Source of the DNA: Eledone cirrhosa
Taxonomy: Eukaryota
DNA length: 64,000 nucleotides
Assembly: GCA_964016885.1 (NCBI GenBank)
Contig: OZ024747.1
Location: 6,076,001-6,140,000 of the forward strand
Direction of reading: 5' to 3'
Part shown: positions 1 to 64,000 of the stretch, in pieces
How the letters are laid out: every line of letters begins with the position of its first letter
How positions within the stretch are numbered: the stretch's first letter is position 1
Translations under genes and position numbers: made by a program
Notes under the pieces: model-generated
Databases searched by the model: none
Seen by the model: the letters and a program-made list of their open reading frames with translations, nothing else
Told to the model about the DNA's origin: nothing

Positions 1-982
1 AGTTACGGCCCTTTATGGTCTGAGTTCAAATCCTGCCGAGGTTAACTTCGCCTTTCATCCTTATGGGGTCGATAAAATAAAGTACCAGTAATACATTGGG
101 GGTAATTGCTGGCCTTGTGCCAAAAGTAGACAACAATTATTTCTGAGTGCTGCATTTGAAAACTTAGCAAGTAAATTCACAAAATGTTCATTACTTAATC
201 AAATACAATGTATTTCATTAGAAATAGGTGTATATATCCATATGTGGTTGACAGCTGAGAGAAAGGAGTACTCAATACCGAAGTAGAGTTTAAACATCCA
301 TTATTATTTGGCAGTATCGGTAGAGGGTCGAACGCTATGCTTTGCAGCATAGTTACGTCCCTTTACGGACTGAGTTCAAATCCCGCCGAGGTTAACTTTG
401 CCTTTCATCCTTACGGGGTCGATAAAATAAAGTACCAGTAATATACTGGGTAATTGCTGGCCTTGTGCCAAAAGTAGAAACAATTATTATTAAAGCTAAA
501 AGGTGAGTTTTGCATGTTTAACACAAGGTCATTAGACAAGAACTGACGGCCCTGTAGTAAACAGGTGAAACTCCAGAGTAACAAGACTCACTTTTTAGTC
601 TTAATAATAATGACTATATATATAATTATGTGTGTATAATGTTGTATGCACACATGGTAGAAAACATGTAAAGTCGTATAGTGTATATGTTTATCATATA
701 ACCTATGTATATATAGAGATGTATACATAATGTGTATATATTGTTGAGGCGGGATTTTGTGATGGTTTTGAGGGAGGCTGAGACAAGTCTTGTGTAATTT
801 TGTCTGTCATCTTTTCAGCTGCGCTCTCATCTTTGTCTCCTGGGGAGGGGCTGTTAGGGTGCAGACTGTTGTGTGTGTATCTGAGATGTGGGAGGGAGAC
901 TTGGTGATACTGAGGGTAGTGGGGATGGCGGCGGTGGTGGTGACAGGGGTGCATGTTTTTCTCGCTTGCTCAGCCCAACTCT

Positions 983-1945
983 ACTAGTACTACTACCACC
1001 ACCATTATTACTATTACTACTACCACCACCACCACTACTATTACTACTACCACCACCACCACTACTACTATTACTACCACCACCACCACTACTACTATTA
1101 TTACTACTACCACCACCACTATTACTATTACTACTACCACCACCACTATTACTATTACTACCACCACCACCACTACTACTACTATTAATACTACCACCAC
1201 CACCACTACTACTATTACTACTACTACTACCACCACCACTACTATTACTACTACTACCACCACCACCACCACCACCACCACTACCACTACCACCACCACC
1301 ACTACTATTACTACCACCACCACCACTACTATTACTACTACTACCACCACCACTACTACTACCACCACCACCACTACTACTATTACTACCACCACCACCA
1401 CTACCAGCCCCACTACTATTACTACTACTACCACCACCACTACTATTATTATTACTACTACTACCACTACCACCACCACCACCACTACTACTACCAGCAC
1501 CACCATTACTATTATCACTACTACTACCACCACTACTTCTATTACTACTACTGCCACTACCATTACTACTACTGCCACCACCACCATTACTATTATCACT
1601 ACTACTACCACCACTACTTCTATTACTACTACTGCCACTACCATTACTACTACTGCCACCACCACCATTACTATTATCACTACTACTACCACCACTACTT
1701 CTATTACTACTACTGCCACTACCATTACTACTACTACCAGCACCACCATTACTATTATCACTACTACTACCACCACTACTTCTATTACTACTACTGCCAC
1801 TACCATTACTACTACTGCCACCACCACTATTGCTACTATTTATAAAACCATTTAGCCTACTACTACTACTACTGCCAACACCACTACTACTGCCAACACC
1901 ACTACCACCAATGCTATTGCCACTACCACCACCACTACTACTGTA
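983..1945. repeat. (ACT)/(ACC) microsatellite with about 4 copies of an 81-bp higher-order unit
   Basis: Directly visible; 27-codon period in the ORF track. Confidence 0.95.
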
Positions 1946-2555
1946 GCTATGTATGTTCATTCATGTGATTTCTTTCATTGAAACATTGAGTAGTAGTGGG
2001 AGGATGAGAGGTGGGAGTGGCACTGTGTGTGAAGAACTGACTTGATGTGGAACAGATCATCATCATCATCACCATCTTCATCATTATAACCATCATTGTT
2101 ATAATGTCCGACAATATCATCTTCATTGCTATTGTCATCCTTATTGTCATCATTTTCATATCTGCACAAATAACTCCCTTTCCTCTCCTTCACCCCCCCC
2201 CCCCCCCTCTATCTCCCCTCCTCCCTAATATAAACACTAACCCTTTCATTATAATAATTCTAATGAAAGACACTGCCTATGATTTTTCAAATCACTTTGA
2301 AAATAATCAAAAATTTAAAGGGATTTAGTAATATAATTTAATTTTCCCATTATTGAGCAGTTATTTGGAACATAGCTTAACAAAGGTTATCATATAAAAT
2401 TATGATGGAATGCTTTAAACTACACAGCTTTATATTATAGAACCAGGCAAGGTTTCAAATCAAAAGGAATCAGAAATGTGTTTGTTGTGTGTGTATGTGG
2501 CAACTGTTTTTGAATGCAAGTCTTGTCTGTGTGTGTTGTGTACCTGTTCACGTAC

Positions 2556-3520
2556 ATGTGTGTGTGTGTAAGTCTATTTGTGTGTGTGTAAGTCTATTTG
2601 TGTGTGTGTGTAAGTCTATTTGTGTGTGTAAGTCTATTTGTGTGTGTGTGTAAGTCTATTTGTGTGTGTGTGTAAGTCTATTTGTGTGTGTGTGTAAGTC
2701 TATTTGTGTGTAAGTCTATTTGTGTGTGTGTGTGTAAGTCTATTTGTGTGTGTGTGTAAGTCTATTTGTGTGTGTGTGTAAGTCTATTTGTGTGTGTGTG
2801 TAAGTCTATTTGTGTGTGTGTGTAAGTCTATTTGTGTGTGTGTGTAAGTCTTTGTGTGTGTGTGTAAGTCTATTTGTGTGTGTGTAAGTCTATTTGTGTG
2901 TGTGTAAGTCTATTTGTGTGTGTGTGTAAGTCTATTTGTGTGTGTGTGTAAGTCTATTTGTGTGTGTGTGTGTAAGTCTATTTGTGTGTGTGTGTAAGTA
3001 TATTTGTGTGTGTGTAAGTCTATTTGTGTGTGTGTGTGTGTAAGTCTATTTGTGTGTGTGTGTGTGTAAGTCTATTTGTGTGTGTGTGTAAGTCTATTTG
3101 TGTGTGTGTGTAAGTCTATTTGTGTGTGTGTGTAAGTCTATTTGTGTGTGTGTGTAAGTCTATTTGTGTGTGTGTGTAAGTCTATTTGTGTGTGTGTGTA
3201 AGTCTATTTGTGTGTGTGTGTAAGTCTATTTGTGTGTGTGTGTAAGTCTATTTGTGTGTGTGTGTAAGTCTATTTGTGTGTGTGTGTAAGTCTATTTGTG
3301 TGTGTGTGTGTAAGTCTATTTGTGTGTGTGTGTGTAAGTCTATTTGTGTGTGTGTGTGTGTAAGTCTATTTGTGTGTGTGTGTGTGTAAGTCTATTTGTG
3401 TGTGTGTGTGTGTAAGTCTATTTGTGTGTGTGTGTGTGTAAGTCTATTTGTGTGTGTGTGTGTGTAAGTCTATTTGTGTGTGTGTGTGTGTAAGTCTATT
3501 TGTGTGTGTGTGTAAGTCTG
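2556..3520. repeat. AAGTCTATTT(GT)n compound repeat
   Basis: Directly visible. Confidence 0.97.
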
Positions 3521-3609
3521 TCTGTGTGCTTGTTTCTCCTGAAACACTTCAAATCTTGGCATTTAAAAAAAATTAATTTAACTTTTCATTTGTTGGCTGT
3601 GAAAGAAGC

Positions 3610-6600
3610 ACTACATCTATCACATCTTAACTTAAACTACCCACCACTACACCTATCACATCTTAACACCTTAACTTAAACTACCCACCACTACATCTAT
3701 CACATCTTAACACCTTAACTTAAACTACCCACCACTACACCTACCACATCTTAACACCTTAACTTAAACTACCCACCACTACATCTATCACATCTTAACA
3801 CCTTAACTTAAACTACCCACCACTACACCTACCACATCTTAACACCTTAACTTAAACTACCCACCACTATACCTATCACATCTTAACACCTTAACTTAAA
3901 CTACCCACCACTACACCTATCACATCTTAACACCTTAACTTAAACTACCCACCACTACATCTATCACATCTTAACACCTTAACTTAAACTACCCACCACT
4001 ACACCTACCACATCTTAACACCTTAACTTAAACTACCCACCACTACACCTACCACATCTTAACACCTTAACTTAAACTACCCACCACTACACCTATCACA
4101 TCTTAACACCTTAACTTAAACTACCCACCACTACACCTACCACATCTTAACACCTTAACTTAAACTACCCACCACTACACCTACCACATCTTAACACCTT
4201 AACTTAAACTACCCACCACTACACCTATCACATCTTAACACCTTAACTTAAACTACCCACCACTACACCTACCACATCTTAACACCTTAACTTAAACTAC
4301 CCACCACTACATCTATCACATCTTAACACCTTAACTTAAACTACCCACCACTACACCTACCACATCTTAACACCTTAACTTAAACTACCCACCACTATAC
4401 CTATCACATCTTAACACCTTAACTTAAACTACCCACCACTACACCTATCACATCTTAACACCTTAACTTAAACTACCCACCACTACATCTATCACATCTT
4501 AACACCTTAACTTAAACTACCCACCACTACACCTACCACATCTTAACACCTTAACTTAAACTACCCACCACTACACCTACCACATCTTAACACCTTAACT
4601 TAAACTACCCACCACTACACCTATCACATCTTAACACCTTAACTTAAACTACCCACCACTACACCTACCACATCTTAACACCTTAACTTAAACTACCCAC
4701 CACTACATCTATCACATCTTAACACCTTAACTTAAACTACCCACCACTACACCTACCACATCTTAACACCTTAACTTAAACTACCCACCACTACATCTAT
4801 CACATCTTAACACCTTAACTTAAACTACCCACCACTACACCTACCACATCTTAACACCTTAACTTAAACTACCCACCACTATACCTATCACATCTTAACA
4901 CCTTAACTTAAACTACCCACCACTACACCTACCACATCTTAACACCTTAACTTAAACTACCCACCACTACATCTATCACATCTTAACACCTTAACTTAAA
5001 CTACCCACCACTACACCTACCACATCTTAACACCTTAACTTAAACTACCCACCACTACACCTATCACATCTTAACTTAAACTACCCACCACTACATCTAT
5101 CACATCTTAACACCTTAACTTAAACTACCCACCACTACACCTACCACATCTTAACACCTTAACTTAAACTACCCACCACTACATCTATCACATCTTAACT
5201 TAAACTACCCACCACTACATCTATCACATCTTAACACCTTAACTTAAACTACCCACCACTACACCTACCACATCTTAACACCTTAACTTAAACTACCCAC
5301 CACTACATCTATCACATCTTAACACCTTAACTTAAACTACCCACCACTACACCTACCACATCTTAACACCTTAACTTAAACTACCCACCACTACACCTAT
5401 CACATCTTAACACCTTAACTTAAACTACCCACCACTACACCTACCACATCTTAACACCTTAACTTAAACTACCCACCACTACACCTACCACATCTTAACA
5501 CCTTAACTTAAACTACCCACCACTACACCTATCACATCTTAACACCTTAACTTAAACTACCCACCACTACACCTATCACATCTTAACACCTTAACTTAAA
5601 CTACCCACCACTACACCTATCACATCTTAACACCTTAACTTAAACTACCCACCACTACACCTACCACATCTTAACACCTTAACTTAAACTACCCACCACT
5701 ACATCTATCACATCTTAACTTAAACTACCCACCACTACATCTATCACATCTTAACACCTTAACTTAAACTACCCACCACTACACCTACCACATCTTAACA
5801 CCTTAACTTAAACTACCCACCACTACATCTATCACATCTTAACACCTTAACTTAAACTACCCACCACTACACCTACCACATCTTAACACCTTAACTTAAA
5901 CTACCCACCACTACACCTATCACATCTTAACACCTTAACTTAAACTACCCACCACTACACCTATCACATCTTAACACCTTAACTTAAACTATCCACCACT
6001 ACACCTACCACATCTTAACACCTTAACTTAAACTACCCACCACTATATCTATCACATCTTAACACCTTAACTTAAACTACCCACCATTACCCCTATCACA
6101 TCTTTAACACCTTAACTTAAACTACCCACCACTACATCTATCACATCTTAACACCTTAACTTAAACTACCCACCACTACACCTACCACATCTTTAACACC
6201 TTAACTTAAACTACCCACCACTACATCTATCACATCTTAACACCTTAACTTAAACTACCCACCACTACATCTATCACATCTTTAACACCTTAACTTAAAC
6301 TACCCACCATTACCCCTATCACATCTTTAACACCTTAACTTAAACTACCCACCACTACACCTATCACATCTTTAACACCTTAACTTAAACTACCCACCAC
6401 TACATCTATCACATCTTAACACCTTAACTTAAACTACCCACCACTACATCTATCACATCTTTAACACCTTAACTTAAACTACCCACCACTACATCTATCA
6501 CATCTTAACACCTTAACTTAAACTACCCACCACTACATCTATCACATCTTAACACCTTAACTTAAACTACCCACCACTACACCTACCACATCTTAACACC

Positions 6601-7505
6601 TTAACTTAAACTACCCACCACTACATCTATCACATCTTTAACACCTTAACTTAAACTACCCACCACTACACCTACCACATCTTAACACCTTAACTTAAAC
6701 TACCCACCACTACATCTATCACATCTTAACACCTTAACTTAAACTACCCACCACTACATCTATCACATCTTAACACCTTAACTTAAACTACCCACCACTA
6801 CACCTACCACATCTTAACACCTTAACTTAAACTACCCACCACTACATCTATCACATCTTAACACCTTAACTTAAACTACCCACCACTACACCTACCACAT
6901 CTTAACACCTTAACTTAAACTACCCACCACTACATCTATCACATCTTAACACCTTAACTTAAACTACCCACCACTACACCTATCACATCTTAACACCTTA
7001 ACTTAAACTACCCACCACTACATCTATCACATCTTAACACCTTAACTTAAACTACCCACCACTACATCTATCACATCTTAACACCTTAACTTAAACTACC
7101 CACCACTACATCTATCACATCTTTAACACCTTAACTTAAACTACCCACCACTACACCTACCACATCTTAACACCTTAACTTAAACTACCCACCACTACAT
7201 CTATCACATCTTTAACACCTTAACTTAAACTACCCACCACTACATCTATCACATCTTAACACCTTAACTTAAACTACCCACCACTATATCTATCACATCT
7301 TTAACACCTTAACTTAAACTACCCACCACTACATCTATCACATCTTTAACACCTTAACTTAAACTACCCACCACTATATCTATCACATCTTTAACACCGT
7401 AACTTAAACTACCCACCACTACCCCTATCACATCTTTAACACCTTAACTTAAACTACCCACCACTATATCTATCACATCTTAACACCTTAACTTAAACTA
7501 CCCAC
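3610..7505. repeat. 44-bp minisatellite, about 88 copies (TTAACACCTTAACTTAAACTACCCACCACTACAYCTAYCACATC)
   Basis: Period of 44 measured (3661 to 3705); 36- and 45-bp variants present. Confidence 0.97.
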
Positions 7506-9024
7506 TTTTCAAACAAAACCTTTGGATAAAACAATATTATCATCATCATCATTACTGTTTAACAGCTATTTGCCATGCTTGCATGGATTAGTCAGGTTGT
7601 CATGTTGTGAGGCATGACATGTCAGGTAACCATGTCTTGCTCATACATTCTGTTTGGGTTTCTAAGGCTGGATGACCTTCGTAACACTAACCACTTTACA
7701 GCATGTACTGGGCTTTATTCATTGCACCAGCACTACTACCTTACAGGGTGGACTGGGTACTTTTTGTTGTGTCACCAGCACTACCACCTTACAGGGTGGA
7801 CTGGGTACTTTTTGTTGTGCCACCAGCACTACCACCTTACTGGGTGTGTTTTATCATATCATCTTCAAAAATTAATATGTATTATCATCATTTTTGCATC
7901 TGCTTTCTATGTTGGCATGAGTTTGACAGGTTTAAATAAAATTGGGATGGTCATGGTTAGGTAGTGCTGGTGCCATGAAAGAAGCCCAGTACAGGCTGTA
8001 AAGTTGATGAATTGGTATCATGATAATAAACATCTAGTCCACCCTGTAAGGTGGTAGTGCTGGTACAATGATAAAAAAAACCCACCCAGTCCACCCATGA
8101 TAGGACTGGGGTCCCTATCATTAAAACACTCAAGAGAAATCTTATGAAATACAATCTTGTAGGAAGCCACCTAGACCTACATAGATGTAAGCTGTAACAA
8201 CATGATAGGACTGGGGTCCCTATTAAAATACTCAAGAAACCTCCTATGAGATACAACCTCATAGGAGTCCTGCTACACCTACATATATTTTTCAAGTTGT
8301 TTTAACTTCCTACATTATCTTTTGTTGCTTGTAATTGTATTTTCTGCAGTCAGTGATTAACGTGTGAACACATCATATGTTTGATTCTTTATGAAAATAA
8401 GTCAACTCCCTTTGGACAAATTACTTAGGCTTGTTATCTTGATAAGACAATTGAGTCAATGTCGCTGTTGCTGCCACTGTCGTTGCTGCTGCTGTCGTTG
8501 TTGCTGTTGCTGTCGTTGCTGCTGTTGTTGCTGTTGTTGCTGTTGTTGCTGCTGTTATTGCTGTTCTCATGTCAGCCCTGATCCATCCCACCTGTGATCA
8601 GAGGTGTTCTAATTAGCTACCTCACTTGTGATCCAGGGTGTTGTAACTATCCACTACACCTGTGATCAGAGGTGTTCTAACAAGTTTGTTAATTCAAATG
8701 TTTATAGTATCTTTACTGGTGGACAGATTGTGGAAATTTTCAGTAAACTAATGAAAATACTATAATTTTTAATATTCAATCAAGATGGTGTTTTGTATTT
8801 TTGATGAATGTGTTGCTAATGTAGTTTCATGTGGTGGTGTATGTCAGAAGTTGATATGTACTGAAAATCTAATGACCTAACTGCCAGCCTTCATTGTCCA
8901 TTGGGATTAAATCTAAGTTGATATCTTCAGATACACAATATCTGAAATTGAAGTTGAATCGGTTCAGTTGGTACAGAAATTTGACCTTTATCTTAATTTT
9001 AGTTGGTTTCTTTTTTACTTAGGA

Positions 9025-9096
<72 letters not shown>

Positions 9097-10223
9097 TACA
9101 TTAAATGGGTATGAAGTTCTTTATGTAACCATTTTGCTCCACTGACCTTATATATATCTTTGTCTGTGTCCACAATAATCCATTGCCCTGTTAAACAGCT
9201 CAAGTCTATGTAGGCTTAGCTGGCCTTCTATGTGGTTGTATCTCATAGGTTTCTTGGGTGCTTCAATGATAGAACCACCATGCCCAAAGTCTTATGTTGT
9301 TGTTACAGCTCACATCTATGTGATAAGGGTCCCCAGACTTATGAAAACCATGAAATGAAGTATATTGCTCAAGAACAGCATGTGCTGCCTGATCCAGGTT
9401 TTGGACCCATCACCTTATCTTCATAAGTTCAACACCTTAATCACTAGGCCATGCACCTTCACTAAACACATGATTTTGCCATGCAAAAGTAATGGTGACC
9501 CTCACAGGACCCCCATAAACATCTCTATTTTGCCCTTTCATCTGCATTACCCTCACCAAGGCTCTGGCTTCCATTTCCTCCGCCATCATCCCCAGCCATG
9601 TCTTCCTCTACTTCCGTCTACATTCATTTCCATCCTTCCTCTCACCCAGTCACTTGCTCCCACAACACATGACCCAGCCATTTCACTTCATTTTTCTTCC
9701 CAGCATTCATCAGTGGCTCTATTCTCATTGATTTCCTGTAGATACAAGTATATTCCATTTATCTAGATATAACATCTTACCCATACCATAGATGTGTATC
9801 ACTATGGATGACTGAGTTCACAAGGACACTCTTAGATAAGAAACTACAGGTGTGTCATGATGGCCAAGCCCACCAAGATGTAAAGTACATGGCTTAGTGG
9901 TTAGTCTGTTGGACTCAATCATATGGTAGTGGGTGGTGGTTCCATGTTGAAATCTGTCAATGTGTTATAATTTTCACAGCCAATTCTCAGTTGAAACCAG
10001 ATTTTTAGGGTTTGCATGTAGAAGAGCAGGTGTTTATTACAGCTTGATACCCCCCTTCTCCCCTCCCAGCCATGTCAATATCAGTCAACCATGAACAAGA
10101 TATACTGCCTAACTATATGCACACCTTTATATGATTATATATATATATATATATATATAGAACAATGAAAGAATTATATCATTATTGTCAGTTTTCTGAT
10201 ATATATATATATATATATATGCG

Positions 10224-10272
<49 letters not shown>

Positions 10273-11042
10273 CGAAGGAGTTGTGGTAAGGAACCAGATG
10301 GACCATAACGCACCAGAGTACTCAATACGTAGGGTAGTACAGTGGGTAAAAGGAAAATGTATGACCCCGACGGCAAAGCTCAAGCCGTTTCGACGGCTAT
10401 TTCAGAAATAGCCGTCGAAATGGCTTGAGCTCTGCTGTCGGGGTCATACATTTTCCTATATATATATATATAATTGAATATAAAAGAGAGATAAACACAG
10501 ATATATACATATATGCGTTCAAATCGTAAGGGACCAGATTCACTAGGGTAAAAAAAAAAAACTTAACTATGAACAATAGGGTTTGCCAGACTCAATTTAA
10601 AAATAAATAAAAAAAATAATTTGCACACATATACGTATATATCTGTGTTTATCTCTCTCTTATATTCAATTATATAATACGGCTCGGAAAAATCTCCTTA
10701 CATTGTGTAAAGTTGCTGATTCACTCTATGGCTGTCAGGGAACTTGAATGATAACATACATACAGTCACACAAAAACAAATACATTTGCACATATGCTGG
10801 TTTGTGAATGCACACACACAATTTAGTATTTATTCTGATGTGGGTGACTTGGTTTCTTGTTGGCCCATATAATGTTTGGACAAGTGAATGCCCCCCCCCC
10901 CCCCCACCTCAACTTTTAACTGCCCTCCTCCCTACTTCAATCCTGAAGTAGGGTGTGTCTTTCTTCAGGTAGATTGATTAGTCTTGTCTGGAGGCCATGC
11001 TACTGTTGGCATTTGAGCTCATGATCCCATAAAATATGAAAT

Positions 11043-11390
11043 AAATGAAATTTACAGCTCACACCTTTGTCGGTTTAGCTGGCCTTCTTGTATCTCATAC
11101 AAGGTTTTTTCAGGTGTTTTAAAGATAGGGCCTCAATCCTATTATGAAAACACCCAAGAAGCCTCCTATGAGATGCAACCTACATAAGTGTTACCTGTAA
11201 CAACAGCATCATAGGACTGGGCCTCCTATCATTAAAACACCCTGTAATAGTCCAGCTAAATTCATATAGGTGTGAGCTGTAACATGATACAACTGGGGCC
11301 CTCCATCACTAAAATATTTGAGAAAACTCCTATGATATACTACCTCATGGGAGGCCAAATAAACCTAGGTGTAAGCTGTAAATTATATTT
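11043..11390. mobile_element. Foldback-like element built from modular subrepeats
   Basis: Starts AAATGAAATTTACAGCTCACACCT and ends AGGTGTAAGCTGTAAATTATATTT (imperfect inverted termini); related modules near 8100-8290, 9190-9330, 24601-25325, 35385-35500, 48930-49030. Confidence 0.55.
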
Positions 11391-11480
11391 TACTTGGGTT
11401 GTGTGGTTAATTATTACTGTATTGTAATAACTATTATTTTTTGTATTACTGTAAATTAACTCTTATTATTTGTATTTCAG

Positions 11481-11687
11481 CCTGATATCTATGACGGGTC
11501 TGGTCACCGATGGTCCTGCAAATTACTCTGAAAACTGTAAGTGCAGCTGGTTGATCAAACCCAACACAACAGACACCAGCCGTCCAATTCACATACAAAT
11601 GCTACATTTCATCACGGAATGTGGATGGGACCACCTTTATATTTATGATGGCGATTCTGCCTTCTCTACACTCCTTGCAGCCTACAG
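11481..11687 (+). CDS. ATRN: Attractin exon, CUB domain N-part
   Basis: tttcag|CCTG...CTACAG|gtaaa; LISMTGLVTDGPANYSENCKCSWLI...TECGWDHLYIYDGDSAFSTLLAAY. Confidence 0.95.
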
Positions 11688-11862
11688 GTAAACTATCACT
11701 TTACTTAGATACCAGTAATTATCTAGGATATCCTATCCTCTGTTGTCTGGTGTTTCTCAAACCTTTTTTTCCTGTACTCCATTTCGATTCCACTTCAAAA
11801 TGTACACCTGCCATAATCAAAGAAAGTTAGTATATAGCATAGTATATACAGCCCATAGTTAG

Positions 11863-12021
11863 TATATATGGTAGTGTATATATATATATATATATATGGT
11901 AGTGTATATATATATATATATATATATATATGGTAGTGTATATATATATATATATATATGGTAGTGTATATATATATATATATATATGGTAGTGTATATA
12001 TATATATATATATATATGGTA

Positions 12022-12058
<37 letters not shown>

Positions 12059-12640
12059 GAGGCACATGGCTTAGTGGTTAGAGCATTGGCCTTGCAATCG
12101 AAAGGTTGTGAGTTCAATTCTCAGACCGGGTGATGTGTTGTTTCCTTGAGCAAGACATTTTATTTCACATTGCTCCAGTTTACTCAGCTGTAGAAAGGAG
12201 ATGATAGGACTGGGGTCCATATCATTCCACTGCAAAGTGGTTGTGGAGGTGCCACGGCAAAAAAGCACCCAGCACTCACTGTAAATGAGGTTGGTGTTAG
12301 GAAGTGCATCCAGCTGTAGAAATCAAGCCAGAATCAGTTCCTGTCCCACCCTTGCAAGCAGGGAAAAGTGGACGCAAAATGAAATGATGATGATGATGAT
12401 ATATATGGTAGTGTGTGTATATATGGTAGTGTATATATATATATGGTAGTGTATATATATATATATGGTAGTGTGTATATATATATATATGGTAGTGTGT
12501 ATATATATATATATGGTAGTGTGTATATATATATATATGGTAGTGTGTATATATATATATATGGTAGTGTGTATATATATATATATGGTAGTGTGTATAT
12601 ATATATATGGTAGTGTATATATATATATATATATATGGTA

Positions 12641-12680
<40 letters not shown>

Positions 12681-13188
12681 TAGTGTATATATATATATAT
12701 ATATATATATGGTAGTGTATATATATATATATATATATATGGTAGTGTATATATATATATATATATATATGGTAGTGTATATATATATATATATATATAT
12801 ATATGGTAGTGTATATATATATATATATATATATGGTAGTGTATATATATATATATATATGGTAGTGTATATATATATATATATATATATGGTAGTGTAT
12901 ATATATATATATATATATATGGTAGTGTATATATATATATATATATATGGTAGTGTATATATATATATATATATATGGTAGTGTATATATATATATATAT
13001 ATGGTAGTGTATATATATATATATATGGTAGTGTATATATATATATATATATATATATGGTAGTGTATATATATATATATATATATATATGGTAGTGTAT
13101 ATATATATATATATATATATGGTAGTGTATATATATATATATATATATATATGGTAGTGTATATATATATATATATATATATATGGTA

Positions 13189-13226
<38 letters not shown>

Positions 13227-13486
13227 TAGTGTATATATATATATATATATATATATATGGTAGTATATATATATATATATATATATATATGGTAGTGTAT
13301 ATATATATATATATATATGGTAGTGTATATATATATATATATATATGGTAGTGTATATATATATATATATATATGGTAGTGTATATATATATATATATAT
13401 ATGGTAGTGTATATATATATATATATATGGTAGTGTATATATATATATATATATATATGGTAGTGTATATATATATATATATGGTA

Positions 13487-13522
<36 letters not shown>

Positions 13523-15034
13523 TAGTGTATATATATATATGGTAGTGTATATATATATATATATATATATGGTAGTGTATATATATATATATATATATAT
13601 GGTAGTGTATATATATATATATATATATATATGGTAGTGTATATATATATATATATATATATATATGGTAGTGTATATATATATATATATATGGTAGTGT
13701 ATATATATATATATATATGGTAGTGTATATATATATATATATATGGTAGTGTATATATATATATATATATGGTAGTGTATATATATATATATATATGGTA
13801 GTGTATATATATATATATATATGGTAGTGTATATATATATATATATATGGTAGTGTATATATATATATATATATATGGTAGTGTATATATATATATATAT
13901 ATATATATATGGTAGTGTATATATATATATATATATATGGTAGTGTATATATATATATATATATGGTAGTGTATATATATATATATATATATATGGTAGT
14001 GTGTATATATATATATATATATATGGTAGTGTATATATATATATATATATATATGGTAGTGTATATATATATATATATATATATGGTAGTGTATATATAT
14101 ATATATATATATATGGTAGTGTATATATATATATATATGGTAGTGTATATATATATATATATATATATATATGGTAGTGTATATATATATATATATATAT
14201 GGTAGTGTATATATATATATATATATATATGGTAGTGTATATATATATATATATATATGGTAGTGTATATATATATATATATATATATGGTAGTGTATAT
14301 ATATATATATATATATGGTAGTGTATATATATATATATATGGTAGTGTATATATATATATATATATATATGGTAGTGTATATATATATATATATATATAT
14401 GGTAGTGTATATATATATATATATATATATGGTAGTGTATATATATATATATATATATGGTAGTGTATATATATATATATATATATGGTAGTGTATATAT
14501 ATATATATATATATGGTAGTGTATATATATATATATATATATATGGTAGTGTGTATATATATATATATATATATGGTAGTGTGTATATATATATATATAT
14601 ATATGGTAGTGTGTATATATATATATATATATATGGTAGTGTGTATATATATATATATATATATGGTAGTGTGTATATATATATATATATATATGGTAGT
14701 GTATATATATATATATATATATATGGTAGTGTATATATATATATATATATATATGGTAGTGTATATATATATATATATATATATGGTAGTGTATATATAT
14801 ATATATATATATATGGTAGTGTGTATATATATATATATATATATGGTAGTGTGTATGTATATATATATATATATATGGTAGTGTGTATATATATATATAT
14901 ATATATATGGTAGGGTATATATATATATATATATATATGGTAGGGTATATATATATATATATGGTAGGGTATATATATATATATATGGTAGTGTGTGTAT
15001 ATATATATGGTAGTGTATGTATGTATGTATATAT
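11863..15034. repeat. GGTAGTGT(AT)n compound satellite, left part (interrupted by a SINE at 12058-12400)
   Basis: Directly visible. Confidence 0.97.
12058..12400 (+). mobile_element. tRNA-derived SINE family B (others at 25697-26034, 39795-40110 partial, 56239-56509 truncated)
   Basis: A-box TGGCTTAGTGG, B-box GAGTTCAATTC, CCTTGAGCAAGACA core, (ATG)n tail; near-identical copies. Confidence 0.87.
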
Positions 15035-15253
15035 ATATTTCGTTTCTGAATTTGTTTAGCAAGATTCTTTATCTGAAATCGTGTGTTGAAACCGATATTG
15101 TTATACTTTGGGAGGGTCATGTTGCCAATAAGAAACACACGCACCAGTTGCTTTCACTTCAATTTAATTTAATATATATTTATAAATTTACAAATTTATA
15201 AATTTCTGGTTGGTTGGTTGGTTCCACAACCAGATAGTTGTTTATATATATAT

Positions 15254-15298
15254 AGTCATAGTTCTTTCGTCACACACTCTGTGACCTCTTCAGTGACT
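15254..15298 (-). ncRNA. Hammerhead ribozyme copy in the inverted pseudo-LTR
   Basis: Reverse complement of 16990-17034. Confidence 0.82.
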
Positions 15299-15594
15299 GG
15301 GGATTTCTTTCTTCGTTTCTGTGCCTTTCCTTTCTTCTATCCTACGCCATTTTGTTTGTGTGTGGGTTGCGTGCTCAGTTTGCGCATGCGCCACATCCGG
15401 GTGTCTGTGTGTGTTTGTGTTCATTTTTCTATTTTTCTATTTATATTTGTTTGTTTATTTATTTATTTATTGTTGGTTGGTTGTTTGTTCTATGTGTGTG
15501 TGTGTTTTCATTTTGTCTTGTGTGTGTTTTCATTTTGTGTGTGTTTTCAATTGTAAGTTGTTTATATATGTGTGTGTGTGTTTTCATTTTGTCC

Positions 15595-16298
15595 TTAATT
15601 GTAAGTTGTGATGTTGCTGTTCCACTCATATTTTCTATTTAACTTTGGTTTTAATTCTTTTATGCTTACTGCCTCTGTAATTTGCCTAAACATTGCGTCT
15701 TTCTTGTGTGTGGATTCTATTTTTATTTCTATGCTCTCTAATTTACCCCTGTGTTCTATCTTAGCATGTTGGTAGAGCACAGATGATTCTTTACTATCTT
15801 GGAGGTCTCGCCAGTGTTCATTTATTCGTTCCCCTATACTACGAGCTGTCTCACCTATGTACACTATATTTTTGTTTCTACATTGTCCCTCAGTACATCT
15901 TATGCTATATACTACATTTCTAGTTTTACAGTTAATATGGGGGCTTATTTTACAGGTTATACATTTCTTATCTATACATGAGGGTCTTTGGAACGGGTAT
16001 GTCTTGCTAATAAGTGTTTTTACGGAGGTACCAGGTCTTTCTACTATCTTAATATTGAGATTATGTTTCTTTAGGGCCCTTCTAAATTTGTAGGCTAGTT
16101 CACCTCTAGGGGTTGTATTGATGAACATTACACTCTGGTATTTATTGCTATCATACCATGAGTTTATTCTATTGGCCTTGTTCTTAGTTCTTTCTATTCT
16201 ATTCCAAAATTTGCTCCTATACAAGGGGCAGGTCCCATTTATGTCATTATTTACCATTTTTTCCCATTTGGTTCTGGCTCCTTTATACACTCTGATTC
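15595..16298 (-). pseudogene. Inverted 5'-truncated copy of the PLE ORF end (linker + GIY-YIG)
   Basis: Translation matches the C-terminal ~230 aa of 18262-20958. Confidence 0.92.
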
Positions 16299-16693
16299 AA
16301 AGACCCTCATGTATAGATAAGAAATGTATAACCTGTAAAATAAGCCCCCATATTAACTGTAAAACTAGAAATGTAGTATATAGCATAAGATGTACTGAGG
16401 GACAATGTAGAAACAAAAATATAGTGTACATAGGTGAGACAGCTCGTAGTATAGGGGAACGAATAAATGAACACTGGCGAGACCTCCAAGATAGTAAAGA
16501 ATCATCTGTGCTCTACCAACATGCTAAGATAGAACACAGGGGTAAATTAGAGAGCATAGAAATAAAAATAGAATCCACACACAAGAAAGACGCAATGTTT
16601 AGGCAAATTACAGAGGCAGTAAGCATAAAAGAATTAAAACCAAAGTTAAATAGAAAATATGAGTGGAACAGCAACATCACAACTTACAATTAA
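16298..16693 (+). pseudogene. Direct 5'-truncated copy of the PLE GIY-YIG domain
   Basis: Matches 20563-20958; the hydrophobic N-terminus in the ORF track is antisense read-through of the inverted copy. Confidence 0.92.
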
Positions 16694-16887
16694 GGACAAA
16701 ATGAAAACACACACACACATATATAAACAACTTACAATTGAAAACACACACAAAATGAAAACACACACAAGACAAAATGAAAACACACACACACATAGAA
16801 CAAACAACCAACCAACAATAAATAAATAAATAAACAAACAAATATAAATAGAAAAATAGAAAAATGAACACAAACACACACAGACAC

Positions 16888-16943
16888 CCGGATGTGGCGC
16901 ATGCGCAAACTGAGCACGCAACCCACACACAAACAAAATGGCG
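16888..16943 (+). promoter_or_regulatory. Putative pseudo-LTR promoter: ETS (CCGGATGTG), NRF1 (GCGCATGCGCA) and YY1 (CAAAATGGCG) motifs; copies at 21145-21200 (+) and 15345-15400 (-)
   Basis: Three consensus-like motifs within 56 bp in otherwise CpG-poor DNA, upstream of the ribozyme and the ATG. Confidence 0.55.
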
Positions 16944-16989
16944 TAGGATAGAAGAAAGGAAAGGCACAGAAACGAAGAAAGAAATCCCC

Positions 16990-17034
16990 AGTCACTGAAG
17001 AGGTCACAGAGTGTGTGACGAAAGAACTATGACT
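16990..17034 (+). ncRNA. Minimal type I hammerhead ribozyme in the 5' pseudo-LTR
   Basis: AGUCA-CUGAAGA-G-GUCACA(GAGUG)UGUGAC-GAAA-G(AA)C-UA-UGACU; stems I and II pair perfectly; predicted cleavage after CUA at 17029. Confidence 0.82.
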
Positions 17035-17167
17035 ATATATATATAAACAACTATCTGGTTGTGGAACCAACCAACCAACCAGAAATTTATAAATTTGTAA
17101 ATTTATAAATATATATTAAATTAAATTGAAGTGAAAGCAACTGGTGCGTGTGTTTCTTATTGGCAAC

Positions 17168-18289
17168 ATGACCCTCCCAAAGTATAACAATATCGGTTTC
17201 AACACACGATTTCAGATAAAGAATCTTGCTAAACAAATTCAGAAACGAAATATCGTAAGCCTTAGCCAGGCTAACAAGATACTGAAAACCACCATGTTCT
17301 GTTGTCTACGAAAAACCATAACATCTCGACAACTACACTTCATAAAACTGTGCACCACTTCTAGAATCTACACCAACACCATCAATACCGACGTTAGAAG
17401 ATTACAACTCACCAAAAAACAAGCAGATAGGCTAAAACGAACTTTAATTCTAAACATAAAAAAGAAGATCTATAGAGAATTAAGTCATCAAGAAAAACTA
17501 AAGCGTAACCTAATAGATGAAATATCTAAAATCACCACACCAGCAGAAAAACTAACATTTATAAGCCTTATACGCCCCGAAGAACAGTACATTACTCAAG
17601 AATGTAATAAGCACTTTAACAGAAAATTAAAGTGGCTTAAACAGGCAAAGCTAAATCGGGATACTATAGAGTATACCAATAGATATCCCGACAAAATTGA
17701 CGGTATCAACATGGCCGACACCTCATTATCTGAAGAGTTCAACAATAAAAATACCAACATTTATGGAAACACGAAAATAGATAATAATGAAATGTCTGTG
17801 TTACGTTTGCCACCCAAATTTGCGACATTCAAGAAGGTAAATATGATTAGTTGTCTGTCAGAAATAGAAAAATCATTTACGAAACTACGCTGGAGCATCA
17901 AAAACAAAAACAAAAGCAACAATATACGCACACACATATACAACACACATCCCAACAACAACAGACACACAGACACAAACAACAATAACAACAACAATAG
18001 CAACATACCCAGATACAATACCAACAATAGCAACATACCCAGATACAACAGACACGCAGACACAAACAACAATAACAACACACACGGAGACAACAATAAC
18101 AACAACACACACATCAACAACAACAACAACAGCAACATACCCAGATACAACAACAACAGACAAGCAAACACAAACAACAATAACAACACACACAACAACG
18201 ATAACACACACACACACGGAGACAACAACACACATCAACAACAACAACACACACACATTCAATGCCTCTCACCACCACTACAATCTTAA
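17168..18289 (+). CDS. Penelope-like element ORF, N-terminal part (basic domain + Asn/Thr/His-rich tract)
   Basis: ATG at 17168 (MTLPKYNN); PLE-like N-terminal motifs LRLPPKF and EIEKSFTKLRW; overlaps the RT ORF in another frame. Confidence 0.8.
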   Translation: MTLPKYNNIGFNTRFQIKNLAKQIQKRNIVSLSQANKILKTTMFCCLRKTITSRQLHFIKLCTTSRIYTNTINTDVRRLQLTKKQADRLKRTLILNIKKKIYRELSHQEKLKRNLIDEISKITTPAEKLTFISLIRPEEQYITQECNKHFNRKLKWLKQAKLNRDTIEYTNRYPDKIDGINMADTSLSEEFNNKNTNIYGNTKIDNNEMSVLRLPPKFATFKKVNMISCLSEIEKSFTKLRWSIKNKNKSNNIRTHIYNTHPNNNRHTDTNNNNNNNSNIPRYNTNNSNIPRYNRHADTNNNNNTHGDNNNNNTHINNNNNSNIPRYNNNRQANTNNNNNTHNNDNTHTHGDNNTHQQQQHTHIQCLSPPLQS

Positions 18290-20958
18290 CAAACACACAG
18301 ACACAGAAAACAAGTAATGACAGTAGCACAGAAATCAGAGAAATAAGAGAAAGTAATAGGATTAAAAGGAGTAGGGAGACTAAGGACAAAGAGAATAACC
18401 AAGACGAACACACAGACACACAAAATAGGGTAGATAACAACATTGAGCCAGTGGAAAGAGACAGGAGTAATTATGAGAGACATAGAAACAACCATGAAGC
18501 TGAGGCTGCTGCTGTTGGTGGAAATAGAAACAACACAACTAACAATAGCGCAAGTACACATAAAGCAGCAGCCTGGAACTCTCCGTTTTATAATCCCTCC
18601 GATAAATCATTCGACCTACGACGAGTCCACGCCACGACTTTGCCATTTAACAAACGCACGCAGTTGCCGTCGCAGGTCGATGAACAAACAGAAGCACAAT
18701 TTAGTATAGCTAAATCCGAACTTAGAAATATTATAGAACAGTATAGCAAGAAGCATAATAGAAGAGAGGCCCAGCAACTGGGAGAAGAATCTGCAAATGG
18801 CTTGCGTAAGCTCATGCAGCGCTCGCGTAATGGAGAGATAGCATGCTTTCCAACAGACAAGTCTGGCAGAATGTCGGTTGACAGCCTGCCAAACTACATC
18901 CAGGCAATGCAACCCCACATCACTAACACAAGAGAGGTAACACCACAGGAGCATGAGGACAGAGAAAAAACCCTCAATGCCCATATGGTGATGTGGACAA
19001 ATATAATGCAGCCCAACAAAAGGACTGCCAACAACTTCCAGGCCTGGAACAATGACGTGCCGGCATTGTATGGGCTTCGAAAGGACCATAAAACGGGCTG
19101 GGACCCTGTCGCGGGACCACCAACACGGCCAGTCTGTGGGGCTAACATTGCTAGTAACTACAGACTGTCCTACTTCCTCTCCCTGATCATACGCCCCATC
19201 ATTGAGATGTCCCCAGATGTGTGTGACAGCACGGAGGACCTCCTCAGCAGAATCGACGCGGGTAACCGATCTGGGGACCTAACAAACTGCATAATAGGCA
19301 GTATGGATGTTGTGTCCCTGTATCCATCTATTGACGTGGATTTTGCTGTGGAGAAATGCGTCGAAATGATCAGCGAGAGCAAGGTTGAGTTCCGTGGGAT
19401 TGATACCAGTGAGCTGGGACTTCTACTTAAGCTTACCCATAGTAATAGTTACCTAGACACTTATGACCTTAGCAACCTGTGCCCTACAAGACCAGCAAGA
19501 GGCAGACCACCTACCATTACCTCAATGGCCAAGAAAACCCACACAGATAGATGGAACGGGTGGACCAGAGCCATACGGACACCCGAAAACCACGATGAAC
19601 TGAAGAAAATGATTGCACATGCGGTAGGGGCCAGCATAAAATTAACCCTTAAGGAACATATGTTCAAATTTAATAGTAAAACATATGCCCAAGAGGAAGG
19701 AGCAGCCATTGGTGTTAGCATTGCAGGCGACATAGCTAACTTGTTCATGGTATGGTGGGACAGTAGACTTAAACAAAAACTTAAAGAACAATTAGAAGAC
19801 AGATTAACCCTGATAATGTACTCCCGCTACGTAGATGATATAAACATCGTAGTTAAGACACCCCCACTAAAGAACAGTCAGGAACCTGAGAAAAACACAA
19901 TGGAAAGCATCCAGCAAATAGCAAACTCCATCCACCAGAGCATTAGAGTTACTATAGACTACCCAAGTAGACACCCCAACCATCGATTACCTGTACTAGA
20001 CACAGAGCTCTGGTTAGATACTATTAACAACCAAAAACAAATCCTCCATTCCCATTATGCCAAACCCATGACTTCCAAACATCTGATCCACCGAAACTCG
20101 GCCATTTCGGACCATACCAAAATCAACATACTGATTGCGGATTTGGTACGGGTGATGAGAAATGTGTCCCGCATGTGCAACCCCAAAGAACTAGAGAGAC
20201 ACATACAACACTTCATCCACCGTATGCAGTTCTCTGGCTACAATCAGAGAGATAGAATCAGAGTGTATAAAGGAGCCAGAACCAAATGGGAAAAAATGGT
20301 AAATAATGACATAAATGGGACCTGCCCCTTGTATAGGAGCAAATTTTGGAATAGAATAGAAAGAACTAAGAACAAGGCCAATAGAATAAACTCATGGTAT
20401 GATAGCAATAAATACCAGAGTGTAATGTTCATCAATACAACCCCTAGAGGTGAACTAGCCTACAAATTTAGAAGGGCCCTAAAGAAACATAATCTCAATA
20501 TTAAGATAGTAGAAAGACCTGGTACCTCCGTAAAAACACTTATTAGCAAGACATACCCGTTCCAAAGACCCTCATGTATAGATAAGAAATGTATAACCTG
20601 TAAAATAAGCCCCCATATTAACTGTAAAACTAGAAATGTAGTATATAGCATAAGATGTACTGAGGGACAATGTAGAAACAAAAATATAGTGTACATAGGT
20701 GAGACAGCTCGTAGTATAGGGGAACGAATAAATGAACACTGGCGAGACCTCCAAGATAGTAAAGAATCATCTGTGCTCTACCAACATGCTAAGATAGAAC
20801 ACAGGGGTAAATTAGAGAGCATAGAAATAAAAATAGAATCCACACACAAGAAAGACGCAATGTTTAGGCAAATTACAGAGGCAGTAAGCATAAAAGAATT
20901 AAAACCAAAGTTAAATAGAAAATATGAGTGGAACAGCAACATCACAACTTACAATTAA
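18262..20958 (+). CDS. Penelope-like reverse transcriptase + C-terminal GIY-YIG endonuclease
   Basis: Motifs PTDKSG, LYGLRKDHK, TRPV, SMDVVSLYPSI, QEEGAAIG, RYVDD, LPVLD, HYAKP; Cys linker CIDKKCITC; NVVY...YIGET.RS..ER..EH; RQITEAVSI....LNRKYEW. Confidence 0.95.
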   Translation: MPLTTTTILTNTQTQKTSNDSSTEIREIRESNRIKRSRETKDKENNQDEHTDTQNRVDNNIEPVERDRSNYERHRNNHEAEAAAVGGNRNNTTNNSASTHKAAAWNSPFYNPSDKSFDLRRVHATTLPFNKRTQLPSQVDEQTEAQFSIAKSELRNIIEQYSKKHNRREAQQLGEESANGLRKLMQRSRNGEIACFPTDKSGRMSVDSLPNYIQAMQPHITNTREVTPQEHEDREKTLNAHMVMWTNIMQPNKRTANNFQAWNNDVPALYGLRKDHKTGWDPVAGPPTRPVCGANIASNYRLSYFLSLIIRPIIEMSPDVCDSTEDLLSRIDAGNRSGDLTNCIIGSMDVVSLYPSIDVDFAVEKCVEMISESKVEFRGIDTSELGLLLKLTHSNSYLDTYDLSNLCPTRPARGRPPTITSMAKKTHTDRWNGWTRAIRTPENHDELKKMIAHAVGASIKLTLKEHMFKFNSKTYAQEEGAAIGVSIAGDIANLFMVWWDSRLKQKLKEQLEDRLTLIMYSRYVDDINIVVKTPPLKNSQEPEKNTMESIQQIANSIHQSIRVTIDYPSRHPNHRLPVLDTELWLDTINNQKQILHSHYAKPMTSKHLIHRNSAISDHTKINILIADLVRVMRNVSRMCNPKELERHIQHFIHRMQFSGYNQRDRIRVYKGARTKWEKMVNNDINGTCPLYRSKFWNRIERTKNKANRINSWYDSNKYQSVMFINTTPRGELAYKFRRALKKHNLNIKIVERPGTSVKTLISKTYPFQRPSCIDKKCITCKISPHINCKTRNVVYSIRCTEGQCRNKNIVYIGETARSIGERINEHWRDLQDSKESSVLYQHAKIEHRGKLESIEIKIESTHKKDAMFRQITEAVSIKELKPKLNRKYEWNSNITTYN

Positions 20959-21246
20959 GGACAAAATGAAAACACACACACACATATATAAACAACTTAC
21001 AATTGAAAACACACACAAAATGAAAACACACACAAGACAAAATGAAAACACACACACACATAGAACAAACAACCAACCAACAATAAATAAATAAATAAAC
21101 AAACAAATATAAATAGAAAAATGAACACAAACACACACAGACACCCGGATGTGGCGCATGCGCAAACTGAGCACGCAACCCACACACAAACAAAATGGCG
21201 TAGGATAGAAGAAAGGAAAGGCACAGAAACGAAGAAAGAAATCCCC

Positions 21247-21291
21247 AGTCACTGAAGAGGTCACAGAGTGTGTGACGAAAGAACTATGACT
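21247..21291 (+). ncRNA. Hammerhead ribozyme copy in the 3' pseudo-LTR
   Basis: Identical to 16990-17034. Confidence 0.82.
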
Positions 21292-21450
21292 ATATATATA
21301 TAAACAACTATCTGGTTGTGGAACCAACCAACCAACCAGAAATTTATAAATTTGTAAATTTATAAATATATATTAAATTAAATTGAAGTGAAAGCAACTG
21401 GTGCGTGTGTTTCTTATTGGCAACATGACCCTCCCAAAGTATAACAATAT

Positions 21451-21487
21451 ATATATATATATATATATATATGGTAGTGTATGTATG

Positions 21488-21538
<51 letters not shown>

Positions 21539-21551
21539 TAGTGTATGTATG

Positions 21552-21602
<51 letters not shown>

Positions 21603-21615
21603 TAGTGTATGTATG

Positions 21616-21650
<35 letters not shown>

Positions 21651-21693
21651 TAGTGTATGTATATATATATATATATATGGTAGTGTATGTATG

Positions 21694-21746
<53 letters not shown>

Positions 21747-21860
21747 TAGTGTATGTATATATATATATATATATATATATGGTAGTGTATGTATATATAT
21801 ATATATGGTAGTGTATGTATATATATATATATGGTAGTGTATGTATATATATATATATAT
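21451..21860. repeat. GGTAGTGT(ATGT)x(AT)n satellite, right part
   Basis: Same motif and orientation as the left array; the ATGT-containing variant occurs on both sides of the PLE. Confidence 0.97.
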
Positions 21861-22795
21861 TATCAATATAGTAAAGCAGTGAATTGACAGCATTGGATAA
21901 AATACTTTACAGTATTTGTTCAAACTTCGAGTTCAAATCCTGCTGAGGTCAACTTTGCTTTTCATCCTTCTTAGTCGATAAAATAAAGTACCTGTAATAC
22001 ACTGGGTCGATTTAATTGACTTTCTCCTTTCCTAAAATTGTTGGCCTTGTGCCTAATTCAGAAAGCATTATTATTGTTATATTTGGGGGGGGGGGGTTAT
22101 GTTGTCCTAATATTGCCAAAAATAGTAAAACGCACTCAGTTTGGTTTGGTTTTCACTTCAGTATATTTTTATTATTAATTTAGCCGGAAATCAATGTTTA
22201 TTATTGATTGACCAACAGTTAAAATATAAATATAATTTCTCAAATTTCTTTTGTCACACCAAACAGTGAGTGTGTTTTACTATTTCTGGCAATATTATAA
22301 CAATGGCAGTATTGGTAGAGGGTCAGACATGCTTTCCAACGTAGTTACATCCCTTTACGATCTGAGTTCAAATCCCGCCGAGGTTAACTTTGCCTTTCAT
22401 CCTTACAGGGTCGATAAAATAAAGTACCAGTAATGTACTGGGTAATTGCTGGCCTTGTGCCAAAACTAGAAACAATTATAACAATATGACCCTCCCCAAA
22501 TATAACAATATCTGTTTCAACACACAATTTCATATCAAAAACCTTGTAAAACATTATTATTTTATTCTGGCGGTGGATTGGCAGTATCGGTAGAGCGTCA
22601 GACGCCAAGCTTTTCAGCAAAGAGTTACGGCCCTTTATGGTCTGAGTAAAATCCCGCCGAGGTTAACTTTGCCTTTCATCCTTACGGGGTCGATAAAATA
22701 AAGTACCAGTAATACACTGGGATAATTGCTGGCCTTGTGCCAAAAGTATAAACTGTTGTTGTAGTTGTTATAGATTTGTTGGTGTCTTATTTCAG

Positions 22796-22921
22796 TGGGG
22801 TGATCATTGAAGAGAACAGAGAAGAGTCCAACATAGAATTAACAGCCAAGTCAGGATCAGCATATTTAATGTTTTTCAGTGATCTAGCTTTTAACATGTC
22901 TGGATTTAACATTAGCTACAG
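22796..22921 (+). CDS. ATRN: Attractin exon, CUB domain C-part
   Basis: ttcag|TGGGG...CTACAG|gtaag; [42 protein letters not shown]; phase matches the previous exon. Confidence 0.93.
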
Positions 22922-22934
22922 GTAAGTGTTTGTT

Positions 22935-23990
22935 TGATGATGATGGTGATGGTGGTGGTGGTGGTGGTGGTGGTGGTGATATGATGTTGATGGTAGTGGT
23001 GATGGTGGTGGTGATATGTTGATGGTAGTGGTGATGGTGGTGGTGGTGGTGGTATGATGTTGATGGTAGTGGTGATATGTTGATGGTAGTGGTGATGATG
23101 GTGGTGATATGATGTTGATGGTAGTGGTGATGGTGGTGGTGATATGTTGATGGTAATGGTGATGATGGTGGTGGTGATGATGTTGATGGTAGTGGTGATG
23201 GTGGTGGTGATATGTTGATGGTAGTGGTGATGATGGTGGTGATATGATGTTGATGGTAGTGGTGATGGTGGTGGTGATGTTGATGGTGGTGGTGATGGTG
23301 GTGGTGGTATGATGTTGATGGTAGTGGTGATGGTGGTGGTGATATGTTGATGGTAGTGGTGATGGTGGTGGTGGTATGATGTTGATGGTAGTGGTGATGG
23401 TGGTGGTGATATGATGTTGATGGTAATGGTGATGATGGTGGTGGTGATGATGTTGATGGTGGTGGTAGTGATATGATGTTGATGGTAATGGTGATGATGG
23501 TGATATGATGTTGATGGTAATGTTGATGGTGGTAGTGGTGATATGATGTTGGTGGTAATGGTGATGGTAATCTTGATGATGATGGTGGTGATGATATGAT
23601 GGTGATGGTAATGGTGATGGTAATGTTGATGATAGTGGTGATGATGATATGATGATTAAGTTTATATATATATAATAGAATATATATATATATATATATA
23701 ATAGAAAATATATATATATATATAATAGAAAATATATATATATATATATATATAATAGAAAATATATATATATATATATATAATAGAAAATATATATATA
23801 TATATATATAATAGAAAATATATATATATATATATATAATAGAAAATATATATATATATATATATAATAGAAAATATATATATATATATATAATAGAAAA
23901 TATATATATATATATATATAATAGAAAATATATATATATATATAATAGAAAATATATATATATATATATAATAGAAAATATATATATATA
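22935..23990. repeat. (GAT/GGT)n microsatellite followed by an AATAGAAA(AT)n repeat, filling almost the whole intron
   Basis: Directly visible. Confidence 0.95.
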
Positions 23991-24024
23991 AAGTTTATGT
24001 ATTTATATGTATATCTGTTTTCAG

Positions 24025-24197
24025 AGTTGGAGGTTGTCCATTAAAGTGTTCAGGCCGTGGTGTTTGTGAAAATTATGTGTGTCAGTGCCAGAAAGGTTAT
24101 ATAGGTGATGGCTGTGAGATTGACCTTTGTCCAAACAATTGCTCCAACCATGGAAATTGCTGGAACAATCAGTGTGAATGTGATATTGGATATATCG
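24025..24197 (+). CDS. ATRN: Attractin exon, EGF-like repeats
   Basis: tttcag|AGTT...ATCG|gtaag; GCPLKCSGRGVCENYVCQCQKGYIGDGCEIDLCPNNCSNHGNC. Confidence 0.93.
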
Positions 24198-24600
24198 GTA
24201 AGGAAATATTATATTTACTCTATTTCTACTTTTTCTCCCCCAACATTCTTCAGGTTTTTTCTTGTTCTTCTTACTTTATTTGTATTTTTCGATATTTTGT
24301 GTGTCTTTTGTATTCTATCACTTTCTTGTTGTTGTTGTTGTTGTCTCCTGTTGTTGTGTATTCTGTCCTGTTATTGTATAGTCTTCTGTAGTTGTTGTTG
24401 TTAACCCTTTCATGACTGCATTTCTATGGATTTACTAAAATTATTAATTATTTCATTACTATAGAGTAACTTAATGTAATGTTCTTATATAAAATTATAT
24501 TAGAAAATTTAAATTTAAATTGGAAACCTTTAAAATAGGTGGTTTTGATACATAGAACCAGAGCCGGTTTTGGCTGGGTAGGTAACTAAAGGATTAAAAT

Positions 24601-25325
24601 ACCCAAGAAACCTATGAGATACAACCTTACTGGGGGACAACTAAACCTACATAGGTGTGAGATGTAACAGTGCCCTCACATTAAATCACCCAAGAAACCT
24701 ATTGGGGGACCAACTAAACCTACATAGGTGTAAGATGTAACAGTGCCCTCACATTAAATCACCCAAGAAACCTATTGGGGGACCAACTAAACCTACATAG
24801 GTGTAAGATGTAACAGTGCCCTCACATTAAATCACCCAAGAAACCTATTGGGGGACCAACTAAACCTACATAGGTGTAAGATGTAACAGTGCCCTCACAT
24901 TAAATCACCCAAGAAACCTATTGGGGACAACTAAACCTACATAGGTGTAAGATGTAACAGTGCCCTCACATTAAATCACCCAAGAAACCTATTGGGGGAC
25001 CAACTAAACCTACATAGGTGTAAGATGTAACAGTGCCCTCATATTAAATCACCCAAGAAACCTATTGGGGGACCAACTAAACCTACATAGGTGTGAGATG
25101 TAACAGTGCCCTCACATTAAATCACTCAAGAAACCTATTGGGGACAACTAAACCTACATAGGTGTAAGATGTAACAGTGCCCTCACATTAAATCACCCAA
25201 GAAACCTATTGGGGGGCAACTAAACCTACATAGGTGTAAGATGTAACAGTGCCCTCACATTAAATCACTCAAGAAACCTATTGGGGACCAACTAAATCTC
25301 AATAGGAGTGAGATGTAAATTTCAT
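24601..25325. repeat. 72-73-bp tandem repeat, about 9-10 copies
   Basis: Unit GGGGGACCAACTAAACCTACATAGGTGTAAGATGTAACAGTGCCCTCACATTAAATCACCCAAGAAACCTATT. Confidence 0.95.
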
Positions 25326-25355
25326 TTTTTTCTTTTGATTCGCTTTATTCTGTAG

Positions 25356-25515
25356 GTGATGATTGCAGTCGGAGAGAGGGCAGTGATTTGTGGACACGGT
25401 TACCACCTGAGAAGCAAATAAGTGGAAGAGCATCACAGCAAGTGGCTCAGGTCAATGATACTGTGTGGGTTGTGGGAGGTTATAGTTTTGAGGAAGATGC
25501 CATGTTGATGTCTGT
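25356..25515 (+). CDS. ATRN: Attractin exon, EGF end / kelch 1
   Basis: tgtag|GTGAT...TCTGT|gtgagt; GDDCS...GRASQQVAQVNDTVWVVGGYSF. Confidence 0.9.
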
Positions 25516-26263
25516 GTGAGTACTTTAACCATTTCCTAACTATTTCTCTTAAAAGTTTGGCTGGAATTTACTACAATTATTAATTATTTCATTATTAAGA
25601 TACTACCTTAACATATTTTAAATAGTAACACTCTAGTTCAATTAATTAATGAAGAATTTTGAGAGATTTACTAAAATTATTAATTACTAAGATAATGGAG
25701 GCACATGGGTTAGTGGTTAGAGCATTGGCCTTGCAATCGAAAGGTTGTGAGTTCAATTCTCAGACCGGGTGATGTGTTGTTTCCTTGAGCAAGACACTTT
25801 ATTTCACATTGCTCCAGTTTACTCAACTGTAGAAATGAGATGATAGGGACTGGGGTCCATATCATTCCACTGCAAAGTGGTCGTAGAGGTGCCACGAAAA
25901 AAAAGCACACAGCACTCGCTGTAAATGAGGTTGGTGTTAGGAAGGGCATCCAGCTGTAGACATCAAGCCAGAATCAGTTCCCGTCCCACCCTTGCAAGCA
26001 GGGAAAAGTGGACGTAAAATGAAATGATGATGATAATACCTTAACCTTTTTTTTTATGGAAAACTATACTGGAAGATTTAAATAGGAACCCTTTAAAATG
26101 TGTGGTTTTGTTTCATAGAACCAGAGATGGGTTGGGTTGGTATGCAAAGGGTTAAACATTTTTGAGTGATTTACTAAAATTATTTTTATAAGATAATTGA
26201 ATTAAAATATTCCAATTGTATTTAATTTTTAACAATTAAAAAATTTTTTTTTTTAAATTTCAG

Positions 26264-26375
26264 ATTCAATTTAACAGAGGAAAAATGGACGATGTTCCAT
26301 GCCCCTCCTCTAGGTCCAGATCCAAGGAGTCAACTCCCTAGTCCTCGCCATGGACACTCACTTGTACTCCATGAG
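26264..26375 (+). CDS. ATRN: Attractin exon, kelch
   Basis: tttcag|ATTC...CATGAG|gtaaa; FNLTEEKW...PSPRHGHSLVLHE. Confidence 0.9.
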
Positions 26376-26614
26376 GTAAATTACACCTTGCAACATATAC
26401 CTTTTATGATTATATAGGTGTCAGTGTGCACACATATATATATATATATATAGATATATATGTGGAGAAACAGATATAAATATATATACACACACAACAC
26501 ACCCAACACACAATGCACACACACAATGCACACACACAACATACACACACAACACCTAATGTACACATTGATCTGTTATTCCTGTAATAACTGTTATTGT
26601 TGTTGTTGTTCCAG

Positions 26615-26843
26615 AACCAGCTGTACATGTATGGAGGTGTAGTTGGTAACAACATCTCCAATGAATTTTGGATGTTTGACCTCGGTCAAAAGGTTTGGAC
26701 CCTTTTGAAGAATTCCTCCTGGGAGCAGTACCAGTTGGCTGTGTCTGGTCACACGGCCCATGTTGTTGATGGGGTCATGCATGTCTTTTTTGGTCACAGC
26801 CCGATCTATGGATACCTACATTGTATTCAAGAATTTTATTTTG
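26615..26843 (+). CDS. ATRN: Attractin exon, kelch
   Basis: ttccag|AACC...TTTG|gtcagt; NQLYMYGG...AVSGHTAH...FFGHSPIYGYLHCIQEF. Confidence 0.92.
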
Positions 26844-27743
26844 GTCAGTCTCACATCTTTTTTGGTTTTCGTCTCGCTTCTTTCATCTCACTTCTTTCAT
26901 CTCATTTCTTTCATCTCACCAGTTTCATCTCACCTGTTGTTGCTGTTTGTAAATTTATATCTCTTAGGTTCTGTTGATTTAACTACTAACATCCTGTAGT
27001 GATTTAGCAGAAAATATCTACAAGATCATCGGGTCTGTTAATTCAAATGTTTATAGTGTCTTTACTAGTAGACAAATCATTGTGAAAATTTGCAGTATTA
27101 GAATAAAAATTAAATTTTTTAATATGATACAGTCATAATGCTGTTTTGTACTTTTCGAAAATATCTTGCTAATATAATTTGATGTGCTACATGACATTAA
27201 GTTAAGACTCTTGGATCTCAAATAATCCCCCCCCCCCCCATCCACACTTATTAAATTTTCAGGTTCTCCCCACCCCTGTTCTTATTCCATTCCCATCTCG
27301 CTTATTAAATTTTGCTAATCTATCTCTGGTAAAATTTTGTTTTAAGTGGTATCATTCCAGTAACAATTAATTTTTTACATTAAAAATCATACATGACAAA
27401 AAAAAGTACATTACAAAAATCCCATATGTTATAAAATAAATAGGATGGGTTGGGGTCTCAATATGTAAACTAAACAACTAATTCTGGTTTAAAAAAAAAA
27501 AAAACAAGGGGGACAACCTAGAAAAATTGCCAATTTTCCAAAGACCCTGCTTATTCCACCCCTGCCCCCCCCCCGTTTATTCCAACCTCCCTATTATTTG
27601 GGTCTCGAGTGTGTGTGTATGTATGTATATATATATATATACACACACGACCCACACACCCAGTGTATGAGGGTTAGAAATCATGTATGTGCTGTGGTGT
27701 GGTGTGTATTCATATTATTTACATAATTGTCTGTACTTTCCAG

Positions 27744-27927
27744 GTAACAAAAGCTGGTTTATACCAGAAACGTCGGGAGCAATTGTAAAAAATACCTGTT
27801 GGCACTCCAGTGTCTATGATAAGATTCGGCAGTTAATCTATGTCTATGGTGGATACCATTCTGTCAGTTCAGCAACTAATCACATCACCGATAAATTATA
27901 TTCATACAATCCAAAAACTCGATATTG
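27744..27927 (+). CDS. ATRN: Attractin exon, kelch
   Basis: ttccag|GTAAC...TATTG|gtgtgt; SW...TSGAIV...HSSVYD...IYVYGGY...DKLYSYN. Confidence 0.92.
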
Positions 27928-28156
27928 GTGTGTATATCTCTTTATTTATTGTTTTTTTATTTTTTTTATTTATTTGTGTTCTAGCCGAGGGGCTGAGGTC
28001 ATGCTGGGGCACTGTCTACATTTATATGCGTTCATACTTAAACAGCCAAAAACTTTTCTCAGGGTTTTAGGTATTTATGTAGATACAGACGCTCTCTTTC
28101 TCTCTCTCTCTCTCTCATTTGTGTGTGTGTGTGTACACACACTGTCATGTGTTTCC

Positions 28157-28189
<33 letters not shown>

Positions 28190-28310
28190 ACATACACACA
28201 CAAATGTGCAATATTAAATCTGCTAGAATTATGTGCTTCTCAATAAACAAACTCAATAGACTTTATCTAGAGCAAATCAAATGTAGATTATATATATATA
28301 TCTATATACA

Positions 28311-28438
<128 letters not shown>

Positions 28439-28700
28439 AGAGCCATATATACAGAGAAGGCACAGTATTTTGTACATATACTAAATACATATTACAGAAA
28501 ATATGTTCTAGATAGAAACTGTGTCTTCTCTGGACATATGGTCCTCCCTCTCTTTCCATATATATATATCTTCTATATTTGACTTACATACAGACACAAA
28601 TATAAGTGATCATTTTGGTGCCACAGCAAAAAGCACTCTGTCCACACTGGTTGGTGTTAGGAAGGGCATCCATATTTTGATTGTTGTTTTGTTTCTGTAG

Positions 28701-28858
28701 GCAAGTATTACGGAGTAGTGACTCACCTCGCTTCCTTCATTCTGCAATTCTGACATCCGATGGATTCATGCTGACATTTGGTGGCAATACCCACAATGAG
28801 GCTTCCGTGAACTCTGCTGCCAAGTGTTACTCCTTAGATTTTATGGCATATGATGTTG
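28701..28858 (+). CDS. ATRN: Attractin exon, kelch
   Basis: tgtag|GCAA...GTTG|gtaag; RFLHSAIL..MLTFGGNTHNEASVNSAAKCYSLDFMAYDV. Confidence 0.94.
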
Positions 28859-29086
28859 GTAAGTACTCCTTTCTACTGTCTCTGTTGGTCTTTGTCAGTC
28901 TCTTTGTTTGTCTTTCTATCTGTCTTACAAATTTAAACCTAAACCCAGTCATTCAAGCAATGAAAGATATTTGTTATGATAGGGGAAAGAAACCTTCTTC
29001 TTCTTAAGACCCAGGAAAAGTATTATGACTGTTATAACAGGAGCAAGAAGCCTTCTTCTTCTTCGTAAGACCCAGGAAATGTTTAA

Positions 29087-29305
29087 CCCTTTAGCATTTA
29101 TATTACTCTATTTTTACAATTGTATTTTTGCAGTAAAGGCTTTATCTTACATAATTATCTCATAAAATCGAATCTATAAGATTTTGATATTATTTATTTT
29201 GAGAACAATAGCTTAACGTCAGTATGAGTGGCCAGTTACAACTGGTTTCAAGAGAAAAAGGTGAGAGAATTCTGGCCGGATATGGCCGGTTTAAATGCTA
29301 AAGGG
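29087..29305. mobile_element. piggyBac-type MITE (other copies at 41989-42264 and 43938-44140)
   Basis: TTAA|CCCTTTAGCATTTA...TAAATGCTAAAGGG|TTAA: 14-bp TIR and TTAA TSD; three copies. Confidence 0.85.
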
Positions 29306-29385
29306 TTAATGAATGTTTTAATAAGACAAACAAAAAAGAGATTCTCTCAGTCTGAGAACTATCCCAATGTGTTTTGCTCTTGTAG

Positions 29386-29470
29386 AATGTGATCATTGGT
29401 ATTGTTTACAGAAACCACATCTACAGAAAGATGTGTCACGGTTTGGTCATGCTGCGATTTCACACAACAA
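29386..29470 (+). CDS. ATRN: Attractin exon, kelch
   Basis: tgtag|AATGT...CAACAA|gtaag; ECDHWYCLQKPHLQKDVSRFGHAAISHN. Confidence 0.92.
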
Positions 29471-29575
29471 GTAAGATATTTGCTTTCTTACCTTGGTTTT
29501 CTTATGTCTTTTTCTTACTTTTTATTGCTTTGAATAATTGTTTGCTATAAAATTATCCTGCTACATCTTTCTCTC

Positions 29576-29748
29576 TGTCATAAAACAGTATTACTGTGAT
29601 AATGTGTCTTCCATATTGCTGTGTGTCATAAAACAGTATTACTGTGATAATGTGTCTTCCATATTGCTGTGTGTCATAAAACAGTATTGCTGTGATAATG
29701 TGTCTTCCATATTGCTGTGTGTCATAAAACAGTATTACTGTGATAATA
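29576..29748. repeat. 48-bp tandem repeat, about 3.5 copies
   Basis: TGTCATAAAACAGTATTACTGTGATAATGTGTCTTCCATATTGCTGTG. Confidence 0.9.
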
Positions 29749-29773
29749 TAACTATCTCTCTGTTGTGTTTCAG

Positions 29774-29838
29774 TGCAATGTATATCTTTAATGGATTCAA
29801 TGGCAGGATGCTACGTGATATTATAAAATACACCACTG
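29774..29838 (+). CDS. ATRN: Attractin exon, kelch end
   Basis: tttcag|TGCA...ACTG|gtaag; AMYIFNGFNGRMLRDIIKYT. Confidence 0.92.
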
Positions 29839-30036
29839 GTAAGAACCTCCCAATCACTGTCTTTTTCTTTTATTCACCCACCCATTTATTTGAATATTGT
29901 ATAATTCCAGTCTTACTCCTTGTATGTGTGTGTGTGTATTGATTGAGGATGGTTTTTTAACCACCTAACCACTTTCTCTCTACATCGTATCGGCACACAC
30001 ACATTAACTTGTAGCATTTTTATTCTGAAATTCCAG

Positions 30037-30171
30037 GAAATTGCTCAGCATTCACAAATGCCACCGTATGCAACCAAAGCCAGCCAGGAGTACCGTGTTT
30101 TTGGTCAGCAGATTCCTGTGTCTCCAGAAGTCAATTGACCAATAAGAAGGACTATGTGTGTCCTACAAACA
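30037..30171 (+). CDS. ATRN: Attractin exon, PSI-like
   Basis: ttccag|GAAA...AAACA|gtaag; GNCSAFTNATVCNQSQPGVPCFWSADSCVS. Confidence 0.88.
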
Positions 30172-30847
30172 GTAAGTTAACCTCTTGTCCTGATCCTCCT
30201 CTTCTGTGTTGATTAGTCGGTGGGAGCACTGTTTTTTACCCACGATGAATCTGGCAGACCCACCTCTCCACCTAGTCATCTTGAATACAACAAACATCAA
30301 CTTCTTTACGTTCAAGCATCTCTACAACCTCATTTGAGCGACCTTTCAATGTGTGTATGTTCATGGTACCAACTCTGAAGTTGGGATGGATGGGTTGGAG
30401 GGGCAGGGAGGGACGTGGGAGATGGAATTATGTTGGTCATCCGTGTCTGAAATAAAGAGGGGTCCTTGTATTCTCATCCTGCGGCGGGAGGTGAATTTAT
30501 CTTTATCTGTGACATTGTCATTGAGTGTTTAGACTTTCAAATTCCGCAGTCCACCCATCAAACAGGTCTAAACTTAAGGAGTAGTAACCGAGGTGGTAAC
30601 TTTGCTATACTGATTTGTAAGAGTTACTATAAGCCACTCAATTATTATTGGACCATATAGCAATGGTGGGGTGGGAAATGAGTAACTTTAGGAGAAGGAG
30701 CAAAAGTCGGTTTTTATAACCTGTCCCTACCCCCACGTCACCCTAAAGACCTTGTGTACAACAAAGATAATAGTAGATGACCGTGTCTTGTTCATACAAG
30801 ACTATTTCTGGTTTTGTTTCTATGGTTGAATACCCTTCCTAACACCA

Positions 30848-33301
30848 ACCACTTTACAGTGTGGACTGTGGGAATTTTATTGTGGCTCCAACAAGACCAC
30901 TTTACAGTGTGGACTGGGAGCATTTTATTGTGGCTCCAACAAGACCACTTTACAGTGTGGACTGGGAGCATTTTATTGTGGCTCCAACAAAACCACTTTA
31001 CAGTGTGGACTGGGAGCATTTTATTGTGGCTCCAACAAGACCACTTTACAGTGTGGACTGGGAGCATTTTATTGTGGCTCCAACAAGACCACTTTACAGT
31101 GTGGACTGGGAGCATTTTATTGTGGCTCCAACAAAACCACTTTACAGTGTGGACTGGGAGCATTTTATTGTGGCTCCAACAAAACCACTTTACAGTGTGG
31201 ACTGGGAGCATTTTATTGTGGCTCCAACAAGACCACTTTACAGTGTGGACTGGGAGCATTTTATGGTGGCTCCAACAAGACCACTTTACAGTGTGGACTG
31301 GGAGCATTTTATTGTGGCTCCAACAAGACCACTTTACAGTGTGGACTGGGAGCATTTTATTGTGGCTCCAACAAGACCACTTTACAGTGTGGACTGGGAG
31401 CATTTTATGGTGGCTCCAACAAGACCACTTTACAGTGTGGACTGGGAGCATTTTATGGTGGCTCCAACAAGACCACTTTACAGTGTGGACTGGGAGCATT
31501 TTATTGTGGCTCCAACAAGACCACTTTACAGTGTGGACTGGGAGCATTTTATTGTGGCTCCAACAAGACCACTTTACAGTGTGGACTGGGAGCATTTTAT
31601 TGTGGCTCCAACAAGACCACTTTACAGTGTGGACTGGGAGCATTTTATGGTGGCTCCAACAAGACCACTTTACAGTGTGGACTGGGAGCATTTTATTGTG
31701 GCTCCAACAAGACCACTTTACAGTGTGGACTGGGAGCATTTTATGGTGGCTCCAACAAGACCACTTTACAGTGTGGACTGGGAGCATTTTATTGTGGCTC
31801 CAACAAGACCACTTTACAGTGTGGACTGGGAGCATTTTATTGTGGCTCCAACAAGACCACTTTACAGTGTGGACTGGGAGCATTTTATTGTGGCTCCAAC
31901 AAGACCACTTTACAGTGTGGACTGGGAGCATTTTATGGTGGCTCCAACAAGACCACTTTACAGTGTGGACTGGGAGCATTTTATTGTGGCTCCAACAAGA
32001 CCACTTTACAGTGTGGACTGGGAGCATTTTATTGTGGCTCCAACAAGACCACTTTACAGTGTGGACTGGGAGCATTTTATTGTGGCTCCAACAAAACCAC
32101 TTTACAGTGTGGACTGGGAGCATTTTATTGTGGCTCCAACAAGACCACTTTACAGTGTGGACTGGGAGCATTTTATTGTGGCTCCAACAAGACCACTTTA
32201 CAGTGTGGACTGGGAGCATTTTATTGTGGCTCCAACAAGACCACTTTACAGTGTGGACTGGGAGCATTTTATGGTGGCTCCAACAAGACCACTTTACAGT
32301 GTGGACTGGGAGCATTTTATGGTGGCTCCAACAAGACCACTTTACAGTGTGGACTGGGAGCATTTTATTGTGGCTCCAACAAGACCACTTTACAGTGTGG
32401 ACTGGGAGCATTTTATGGTGGCTCCAACAAGACCACTTTACAGTGTGGACTGGGAGCATTTTATGGTGGCTCCAACAAGACCACTTTACAGTGTGGACTG
32501 GGAGCATTTTATTGTGGCTCCAACAAGACCACTTTACAGTGTGGACTGGGAGCATTTTATTGTGGCTCCAACAAGACCACTTTACAGTGTGGACTGGGAG
32601 CATTTTATGGTGGCTCCAACAAGACCACTTTACAGTGTGGACTGGGAGCATTTTATTGTGGCTCCAACAAGACCACTTTACAGTGTGGACTGGGTGCTTT
32701 TCGTTGTGGCTCCAACAAGACCACTTTACAGTGTGGACTGGGTGCTTTTCGTTGTGGCTCCAACAAGACCACTTTACAGTGTGGACTGGGAGCATTTTAT
32801 TGTGGCTCCAACAAGACCACTTTACAGTGTGGACTGGGAGCATTTTATGGTGGCTCCAACAAGACCACTTTACAGTGTGGACTGGGAGCATTTTATTGTG
32901 GCTCCAACAAGGCCACTTTACAGTGTGGACTGGGAGCATTTTATGGTGGCTCCAACAAGACCACTTTACAGTGTGGACTGGGTGCTTTTCGTTGTGGCTC
33001 CAACAAGACCACTTTACAGTGTGGACTGGGAGCATTTTATTGTGGCTCCAACAAGACCACTTTACAGTGTGGACTGGGAGCATTTTATGGTGGCTCCAAC
33101 AAGACCACTTTACAGTGTGGACTGGGAGCATTTTATTGTGGCTCCAACAAGACCACTTTACAGTGTGGACTGGGAGCATTTTATGGTGGCTCCAACAAGA
33201 CCACTTTACAGTGTGGACTGGGAGCATTTTATGGTGGCTCCAACAAGACCACTTTACAGTGTGGACTGGGAGCATTTTATTGTGGCTCCAACAAGACCAC
33301 T
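30848..33301. repeat. 48-bp minisatellite, about 51 copies
   Basis: Unit CCACTTTACAGTGTGGACTGGGAGCATTTTATTGTGGCTCCAACAAGA. Confidence 0.97.
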
Positions 33302-33409
33302 ATGATAAAAAAGATAAATGGACCTCCATTGGTTTCAATAACACAATGTTCCTGCTGTCTAATCATTGGCACAATATATTTGTTAAATAAGCAAACACAT
33401 TGTGTTCCA

Positions 33410-33465
<56 letters not shown>

Positions 33466-33505
33466 TGCAAATCCTAATATATATACATGTCTCTCTCTCT
33501 CTCTT

Positions 33506-33541
<36 letters not shown>

Positions 33542-33583
33542 CATGCAAATCCTAATATATATATATACATGTCTCTCTCTCTT

Positions 33584-33620
<37 letters not shown>

Positions 33621-33691
33621 GCATGCATATCCAAATATATATATATATACATGTCTCTCTCTGACTATATATATGTATGTCTACATTTCAG

Positions 33692-33816
33692 ATGATGATG
33701 CCATGTGTTCTAAGATCAAGAACTGCAAGAGTTGTCTATCAAATTATAAGAAATGTTCGTGGTGCAATGAGAAGTGTATGTCTTCCTCGGACTGCATCGA
33801 TCACCAAAGAAAACTG
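33692..33816 (+). CDS. ATRN: Attractin exon, PSI
   Basis: tttcag|ATGA...AACTG|gtaat; CSKIKNCKSCLSNYKKCSWCNEKC. Confidence 0.88.
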
Positions 33817-34882
33817 GTAATATATTAGCTTTCCCCTACACCACCACCATATTTACTACACCTACATGTTTACCCTTTACTTCCACTCCTCTTCCACCAC
33901 CAACATAGCCACTTTCCTATATTTTAGTCCTGCGTATGGCATTTCGCTATTATTGTCATCTCCAAAAGTTTCACTCACACACCCACACACACACACATAC
34001 ACGCACTCATACACATACATATATACATACACCCCACCACCACCACCATCATCATCATCATCAGGTTTTTACGTCCACTTTTTCATGCTGGCATGGGTTG
34101 GAGGAGGCTATTATGAGGCAGTCTTTCTGAAAGCCAACCGATACTTTATACTTACAGGTATGCTGTACTCTGCCATTCTTCGTTGAAACACTTCACTCAT
34201 GAATGTATTGTTTACGCAGGACATAAACAAATAACATCCACTCGCTTTAAATGTTGATATAGAGACACATGTAAATTGATACCTACACACATGTATGTGT
34301 GTGTGTGTGTGTATTTATATGTATGCCATCATCACCGTTTTATGTCCGTTCTTCCATGCCAGCATGGGTTTGACGGGTTGTCCTGTTATGGGAAGTGTCT
34401 AGTCGGCTGACCTTATCTTGCTCATATGGGAACTGATTCTGGCTTGATTTCTACAGCTGGATGCCCTTCCTAACACCAACCTCATTTACAGGTTGGTGTT
34501 AGGAATGTATATATATATGTATATATATATGTATATATTTATGTATGTATGTATGTATGTATATATCATCATCATCATCATCAACGTTTAACGTCCGTGT
34601 TCCACGCTTGCATGGGTTTGGACGGGGGTAGTCCCACTTGAGGCAAGAGTGATTGTCTTGCTCGCATAGGACTGTCTGGCAGGTTTTCTACAGTTGGATG
34701 CCCTTCCTAACACCAACCACATTTACAGTGTGGGTCTGGGAGGTTTTTACCGTGTTGCCTACACGGCATATGTATATATTTATGTATGTATGTATATATG
34801 TATATATTTATGTATGTATATATACATATATGTATATATGTATATATATGTATATATACATATATATATATATGTAAATTTG

Positions 34883-34926
<44 letters not shown>

Positions 34927-34936
34927 AATTTGTATG

Positions 34937-34993
<57 letters not shown>

Positions 34994-36406
34994 CAGAAGA
35001 ATATTGCTTATCTTAGTTGTTACACTGTTAACTTCCTGAGGATAAGCTAGTCCTAGCCATCCAAAGCACCCCACGTCAGTAGTTTATCCCAGGTAGGTGA
35101 TTAGGAGTGACAGAGTATTCATTTATCAAATAAAGGTAGTTAAGACAGGATTATTTCGCCATAATTGTTTATTGCATGATACATATTTCTGTTACATGGT
35201 TATTCATGTGACTTCATCAGGTGCTTACGCAATCATAGGTGCAGTTAGGTAATCATTGGGATATCTCAGTGACCATGTATAACTATCTCGTAGTGATGTA
35301 GCAGAAAATATCTCTTAACATCCTGTAATAATTTAGCAGTAAAGTGGAGTAAAGTTTTGAATTTTTCTTTTATTAAAACAACCGAGAAACCTCCTATGAG
35401 ATAGAACCTTGTAGGAGGCCAGCTAAACCTAGATAAGTGTGAGCTGTAACATGATAGGACTGGGGGCCTCTAAACCTACATAGGTGTCAGCTATTTTCAT
35501 TTTTCATTTTGAGATGGTAATCTAATTTTGTGAGGATTTTCAATAATTAAAAGAGAATTGATAAATGAAGATGGATGGTTTTCTGCTCTATACCATATCA
35601 CATATGTAAAAACAATATTGTATATATAAAAAAAATGTGTGTGTGTGTATATATAACTTAGCTACATCCACCTACTATACCACCACTACAGCCAGCTATA
35701 CTATACCATTTACTACTATAATTTACTCTAGCTGTCCCCAGCACTAATTACATCATCATGGTGACCAAAATTATCAACTACATCCTGCTTTTCTGTTAGT
35801 CTGTTAGAGATACACCTATTGGCACACACATCCACACATAGATACATACACATTAGCACACTCACACATATAGCTACACTCATACACACACTCATCGCAA
35901 AGAAAAACGTTTCTGCTGAACTAATGAGGAATTTGTAGATACTCCACCCTAACTATACCTTTAGGGGCTCTTGGATATATTACTGCTTCAGTACAAATCT
36001 TGAGAAGCTCCCCCCTCACAGAACTAGAAAAGGCAGGACTAGTTAGGAAGTTGCAAGTACAGTCCATTGATGGAACTGTAAAAATATGTAAAACATTTTA
36101 GAAATTTAGCATGTAATAACTGCATATACACATGTATGTGTACAGATGTAACTTAAAACATGCACACGCACTCATGCACACACGCTCACACACTCACTCA
36201 CTCACTCACTCAATCACTCACGCACACACACATGTATTTACCTATTTGATGTCTAAAATCCAATGAAAGTCTTATGTCTGTTAGAAACCGACTCTCTCTC
36301 TCTATTGTTGTCCACATGTGTGTGCTCACGCATATGCACACACATACATGCACACACATAATGCACACACATGCATATATATATATATATATACATGCAC
36401 ACACAT

Positions 36407-36475
<69 letters not shown>

Positions 36476-36677
36476 CACATACATGCGCACACACACACAC
36501 ACACACATTTCTGTTAGAAATCCTATTATATTTGTGTACTCATTTGTTGCACTGAGTACACAGTATTGAGTACCTAATTACTCCCCCCCCCCTCTATATA
36601 TATCACTCTAGCTATCTTGCCTTCACTCCTTACTCTACATCTCTCTGTCTACCACTCTCCCTTTTTATTTCATTTTA

Positions 36678-38290
36678 ACACCATCACCAACACTACACAC
36701 TACCACACCACCTCCACCACCACACACTACCACTATCACCACTACACACTACCACCACCACCACCTCCGCCAACACTACACACTACCACACCACCTCCAC
36801 CACCACACACTACCACTATCACCACTACACACTACAACCACCACCTCCATCAACACTACACACTACCACACCACCTCCACCACCACCACACACTACCACT
36901 ATCACCACTACACACTACCACCACCACCTCCACTACCACCATCACCAACACTACACACTACCACACCACCTCCACCACCACTATCACCACTACACACTAC
37001 CACCATCACCACCACTACACACTACCACACCACCTCCACCACCACTATCACCACTACACACTACCACCACCACCTCCACTACCACTATCACCACTACACA
37101 CTACCACACCACCTCCACCACACACTACCACTACCACCACTACACACTACCACCACCACCACCTCCATCACCACTACCACACCACCTCCACCACCACCAC
37201 ACACTACCACTACCACCACACACTACCACCACTACACACTACAACCACCACCTCCATCAACACTACACACTACCACACCACCTCCACCACCACCACACAC
37301 TACCACTACCACCACTACACACTACAACCACCACCTCCATCAACACTACACACTACCACACCACCTCCACCACCACCACACACTACCACTACCACCACTA
37401 CACACTACAACCACCACCTCCATCAACACTACACACTACCACACCACCACCACCACCACCACACACTACCACACCACCACCACCACACACTACCACTACC
37501 ACCACTACACACTACAACCACCACCTCCATCAACACTACACACTACCACACCACCACCACCACACACTACCACTACCACCACTACACACTACAACCACCA
37601 CCTCCATCAACACTACACACTACCACACCACCACCACCACACACTACCACACCACCACCACCACACACTACCACTACCACCACTACACACTACAACCACC
37701 ACCTCCATCAACACTACACACTACCACACCACCACCACCACACACTACCACTACCACCACTACACACTACAACCACCACCTCCATCAACACTACACACTA
37801 CCACACCACCTCCACCACCACCACACACTACCACCACTACACACTACTACTACGGAGAGCTCAACTTGCTGGCCACTGTCACCGTGCCAGCAATGAAACC
37901 ATATCCACTCTCTTGCTCTGGAACCCTGACTCCAGCCTGACTAGGAGTAGGAAGCTGTCATTCCCTGACGTTATCTCTAGGGATACGGGAATCAGTAGAC
38001 AGGACCTGGGGGCAGTGATGGGGGACAGGGGATTCTGGGGCATGAGAGTGAGATCCATCATCTCAACAGTAGTCGACGAATGATGATGATGATGATGATG
38101 ACACACTACCACACCACCTCCACCACACACTACCACACCACCACCACCACTACACACTACCACACCACCTCCTCCACCACCACCACCACACACCATCCAC
38201 CGCTACATCACACCACCACTACACCACCACCGCCACCACCACACACCACCCACCACTACATCACACCACCACACACCACCACTACACCCC
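36678..38290. repeat. CAC/TAC-rich compound microsatellite (interrupted by a LINE tail)
   Basis: Directly visible. Confidence 0.93.
37852..38100 (+). mobile_element. 5'-truncated RTE-like LINE 3' end with (ATG)n tail
   Basis: RRAQLAGHCHRA...LLLWNP...DTG...L..VM.DR..W...V, then a stop and (ATG)n. Confidence 0.8.
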
Positions 38291-39758
38291 CAAAGCTGAC
38301 AGACTTTGGTGAGACCCAGCACTTCTCGCTTTTGCAGGGGGACGTAGGCGTGCCTCTATCCCGAATAGAAACCATTTTCCACCTGGGTAATGGCTTCACC
38401 GTCCGGCACGTAAAACACCAAGCTATGCAGGTAGGCTCTCAACAAATACCCTCTCTCTCTTTAACTCTCTCTTTAATTCTCTCTCTCTCTCTCTCTCTCA
38501 ACTCCCCCTCTCTCTTTAACTCTCTCTCTCTCTTCACCCCTCTTTACCTCTCTCTCTACCTCCCTACCTCTCTCTCTCTCAACTCCCTCTCTCTCTCTCA
38601 TTTCCCTCTCTCTTTACCCCCTCTAAACTCCCTCTCTCTTTACTCCCTCTCTCTTTACTCCCTCTCTAAACCCTCCCCTCTCTTTACTCCCTCTCTATAC
38701 CCCTCTCCATACCCCTCTCCCTACCTATCTTCCCCCTCTCCCCCACCCCCCTATCTACCCCCTCTTCACCCCCTCCCTAACTACCCCTCTCTCTATCCCT
38801 CTCCCATGCACCTCCAACCTTCACTCCTACTCTTTCACTAACTCTCTCACACCTCTTCTCTCTAATTCTTTTTTCTTTTTTTTTCTTACTAATAATATAA
38901 CCCCCTCCCCCCACCCTGCCATGTCCATAAAAGATTGTCTTGTTAATGTTGTTGTTAGTGCTGTTAGTGATGTTTGTTGTTGTTTAGTTTCAATTCATTA
39001 CACCTGTCGTCAAAGACATTCTAATCGTGACCACCCAATCATTCTGTTTTACCTGAGCTTGTCCTTCCTTGTTTTTATTTATAAGTACTTGGATTTAGCT
39101 GCTAGATTTAGCAAATAGAGTGACTATGTAAAGGCCCCCACATCTCAGTCTTGTTTAACTCCAAGTCAACTTTAAGCAACACATCTATAATCAAGTTTGT
39201 TAATTCAAATGTTTATAGTATCTTTACTGGTGGACAGATTGTTGTGAACATTTGCTGTAATGAAAATATCCTGTAATGATTTTACAGAAAATATCTAAAA
39301 ACTAGGTTTGTTTTACTTTGTTTTATGAATGGACAGATCATTGTGAAAATTTCTAGTAAACTAAATGATGTTTTGAATTTTTCTAGAAGGTCTCACTAAT
39401 GTGGCTTCATGTGGTACAGGACGTTAAGAGTTAACTCTAGTAAAAGTGTAGAAATAATTTGGACAGTACCTTACAGTATTTCATTACAACTCGATATTAG
39501 TATCATCACCGTTTCACATTCATTTTTCCACTCTAGCATGGGTTAGACGAGTTGTCCTGTTGTGAGACAAGCCAGGTCAGGTGACCATGTCTTGCTCTTA
39601 AACAACTGATTTTAGCTTAGTTTCTATGGCTAGATTTACAGTGTGGACTGGGCACTTTTTGTAATGACAGAAAATAAAGTACCAGTAATGCACTGGGGTT
39701 GATTTAATCAAATTTCTCCTCTCTTCTAAATTGCTGGCCTTGTGCCTAAATCAGAAAC

Positions 39759-39792
<34 letters not shown>

Positions 39793-42713
39793 GGTGCAGG
39801 TGTTGTTTCCTTGAGCAAGACACTTTTTCACATTGCTCCAGTTTACTCAGCTGTAGAAATGAGATGATAGGGACTGGGGTCCCTATCATTCCACTGTAAA
39901 GTGGTCGTGGAGGTGCCACGGCAGAAAAGCACCCAGCACTCACTGTAAATGAGGTTGGTGTTAGGAAGGGCATCCAGCTGTAGAAATCAAGCCAGAATCA
40001 GTTCCCGTATGAGCAAGACAAGGTCAGCCGACCGGACACTGCCCACAACAGGACAACACGCCTATCCCATGCTAGCGTGGAAAAACGGACGTAAAGCGAT
40101 GATGATGATGAAAACCTTGTATCGTAGTATTGGATTAACAAATATCTTGTGAGTGGAGTTTGGTAGACAGAAATTATGCAGAAGCCCATTTTATATATAT
40201 CATCCATCACCGTTTACTGTTTATTTCCCATGCTTGCAGGGGTCAGATAGGTTGTCACTAACTGAGGTTAAAATGGTCAGGGGACCATGTTCTGGGCTTG
40301 GTTTCTATTAAAACCAGCCACTTTATAGCATGTACTGAGAGTATTTTATCGTGACACTAGCTCTACCACCTTACAGCGAGGACTAGTTGCTCTTTTGTCA
40401 TGACAGTAGCTCTACCACCTTACAGCGAGGACTAGTTGCTCTTTTGTCATGACAGTAGCTCTACCACTTTACAGGGAGGACTGGGTGCTTTTTATCCTTA
40501 CACCAGCACTACCACCTTACAAGATGGACTGGGTGCTTTTCATCCTTAAAAGGATGATGATGATTATATATATATATATATATATGCACACACACACATA
40601 CATACCCACATAACACTGCTATACACTAGCATGCACAACAATAAACATACAAACATTAGATGTATACAAAGAAATTTAAGGTCCACACTAACTCAGCTTT
40701 CAAGCTTACACACAAATACATGAGAACCAAGAGATACACATACAGCCCAAAGATATCTACTCTGACACAATGACCCCCCCCACATAAACCCATAATGAAC
40801 ACACACACGCTAAGCGCTCAGTTATCTCCCCTATCACTTTTGTGTGTATAAAACAGTCTTTTCCTCCTCTTTTTTTTGGTTATTTTCAAGATGGTGTGAT
40901 CTGTATCAAAGCACGTGTGTTCTCACCTCATTTCTAGTTGTTTTTTTTTTCTATTCCTTTCTCTCATCCTCTCTTTCCAAAGAAGGGCTTAAGCTTGAAA
41001 CATCAAAGACAATTGTATTTCTATTTCCAGACCATCAATACACTTCATTTTCACCTTGTCTTTTGCATTGTTATACTCGTACACACACTCTCTCACTCTC
41101 TCTCTCTCACACACGCGGACTCATACACAATATTACATCTACTTTCCAATCAGGCATGGGTTGGATGAGTTGTCACAATTTGGGTTTCGTTCCTCCTAGA
41201 TGGGCTGGAGACTCACATATTTCAAATTTTAGCATGGTTTCTGCAACTGCATGTCCTGCTTAACACCAACCACCTTACAGAGTGTACTGGATGCCTTTTA
41301 TCATGCCACCAGCACTAGGGAGTTTGGTGTGTCCTCACAACCCTTTGTTTAGCATGGGTTCTACAGTTGGATGCCCCACCTAACATCAGCCACTTTACAG
41401 GGTGTACTGGGTGTCATTTATCATGATACCAATACTACCACTTCAAGGATTTTCACACATCTAATCACTGAACTATAGGGCCCCGTTTATGCAGGACATA
41501 AACAAATTTCACCGCTTGTGCTAGCAATATCAAATGCAAAATAGTCATCGACATACACACACACACACACACATAATTAGCTTCCTTAAAGTTACCAAAT
41601 TTTTACCAAATACACTCAGAAACTCTTACCCAGCCTGAGGCTATAGAAAACACTTGCTACAGAGTGGGATAAAACAGATAAGGGTGAGGTTGTGAAGCAG
41701 ACATCCTAACCACATGACCATCTTTTCACAGCTCCCCACTCCCTACACACACATATGGTGCGATGAACAAAATGCACGCTGTTCACCCTGTAAGTGGTTG
41801 TCAATAGGAAGGGCACCCGACTACAGAAACTAGGCCAAACAAAGGGTCAGGAGGACTCTTCAGCTGGGTCAAAGACATGACAACCTCCCTTTTGCTGGTG
41901 TCAAAATAAAATGTACACCTCCCCGGTAACATATGTAAGCAAGATGCTGGCCCTTTGGCCTGTTTGAGAAGTCAGTAGATCTGATTAACCCATTAGCATT
42001 TAAACCGGCTGTATCCAGCCAGAATTTTCTCACCTCTTTCTTTTCAAACCGGTTGTAACTGGCCACTCGGTGATGTTAAGGTATTGTTCTCAAAATAAAG
42101 GACATCAAAATCTCAGATTCAATATTATGTAAGGTAAAGCCTTTACCACAAAAATACAATAGTAAATATAGAATAATTGTTTCTACTTTTGGCAAAAGGC
42201 CAGCAATTATCCCAGTGTATTACTGGTGTTTTAGTAAATATAGAATAATGTAAATGCTAAAGGGTTAAATACTGACTCAATCTGTAATTCCTCTCCAGCC
42301 CTTGTTAGAAGGGAAAACAAACATTAAGTGATGATAGTCATAAATTGTATACAATGGGCTTCTGTAGGATCTGTCTACCAAATTCCACTGACAAGATATT
42401 GGTCAGCCCGAGGTGCCAGAAAGTGGGACTGACCCACAAGATATTGGTCAACCCATTTGTGTGTGCGCGTGTGTCTTTATATATGTACATGTCTGTATGC
42501 GTGTGGGACAGTGTTTATATATGTATATGTGAGTTTCTCTATTTATGTACACACACATATATATATATATATATAAACGTGTGTGTGTGTTTCTGGACCA
42601 AGCATGTATTCCCAAATTCTTTAGAATGTTTCTTAGTATCTTCTGATATCTTGCATGTGTTTCTGCATGGTTTAACTATAAGCATCTTGTTACTGATGCC
42701 CTTTTTATTAAGG

Positions 42714-42745
<32 letters not shown>

Positions 42746-42753
42746 TCTCTCTA

Positions 42754-42841
42754 CAGGGTGTCCCCCCCCCCCAAAAAAAAATGTATACACATTATTATTA
42801 GAATGCTGTTGAAGTGTGTATACATTTTTTGGGACACCCTG
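42754..42841. mobile_element. Tc1/mariner-type MITE, 88 bp
   Basis: TA|CAGGGTGTCCC..AAAAAATGTATACAC...GTGTATACATTTTTTGGGACACCCTG|TA. Confidence 0.85.
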
Positions 42842-44630
42842 TATATCTGTGTATCTGAATGGTTTAACTATAAGCATCTTGTTACTAATAAAAGTCCTTA
42901 CTAACGATGTCTGTTTCTCCCCCATTTGTGTGTCTGAATTGTTAAGTTAGTTTCTGAGTTTGATCCCATGTTGTCACCAACATCAGGTGCATTTCTGACT
43001 GCCTGGGACCACATAGCCATGGCATGCTGTCACCAGTGTGCTACAGCTCTGTGGCACCTGACAGACAGAATAGACCTGATGTTGATATAGTTTGGTGACA
43101 GTGTGCCATAACTGTGGCCCGAAGCAGTCAGAAATGAACCTTATTTTGTAAATCCTAGTCATCTTATAATTTATGTGAAGAAAAAGAAGAAATTCATTAG
43201 ATGACAGTATAATTCATCTTTGCCACTCTGGTGATGTCGTCCCTGGGCAGAGTGGGGAAGTGTTCTCCCGTGTATAGGAGACTATACGCCATGATATCCT
43301 TTAGCGTACATAGTTATGTCCTTTAATGTACTGTGTGATATCCTTTAATGTATGTTAAACACACATGCACACAAACACATACGTTATTTATACACCACCA
43401 CAGCTATTCATACTTCATCTACATACCCCTGTACACATACACACACCACACCGCACACATACACCACACACATACACACAACTCACACATATACATACAC
43501 CACACACATGCACACTTTCTTGTGGACCTCTATCGAACATTAACTATATATAACAAGTGAACTGTTAGTTTGCTTATTTCTCTTTCTGTTCTTAACCCCA
43601 TTCAATAGCAATCCACATGGGACCATCACTATGAACTCTGGTTATATATCATGCAAATTCCTTGTTTTTAAAAATGTTTATATTTAAATTCAAACCCTTC
43701 ATTGTAATTTCCTACAGATCTCAGATTGTTAGCAGTAATAAGTAAAATATAAGTATTTAAAAGAAAGGATTAAGATAGTAAACCAGAAGAGAGATAGAAA
43801 ACTTAATAAAAAATTAAGGTAGGGGGGACGTTCAAACTCTACATCCTCGGTAGGGGAGTATATTTCAGTTACACCTCATGGATAACATGGTGAAAATATT
43901 TTAATTTTATATCTTATGTTCCAAACACAAGTTTAAACCCTTTACCATTTAAACCGGCCATATCCGGCCAGAATTCTCTCACCTCTCTCTGTTCAAACCA
44001 GCCACTCATACCGATGTTAAGGTATTATTCTCAAAATAAATATTAAAATCTCATAGATTTGATAGTATGTGAGATAATTATGTGAAGCCTTTACTGTGAA
44101 AATACAATAGAAAATATAGAGCAATGTAAATGCTAAAGGGTTAATAACGAAAAAAAGCATTTTATTAAATCTCTTCAAATTCTTTATTATTTTCAAAATT
44201 AATGGAAACACATTGGTTGTTTGATATCTTTTTGGAAATATTGTCAGGAAATGGTTGATATTGATCTTGATACTTTTTAATAATGATATATTATGGTTTA
44301 ACCTTTTTGGTGCCAACCTGGCCAAAACCAGCTCTGGTTTTACGAAACAAAGCCACCCATTTTAAAAGGTTCCTATTTAAATTAAAATCTTCCAGTAGTT
44401 TTATATAAGAACCATATAATTCATTACTATTTTAGTAATGAAATACTTAGTAATTTTTGTAAATCTCTCAAAATTCTTCCCTACTTAACTGAAAAATAGT
44501 GTCTGTCATAAGAAATAAGGTACCAACAGGGTTAAAGGGTTTCTCTAAAATCGGATATATAAACTGTTAAGTTACTTAGAAGTGAAGGAATTAACAATTT
44601 TAGTAAATCCCTCAAAATTCTTTATTGAAG

Positions 44631-44966
44631 TACTCTTGGGTCTCAAATAATTGTCCCTCACTGCTTACTAATTTTTCAGACCCTTGCCCAATAGCTCTTA
44701 TTCCAACCCTTCGCTTATATTTTGCTAATCTATCTCTGCCGAAATTTTATTTTAAGTGGTACCATTCCTATGATAATTAATTTTCTTTATACATTAAAAA
44801 ACATTACACATGACAAAAAAGTACATTACTAGAAATCCCATTTGCTATAAAATAAATAGGATGGTTTGGGGGTCTCAATATGTAAACTAAACAACTAATT
44901 CTGGTTTTTAAAAGAAATCATGAGACAACCTTATTCCAGCCCCCTAACATTTGAGATTGGAGAGTA
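44631..44966. mobile_element. TA-flanked MITE with TACTCT..TCTCAAAT termini (second copy at about 27207-27610)
   Basis: Imperfect TIRs and a shared internal sequence in two copies. Confidence 0.65.
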
Positions 44967-45447
44967 GAAATAAAACCAGCGTTCTTATTTAAATCAAAAT
45001 CTCCCAACATAGTTTTAGAACCATATTTTAAATTACTAACTTATGTTTATATTTTATGTTTGTATTAATTCACGTTTCTTATTTTAGTAGAATTCTCAAC
45101 TTTTCAGTATTGTACTTTTAAAATTAATTTTGAAGTTTTCTTTTGTGTATTCTAGAAATTTCAGTATTTTTTGTTTTGTTTTGAATTCTTCTTCAATTTG
45201 ATAGACGACATGCCTGTATTTTAAATATACTGTATATAGTTATGTATAATATATGTATGTGTGTATATATATATATATACATACATACATATATTATTCA
45301 TCTATACTAGATGAATAATATATGTATAATAATATATGTATGTGTGTATATATATACATATATTATTCATCTAGTCCTTGTAGAAATGAATATTAAAACT
45401 CTACTTTCGTATTGAGTACTCCTTTCTCTCAGCTGTCAGCCACATAT

Positions 45448-45489
<42 letters not shown>

Positions 45490-45557
45490 CGATAATAATG
45501 AAAATTATTGTGTAGTGCTCAGAATATATATATATTTATCTTTTTAAATCATTTCAG

Positions 45558-45687
45558 ACCAACAACATAAAAGACTGTCCTGTCGATGTAGAATGTTCCT
45601 TTCTTCATAGTTGTGCTCTCTGTCAACTGGAAGGAAACTGTTCTTGGATTGAGAACAACAAATCCTGTGTATATAAAGAGAAAAGTA
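45558..45687 (+). CDS. ATRN: Attractin exon, PSI
   Basis: tttcag|ACCA...AGTA|gtgagt; DCPVDVECSFLHSCALCQLEGNCSWIENNKSC. Confidence 0.87.
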
Positions 45688-46025
45688 GTGAGTATTTCCT
45701 GTCACCCAGACCAAGCCATTGCTTTACACCTAGAATCTCACTCTTTTCTTTAGCTTTCATTATTTGTTCTGTTGATTTCTCTTTGTATTGCTTATCTCTC
45801 TATCTGCAATGTCAGTCTTCTTTTATCTGTAATGTTTATTTCCCTTTATTTCTAATATTTATTTGCCCCCCCCCCCCCGCTCCCATGTATTGATACTGTT
45901 TATCTCCCTTAGTAGTGTATTCTCTAGTAATGTTTTCTTTCTTTTAATTGTAGCCATGCTTTATTTGTATTGTTTACCTCCCTTTATAACTATTCTAACC
46001 GTTTCTCTCTCTCTCTTATCCCCAG

Positions 46026-46211
46026 GTACAAAATCCACTCCTCAGAAGTGCAAAGTCCCCTGTCCATCTCATACAACATGTGAAAACTGCACGAGGGAAG
46101 AGTGCATGTGGTGCAGTAGTGCACAGCGTTGCGTTGATATGAACTCTTATGTAGTGTCTTTCCTCTATGGTCAATGTACTAAGTGGAACACAGACAAAAA
46201 CCTCTGTACAA
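46026..46211 (+). CDS. ATRN: Attractin exon, PSI
   Basis: cccag|GTAC...TACAA|gtaag; CKVPCPSHTTCENCTREECMWCSSAQRCVDMNSYVVSFLYGQCTKW. Confidence 0.94.
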
Positions 46212-46811
46212 GTAAGCCAACTCCTCATCATTTCTTTTCTTCTTTTATTGCTTTCAGTCATTAGATTGTTGCCATGTTGGGGCACTGCTTTGATTTAGTC
46301 AATAATATCAATCTCTGAAGGGTCTTTAGGGTAACATTACTCAATAGAGTGTGTAGCTTGGAGATCAGTCACGCCAGGTAGAGCTGCTATTTCTCCGAAT
46401 TGAGGAATCACAACTCCAATACTACGGGCATGTGGTAAGAATGTCTCAGGAAAGAATCACTGGATATATTTCACAAGTAAAACCAACCGGCAGGAGATCA
46501 AGAGGTAGACCCTGAGCAAGATGGTTGGATAACATCCATGTGTATCCAGTTTAGAATAAGTTTAAGATAAGTACATCATATCCTTGTATGTTGTAAGAAG
46601 TGACTAAAATGGTTAGTATTAGGGAGGACATCCAGTTGTAAGACATTGCCTTAAAAAGTCCCAGTATGGATAAGTTGATGTAAATGATGATGATGATCTA
46701 TGTTTATATATGTATATTGTCTAACCCATGCTAGTGTGGGAAAATAGATGTTAAATGGTGATAATGATGATAATGATCTATATTTCTAAATGTATGTTGT
46801 CCATATTTCAG

Positions 46812-47006
46812 AAAACCGTTGTTCAGACATCAGAACGTGCAAAGAATGTCAGATGAATCCAATATGTGGTTGGTGCCATGATGTAAGTAACACAGGCCTT
46901 GGTCATTGTGAAGAAGGTGGTATGTCTGGTCCAGCTAAACTGGCCTGGAATACTGGTTCAACATCCACCTGTCCACTCTCCAGATGGTATTTTGTACAGT
47001 GCCCAT
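46812..47006 (+). CDS. ATRN: Attractin exon, PSI
   Basis: tttcag|AAAA...CCAT|gtaag; CSDIRTCKECQMNPICGWCHDVSNTGLGHCEEGG...WYFVQCP. Confidence 0.94.
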
Positions 47007-47620
47007 GTAAGTGACATTAATGAAGAATTTTGAGAGATTTACTAAAATTATTAATTATTTCATTACTAAGATAATAATTTAAGATATGGTTCTTATTTAA
47101 AATTATGTTGGAAGATTTTAATTTAAACAGAAAGCCTTTAAAATGGGTGATTTTGTTTCATAGAACCCAAGCTGGTTTTGGCTGGAAGGGTCTGTTTAAA
47201 ATGAGTGGCTTTGTTTAATACAATCAGAACCAATTTTAGCCTGGCTTGTATCAAAAGGGTTAATGATTAATTTCTGTCCAAATAGAGGAGAAAATTCTGG
47301 AATTTATAATAAGACTAAAATGTAAGCAGAATATTATGGATTGATTCTAATCTTTGATCATACACTGACAACTCTGGACATGTTTCAGTACTATTAAACC
47401 TTCTCAGTGAATCATAATCCAAAGTTACTAATCACCCGCCTTTTGGATCACATTGCCTATATTTTCAATATTAAATGTTCTTTTATTTTGTATGAGAAAC
47501 ACATTGTTTATATATTGTAATTGTCCTTTTTTTTTCATTTTTTTCTTTCTCTCCCTCTGTCTAGTATGCCACAAATATGTTGTTTGTATGTATTAATCAT
47601 CCTTTTCTCTCTTTCTCCAG

Positions 47621-47695
47621 TATGCCAGTGTAATGGCCACAGCATCTGTAATGAGACCACCAACATCTGTATTGAATGTCAGAACAATACCACAG
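47621..47695 (+). CDS. ATRN: Attractin exon, laminin-EGF
   Basis: ctccag|TATG...ACAG|gtaaa; CQCNGHSICNETTNICIECQNNTT. Confidence 0.93.
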
Positions 47696-48298
47696 GTAAA
47701 CTTACCCACTAATATGCTCACATGTATATATATACTCACTATAGAAGACACTCTACGGGGAAAACATGGGCTCCATAAGCCGTAGTGAAGGCAACCCGTC
47801 TAGGAGAGTAGACACTCCAAATAAAAACTAAGATAGGGTGGAGAGGACTGTTGAGTCCAGTAAGACAACCTTTCTAGTGGTGGTGGCACAAATAATGCAC
47901 CCATTCCACCCTGTAAAGTGGTTAGTGATAGGAAGGGTGTATACTGTGGTCACTATATATATAGTTGAACCTTTTCTACCAGGAAAAAAGATAAATGATG
48001 AGAGGATGATTATGGATATATCATCATCATTTAACGTCCATTTTCCACACTAGCATGGGTTAGACGAGTTGTATCGATGTAAGGCAAGCCAGGTCAGATG
48101 TCCATGTCTTGCTCATACAGGACTGGGCTTGGTCTCTACGGCCAGAGGCCCTTCCTAACACACACGCGCACACACCTTTGATGTCATATTCTCACAATCT
48201 TACTATTACTTTTATATTTACTCCACATATATACACACATATACAGTAATAAGTCACACACATACATTCACCTTTATCTGTCTTTCTCTACTCTCTAG

Positions 48299-48364
48299 GT
48301 GATACATGTAATCGGTGCCAAAAAGGTTTTTATGGAGCTCCTCAAAATGGAGGCTTATGTAAAC
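48299..48364 (+). CDS. ATRN: Attractin exon, laminin-EGF
   Basis: ctctag|GTGA...AAAC|gtaag; GDTCNRCQKGFYGAPQNGGLCK. Confidence 0.92.
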
Positions 48365-49176
48365 GTAAGTAGTAAATCTCTGCCAGTCTGTCTGTCTGTA
48401 TGTCTGTTATTTAGTCAGAGAAGTATGAGGAGTGAGGGACAGACCCCCCCCCCCCCCCCCGACAAGGAATATAATCAATATAAGTGGTGTTTGGCTGAAG
48501 GGGAAATTGATATGGTTGCTATTCAGCAAGAATTGGTTGCACATACATGTTAAGTGTATGAAACTTTACTTAGACTAAATGACTAAATAAGCTCTTGCAA
48601 TAGATTGAACATTGTTTTCCTTGACCTTTTATCTACAGATAAACATTTCATGTTGCTCTAGTATACTCAGCTGAAAATGAGTACCAGTAATAGCTGGGGT
48701 GTTTAACCTTGTGAGGGATTGGCATCCTGTCCAGGGGGAGAGAGTCTTGTACTCTCAGTTGCTTCACGCCAGGAAACCGGGATAAGCACCGACCTGATGA
48801 TTCTCCTGGCTTGAGGCAGACTTTAATACAACTTACTTGACAAAAGAATTAGGATATTATCCGGTAGTATTCTAGATGTATATCTGGCAGCTACTCTACA
48901 TGATCTAGGGAGTTTGGGTCTTCATTTCACAGGGAACCCTATTATTGAAACACTCCAAGAAATCACCTATGTGTTACCACATAAGAGACCAGCTAAACCT
49001 CCATAGGTGTGAAGTATAAATTTTCATTTTTTTTCCCCACATATTTTTGAATGTATGCTTTTTGTATGTGTATGTGTATATATGGTGGGTAGCTTACCAT
49101 ACATGTGTGTACACATACATGTATATGTAAATATATTTATATATCTCTTCTATATCTCAATCCTCTCACTATACAG

Positions 49177-49270
49177 CCTGTAACTGTAACAAACAAGCTA
49201 AACTATGTGATGAACAATCAGGGAACTGCCACTGTGGCACACGAGGAGTGGTTGGCAAGAAATGTGAATG
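49177..49270 (+). CDS. ATRN: Attractin exon, laminin-EGF
   Basis: atacag|CCTG...GAATG|gtgagt; PCNCNKQAKLCDEQSGNCHCGTRGVVGKKCE. Confidence 0.92.
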
Positions 49271-49302
49271 GTGAGTCACAACACATCGTCTCTCTCTCTC
49301 TC

Positions 49303-49355
<53 letters not shown>

Positions 49356-50000
49356 TTGACAAACCACAACAGAAACACAAACCCTCCATCTTAATTTTAC
49401 TTTTGAAAATCACAAGAACTGTGAAACTGGTATGGTAAATAAATAAATTAATATTCTTAAAAGACTCCAGTTGCATTTTCAATTTCTTTTTCTTATACTT
49501 TCATTTGTGAGGGACATCTCTTTTTAAAAAAACCTAATTTTCTTTATATATATATATATATATATATACTTTTTTACCTGTTCCAGCCATCTGGCCATTA
49601 TATATATATATATAAACACAAATGCACTCAGTTTTTTTTTTTAGGTTAAAAATATTCATTTCAAATAGCTAGATTGCAAATAGTTGTTGATAATTGTTTA
49701 GAAATGATGCACAAAATACTAAACATCCAATTGTTTTACATTCTTTCATGTCGTGATAAACTAAATATTGTTGTGAAATATATGTGACTGAGATTTTGAG
49801 GGATAACAGGGTACAAATTTGCAAAAATAATTTTTAGAGACCTGGCTAGATTCCGGGGTTATATACACAAGACTAATCTCTTCCCTTTTTTTAGCATTAG
49901 AAATGGGGGCGTGAGTCACATTGTAAATAAAAAAAAATATAGTTCTAAATTTGCCTTCCAGATCCATGACCCCTAATCCTTGTTTTATTTTCAATTTTAG

Positions 50001-50056
50001 GTGTGATACGTCGGAGAAATATATAGGAAACCCCAATGATGGTGGAACTTGCTATT
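50001..50056 (+). CDS. ATRN: Attractin exon, laminin-EGF end
   Basis: ttttag|GTGT...TATT|gtaag; CDTSEKYIGNPNDGGTCY. Confidence 0.91.
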
Positions 50057-50792
50057 GTAAGTTAATTTTTGTTGTGTTTTCATGTTTATTTTGTGCTGTC
50101 TTGTTTTTTGTTTAGTGTGATGAGCTACAGTTAGATTATGGGGACTTATAGCTCCCTCCCAGGGGCTTGGTTTCATTTCAATGGAGATGAATCTGCATAG
50201 AAAGACAATGAATTACTGGTGACATTCACTGAAGACAGATTGATTGTTCTCTCATCTCATTTGACTCCTTACCTAATTAGTTGAGCTAAAACTCTTTGGC
50301 ATTTCTTAACTTCATTCTTTTATGGACACACACACACACACCTCAATAATGTTCTGCAGCTGGTGCAGCCAGCTATTGGAGTGCTACTCTAGATGTGCCA
50401 CTGGTGCAGCCAGTTGTTGGGGTGCCACTGGTGCAACCAGCTGTTGGGGTGCAACACTAGATATGCTACTGGTGCATCGGACTAGGATTTTCTTGTCTGT
50501 ACGAATGCAGTCTTCTCTCCTACACGCCACCACAGATTCCTCTTAAACCTGTTTTCTCCCTCACACTTATCCAAACTTTGTCTTTCTCTCACATTTACGT
50601 AGCATATCCAACGGAACATGGCTACTTCATTTCTCTCCAGTCTACATATGTCCTCCACAGTTACTGCCCATGCATCACCACCATATATATATATATATAT
50701 ATATATATAATTCTATACAACCCATGTTTCACTACTATATATATATATATTTATATATATATATATATAATTCTATACAGCCCATGTATCAC

Positions 50793-50828
<36 letters not shown>

Positions 50829-50850
50829 CTATACAGCCCATGTATCACCA

Positions 50851-50890
<40 letters not shown>

Positions 50891-50930
50891 CCCATGTTTC
50901 ACTACCATATATATAATTCTATATTTGCAG

Positions 50931-51025
50931 ATCAGTTATTAACAGATTACCAATTTACCTTCAACCTATCTAAACCAGATGATCAATACTACACTCAAAT
51001 CAACTTCATGAATCGTCCTTCTGCC
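50931..51025 (+). CDS. ATRN: Attractin exon, membrane-proximal domain
   Basis: ttgcag|ATCA...TGCC|gtaag; YQLLTDYQFTFNLSKPDDQYYTQINFMNRPSA. Confidence 0.94.
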
Positions 51026-51107
51026 GTAAGTCTCACTTTCTCTCTCTCTTATGTTTAAGGAGTTCCACTCTCAATCATAACCTCATGGGGGTCGTGGATA
51101 GGGACTT

Positions 51108-51282
51108 TGTTGTAATGGAGCCCTAACAGATAAGGGACTGTTGTAATGGAGCCCTAACAGATAAGGGACTGTTGTAATGGAGCCCTAACAGATAAGGGAC
51201 TGTTGTAATGGAGCCCTAACAGATAAGGGACTGTTGTAATGGAGCCCTAACAGATAAGGGACTGTTGTAATGGAGCCCTAAC
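51108..51282. repeat. 31-bp tandem repeat, about 5.6 copies
   Basis: TTGTAATGGAGCCCTAACAGATAAGGGACTG. Confidence 0.93.
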
Positions 51283-51305
51283 AAATGTTTTGTTTCTTTT
51301 TCCAG

Positions 51306-51375
51306 GGTGACCGTGATGTTGACTTCTCAGTAAATTGTTCTGGATTTGCAAACCTCAATATCTCGTATAACTCAA
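51306..51375 (+). CDS. ATRN: Attractin exon, membrane-proximal domain
   Basis: ttccag|GGTG...CTCAA|gtaag; GDRDVDFSVNCSGFANLNISYNS. Confidence 0.9.
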
Positions 51376-51835
51376 GTAAGTCACAACTATTCTTCAACTT
51401 TCCTGTATAGAAAGACAGAAGAGAGAGTACATGTTAAATGATGACAAATCTCTCTCTCCAGTCCACACTGTAATGTGGTTGGCATTAGGAAGGACATCCA
51501 GCTGTAGAAACCAATCCAAAATCAATTCTGTATGGGCAAGACATGGTCATCTGATTTGGCTTGTCTCATAACAGGTCAGGTCGTCTAACCTATACTAGTG
51601 TGGGAAAATGGACGTCGGATGCTGAGGATGATATTTATACTCTCACACACACACACGTATATATATTCTTTCACTATTATTACTCCAAGTATAACCTGCA
51701 TAGGAATTCACGTGAACTCGCTGCCTAACTATGGAAACATCTTGTTGAGTCAAACAAAGCCGTTTGTTAAAATTATCCACGACGCTGAGTACTCACAACC
51801 TCTAACTGGACTACCTATAACGATAACTTGTTATC

Positions 51836-51880
<45 letters not shown>

Positions 51881-52690
51881 GATTAGCTTTCACTGTATTT
51901 TTGACTAAAGAAATTTTAGCCTGATAATGGGGTTTAGAACCCTCAGGTAAATGGAAAAAGATGAGTATTGACGTCATTTATCTGAGGGTTCTAAACCCCA
52001 TTATCAGGCTAAAATTTCTTTAGTCAAAAATACGGTGAAAGCTAATCTATTTTCTAATTTCAAACCTGCTCAGTGTTTCAAAACATACTTACTTGTCATA
52101 TATATATATATATATATATACACATGCCTTTGCCTATATCATATATAGTGTATAAGTTGCAATGACACTAGTGCCATATTGGCATGGGGAAGGGAAACTT
52201 TAATGCATCAGTGGCTGTTGGTTTGCCACAAAATACCCTGCCTGGATTGGGGACCCCAGGGTACTTCAGGTTTGGAGGACACAAAAAATTACAATACACA
52301 GCAAACCCCCCAATTTTACATATCAAAGTTAGCTTGGTACAAGTAATTGGAATAGAAAAGTTGTACATACAGGTATTAATTTCAAAAATTCTAACCATCC
52401 TAAAATTAAAAAGCCCAGCTGAGGGCACAATTAAATTATTATGGCTGTCACTGGTAGGCCCCACACTGCAGGGGTCCCCGGGCAATTGCCCTCTATTAAA
52501 TCCGGCCCTGCCCAGAGTCAGTCAGTCATTGGTGGAAATAACAAAAAACAAAGCAAAACCATTTCATGACCAGTCATGACTGACAGGGAGCCCTTTTCTT
52601 TCTTACTCTGTTATTGTTTTCTTTTGTGCTTCTTTGTATAGAAATCTGTAGACATTTCTATTTATCATGTCTGTCTGTGTGTCTCTTCAG

Positions 52691-52842
52691 CTTCTGAACC
52701 AGCTGGCAAGATCCTTGACTCCAGTGCTCGGTGCTATAATTATAAAATGAAGTTCTCTCACAAACAGTACACTTTTGGAGAAACTGACAACACCACCTTC
52801 TATGTATATGTCTATGGTTTCAAAACACCATTTTCTCTGCAG
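52691..52842 (+). CDS. ATRN: Attractin exon, membrane-proximal domain
   Basis: cttcag|CTTC...TGCAG|gttggt; YKMKFSHKQYTFGETDNTTFYVYVYGFKTPFSLQ. Confidence 0.91.
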
Positions 52843-53248
52843 GTTGGTTGATTTGACACATCTTATTTTTAGTATGACTTAGTCTTTTTGTGGTTGTGTG
52901 TTTGTGTGTATGTATATCTGTCTGTATGTCTGTGTCTGTCTAACTGTTTGTATGTTTCTCTCCGTATGTGTGTGTGTCTGTTTCTATCTCTGTATATCTG
53001 TCGGTGTGTCTGTTTGTCTCTCTCTCTCTGTTTGTAAATAAGACCATCGACTGCCTTAACCTGCAAAGAAAATACTCAGAAAATACTATTAAACCAATGA
53101 TGACGACGATGTTGATGATGTTGACGACGATGACTGCAACGGTGAAGTTGACTGATAGTGACAATGACAAAATTGATGACAATGATGACAATAACAATCA
53201 TGTTACCAATTGATCAGTTGCTATCATCCTTTCTATTATTTCCCTCAG

Positions 53249-53307
53249 ATAACATTTACACAACAAAGAAATATTGATCTGGTTAACTTTTTCGTCACCT
53301 TCTTTAG
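53249..53307 (+). CDS. ATRN: Attractin exon leading into the transmembrane segment
   Basis: cctcag|ATAA...TTTAG|gtaag; ITFTQQRNIDLVNFFVTFF (compare the attractin motif DLVQFFVTFFSCF). Confidence 0.92.
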
Positions 53308-53365
53308 GTAAGACACCTTTTGTATTCATTATTATTATTATTTTCATTATTATTATTATTATATA

Positions 53366-53560
53366 GGCGGTGGATTGGCAGTATTGGTAGAGGGTCGGAC
53401 GCCATGCTTTGACGCACAGAGTTACGGCCCTTGCCATTCTGAGTTCAAATCCCGCCGAGGTTAACTTTGCCTTTCATCCTTACGGGGTCGATAAAATGAA
53501 GTACCAGTAATACACTGGGTAATTGCTGGCCTTGTGCCAAAAGTAGAAACAATTATTATT
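53366..53560 (+). mobile_element. tRNA-derived SINE family A (representative copy; others near 1-140, 308-490, 21925-22075, 22305-22480, 22568-22752, 53566-54160, and 60731-60947 on -)
   Basis: A-box-like TGGCAGTATTGG, B-box GAGTTCAAATCC, body GCCTTTCATCCTTACGGGGTCGATAAAAT, (ATT)n tail; many copies. Confidence 0.85.
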
Positions 53561-54733
53561 ATTTTCAGGCATAGAGTTACCTCCCTTTACAGTCTGGGTT
53601 CAATTCCTGCCGAGGTCAACTTTGCTTTTCATCTCTACGGGGTCGATAAAATAAAGTACCAGTAATACACTTGTGCCAAAAGTAGAAATAATAATAATTA
53701 CTATTATTATTGAGGGCAGTGGTTTGGCAGTATTGGTAAAGTGTCAGATAAAATGTTTTGTAGCAGTTCTCCCTTCTCTTGAGTTCAAATCCCTTCTACC
53801 TGCTCTTGAGTTCAAATCCCACCGAGGTCAACTTAGCCTTTTATCATTCCAAGGTCAATAAAATACAATACCAGTTGAATACTGGTGTCAAAATAATCAC
53901 CTTTCCCTTCCTACAAATTGCAGGCATTGTACCTTGATTAGAACATTTCATTGTTATTTGTGAAGGGCGTTGGATTGGTAGTGTTGGACAACATGCTTTG
54001 CAGTATAGAGTTATGGCCCTTTACATTCTGTGTTCAAATTCTGCTGACGGGTTGATAAAGTACCAGTAGCGCACTAGGGTCAATTTAATTGACTTTCTCT
54101 TCCTTCAAAAATTGTTGGCCTTGTGCCTAAATCAGAAACCATTATTATTATTATTATTAATTTATGTGTACCAGTTATACATTGGAGTCGTGGGGGTGAT
54201 TCAACACTGATTACAATCTTTCTAAAAAAAAAACAATTGCTCCTCTAGATTAATAAAATAAATTGTTATTGCTGTTATTATTAAAATCAAGTACCAGTCA
54301 TGTCTTGGGGAAAACCCCCTGCCCCTCCCCCTCTTTAAATGTGTGGCTTTTTTTATATGTTGTTACCATTTTGAATTGTCATCCAATAATGTCTTCACTA
54401 TTATATTTCTATTGTTCATTATTCTAACAATTTATTAAATAAAATTATTTTAATCTTATATATATATAGGAAAAAGTAAGACCCCGACGGCAGACCTCAA
54501 GCCGTTTCGATGGCTATTTCTGGACTAGAAATAGCTGTCGAAACGGCTTGAGCTCTGCCGTCGGGGTCATACTTTTTCCTATTTCCCACTCTACTACCCT
54601 AAGTATTGAGTACTCTGGTGCATTATGGTCCATCTGGTTCCTTACCACAATTCCTTTGTTATATATATATATATATATATACACATACAATATACATTAT
54701 AGCTGGGTATATTAGTATTTCATTTGATATATA

Positions 54734-54869
54734 TGAGGTGTGTCAGAAAAGAAACAGGACTAGGTCGCAAAAAAATATCTCAAATTCAAACTACAAGTTT
54801 TCTTCTTCGAGATAATACCCCACTGATAGCTCAGGCAGCACACTAAGTCCACCTTTCTGACACACCTCG
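54734..54869. mobile_element. Mariner-like MITE remnant
   Basis: TIRs GAGGTGTGTCAGAAA...TTTCTGACACACCTC. Confidence 0.7.
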
Positions 54870-55074
54870 GACAATAAACATTATAGTTGGATACATTGGT
54901 ATTTCATTTGAAAAGTAGTCCTCTTGGAACCACAACAAAAAACTCCCAGTCCACTCTGCATTTCCCCATGCATTGAGTACTCCCATGATTAGAGGTCTCC
55001 CAGGTTTCCATACTGCAGACTCTCTGTCTCCATACTGCAGACTCTCTGTCTCCATACTGCAGACTCTCTCGCTC

Positions 55075-55105
<31 letters not shown>

Positions 55106-56173
55106 GTATATATGCAAAAGGTAAACAGAAATAACAAATCAAACAACACAGTATGATGAAATATATTAGTTTCATGCTTGTTATGAGAAGAGTCTTCATG
55201 TTTCGGATGCTAGTCCTTCATCAGAAAGTTGGTTGTGCTTTGAAAAGTTGTCATTGACTGCTTCTGTATGCTGCTGAAAAGGAAAAAAATCCATTTATAT
55301 ATAGAGTGGATATGTAGGTGTGTATGTGTTTCTGTTGTTTGTCTGTACAAAGCTATGAGGATATGCGTGTGTATATGTTTGTGTGCAATCACACACACAC
55401 ATCCTCATAGATGTGTACAGACAAAAACAGAAACACATACTTACGCACCTACATATCCACTCTATATATAAAAGGATTTTTTTCCTTTTCAGAAGGAACC
55501 AGAAGCAGTGAATGACAACTTTTCAAAACACAACCAACTTAACTTCTTATACCGTTGTTGAGTTCAAGTTTTCCAAGAGATGCCAACCTGAATAAACCTG
55601 CTTTTGTACAAACTTTTATATAATTCAGCCATTACGCATTCTCTTCTTTCTATTTGCATACTAGCTTAGGTTAGGCTAGGTGTTCTGTTGTGAGACTAGC
55701 CAGATCAGGTGACCATGTCTTGCTCATACAAAACTGTTTCTAGCTTGGTTTCTATGGCTGGATGCCCTTCCTAACACCAACCACATTTTACAGTGTGGAC
55801 TGGGTGCTTTTTATCATGTCACCAACATGACCGTTTTACAGTGTTGACTGGGTGCTTTTGGTCGTGACACCTACACAACCATTTTACAGTGTTGACTGGG
55901 TGCTTTTGGTCATGACAACCTCACGACCACTTTAGTGTGGACTGGGTGCTTTTTGTTGTGACACCTACATGACCACTTTACAGTGTGGGCTGGAGGAGGT
56001 CCATGAGGATTGGAGAGGTAGATCTAGGGTGGGATGTAGGGACGTGGATGAAGGGTTGGGGTGTTAAGGCATTGACCCTCAAGTTCATTGGGTTCCTACA
56101 TTGGATTTTCACCTTGGAACTGGAGTTTTACTGGATTTTTATTTTCATATCACTATTATTGATTGCTTTATTA

Positions 56174-56205
<32 letters not shown>

Positions 56206-56509
56206 GTATGTATGTATATATATAAATATGTATATATAGGAGGCACATGGCTTAGTGGTTAGAGCATTGGCCTTGCAATCGAAAGGGTATGAGTTCAATT
56301 CTCAGACCGGGTGATGTGTTGTTTCCTTGAGCAAGACACTTTATTTCACATTGCTCCAGTTTACTCAGCTGTAGAAATGAGATGATAGGGACTGGTGTCC
56401 CTATCATTCCACTGCAAAGTGGTCGTGGAGGTGCCACGGCAAAAAAAGCACCCAGCACTCACTGTAAATGAGGTTGGTGTTAGGAAGGGCATCCAGCTGT
56501 AGAAATCAA

Positions 56510-58670
56510 ATGGAATAAAATGGAATTTCTGCCTACTCCTTTCCTACATACTGAGCATGGCCATTTCCCAGAGGGGACCAGTGCCCTATTTTCCTTTCTA
56601 CATACTAGAACTTTAGTCTTAGTCAAGTTAACTTTAAGACCTTTTGATTCTAGGCCATTCTTCCTTGTTTGGAATCTCTTCTCTAGTTCAGCCATAGATT
56701 CAGCTATGAGCGTTAGATCGTCTGCGTATAGAAGTTCCCATGGGCAGCCAGTCTTAAACCCCTCTGTTATGGCCTGAAGGGCAATAATAAATAGGAGGGG
56801 GCTAAGGACAGAGCCCTGATGGACACCAATTTTTACGCTAAATTCTTCACTATATTCGTTGTTAATTCTAACCTTGCTGACTGTTTCTTTATACATGGCT
56901 TGTATAGATCTCACAAGCCATTCATCAACCCCTAGTTTTCTAAGATAATGGTGTGGGGGACTCTGTAAAAGACTTTCTCCAAGTCAACAAAAGCTAAGTA
57001 GAGGGGTTTACTTTTAGCTAGGTACTTCTCCTGTAGTTGTTGTACAAGGAAAAGGGCGTCTGTGGTACTTTTACCTGACACAAACCTAAACTGCATTTCG
57101 TCTAGATCAATTTGCTCTCTGATTAGTTGCACTATAACTTTTTCTGTGACCTTCATGACCTGGTCAATTAATTTAATGCCTCTATAGTTTCCTCTATCTA
57201 GTGCATCTCCTTTACCCTTGTAGCAGTTAATGATGATGCTGCTATGCCAGTCATTTGGTATGACCCCCGTTCTGTATGACTTAGTTTACTATCCGTTCCA
57301 GATGCTTTCAGCATTTCAACAACTATCTCTGAAGGCCCAGCTGCCTTGCCTGTCTTCATATCTTTGATTGCCTTACTTATTATACTACCTTCAATTTGTT
57401 CTGCTGGTCCCTCTATTGGATCGATGTGGGGCAGACTATCTTTGTCCCATTTATTCTCCTCATTTAGTAGCCTCTCGTAGCGACACTTCCAAGCTACCTT
57501 CTTATCAGCGTCAGTGATGGCAAGTACACCATCATCATTACGGACACACTTCTCCCCGACAATATCACGGTTTTCCTTGAAACAGTGGAAATAAATAAAT
57601 AAATAAATAAGCCAAAAAAGAAGAAAAAAAATTATAATAATAATTTTGAAGAATGAAAATTCAACAAAAAAAATATATGAAATATATTCCTTTATATGCC
57701 TAGCAATCCTGAACACCTCACGTTTTTGGCCCTCGCGTTGTAGAACATGCTTGAACTTTCTTTCCTCTGCTTCCCTTTTTGCGAAGTACACTTGTCTCCT
57801 AGCTTCCCTCCTGGCCACTTGATAGTCTTCTCTACTTTCCCCATCCTGCCATACTTTCCAAGCCTGCTTTTTGGCCTTGATTGACTCCTCCACCTTACTG
57901 TTCCACCACCACGTTACTCTCCTCCTGCCTATAGGTCTGCTCCAGCCACAGATTTCATCTGTCGCCTTCAGCAGGTTAACTTTCAGGAATTCCCACTGTT
58001 CCTCTATATTGTACAACTCTAATTGCTCTTCCTTATTGTCAAAAGCATCAAGTAATATGCTTTTAAATTTGTTACTGGCTGCGGGGTCCTTTAACTTCCA
58101 TATTCTTCTCCTTAGGGTAGTCCTCCTCTGTTGTCGAGTACGTCTCGTCCTGACTATGAGGTCGCTAACTATGAGGCTATGTTGGGAGGTGCATTCTTCA
58201 TGGGGGAGGGATTTAGTGTTTACAACAGACACTCTGTCATGCCTTCTGGTAAGGATATAATCTATGACTGGCGTGTTCCCCTGATCTATATGTGATCAAG
58301 TGATTGTCTTGCTTTTTGAAGTTTGTGTTACAGATAGTTAGGTTATTTGCGTCACAGAATTCCAGGATTCTGAAGCTTTCCTCATTTCTAGTACCAAACC
58401 CATAGACTCCATGGATTCCGTCATAGCCGTCACAATGTTGTCCAACGTGACCATTTAGGTCGCCAGCAATAATTATGTAGTCATTGGGAGGTAGTGAACA
58501 TTAGCGACTCATAGAATCTGTCTTTTATAACGCCAGGTAGTCTGGATTGGGGTGCATACGTGGATATTATTGTCACAGTAGTTCTATTTAGGACAAGTCT
58601 TATTTTAATTATTCTGTCGTTCACTCTATTTACGTCTATTATCTTAATCGCTGCTTTCACCCTTGCTGTA
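56510..58670 (-). mobile_element. Degenerate RTE-type LINE (AP endonuclease + RT, frameshifted)
   Basis: TIISTYAPQ, TSQHSLIVSD, TWWWN, KAAGPSEI, STTDALF, AFVDLEK, GVHQGSVLSPLLF, ELLYADDL, WPCSVCRKGVGRNSI spread over several broken frames. Confidence 0.92.
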
Positions 58671-58725
58671 TGGTTTTTATATATTTGATATATATTTATG
58701 TGCATGAACGACAAAGCTTAGATGA

Positions 58726-58872
58726 GTTGAGAGAGAAACTGTGTATAAGAGGGATAAGTTGTGGTGTGCGGGAGAAAAGGCTGAGATGGTATGGACATGT
58801 GATGTGCATGGAGGATGACCGCTGGGTAAAGAAGTGCCAAGAAATCCTAGTCGAAGGAAGACGCAGTAGAGG
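58726..58872 (+). mobile_element. RTE LINE C-terminal fragment in the opposite orientation
   Basis: ELREKL..RLRWYGHVMCMEDDRWVKKC..VEGRRSRG. Confidence 0.8.
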
Positions 58873-59555
58873 TCATCTATGCTTTGTCGTTCACGCACAT
58901 AAATATATATCAAATATATATTTTATATATGTTTATGCCATTTCTATATTAAACTTGATGTTAACACTCTATTAATGTATTGAGTACCTTACTAACTCCG
59001 GTTACCCCCGATGGAACCCACGACTCTCTCTCTCTCTCTTTCTCTCTCATATATATAAGTATACGTGTATATTACAGTTGCCTTTGTTTGGCAAATAGTT
59101 TATCTGAGACTGTTAAAACTGAATCAATGATATCATGGGAGAGCCATGTTAGTCTTTTGAGAACAGAAAAACTAGACTCATTTTACACTTATCATTTAAG
59201 TAATCAAATTTTCATGGCACTCATTGTGACCTGGTCACTGACATAAAATGTACCCAATACCCTCTGTAAGGCAGGGCCATCCAGCTATAGAAACTATGCC
59301 ACAATATGGAAGCTATGAGCAAGCTGAGCTCCCTACCACAATGTTGAAGCTTAGATTATGACAAACAGTCCAACCCATGCTAGCATGGTAAAGGGAGATA
59401 TGATGATGATGATGATGTCTTCATTACTTAATCAATATGTAATGATGGTGAAGAGTTAATGAGAAGTAATTGATAGAAATGACAACAAATCTATCACTCT
59501 CACATGTGGTGACATCACATGTCACTAATTAAGTGTTGTCATTAGTACATTAAGG

Positions 59556-60495
59556 ACCACCATCACCACAATCACCACCACTATCATCACCACCACCACC
59601 ACCACCATCACCACCACTATCATCACCACCACTATCATCACCACCACTATCATCACCACCATCACCACCATCACTACCACCACCACCACCTTCATCACCA
59701 CCACCACCTTCATCACCACCACCTTCATCACCACCACCTTCATCACCACCACCATCATCACCACCACCATCATCACCACCACCATCATCACCACCACCAT
59801 CATCACCACCACCATCATCACCACCACCACCATCACCACCACCACCACCACCACCATCACCACCACCACCATCACCATTCTTTCCCCTGCCAGCAAGGGT
59901 TAGATCAGTTATCACATGTTGTCTCTAATTAATTGTCTTCATTAATATATTATTCTATAATGACAAAGAGTTAATTAGCAGCTAATCAGCTCAAGTTATC
60001 AGTATCATATGTCGTAAGTTATCAATGACGTGATATTTACCGTATCACAACACTGGAATATGAGCAAATAATATAGTATAGATATTTGTGTGTGTGTTTA
60101 TGGTAGTGGTGGTAGTTGTAGTGGTAGCAGTAATCATGGTGGGGGTGGTAGTGGTAGCAGTGGCTGTTGTAGAGGTGGTGGCTATGGTTGCAGAGGTAGT
60201 GGTGGTTGCAGTGGTAGAGGTGGTAGCAGTGATGATGGTGGTTGCTGTGGTAGTGGTAGAGGTGGTAGTAGTGATGGTGGTGGTTGTGGTAGCAGTGGTG
60301 GTAGCAGTGGTGGTGGTAGCAGTGGTGGTGGTGGTGGTGGTGGTAGTGGTAGAGGTGGCTGTAGTGGTAGAGGTGGTGTTAGTGGTGATGGTGGTGGTGG
60401 TCGTGGTGGTCGTTGTCGAGGTGGTGGTGGTTGCTGTGGTGGTGATGGTTGCAGTGGTAGTGGTAGAGGTGGTGTTAGTGGTGGTGGTGGTAACA
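59556..60495. repeat. (CAC/CAT)n tract 59556-59880 and (GGT/AGT)n tract 60100-60495
   Basis: Directly visible. Confidence 0.92.
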
Positions 60496-62366
60496 GTGGA
60501 GACACAGCTTACCAGATAATCAAGTCTCTTCTAATGCAGCAAATATTTTGATTGACTTTATTTCCAGATATTGACAGACCACCACAATGCCAAATAATGG
60601 ATTAGATTCACTATTATCCTCAGAACTCTTAGAGTTCTTTCTGTATGTTTCTATAAAGAAGCTGAGGCCTCCTCAACCTGTGATAACCCCTCTCACCCAG
60701 TCATAGTACACATAAAATGATGTTAATAATAATTGTTTCTACTTTAGGCACAAGGCCAGCAAATACCACCATCACCACCACCTTACATCACCCACATACA
60801 TTACTGGTACTTTATTTTATCGACCCCGTAAGGATGAAAGGCAAAGTTAACCTCGGCGGGATTTGAACTCAGACTGTAAAGGGACGTAACTCTATGCATC
60901 AAAGCATGACGTCCGACCCTCTACCGATACTGCCGATTCACCGCCCTTGACGGTGAAATGACGTTAATAATAATAATTGCTTCTACTTTTGGCACAAGGC
61001 CACGTTAATAATAATAATTGTTTCTACTTTAGGCACAAGGCCAGCAATAATGATGTAGTAGTCAGTCAGTTATGATAGGTCCTATCTGTGACAGCCAACT
61101 AAAGGTTAGTCATAGTAGTCAGTCAGTTATGATAGGTCCTATCTATGACTAAAGCTTGGTCATAATAGTCAGACAGTAATGTATATATATATATATATCT
61201 GTGTGTAGGTGTTTTAACCCGTTGATACCAAACCCCATAAAACTGCCCCTTAGTTCTACAATATGGAACTGTTTGTCTGAAAGTGTTTATATTTATCTAA
61301 AAACATTCCATCACAATTTTATGTAACAATGGGGTAGATGTGGGCTCCATAAGCTGTAGTGAAGGCAATCTGTCTAGGAGAGTAGACACTCCAAATAAAA
61401 ACTAACAGGGTGGAAAGGATTGTGCTGGTGGCACAAATAATGCACCCAACCCACACTGAGGTGGTTGGTGGTAGGAAGGGCACCCAGCCAGAAAAAAACC
61501 CCTGCCAAAATATGAACAGTACAACCTTTGTTAAGCTATGTTCCAAACACCAGCTTAATAATGAGAAAGTTAGCTATATTACTAAACCCCTCCAAATTCT
61601 TGATTACTTTCCAAATGATTTGAAAATTATAGGCTGTGTCTTTCATCTCAACTTTGGCAACAAATCGGTTAATTCACCAGAGTGTGATTTGAAAGGTTTT
61701 GCTGCTATCTCTAGCAGAACAAGTGACCATAAAGAGGGAGACTGACTTAATAAATAATACAATGATTGTCGGTTAAGGACTCAAGAGAGGACAAAGGACA
61801 ATGTATGAGGCATTAGACTTTATCTCTCTGTTTACGCTATACACACACACACATGTCTATATATACACATGCATAGGTATACACACACATATATACACAT
61901 GCATATATTTACATCATCATCATACATCTGTTTTCCCTGTTAGCAATCTCCCCCCCCCCCCCCTCTCTCTACATCTATATCTATCTCTATATATATATAT
62001 ACTATTTATAAAAAACACTAAAGAATCAATTGTAAAGCTTATATATATATATATGTATGTATGGGTACATATATATATAATATATATATATACGGGATAA
62101 CAGATTATTGTTATAGGTAGTCCACTTAGGTGCAGTCCAGTAGGGGTACTCCGAGTAGTGGATGATATCAACGCTTGGCTAAGTTTGACTCAACAAGGCG
62201 TTTCCATAGTGATGCTGTGAGTACGCAGTGATTTCTATTAACACTTGCAGTAATGATAAATCAAGAAAAAAGAGTGACACGGTTTGCTATACAAAAAAGG
62301 TTTTTAAACATATGATTAAAAACCTTTTTTGTATAGCAAACCGTGTCCCTCTTTTTTCTTGATTTA

Positions 62367-62415
<49 letters not shown>

Positions 62416-63260
62416 AATATAATTTAGTGAGAATCGCATTTCGGGGGGTAGAAATTAGCGAAACGCAACTTCCATATTGTGCTGACAAGCGCTCCATGGA
62501 TCTGAAGAAGATACCAGAGCTATAAACATAAGTTAAAATGGTCATACACGCTGAGACGATGGTTAAGAAGCCATTAACCACCATAGCCAAAAAAGCGAAC
62601 AAGCTAAACGGGTCAAACAAAATGAGATATGATTGAAATATTTACCCGGACCCTTCTTTGGAAGATGGAATACTCTGAAAGTGGGTTTCTGCAATGCCTA
62701 AATCAATAATACTGTCTGCTTATAAAAATAAGCTTTTGGTATAAAGACTGAACAAGGCATCGCTTTCTCAACGGATTTTTGTTCTTCTGTCGGCAGACTC
62801 TCGCAGGTTATGAAAGCACATGCGAGAATCTAAGTGGAGAAAACCCCTATTTTGGCCAGTGAATTCAGCATGTGTAGTTGCAAAAACCGCACAAAACGAA
62901 TTAAGCTCTCTACCGAGTTGTTTTAAAAATAAACTTAAGCGATTAATCAGTCAATAGAATATAAGTTGAATTTACTGGTTAAGACCAGCACAACTCTTAT
63001 CTAATTTAGTACTCTGTACTTACAAAAAGTAGGGTGTAGATATCAGGAGGATTTTTTTTGTGCCCTAGAGTAAAAGCTTAACTGTAGGGCAGAAAAACCT
63101 TATATGTTGTTTTGCTCTAGATCCAAACACAAACCTGAAACAAGAGAGAGAGGGGTTGTAGTAGTAGTTTTATTCAGGGACACAGCTAATGTGTCTATCT
63201 AGGACTGGTGCCCCTTATTGGCACAGTGTCACAGAAATGTGAGGTACAACAATATCTGAA

Positions 63261-63518
63261 TGGAGGGCTGTATAGTTAGAGAGAGGAGGGTGTTAGCAGT
63301 GGGAGGGCTGTACAGTTAGAGAGAGGGGTAAGGTGTTAACAGTGGGAGGGCTGTACAGTTAGAGAGAGGGGGAAGGTGTTAGCAGTGGGAGGGCTGTATA
63401 GTTAGAGAGAGGGGGAAGGTGTTAGCAGTGGGAGGGCTATACAGTTAGAGAGAGGGGTAAGGTGTTAACAGTGGGAGGGCTGTACAGTTAGAGAGAGGGG
63501 TCAGGTGTTAGCAGTGGA
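63261..63518. repeat. 43-bp G-rich tandem repeat, about 6 copies
   Basis: GGGAGGGCTGTACAGTTAGAGAGAGGGGTAAGGTGTTAACAGT. Confidence 0.92.
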
Positions 63519-64000
63519 ATCAGGAACCTAGAAATGTTTGTAATTAGTCTTTGAAATGTCTCTGGTATTTGTCACTATTTTAAGTGAATGTGTGACCTTG
63601 AGTGTGTGTAATACCTCTGTTGAGTGAGAGAGAGAGAGTGTGCTCGCAAGAAATACAATTCTAATTTTATTTATATATATATATATATCATCACTGTTTT
63701 ACGTCCGTTCTTCCACGCTAGCATGGGTTAAACGGGTTGTCCTGTTGTGGGCAGTGTCCAGTCGGCTGACCTTGTTTTGCTCATACAGGAACTGATATAT
63801 ATATATGCATGTATATATTTGTATATATATGTATACATATATGTACGTACATATATGTATAAATATATGCATATATAAATAAAAGCAATCATATTTTAGA
63901 AACATTGAGTGGATTATGTATTTAAAATGTGTATTAACTTAACAGCTTCATATGTATGTGATATGATAAACACATACATATATCTAACACACGATAACAC

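Follow-up and report, generated by a model that had tools for sequence, protein, structure and literature searches.

Structure of the insertion

The window, a stretch of 64,000 nucleotides from Eledone cirrhosa, contains a canonical endonuclease-bearing (EN+) Penelope-like element (PLE) that sits in a TA satellite; the copy is young and frameshifted. The features of the locus, numbered from the first base of the window, are listed below.

12432..15034, unstranded: (TA)n-GGTAGTG satellite, the target, left part (repeat search; unit list)
15035..16298, minus: inverted, 5'-truncated arm with the tailed end (window self-match)
15035..15094, minus: 60-nt "tail", the equivalent of 17194-17253, at this end only; its outer ATAT blends into the flank (self-match and family counts)
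16298, unstranded: head-to-head junction with one common C (self-match)
16298..17193, plus: 5' pseudo-LTR, truncated upstream unit (self-match)
16920..16941, plus: family hot spot of 5' truncation, adjoining AAAATGGCG (17/94 and 8/44 arms)
16990..17034, plus: type I hammerhead-like motif (pattern and eye, features listed in PMC4209133)
17168..20958, plus: single family ORF, frameshifted here into pieces of 373 and 898 aa (ORF list, copy comparison)
17190..17193, plus: putative start site 1, ATAT, then CG inside the element (stop and read-through counts)
17250..17253, plus: putative start site 2, ATAT, then CG inside the element (stop and read-through counts)
17900..18300, plus: asparagine-rich low-complexity insert, variable in length, containing the frameshift (copy comparison)
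19600..19863, plus: reverse-transcriptase (RT) core stretch, YVDD at 19828-19839 (RVT_1 and alignment)
20563..21450, plus: 3' pseudo-LTR, untailed end (self-match)
20575..20601, plus: linker CX4CxxC zinc-finger-like motif (sequence; conserved in alignment)
20638..20913, plus: C-terminal GIY-YIG endonuclease with two cysteines within the core (PF01541, 24.8 bits, cut-off 22.6)
21451..21860, unstranded: the same (TA)n-GGTAGTG satellite, right part (repeat search; unit list)

Self-comparison of the window showed that the left arm (15035-16298, minus) matches 20255-21450 with 99.3% identity and one 8-nt gap, and that 15035-15990 is 100% identical to 16298-17253 across 956 nt. The left arm therefore spans the element from position 20255 to the equivalent of 17253, which lies 86 nt beyond the start codon (ATG, 17168). 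In the right part (16298-21450, plus), a partial tandem, 16298-17193 matches 20563-21450 with one 8-nt gap; this part stops at the equivalent of 17193, 26 nt inside the ORF. The C at 16298 is the sole base common to both arms. At both outer ends AATAT runs into the flank, where pairing with (AT)n is possible for ATAT (4 nt) only. An earlier note on this DNA had described the same layout, namely a left arm running through the pseudo-LTR into the ORF start, a partial tandem on the right, a 5'-to-5' join with one shared C and two outer ends at unlike positions, and the self-comparison bore it out in every part. The note gave partial tandems and inverted pseudo-LTRs as frequent forms of PLEs; the shape of the locus matches the published one.

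The 3' pseudo-LTR is 8 nt shorter than each of the two other repeat copies, and all three carry a near-private G (16645 in the 5' pseudo-LTR). A compound (TA)n-GGTAGTG satellite forms the flank (12432-15038 on the left, 21447-21860 on the right), and its unit variant carries on across the insertion from one side to the other; within this satellite, a target duplication is unreadable. In public reads, with runs of small word shares left out, no listed piece or contig crosses the junction, and 15900-16700 is swamped by family-wide depth. One raw run contained a few joints between opposite strands, which were assigned to other places.

Coding region and classification

The ORF is open at about 1,260-1,290 aa in many other family copies, and the frameshift of the window copy lies near 18220-18290. 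The RVT_1 match was weak (E 2.7e-4, under the Pfam cut-off), with YVDD present, and the N-terminal 246 aa gave no Pfam match. The linker CIDKKCITC is kept across 10 aligned proteins. Alignment by eye revealed the CCHH feature described in PMC8557442 (VVYSIRC-TEGQC...YIGET, histidines downstream). No named reference sequence occurred among the 120 matches listed.

As in canonical EN+ PLEs, RT and C-terminal GIY-YIG share one ORF, pseudo-LTRs form a partial tandem and inverted array with an optional tail, and the pseudo-LTR carries a predicted hammerhead motif, located by eye and pattern, for which an Rfam ribozyme search returned no relevant match. Judged by motifs, the CX2-5CxxC linker between RT and EN corresponds to Neptune/Nematis, and its full length leans to Neptune, the Nematis linker being termed reduced in PMC8557442. 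Other clades were rejected: Hydra elements lack CCHH and have DKT and a CxCX5C linker, whereas the family has CCHH, DKS and CX4CxxC; in Naiad/Chlamys GIY-YIG is N-terminal to RT, whereas here it is C-terminal; and Penelope/Poseidon, unlike the family, lack the linker zinc finger.

Hammerhead-like motif and 5' truncation

The hammerhead-like motif consists, in order, of a 5-bp helix I, CUGAAGA, an extra G, a 6-bp helix II, GAAA and a short helix III, with a predicted cut after 17029. Helix II pairs at 6/6 positions in 222/234 parsed copies. Further copies of the motif lie in the inverted arm (15254..15298, minus, mapped via the 100% arm match) and in the 3' pseudo-LTR (21247-21291, plus). No pile of 5' ends was found at the predicted cut (5/112 and 0/56 in the 17020-17039 bin). 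At 16920..16941, 17/94 and 8/44 arms stopped, against a background of about 2-3% per 20 nt. This hot spot, next to what we take to be a YY1-like motif, is possibly the RNA 5' end. Of two other piles, the one at 17120-17159 is partly an alignment artefact from AT-rich sequence, and the one at 16798, an artefact of a subfamily indel, was removed.

Ends, pairing and target duplications across the family

The window locus is one of many thousands of family copies, and the family normally lands in the head-to-head shape seen there. Genome-wide, 15,557 stops stood against 13,265 read-throughs at the 17193 site, and 13,375 against 488 at the 17253 site. Since backwards control patterns gave 0 matches in every genome count, these end counts are not due to chance. 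Folding of the two sites was not unusually stable (z -0.4 to -0.7). Among contiguous inverted insertions with retrieved sequences, 117/118 had one tailed and one untailed end (92/93 and 25/25 in the samples), and in exact-match lists neighbouring outward pairs were mixed in 43/48 (p 6e-9 against independent choice). Random ends in non-AT flanks, the outcome that the earlier note had named as speaking against its reading, did not appear: the ends are fixed and (AT)n lies outside 231/236 paired ends.

Moreover, a 12-14 nt target duplication was found in eight inverted insertions of the family. Counting both ATAT, it measured 14 nt in 5/92 flank pairs, which was matched by 0/2000 shuffles, and in 1/25 further insertions; in 2/92 it measured 12 nt, and in one insertion (L190) it comprises 12 nt of unique sequence.

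Relations between the arms

Arm lengths were correlated (rho 0.45, n=87), and an arm's own partner was its best or tied-best match in 34/46 cases. At 17/58 loci both arms had alleles in common that were absent from every other sampled locus. The window allele 16645G gave 5 genome matches, 3 of them within the window insertion, and one allele of locus L102 gave 5, all inside that insertion. A test allele at L100 was rejected as private, as 3 of its 6 matches lay outside the locus. Gene conversion is visible at L111/L110 and L194 and may make arms look alike, a confounding factor. Multi-unit tandems occur in the family, and such arrays were set aside as proof of rolling-circle copying because of later conversion in L194 and L111.

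Mechanism of insertion

What is observed is two fixed ends spaced by 60 nt, each insertion having one of either kind, along with AT flanks, a target duplication in informative copies, and arms that are usually of one haplotype without being copied from each other. The locus is a young and ordinary insertion of an EN+ PLE that is present in high copy number, and it was probably made in a single coupled event that primed both strands. Both strands of the TA tract would be nicked 12-14 bases apart and the reverse transcriptase would extend each free end, with site 1 used by one 3'-OH and site 2 by the other, on element RNA of a single donor. The protein-RNA complex would set the sites, with the 4-nt ATAT pairing merely assisting, and the two cDNAs would end independently and then fuse head to head, the homology between them being slight or absent. 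Both start sites lie close to the probable RNA 5' end, so that reaching the ORF would require the enzyme to pass to the 3' repeat of the RNA; such a jump or circle might also rebuild the pseudo-LTR. The earlier note had likewise proposed that reverse transcription began twice, on opposite strands of a single cut, and the duplications, non-nested arms and AT flanks agree with this. Work in vitro on a related element showed cutting and extension of both strands from two internal sites bounding the tail (PMC11167929).

Several observations weigh against coupled priming. The window junction has no spanning read or contig, and at 14 nt 24/92 flank pairs differ while 63/92 are uninformative. In the C1 samples 112 ends were partnerless against 176 paired, the former taking in a sister family, tiny arms and incompletely retrieved stretches. 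One pair is tailed/tailed (L129) and a second possibly so (L177, dropped from the pair count by the coverage filter). Tailed arms were no likelier to stall within the tail (15 against 12 untailed early stops of 87, <=60 nt); stalling of the tailed arm at site 1, to be expected if two enzymes were lined up on a single RNA, was thus not seen. Besides, conversion can mimic the likeness of arms, the units of L102 are the same within an arm and unlike between arms, and in PMC11167929 the two strands did not differ in their start sites.

In the version of the earlier note, AT microhomology picked the sites on read-through RNA of tandem donors. ATAT does terminate both sites, (AT)n does lie outside, most informative duplications retain all four matching bases, and multi-unit tandem arrays exist. 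However, the internal AT tract at 17034-17044, although longer, served as an end no more than 6 times, against 8,423 read-throughs, and in L190 and L124 the join to the 17193 site involved a match of about 1 nt. Moreover, independent choice by pairing would not yield the near-uniform mixed pairs, and the assembly search found no donor carrying the window allele. Site choice by microhomology is therefore improbable.

Distinctly improbable, too, is fold-back or self-priming, in which a single cDNA or antisense RNA folds and the inverted arm is copied from the first. Self-priming from palindromic junctions is proposed for rotifer elements in PMC3846280; here, arms end within 15 nt of each other in 11/86 insertions, several at a natural palindrome near 17085-17114, and the arms have one haplotype in common. 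In 42/86 insertions, however, neither arm can be copied from its partner, since the untailed arm extends further upstream and the other carries the tail. The left arm of the window is likewise not one contiguous copy of any right-arm part, and the junction overlap is 1 nt. Fold-back is refuted as a general route and could still account for the palindromic minority.

Two separate insertions into one TA tract, or later recombination or conversion, are very unlikely to have given the head-to-head shape: TA tracts do accept several insertions close together (L036, L052, L108, L129) and conversion is seen in the family, but zero TA bases lie between the arms, outward pairs number 48 against at most 4 in any other neighbour class, and a common duplication spans both ends. 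An assembly fold-back is extremely unlikely, as despite the satellite setting, the 956 identical nt and the unspanned junction, neither arm mirrors the other, the two ends show the family's fixed difference, the satellite stays in register and the same form recurs in 117 other loci. Pairing, duplications, non-nested arms and common haplotypes together support coupled two-strand priming against fold-back and assembly artefact.

A wider reading is possible, if doubtful: PLEs might integrate by obligate asymmetric double priming, in which an enzyme dimer would prime both strands of a cut staggered by 12-14 nt, using two fixed sites close to the 5' end of one-unit RNA, and then jump or circle from that end (hot spot 16920-16939) to the 3' repeat. 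If true, this would jointly explain tail, inverted arm and pseudo-LTR regeneration. The proposed jump is akin to retroviral strong-stop transfer.

Comparison with known elements

The origin of inverted and tandem PLE structures is named unsolved in PMC8557442 and PMC2377424. Similar to the family, Neptune/Nematis-type elements have RT followed by a CX2-5CxxC linker and, at the C-terminus, GIY-YIG with CCHH, partial tandems, an inverted 5'-truncated copy, an often one-ended tail and (TA)n targets (PMC8557442). Their tail is given there as 30-40 nt, against 60 nt here, and the family differs in its long ORF with the N-rich insert and in the quantified one-tail rule. According to Craig et al. 2021 (PMC8557442), Naiad copy numbers run to tens of thousands. 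Form C of Drosophila virilis Penelope resembles the locus, with a tandem of two copies, of which the 5' copy is truncated, between large inverted repeats; its pseudo-LTR contains the promoter and a 34-bp repeat lies at the ORF start (Schostak et al. 2008, PMC2377424).

Frangieh et al. described, for the Anolis Poseidon element PAc, a pair of internal sites in the early part of the ORF at which RT starts and which bound the tail; PAc shares with the family AT-rich cut sites, cutting and extension of two strands and a hammerhead in the repeat (2024, PMC11167929). PAc belongs to another clade, its start sites lie 111-118 nt into the ORF (26 and 86 nt here) and are reported as non-homologous to the target, whereas ours end in ATAT, and we found no report there of site pairing across strands. 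Penelope elements of Adineta vaga likewise have inverted pseudo-LTRs, an optional tail on one of them and N-rich ORF inserts, with duplications of 8-10 bp (Arkhipova et al. 2013, PMC3846280). That paper accounts for the structure by self-priming with an antisense strand as template; the non-nested arms of the family argue otherwise.

The window locus alone is routine and its form already published; it is not the unusually clean record that the earlier note had seen in it, being the family's usual product with an unreadable target duplication. The family figures on one-tail pairing, duplications, non-nested arms and common haplotypes were not found in searches of an open-access library, and the pairing may already be on record in subscription reviews or supplements. 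The family offers about 29,000 countable ends, along with young copies and many intact ORFs. It makes a near rule of the "tail often at one end", supplies the spacing of the nicks, tells double priming from fold-back by genome data alone and is well suited to a direct in vitro test. In L1 twin priming, the second target strand primes a second cDNA, resulting in an inversion within the target duplication; there the second priming occurs at an internal position that varies, and the arms are free of overlap. The family, by contrast, has two fixed starts at a distance of 60 nt, and its arms overlap.

Structure and identity of the focal insertion

The Penelope-like insertion consists of two arms joined head to head, and the earlier note's coordinates for the arms, the tandem and the shared C were all borne out by self-alignment of the window:

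15035-16298, minus strand: left arm, element position 20255 to the equivalent of 17253
16298-21450, plus strand: right part, a partial tandem with its terminus at the equivalent of 17193
16298: one C common to both arms

The sole difference between its three repeat copies (pseudo-LTRs) is an 8-nt gap in the 3' copy. The insertion is flanked by a (TA)n-GGTAGTG satellite, the local unit variant of which runs on across it. Judged from features described in PMC8557442, the element belongs with the canonical EN+ Penelope-like elements, Neptune/Nematis type. Its best protein match is an Octopus vulgaris hypothetical protein (67%), which makes a cephalopod host probable. The ORF of the focal copy is frameshifted inside an N-rich insert. 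Many of the 43 full family units examined are open (1,257-1,291 aa), and eight have a premature stop at 358-388 aa, as in the focal copy. A type I hammerhead-like motif at 16990-17034, whose cleavage activity is only predicted, matches the hammerhead description in PMC4209133; an Rfam search gave no match to it.

Ends of the family and their pairing

The genome contains 24,983 exact matches to a 27-mer that lies immediately before the ends. According to genome pattern counts, AT follows site 1 (17193, the untailed end) in 15,557 copies versus 13,265 in which element sequence continues, and site 2 (17253, the tailed end) in 13,375 versus 488. Therefore, the family ends are non-random and the focal locus is typical. 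The earlier note had proposed tabulating the ends and flanks of other copies, and this returned fixed positions with mostly AT flanks, (AT)n lying outside 231/236 paired and 105/122 single ends. Its description of the locus as an unusually clean record was not supported. The locus is ordinary and its structure known, since earlier papers describe inverted and tandem forms in D. virilis, in rotifers and in several clades (PMC2377424, PMC3846280 and PMC8557442); the family as a whole makes a useful case for testing. At G000:C1:132947049-132947575 the site-2 read-through word recurs 12 times at 46-nt spacing, a minisatellite built from the element's tail region.

Among the first matches listed on contig C1, site 1 was paired with site 2 in 43 of 48 outward-facing neighbours at most 7 kb apart (expected 50%). 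The fetched set comprised 200 stretches, 160 on C1 picked by patterns of the ends or the repeat, 38 surrounding long copies that are nearly identical and two for an allele test; one homotypic neighbour pair among the 48 was left out. Counting inverted insertions only with at most 70 uncovered bases between the ends, we found one tailed and one untailed end in 117 of 118, the focal one included (92/93 in the first sample, 25/25 in the second). Both ends are tailed at locus L129, and possibly at L177, which failed the coverage filter and is thus outside this count. Since 112 ends in the C1 samples had no partner versus 176 with one, single-ended insertions exist too. Neither a published count of tailed/untailed pairing nor a published genomic test of double priming in Penelope-like elements was found in searches of open-access articles.

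Two probable starts at one cut site

Flanks together with the terminal ATAT were scored for an identical, non-alternating repeat. Duplications of 14 nt were present in 5/92 insertions, a number reached by 0/2000 shuffles, and of 12 nt in 2/92; of the 92 flank pairs, 63 were uninformative and 24 mismatched at 14 nt. The second sample adds one further 14-nt duplication, and L190, sited in non-repetitive DNA, has one of 12 nt. These duplications fit a nick spacing of 12-14 nt (smaller if the ATAT is element-derived) and thereby the earlier proposal of two reverse-transcription starts on opposite strands of one cut site. Given the established geometry of TPRT, the 3' end of each nick would read into one arm.

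In 42/86 simple insertions the upstream end of the untailed arm lies beyond that of the tailed arm by over 15 nt, therefore neither arm contains the other; the arms end together in 11/86 and are nested in 33/86. Moreover, the focal left arm is no contiguous copy of the right part. Both observations argue against an assembly mirror at the focal locus, although among the public-read pieces listed none spans the junction at 16298. They likewise argue against self-priming or fold-back, as proposed for rotifer elements in PMC3846280. Mini-insertions of 51-53 nt recur at five loci (L057, L129, L130, L164, L175), comprising about 33-37 nt from site 1 and 16-18 nt from site 2; their junctions vary slightly, and the mini-insertions may represent early pause points.

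AT microhomology, which the earlier note proposed as the means of priming, was not supported as what selects the ends. Sites 1 and 2 both terminate in ATAT, but pairing does not choose the sites, because ends almost never fall at the longer AT tract of 17034-17044 (at most 6 ends versus 8,423 read-throughs) and the site-1 joints of L190 and L124 show a match of about one base. Pairing may nevertheless help. This agrees with the in vitro system of PMC11167929, in which the tail is bounded by two internal start sites, cutting and extension occur on both strands and homology is unnecessary.

Template and donor

The 5' ends pile up at 16920-16939 (17/94 and 8/44 arms at risk in two samples; background 2-3% per 20 nt), adjoining a motif which we take to be YY1-like. 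Folding found no strong fold there, and no pile-up was seen at the predicted ribozyme cut. If 16920-16939 is the RNA start, about four fifths of the cDNAs run through it without a seam, as only a circle, upstream starts or a jump onto the 3' repeat would permit; this is the least secure step. A circle as template was proposed in PMC4209133.

With regard to a common donor, an arm's own partner was its best or tied-best match in 34/46, with few rivals in some comparisons. Alleles found in both arms yet in no other sampled locus occurred at 17/58 loci, and between-arm differences comprised 191 private versus 35 family variants. The focal 16645G has five genome matches, three in the focal insertion and two in older truncated copies; all five matches of the L102 allele lie within its own insertion, while three of six for the L100 allele lie outside. 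Gene conversion is visible at L111 (with L110) and L194, which cautions against over-reading these data. The 20.9-kb insertion L102-L104 (G000:C4:116262000-116283000) has two full units per arm, every ORF open; the units of one arm are identical to each other and depart from those of the other arm by one base and 18 nt, which could reflect two RNAs. L110 and L111, about 190 kb apart on G000:C3, have the inversion junction 16958/19371 in common and differ in unique flanks and outer haplotypes, probably through ectopic conversion of the centre or renewed copying of the whole inverted unit. At L039 the untailed terminal repeat is from an older subfamily (about 57 substitutions) and the other two copies are young, indicating a chimera or recombinant.

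Other features of the window

26627-46264, plus strand: attractin-like gene exons (ATRN beta-propeller and PSI matches)
56480-56896, minus strand: unrelated non-LTR reverse transcriptase fragment (RVT_1, E 3e-14)
3613-7505 and 30848-33301: minisatellites with homogeneous units of 44 nt and 48 nt
22476-22550: decayed remnant (86%) from a sister family of Penelope elements with the ORF start in common

Among the loci fetched, copies of this sister family seem to have either site 1 or a different tail end, close to the equivalent of 17234-17238, as their terminus. Degraded recurrences of the 48-49-nt minisatellite unit were found at 7725, 40344 and 55784.

What the first reader, a model, noticed from the sequence alone, without database searches (positions are those of the whole stretch)
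16990..17034. Variant minimal hammerhead ribozyme in three copies, two of them sense to the host pre-mRNA
Seen: the core CUGAAGA...GAAA...UA with a 5-bp stem I and 6-bp stem II. Unusual points are an extra G between the core and stem II, a CUA triplet, and a 2-bp stem III with an AA loop (AGAACU is only quasi-palindromic). Established: PLE pseudo-LTRs carry minimal type I hammerheads that can work as dimers. Inference: the copies at 16990 and 21247 could dimerise in one transcript, release a unit of about 4.26 kb, and also cut the attractin intron.
Basis: partly seen in the sequence, partly recalled or inferred. Interest (0 to 1): 0.75.

Follow-up and report, generated by a model that had tools for sequence, protein, structure and literature searches.

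The report
Penelope retroelement minimal hammerhead, ordinary
This is the small hammerhead ribozyme motif that Penelope-like jumping genes carry in their terminal repeats, here in a very young full-length copy inside an intron of an attractin-like gene; it would cut the element's own RNA, probably only as a pair or with protein help, and it is an already described kind of sequence.

Summary
An exact 35-base core lies at 15259-15293 (-), 16995-17029 (+) and 21252-21286 (+), and the full 45-base motif has every hammerhead core base. It sits in the pseudo-LTR of a Penelope-like element (PLE) with RT and GIY-YIG domains, a 4257-base unit, an inverted 5'-truncated copy upstream and (TA)n flanks. 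The element lies in a CUB-domain intron of a plus-strand attractin-like gene.

The "unusual" points are published hallmarks of PLE minimal hammerheads: an extra base after A9, a long stem II, a short stem I and a tiny stem III. Only the non-palindromic AA loop 3 departs from the norm.

The 3.0-Gb genome holds 16,852 near-identical copies. A second, unrelated PLE family holds 6,553 copies with two compensatory stem II changes. Across PLE relatives from metagenomes the stems covary strongly. Within the family, recurrent changes fall only in loops, at H17 and at the last stem I pair.

Cleavage, dimerisation of the two plus copies, release of a 4.26-kb unit and cutting of the host intron remain untested. 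The dimer helix III is weak, and a 956-base perfect inverted repeat would sequester the upstream copy in host pre-mRNA. No RNA data could be had.

This scan met the same kind of motif before in other genomes. Verdict: real, a new member of a known kind, low interest.

The parts
16990..17034 (+). Minimal type-I hammerhead, copy in the upstream pseudo-LTR; predicted cut 17029|17030
   Evidence: Sequence; exact core match; covariance model R1 39.3 bits, E 1.3e-6
21247..21291 (+). Identical hammerhead copy in the downstream pseudo-LTR; predicted cut 21286|21287
15254..15298 (-). Identical hammerhead copy in the inverted 5'-truncated copy; predicted cut 15259|15258 on the minus strand
15035..16298 (-). 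Inverted 5'-truncated PLE copy (end of ORF2, 3' UTR, hammerhead, long-form tail). Bases 15035-15990 are 100% complementary to 16298-17253
   Evidence: I1, I2; arms identical over 956 nt
16298..17253 (+). Upstream pseudo-LTR (partial tandem copy). 16298-17193 equals 20563-21450 except for one 8-base gap
17168..18289 (+). ORF1 (373 aa) with a low-complexity C-terminal part and no Pfam family. In many other copies it is in one frame with ORF2
18262..20958 (+). ORF2 (898 aa): reverse transcriptase, CX4CxxC linker, C-terminal GIY-YIG endonuclease
   Evidence: RVT_1 E 2.7e-4, below its cut-off; GIY-YIG 22.8 bits against a cut-off of 22.6; 166 homologues, those with names called reverse transcriptase domain proteins
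20563..21450 (+). Downstream pseudo-LTR, ending ...ACAATAT followed by (TA)n (short-form 3' end)
12360..15034 (.). (TA)n/GGTAGTG microsatellite array flanking the insertion on the left
21451..21870 (.). The same kind of (TA)n microsatellite on the right: the likely target of the insertion
11455..11688 (+). Host exon region encoding CUB profile positions 15-75; the PLE lies in the intron that follows
   Evidence: PF00431, E 6e-7

Best explanation
The 45-base motif at 16990-17034 and its two exact copies are the minimal type-I hammerhead of a Penelope-like retroelement's pseudo-LTR, predicted to cut the element's own RNA after A17029 when two copies pair or the element's protein assists. Shown: the motif has all core bases. 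It lies on the sense strand about 290 bases after the RT/GIY-YIG ORF and 164 or 224 bases before the element's two fixed 3' ends. Its stems covary among related PLEs, and within the family only loops, H17 and the outermost stem I pair vary recurrently. Inferred: a monomer cannot close stem III, so activity would need the double-hammerhead form (helices I and III made between two copies) or protein help, as reported for other PLEs. Cleavage would trim read-through or multimeric PLE transcripts to unit length, possibly followed by circularisation (the published model). The insertion itself is a standard PLE product: a partial tandem plus an inverted truncated copy, placed in a (TA)n microsatellite within a host intron.
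For: Motif and copies. PLE anatomy: inverted and direct repeats, ORFs, GIY-YIG, RT homologues, (TA)n flanks. Family size: 16,852 matches with up to 2 mismatches in the genome, 0 in the reversed-pattern control. At least one copy ends at window-equivalent 17193 or 17250-17253 in 28 of 30 sampled loci. A second PLE family with no DNA similarity carries the same design, with C-G to U-A and A-U to G-C changes in stem II; it has 6,553 copies. In 80 metagenomic PLE relatives (259,650 nt) a descriptor found 10 hammerheads on the sense strand and 0 on the other; shuffles gave mean 0.07, maximum 2. On the covariance-model alignment of 35 hits, 81.2% of cells pair against 25-41% when partners are slid. 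The covariation score is 0.561 against 0.156 shuffled (0 of 500 reach it), and 10 of 11 pairs change on both sides. H17 is U 12, A 11, C 2, G 0; C3-G8 switches to U3-A8 in six rows. Within the family, sites varying in at least 10% of contig depth in three organisms are 17011 (loop 2), 17025/17026 (loop 3), 17029 (A to U, H17) and 17034 (end of stem I), plus a rare 17027, while 7 sites vary in the 67 bases upstream. The same pattern holds in 35 sampled copies. Literature: PMC4209133 (text read), PMC8557442 and PMC11167929 (passages read).
Against: No Rfam hammerhead model matches, even at E up to 10 on a 91-base stretch. The fold energy is not better than shuffles. There is no covariation inside this family, where the stems are simply invariant. 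The alignment used for pair counts was fitted to the model. Loop 3 (AA) is not palindromic, unlike almost all relatives. The computed double-hammerhead (-19.2 kcal/mol) is no better than two separate monomers (-21.4). Of 5 sampled copies truncated near the motif, none starts at 17030, so there is no genomic trace of cleaved templates. Published PLE min-HHRs cleave poorly in vitro. For the Anolis element, cleavage needed protein, was dispensable for insertion in vitro, and left no RNA-seq ends (PMC11167929).
Confidence: 0.8

Rival explanations
1. The conserved hammerhead-shaped RNA serves mainly as a structured recognition or assembly site for the element's RT/endonuclease near the place where reverse transcription starts. 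Cutting would be marginal or irrelevant.
For: The motif lies 164-224 bases from the fixed 3' ends. Helix III is weak and non-palindromic in this very successful family. In the Anolis PLE, ribozyme mutants did not change insertion in vitro and no RNA-seq ends lay at the cut site (PMC11167929, passages). Craig et al. call the function unclear and note hammerhead-free PLE clades that proliferate well (PMC8557442, passages).
Against: All catalytic core bases are kept across distant PLEs. H17 is never G, and C3-G8 covaries to U3-A8. These constraints are specific to catalysis rather than to a hairpin binding site. Fungal PLE hammerheads cleave well (PMC4209133).
Confidence: 0.2
2. One reading: the copies at 16990 and 21247 pair within the attractin pre-mRNA, cut the intron and release a 4.26-kb unit, with an effect on the host gene.
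For: Both copies are sense to the host gene and identical. Double-hammerhead pairing is geometrically possible.
Against: In a plus-strand read-through RNA the 16298-17253 arm is perfectly complementary to 15035-15990. The duplex energy is -121 kcal/mol for the 66 bases around the motif, against -10.9 for the ribozyme fold. The same arm is also 96% complementary to 21066-21450. The dimer helix III has two A.A mismatches. The two sites are 4.26 kb apart. Introns are removed anyway, so a cut need not change the mRNA. No RNA data.
Confidence: 0.08
3. Chance resemblance: a repeat that merely happens to contain CUGANGA...GAAA.
For: No Rfam hit; fold energy not significant.
Against: Strand-specific recurrence downstream of the ORF in unrelated PLE families, with covarying stems.
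Confidence: 0.01

Closest known systems
Minimal hammerheads (min-HHR) in the pseudo-LTRs of metazoan Penelope-like elements (Cervera and De la Pena 2014, PMC4209133)
   Same: Type I topology. One unpaired base between A9 and 10.1, G10.1-C11.1, stem II of 6 bp, stem I of 4-5 bp, and a 15.2-16.2 pair with a 2-nt loop. Located in both pLTRs, with inverted pairs 100-700 bp apart and thousands of mostly truncated copies per genome.
   Different: Loop 3 is AA (GA or AG in sister subfamilies), not palindromic, so the dimer helix III would hold tandem purine mismatches. The family is unusually uniform and young, like the D. virilis case in that paper.
Hammerhead of the Anolis Poseidon element PAc (PMC11167929)
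   Same: A PLE hammerhead near the start of the ORF region within the pLTR; two discrete reverse-transcription start or 3'-end sites; a tail signature.
   Different: In PAc the ORF starts inside the ribozyme and the two start sites are adjacent. Here the ORF1 ATG is 138 bases after the cut and the two 3' ends are 60 bases apart. Protein-assisted cleavage was shown there, while nothing has been assayed here.
Canonical dimeric type-I hammerheads of animal retrozymes and satellite transcripts (newt, Schistosoma Sm-alpha; PMC7229834 from its search listing and abstract only, otherwise recalled)
   Same: Short helix III that needs a second copy; a proposed role in processing tandem transcripts and making circles.
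   Different: Those have helix I/II loops with tertiary contacts, a 4-bp stem II, and sit in small non-coding tandem units. Here the unit is a 4.26-kb coding element, and Rfam models do not see the motif.
Hammerheads with an extra base after A9 (De la Pena and Flores 2001, as cited in PMC4209133; not read)
   Same: One unpaired nucleotide between A9 and G10.1.
   Different: That report concerns a canonical, non-minimal hammerhead.

Membership tests
Hammerhead ribozyme | Catalytic core C3 U4 G5 A6 N7 G8 A9 / G12 A13 A14 / A15.1-U16.1 / H17 not G | tested here: met
   All present at 16995-17001, 17020-17023, 17028 and 17029; the same in all 3 copies
Hammerhead ribozyme | Helices I and II supported by covariation in relatives | tested here: met
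   covariation 0.561 against 0.156 shuffled (0 of 500) and 0.066-0.117 slid; helix II 91.6% and helix I 70.8% of cells paired. Caveat: the alignment was fitted to the model
Hammerhead ribozyme | Match to curated Rfam hammerhead models | tested here: not met
   No hit at gathering score or at E up to 10. The literature says min-HHRs were found with special descriptors (PMC4209133)
Hammerhead ribozyme | Self-cleavage at H17 | not testable with these tools
   No RNA run on record. Contigs cannot show RNA ends
PLE min-HHR | Unpaired base between 9 and 10.1 with a G10.1-C11.1 pair | tested here: met
   G17002; G17003-C17019. 9 of 10 descriptor hits in relatives have the extra base. G-C in 22 of 25 rows
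PLE min-HHR | Palindromic 15.2-16.2 and loop 3 (dimer helix III) | tested here: inconclusive
   G15.2-C16.2 present, but loop AA gives AGAACU, which is not a palindrome. Relatives have AUAUAU, AUCGAU, ACUAGU, ACGCGU and similar. Computed dimer -19.2 against -26 to -31 kcal/mol for palindromic versions
PLE min-HHR | Sense strand of the pLTR of a PLE, near the 3' end | tested here: met
Penelope-like element (EN+) | Reverse transcriptase domain | tested here: met
   RVT_1 E 2.7e-4, below Pfam's cut-off. 166 homologues at E up to 1e-3, the named ones annotated as reverse transcriptase domain proteins
Penelope-like element (EN+) | C-terminal GIY-YIG endonuclease | tested here: met
   PF01541, 22.8 bits against a cut-off of 22.6
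Penelope-like element (EN+) | Partial tandem (pLTR) plus an inverted 5'-truncated copy; (TA)n target | tested here: met
   described as typical in PMC8557442
Neptune/Nematis clades of PLEs | CX2-5CxxC motif in the RT-EN linker; placement on an RT tree | tested here: inconclusive
   C-IDKK-C-IT-C is seen in the ORF2 translation. No tree was built
Retrozyme (non-autonomous circRNA element) | Small non-coding unit between hammerheads, circular RNA | tested here: not met
   The unit is 4257 bases and encodes RT/EN. Circular RNA was not testable

The most novel reading that the evidence does not exclude
The most abundant and apparently active PLE family of this octopus-like genome has given up the palindromic helix III that lets PLE hammerheads dimerise. 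Its subfamilies carry AA, GA or AG there, always purine-purine. The ribozyme would then work through a non-canonical tandem-purine dimer helix or only with the element's protein. With more than 16,000 copies, many in introns, it would be a conditional, protein-gated RNA cutter spread through host genes.
Probability: 0.12. Interest if true: 0.5.

Novelty: new member of a known kind. Interest (0 to 1): 0.2.

Why it matters
It adds a very large, young family of Penelope-like elements with minimal hammerheads in a cephalopod-like genome (16,852 copies, plus 6,553 of a second family). At least 49 of 51 scored copies have uninterrupted RT-endonuclease frames. That makes it a convenient natural system for the open question of what PLE hammerheads do, and whether a palindromic helix III is needed. 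For the host gene it is most likely just an intronic insertion. The long perfect inverted repeat (956 bp) is more likely to matter for the pre-mRNA, as double-stranded RNA, than the ribozyme is.

Tried and rejected
1. Rfam gave no hammerhead hit, on the whole window at gathering score, on 16000-22500 at E up to 10 or on 16970-17060. Only AT-rich microRNA-like chance hits appeared.
2. RNA evidence: the look-up of sequencing runs listed 6 runs, with no RNA holder listed.
I laid 16640-17080 instead. All runs were contigs, so no starts, ends or strand could be read. No places where many molecules begin or end were listed.
4. Genomic trace of cleavage: I looked for copies whose 5' end is at 17030. 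Among 40 tail-anchored copies chosen because they lacked an exact core, 35 had a whole motif. Five were truncated, at about 16995, 17006, 17009, 17017 and at or after 17035, none at 17030. One of the first 30 loci (L009) starts at 17032. There is no enrichment.
5. Contigs that diverge into A-rich sequence exactly upstream of 16990 (91 in run X1) suggested a separate element sharing only the hammerhead and tail. The genome search gave 15 matches, and the four CUGAGGA loci I printed in full carry an older diverged subfamily of the same pLTR (CUGAGGA core, loop AG, H17 U). Rejected.
6. A PLE-tail-like 72-base stretch at 22482-22553 beside tRNA-derived SINE copies suggested a SINE that borrows the PLE tail. 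Only 1 of 9 SINE copies in the window is followed by it, so it is more likely an old truncated PLE stub. Rejected.
7. Thermodynamic significance of the monomer fold: z -1.12, not significant.
8. The search of earlier findings by place returned nothing for this genome.

Full report
OBSERVATION

The stretch 16990-17034 reads AGUCA-CUGAAGA-G-GUCACA-GAGUG-UGUGAC-GAAA-G-AA-C-U-A-UGACU. This is a complete type-I hammerhead core (C3-A9, G12-A14, A15.1, U16.1, H17 = A). It has a 5-bp stem I, a 6-bp stem II, one unpaired G between A9 and stem II, and a 15.2-16.2 G-C pair around a 2-nt loop. The predicted cut is between 17029 and 17030.

The 35-base core is present exactly three times: 15259-15293 (minus), 16995-17029 (plus) and 21252-21286 (plus). 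None is expected by chance.

The minimum-energy fold of the 45-mer forms stems I and II (-10.9 kcal/mol). That is not better than shuffled sequence (z -1.12). A 2-bp stem III with a 2-nt loop cannot form as a hairpin. No Rfam family matches, even with permissive settings.

WHAT CARRIES IT

The three copies belong to one composite insertion, 15035-21450.

- Bases 16298-21450 are 1.2 units of a 4257-base element (direct repeats 16298-17193 and 20563-21450). The two repeats are identical except for one 8-base gap.
- Bases 15035-16298 are an inverted, 5'-truncated copy. Its first 956 bases are 100% complementary to 16298-17253.
- The unit encodes ORF1 (17168-18289, no known family) and ORF2 (18262-20958). 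[quoted passage not shown]
- ORF2 has 166 homologues. The best named one is an Octopus vulgaris protein at 70% identity, and the rest are mostly short environmental contigs.
- Both ends of the insertion abut (TA)n-rich microsatellite.

This matches the published anatomy of endonuclease-bearing Penelope-like elements: pseudo-LTRs from partial tandems, an adjacent inverted truncated copy, a tail, (TA)n targets and a hammerhead in the pLTR (PMC8557442, passages read).

The host gene runs on the plus strand. Exons encode CUB (11455-11688), EGF (23975-24388), attractin/LZTR1 propeller (26591-29471), PSI, and laminin/attractin EGF (47521-47709). The element therefore lies in an intron within the CUB domain, and the two plus copies are sense to the pre-mRNA.

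THE FAMILY IN THE GENOME

The 3.0-Gb assembly holds 16,852 matches to the 35-mer with up to 2 mismatches, against 0 for the reversed control. A 35-mer just downstream gives 16,610 matches.

In 30 sampled loci the copies are 5'-truncated at varied points. Several loci are head-to-head pairs. In 28 of 30 loci at least one copy ends at window-equivalent 17193 (= 21450) or 17250-17253. The motif therefore sits 164 or 224 bases from two fixed 3' ends, both at an AAUAU followed by (TA)n.

With ORF2 as query, 51 copies were scored at 99-100% amino-acid identity, 49 without a stop. Sixteen have an open frame of 1278-1279 aa, the commonest value. The window copy has 917, so here the frame is broken between ORF1 and ORF2. 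The family is young and probably active.

Tandem runs of three hammerheads at a spacing of 4423 bases occur elsewhere (C1:63066979, 63071402 and 63075825).

IS IT A CONSTRAINED HAMMERHEAD?

Within the family the stems do not vary, so they cannot covary. The pattern of variation is still telling. Contigs of four runs from three organisms were laid on 16640-17080.

- Within the motif, the sites that differ in at least 10% of depth are 17011 (loop 2), 17025 and 17026 (loop 3), 17029 (A to U, still an allowed H17) and 17034 (the outermost stem I pair, with no listed change in its partner). A rare change also occurs at 17027.
- Seven sites vary in the 67 bases upstream.
- Of 40 further copies, chosen because they lacked an exact core, 35 hold a whole motif. 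The recurrent changes are at 17025 (21 copies), 17011 (11), 17034 (11), 17029 (9) and 17009 (4).
- Changes in the core or in stem II occur in only one or two of those copies each.

- A distant homologue (P0100) picked out a second PLE family in the same genome with no DNA similarity to the first.
- Its pLTRs carry CUGACGA-U-GUUGCA-GAUG-UGCAAC-GAAA-G-AU-U-U-A. The design is the same, with two compensatory double changes in stem II and only 2 contiguous stem I pairs. It has 6,553 copies.
- In 80 loci around PLE relatives from metagenomes (259,650 bases), a descriptor found 10 hammerheads on the coding strand. Seven of them lie downstream of an ORF match that reaches the C-terminus. It found none on the other strand, and shuffles gave mean 0.07, maximum 2.
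- Nine of those 10 have the extra base after A9.
- A covariance model built from 14 of these sequences found 35 matches at E up to 1 in 83 sources. In the window it found only the three copies. It also found new sites in further relatives, some as inverted copies upstream of the ORF.
- On that alignment 81.2% of cells pair, against 25-41% with slid partners. The covariation score is 0.561 against 0.156 shuffled (0 of 500 reach it) and 0.066-0.117 slid. Ten of 11 pairs change on both sides, and G10.1-C11.1 is G-C in 22 of 25 rows. The alignment is fitted to the model, which favours pairing.
- H17 is never G (U 12, A 11, C 2). C3-G8 switches to U3-A8 in six rows.

COMPARISON WITH WHAT IS KNOWN

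Cervera and De la Pena (PMC4209133, text read) describe PLE min-HHRs with these features:

- helix II of 6-8 bp;
- helix I of 4-5 bp;
- a conserved G10.1-C11.1 pair;
- palindromic 15.2-16.2 and loop 3;
- occurrence in both pLTRs, and pairs on opposite strands 100-700 bp apart.

The helix III element AGAACU is not a palindrome, whereas relatives have AUAUAU, AUCGAU, ACUAGU, ACGCGU, ACCGGU and the like. Sister subfamilies have AGGACU and AGAGCU. The second family has AGAUUU.

The double-hammerhead form has helices I and III made between two copies. Computed for this motif it is -19.2 kcal/mol, against -21.4 for two separate monomers. The values are -23.3 and -22.0 for the GA and AG loops, and -26 to -31 for palindromic loops. 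Dimerisation is therefore predicted to be weak.

HOW IT LIKELY WORKS

Shown: the identity, placement and evolutionary constraint of the motif.

Inferred: it cuts PLE RNA after H17 in a two-copy or protein-assisted form. This would trim read-through or multimeric transcripts, and in the published model it allows circles that template more-than-unit cDNA (PMC4209133).

Published caveats apply.

- Metazoan min-HHRs cleave poorly in vitro (PMC4209133).
- The Anolis element's hammerhead needed its protein, was dispensable for insertion in vitro, and left no RNA-seq ends (PMC11167929, passages read).
- Hammerhead-free PLE clades proliferate well, and the function is called unclear (PMC8557442).

A reading as a protein-recognition structure is therefore a live rival. 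The catalysis-specific constraints (H17, C3-G8) argue for cutting.

In plus-strand read-through RNA the upstream plus copy is part of a perfect 956-bp inverted repeat. The 66 bases around the motif pair with their image at -121 kcal/mol, against -10.9 for the ribozyme fold. The same inverted arm is 96% complementary to the downstream pLTR. Together with the weak helix III and the 4.26-kb spacing, this makes cutting of the intron by these two copies unlikely. It remains untested. No RNA run was on record, and contigs cannot show ends.

VERDICT

This is a real hammerhead motif of the known PLE kind, in a new, very large and young family. The scan has reported the same kind in at least five other genomes, with follow-up notes that read it as ordinary (unchecked notes, not evidence). 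Interest is low. The non-palindromic helix III is the one feature worth a bench test.

Noticed in passing
15035-15990 and 16298-17253: A 956-base, 100% perfect inverted repeat separated by 307 bases lies within an intron of a plus-strand gene. In the pre-mRNA it would form a long double-stranded RNA hairpin, a possible substrate for editing or dicing.
   Followed up: partly
L031-L060 (G000, other contigs): A second Penelope-like family of about 4.13 kb. It has a single ORF of about 1217 aa in many copies and its own minimal hammerhead (CUGACGA-U-GUUGCA...). There are 6,553 copies with up to 2 mismatches, including tandem runs of four hammerheads about 4146 bases apart.
   Followed up: partly
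17193 and 17253 (equivalents 21450 and 15035): Copies of the family end at one of two fixed points 60 bases apart. Each is at an AATAT followed by (TA)n microsatellite, which suggests that reverse transcription starts where a TA-rich target can anneal.
   Followed up: partly
17895-18230: A low-complexity, repeat-rich stretch (runs of N, T and H codons) joins ORF1 and ORF2. The window copy has its frame broken here, while 16 of 51 other scored copies read through as one 1278-1279 aa frame.
   Followed up: partly
22290-22760, also 92-438, 53495-53860 and others: Many copies of a tRNA-derived SINE (A and B box-like head, conserved body ...TTAACTTTGCCTTTCATCC...). Between two tandem copies, at 22482-22553, lies a 72-base stretch 85% identical to the PLE tail, most likely an old truncated PLE stub.
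   Followed up: yes
L057 minus strand, about 553 bases from the start of the reverse complement: One canonical-looking type-I hammerhead (CUGAUGA-A-GGAC-UAGC-GUCC-GAAAC...) unrelated to either PLE family. It might belong to a retrozyme-like repeat.
   Followed up: no
30843-33302 (+): An 820-aa open frame in another intron of the host gene with only a doubtful Pfam match (BCS1_N, with no stretch passing on its own). Probably another mobile element or low-complexity frame.
   Followed up: no
56483-58500 (-): Long minus-strand open frames (167, 117, 365 and 87 aa) with reverse-transcriptase-like and endonuclease-like sequence by eye (such as ...GVHQGSVL...). This looks like a LINE-type element downstream of the attractin-like exons.
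   Followed up: no
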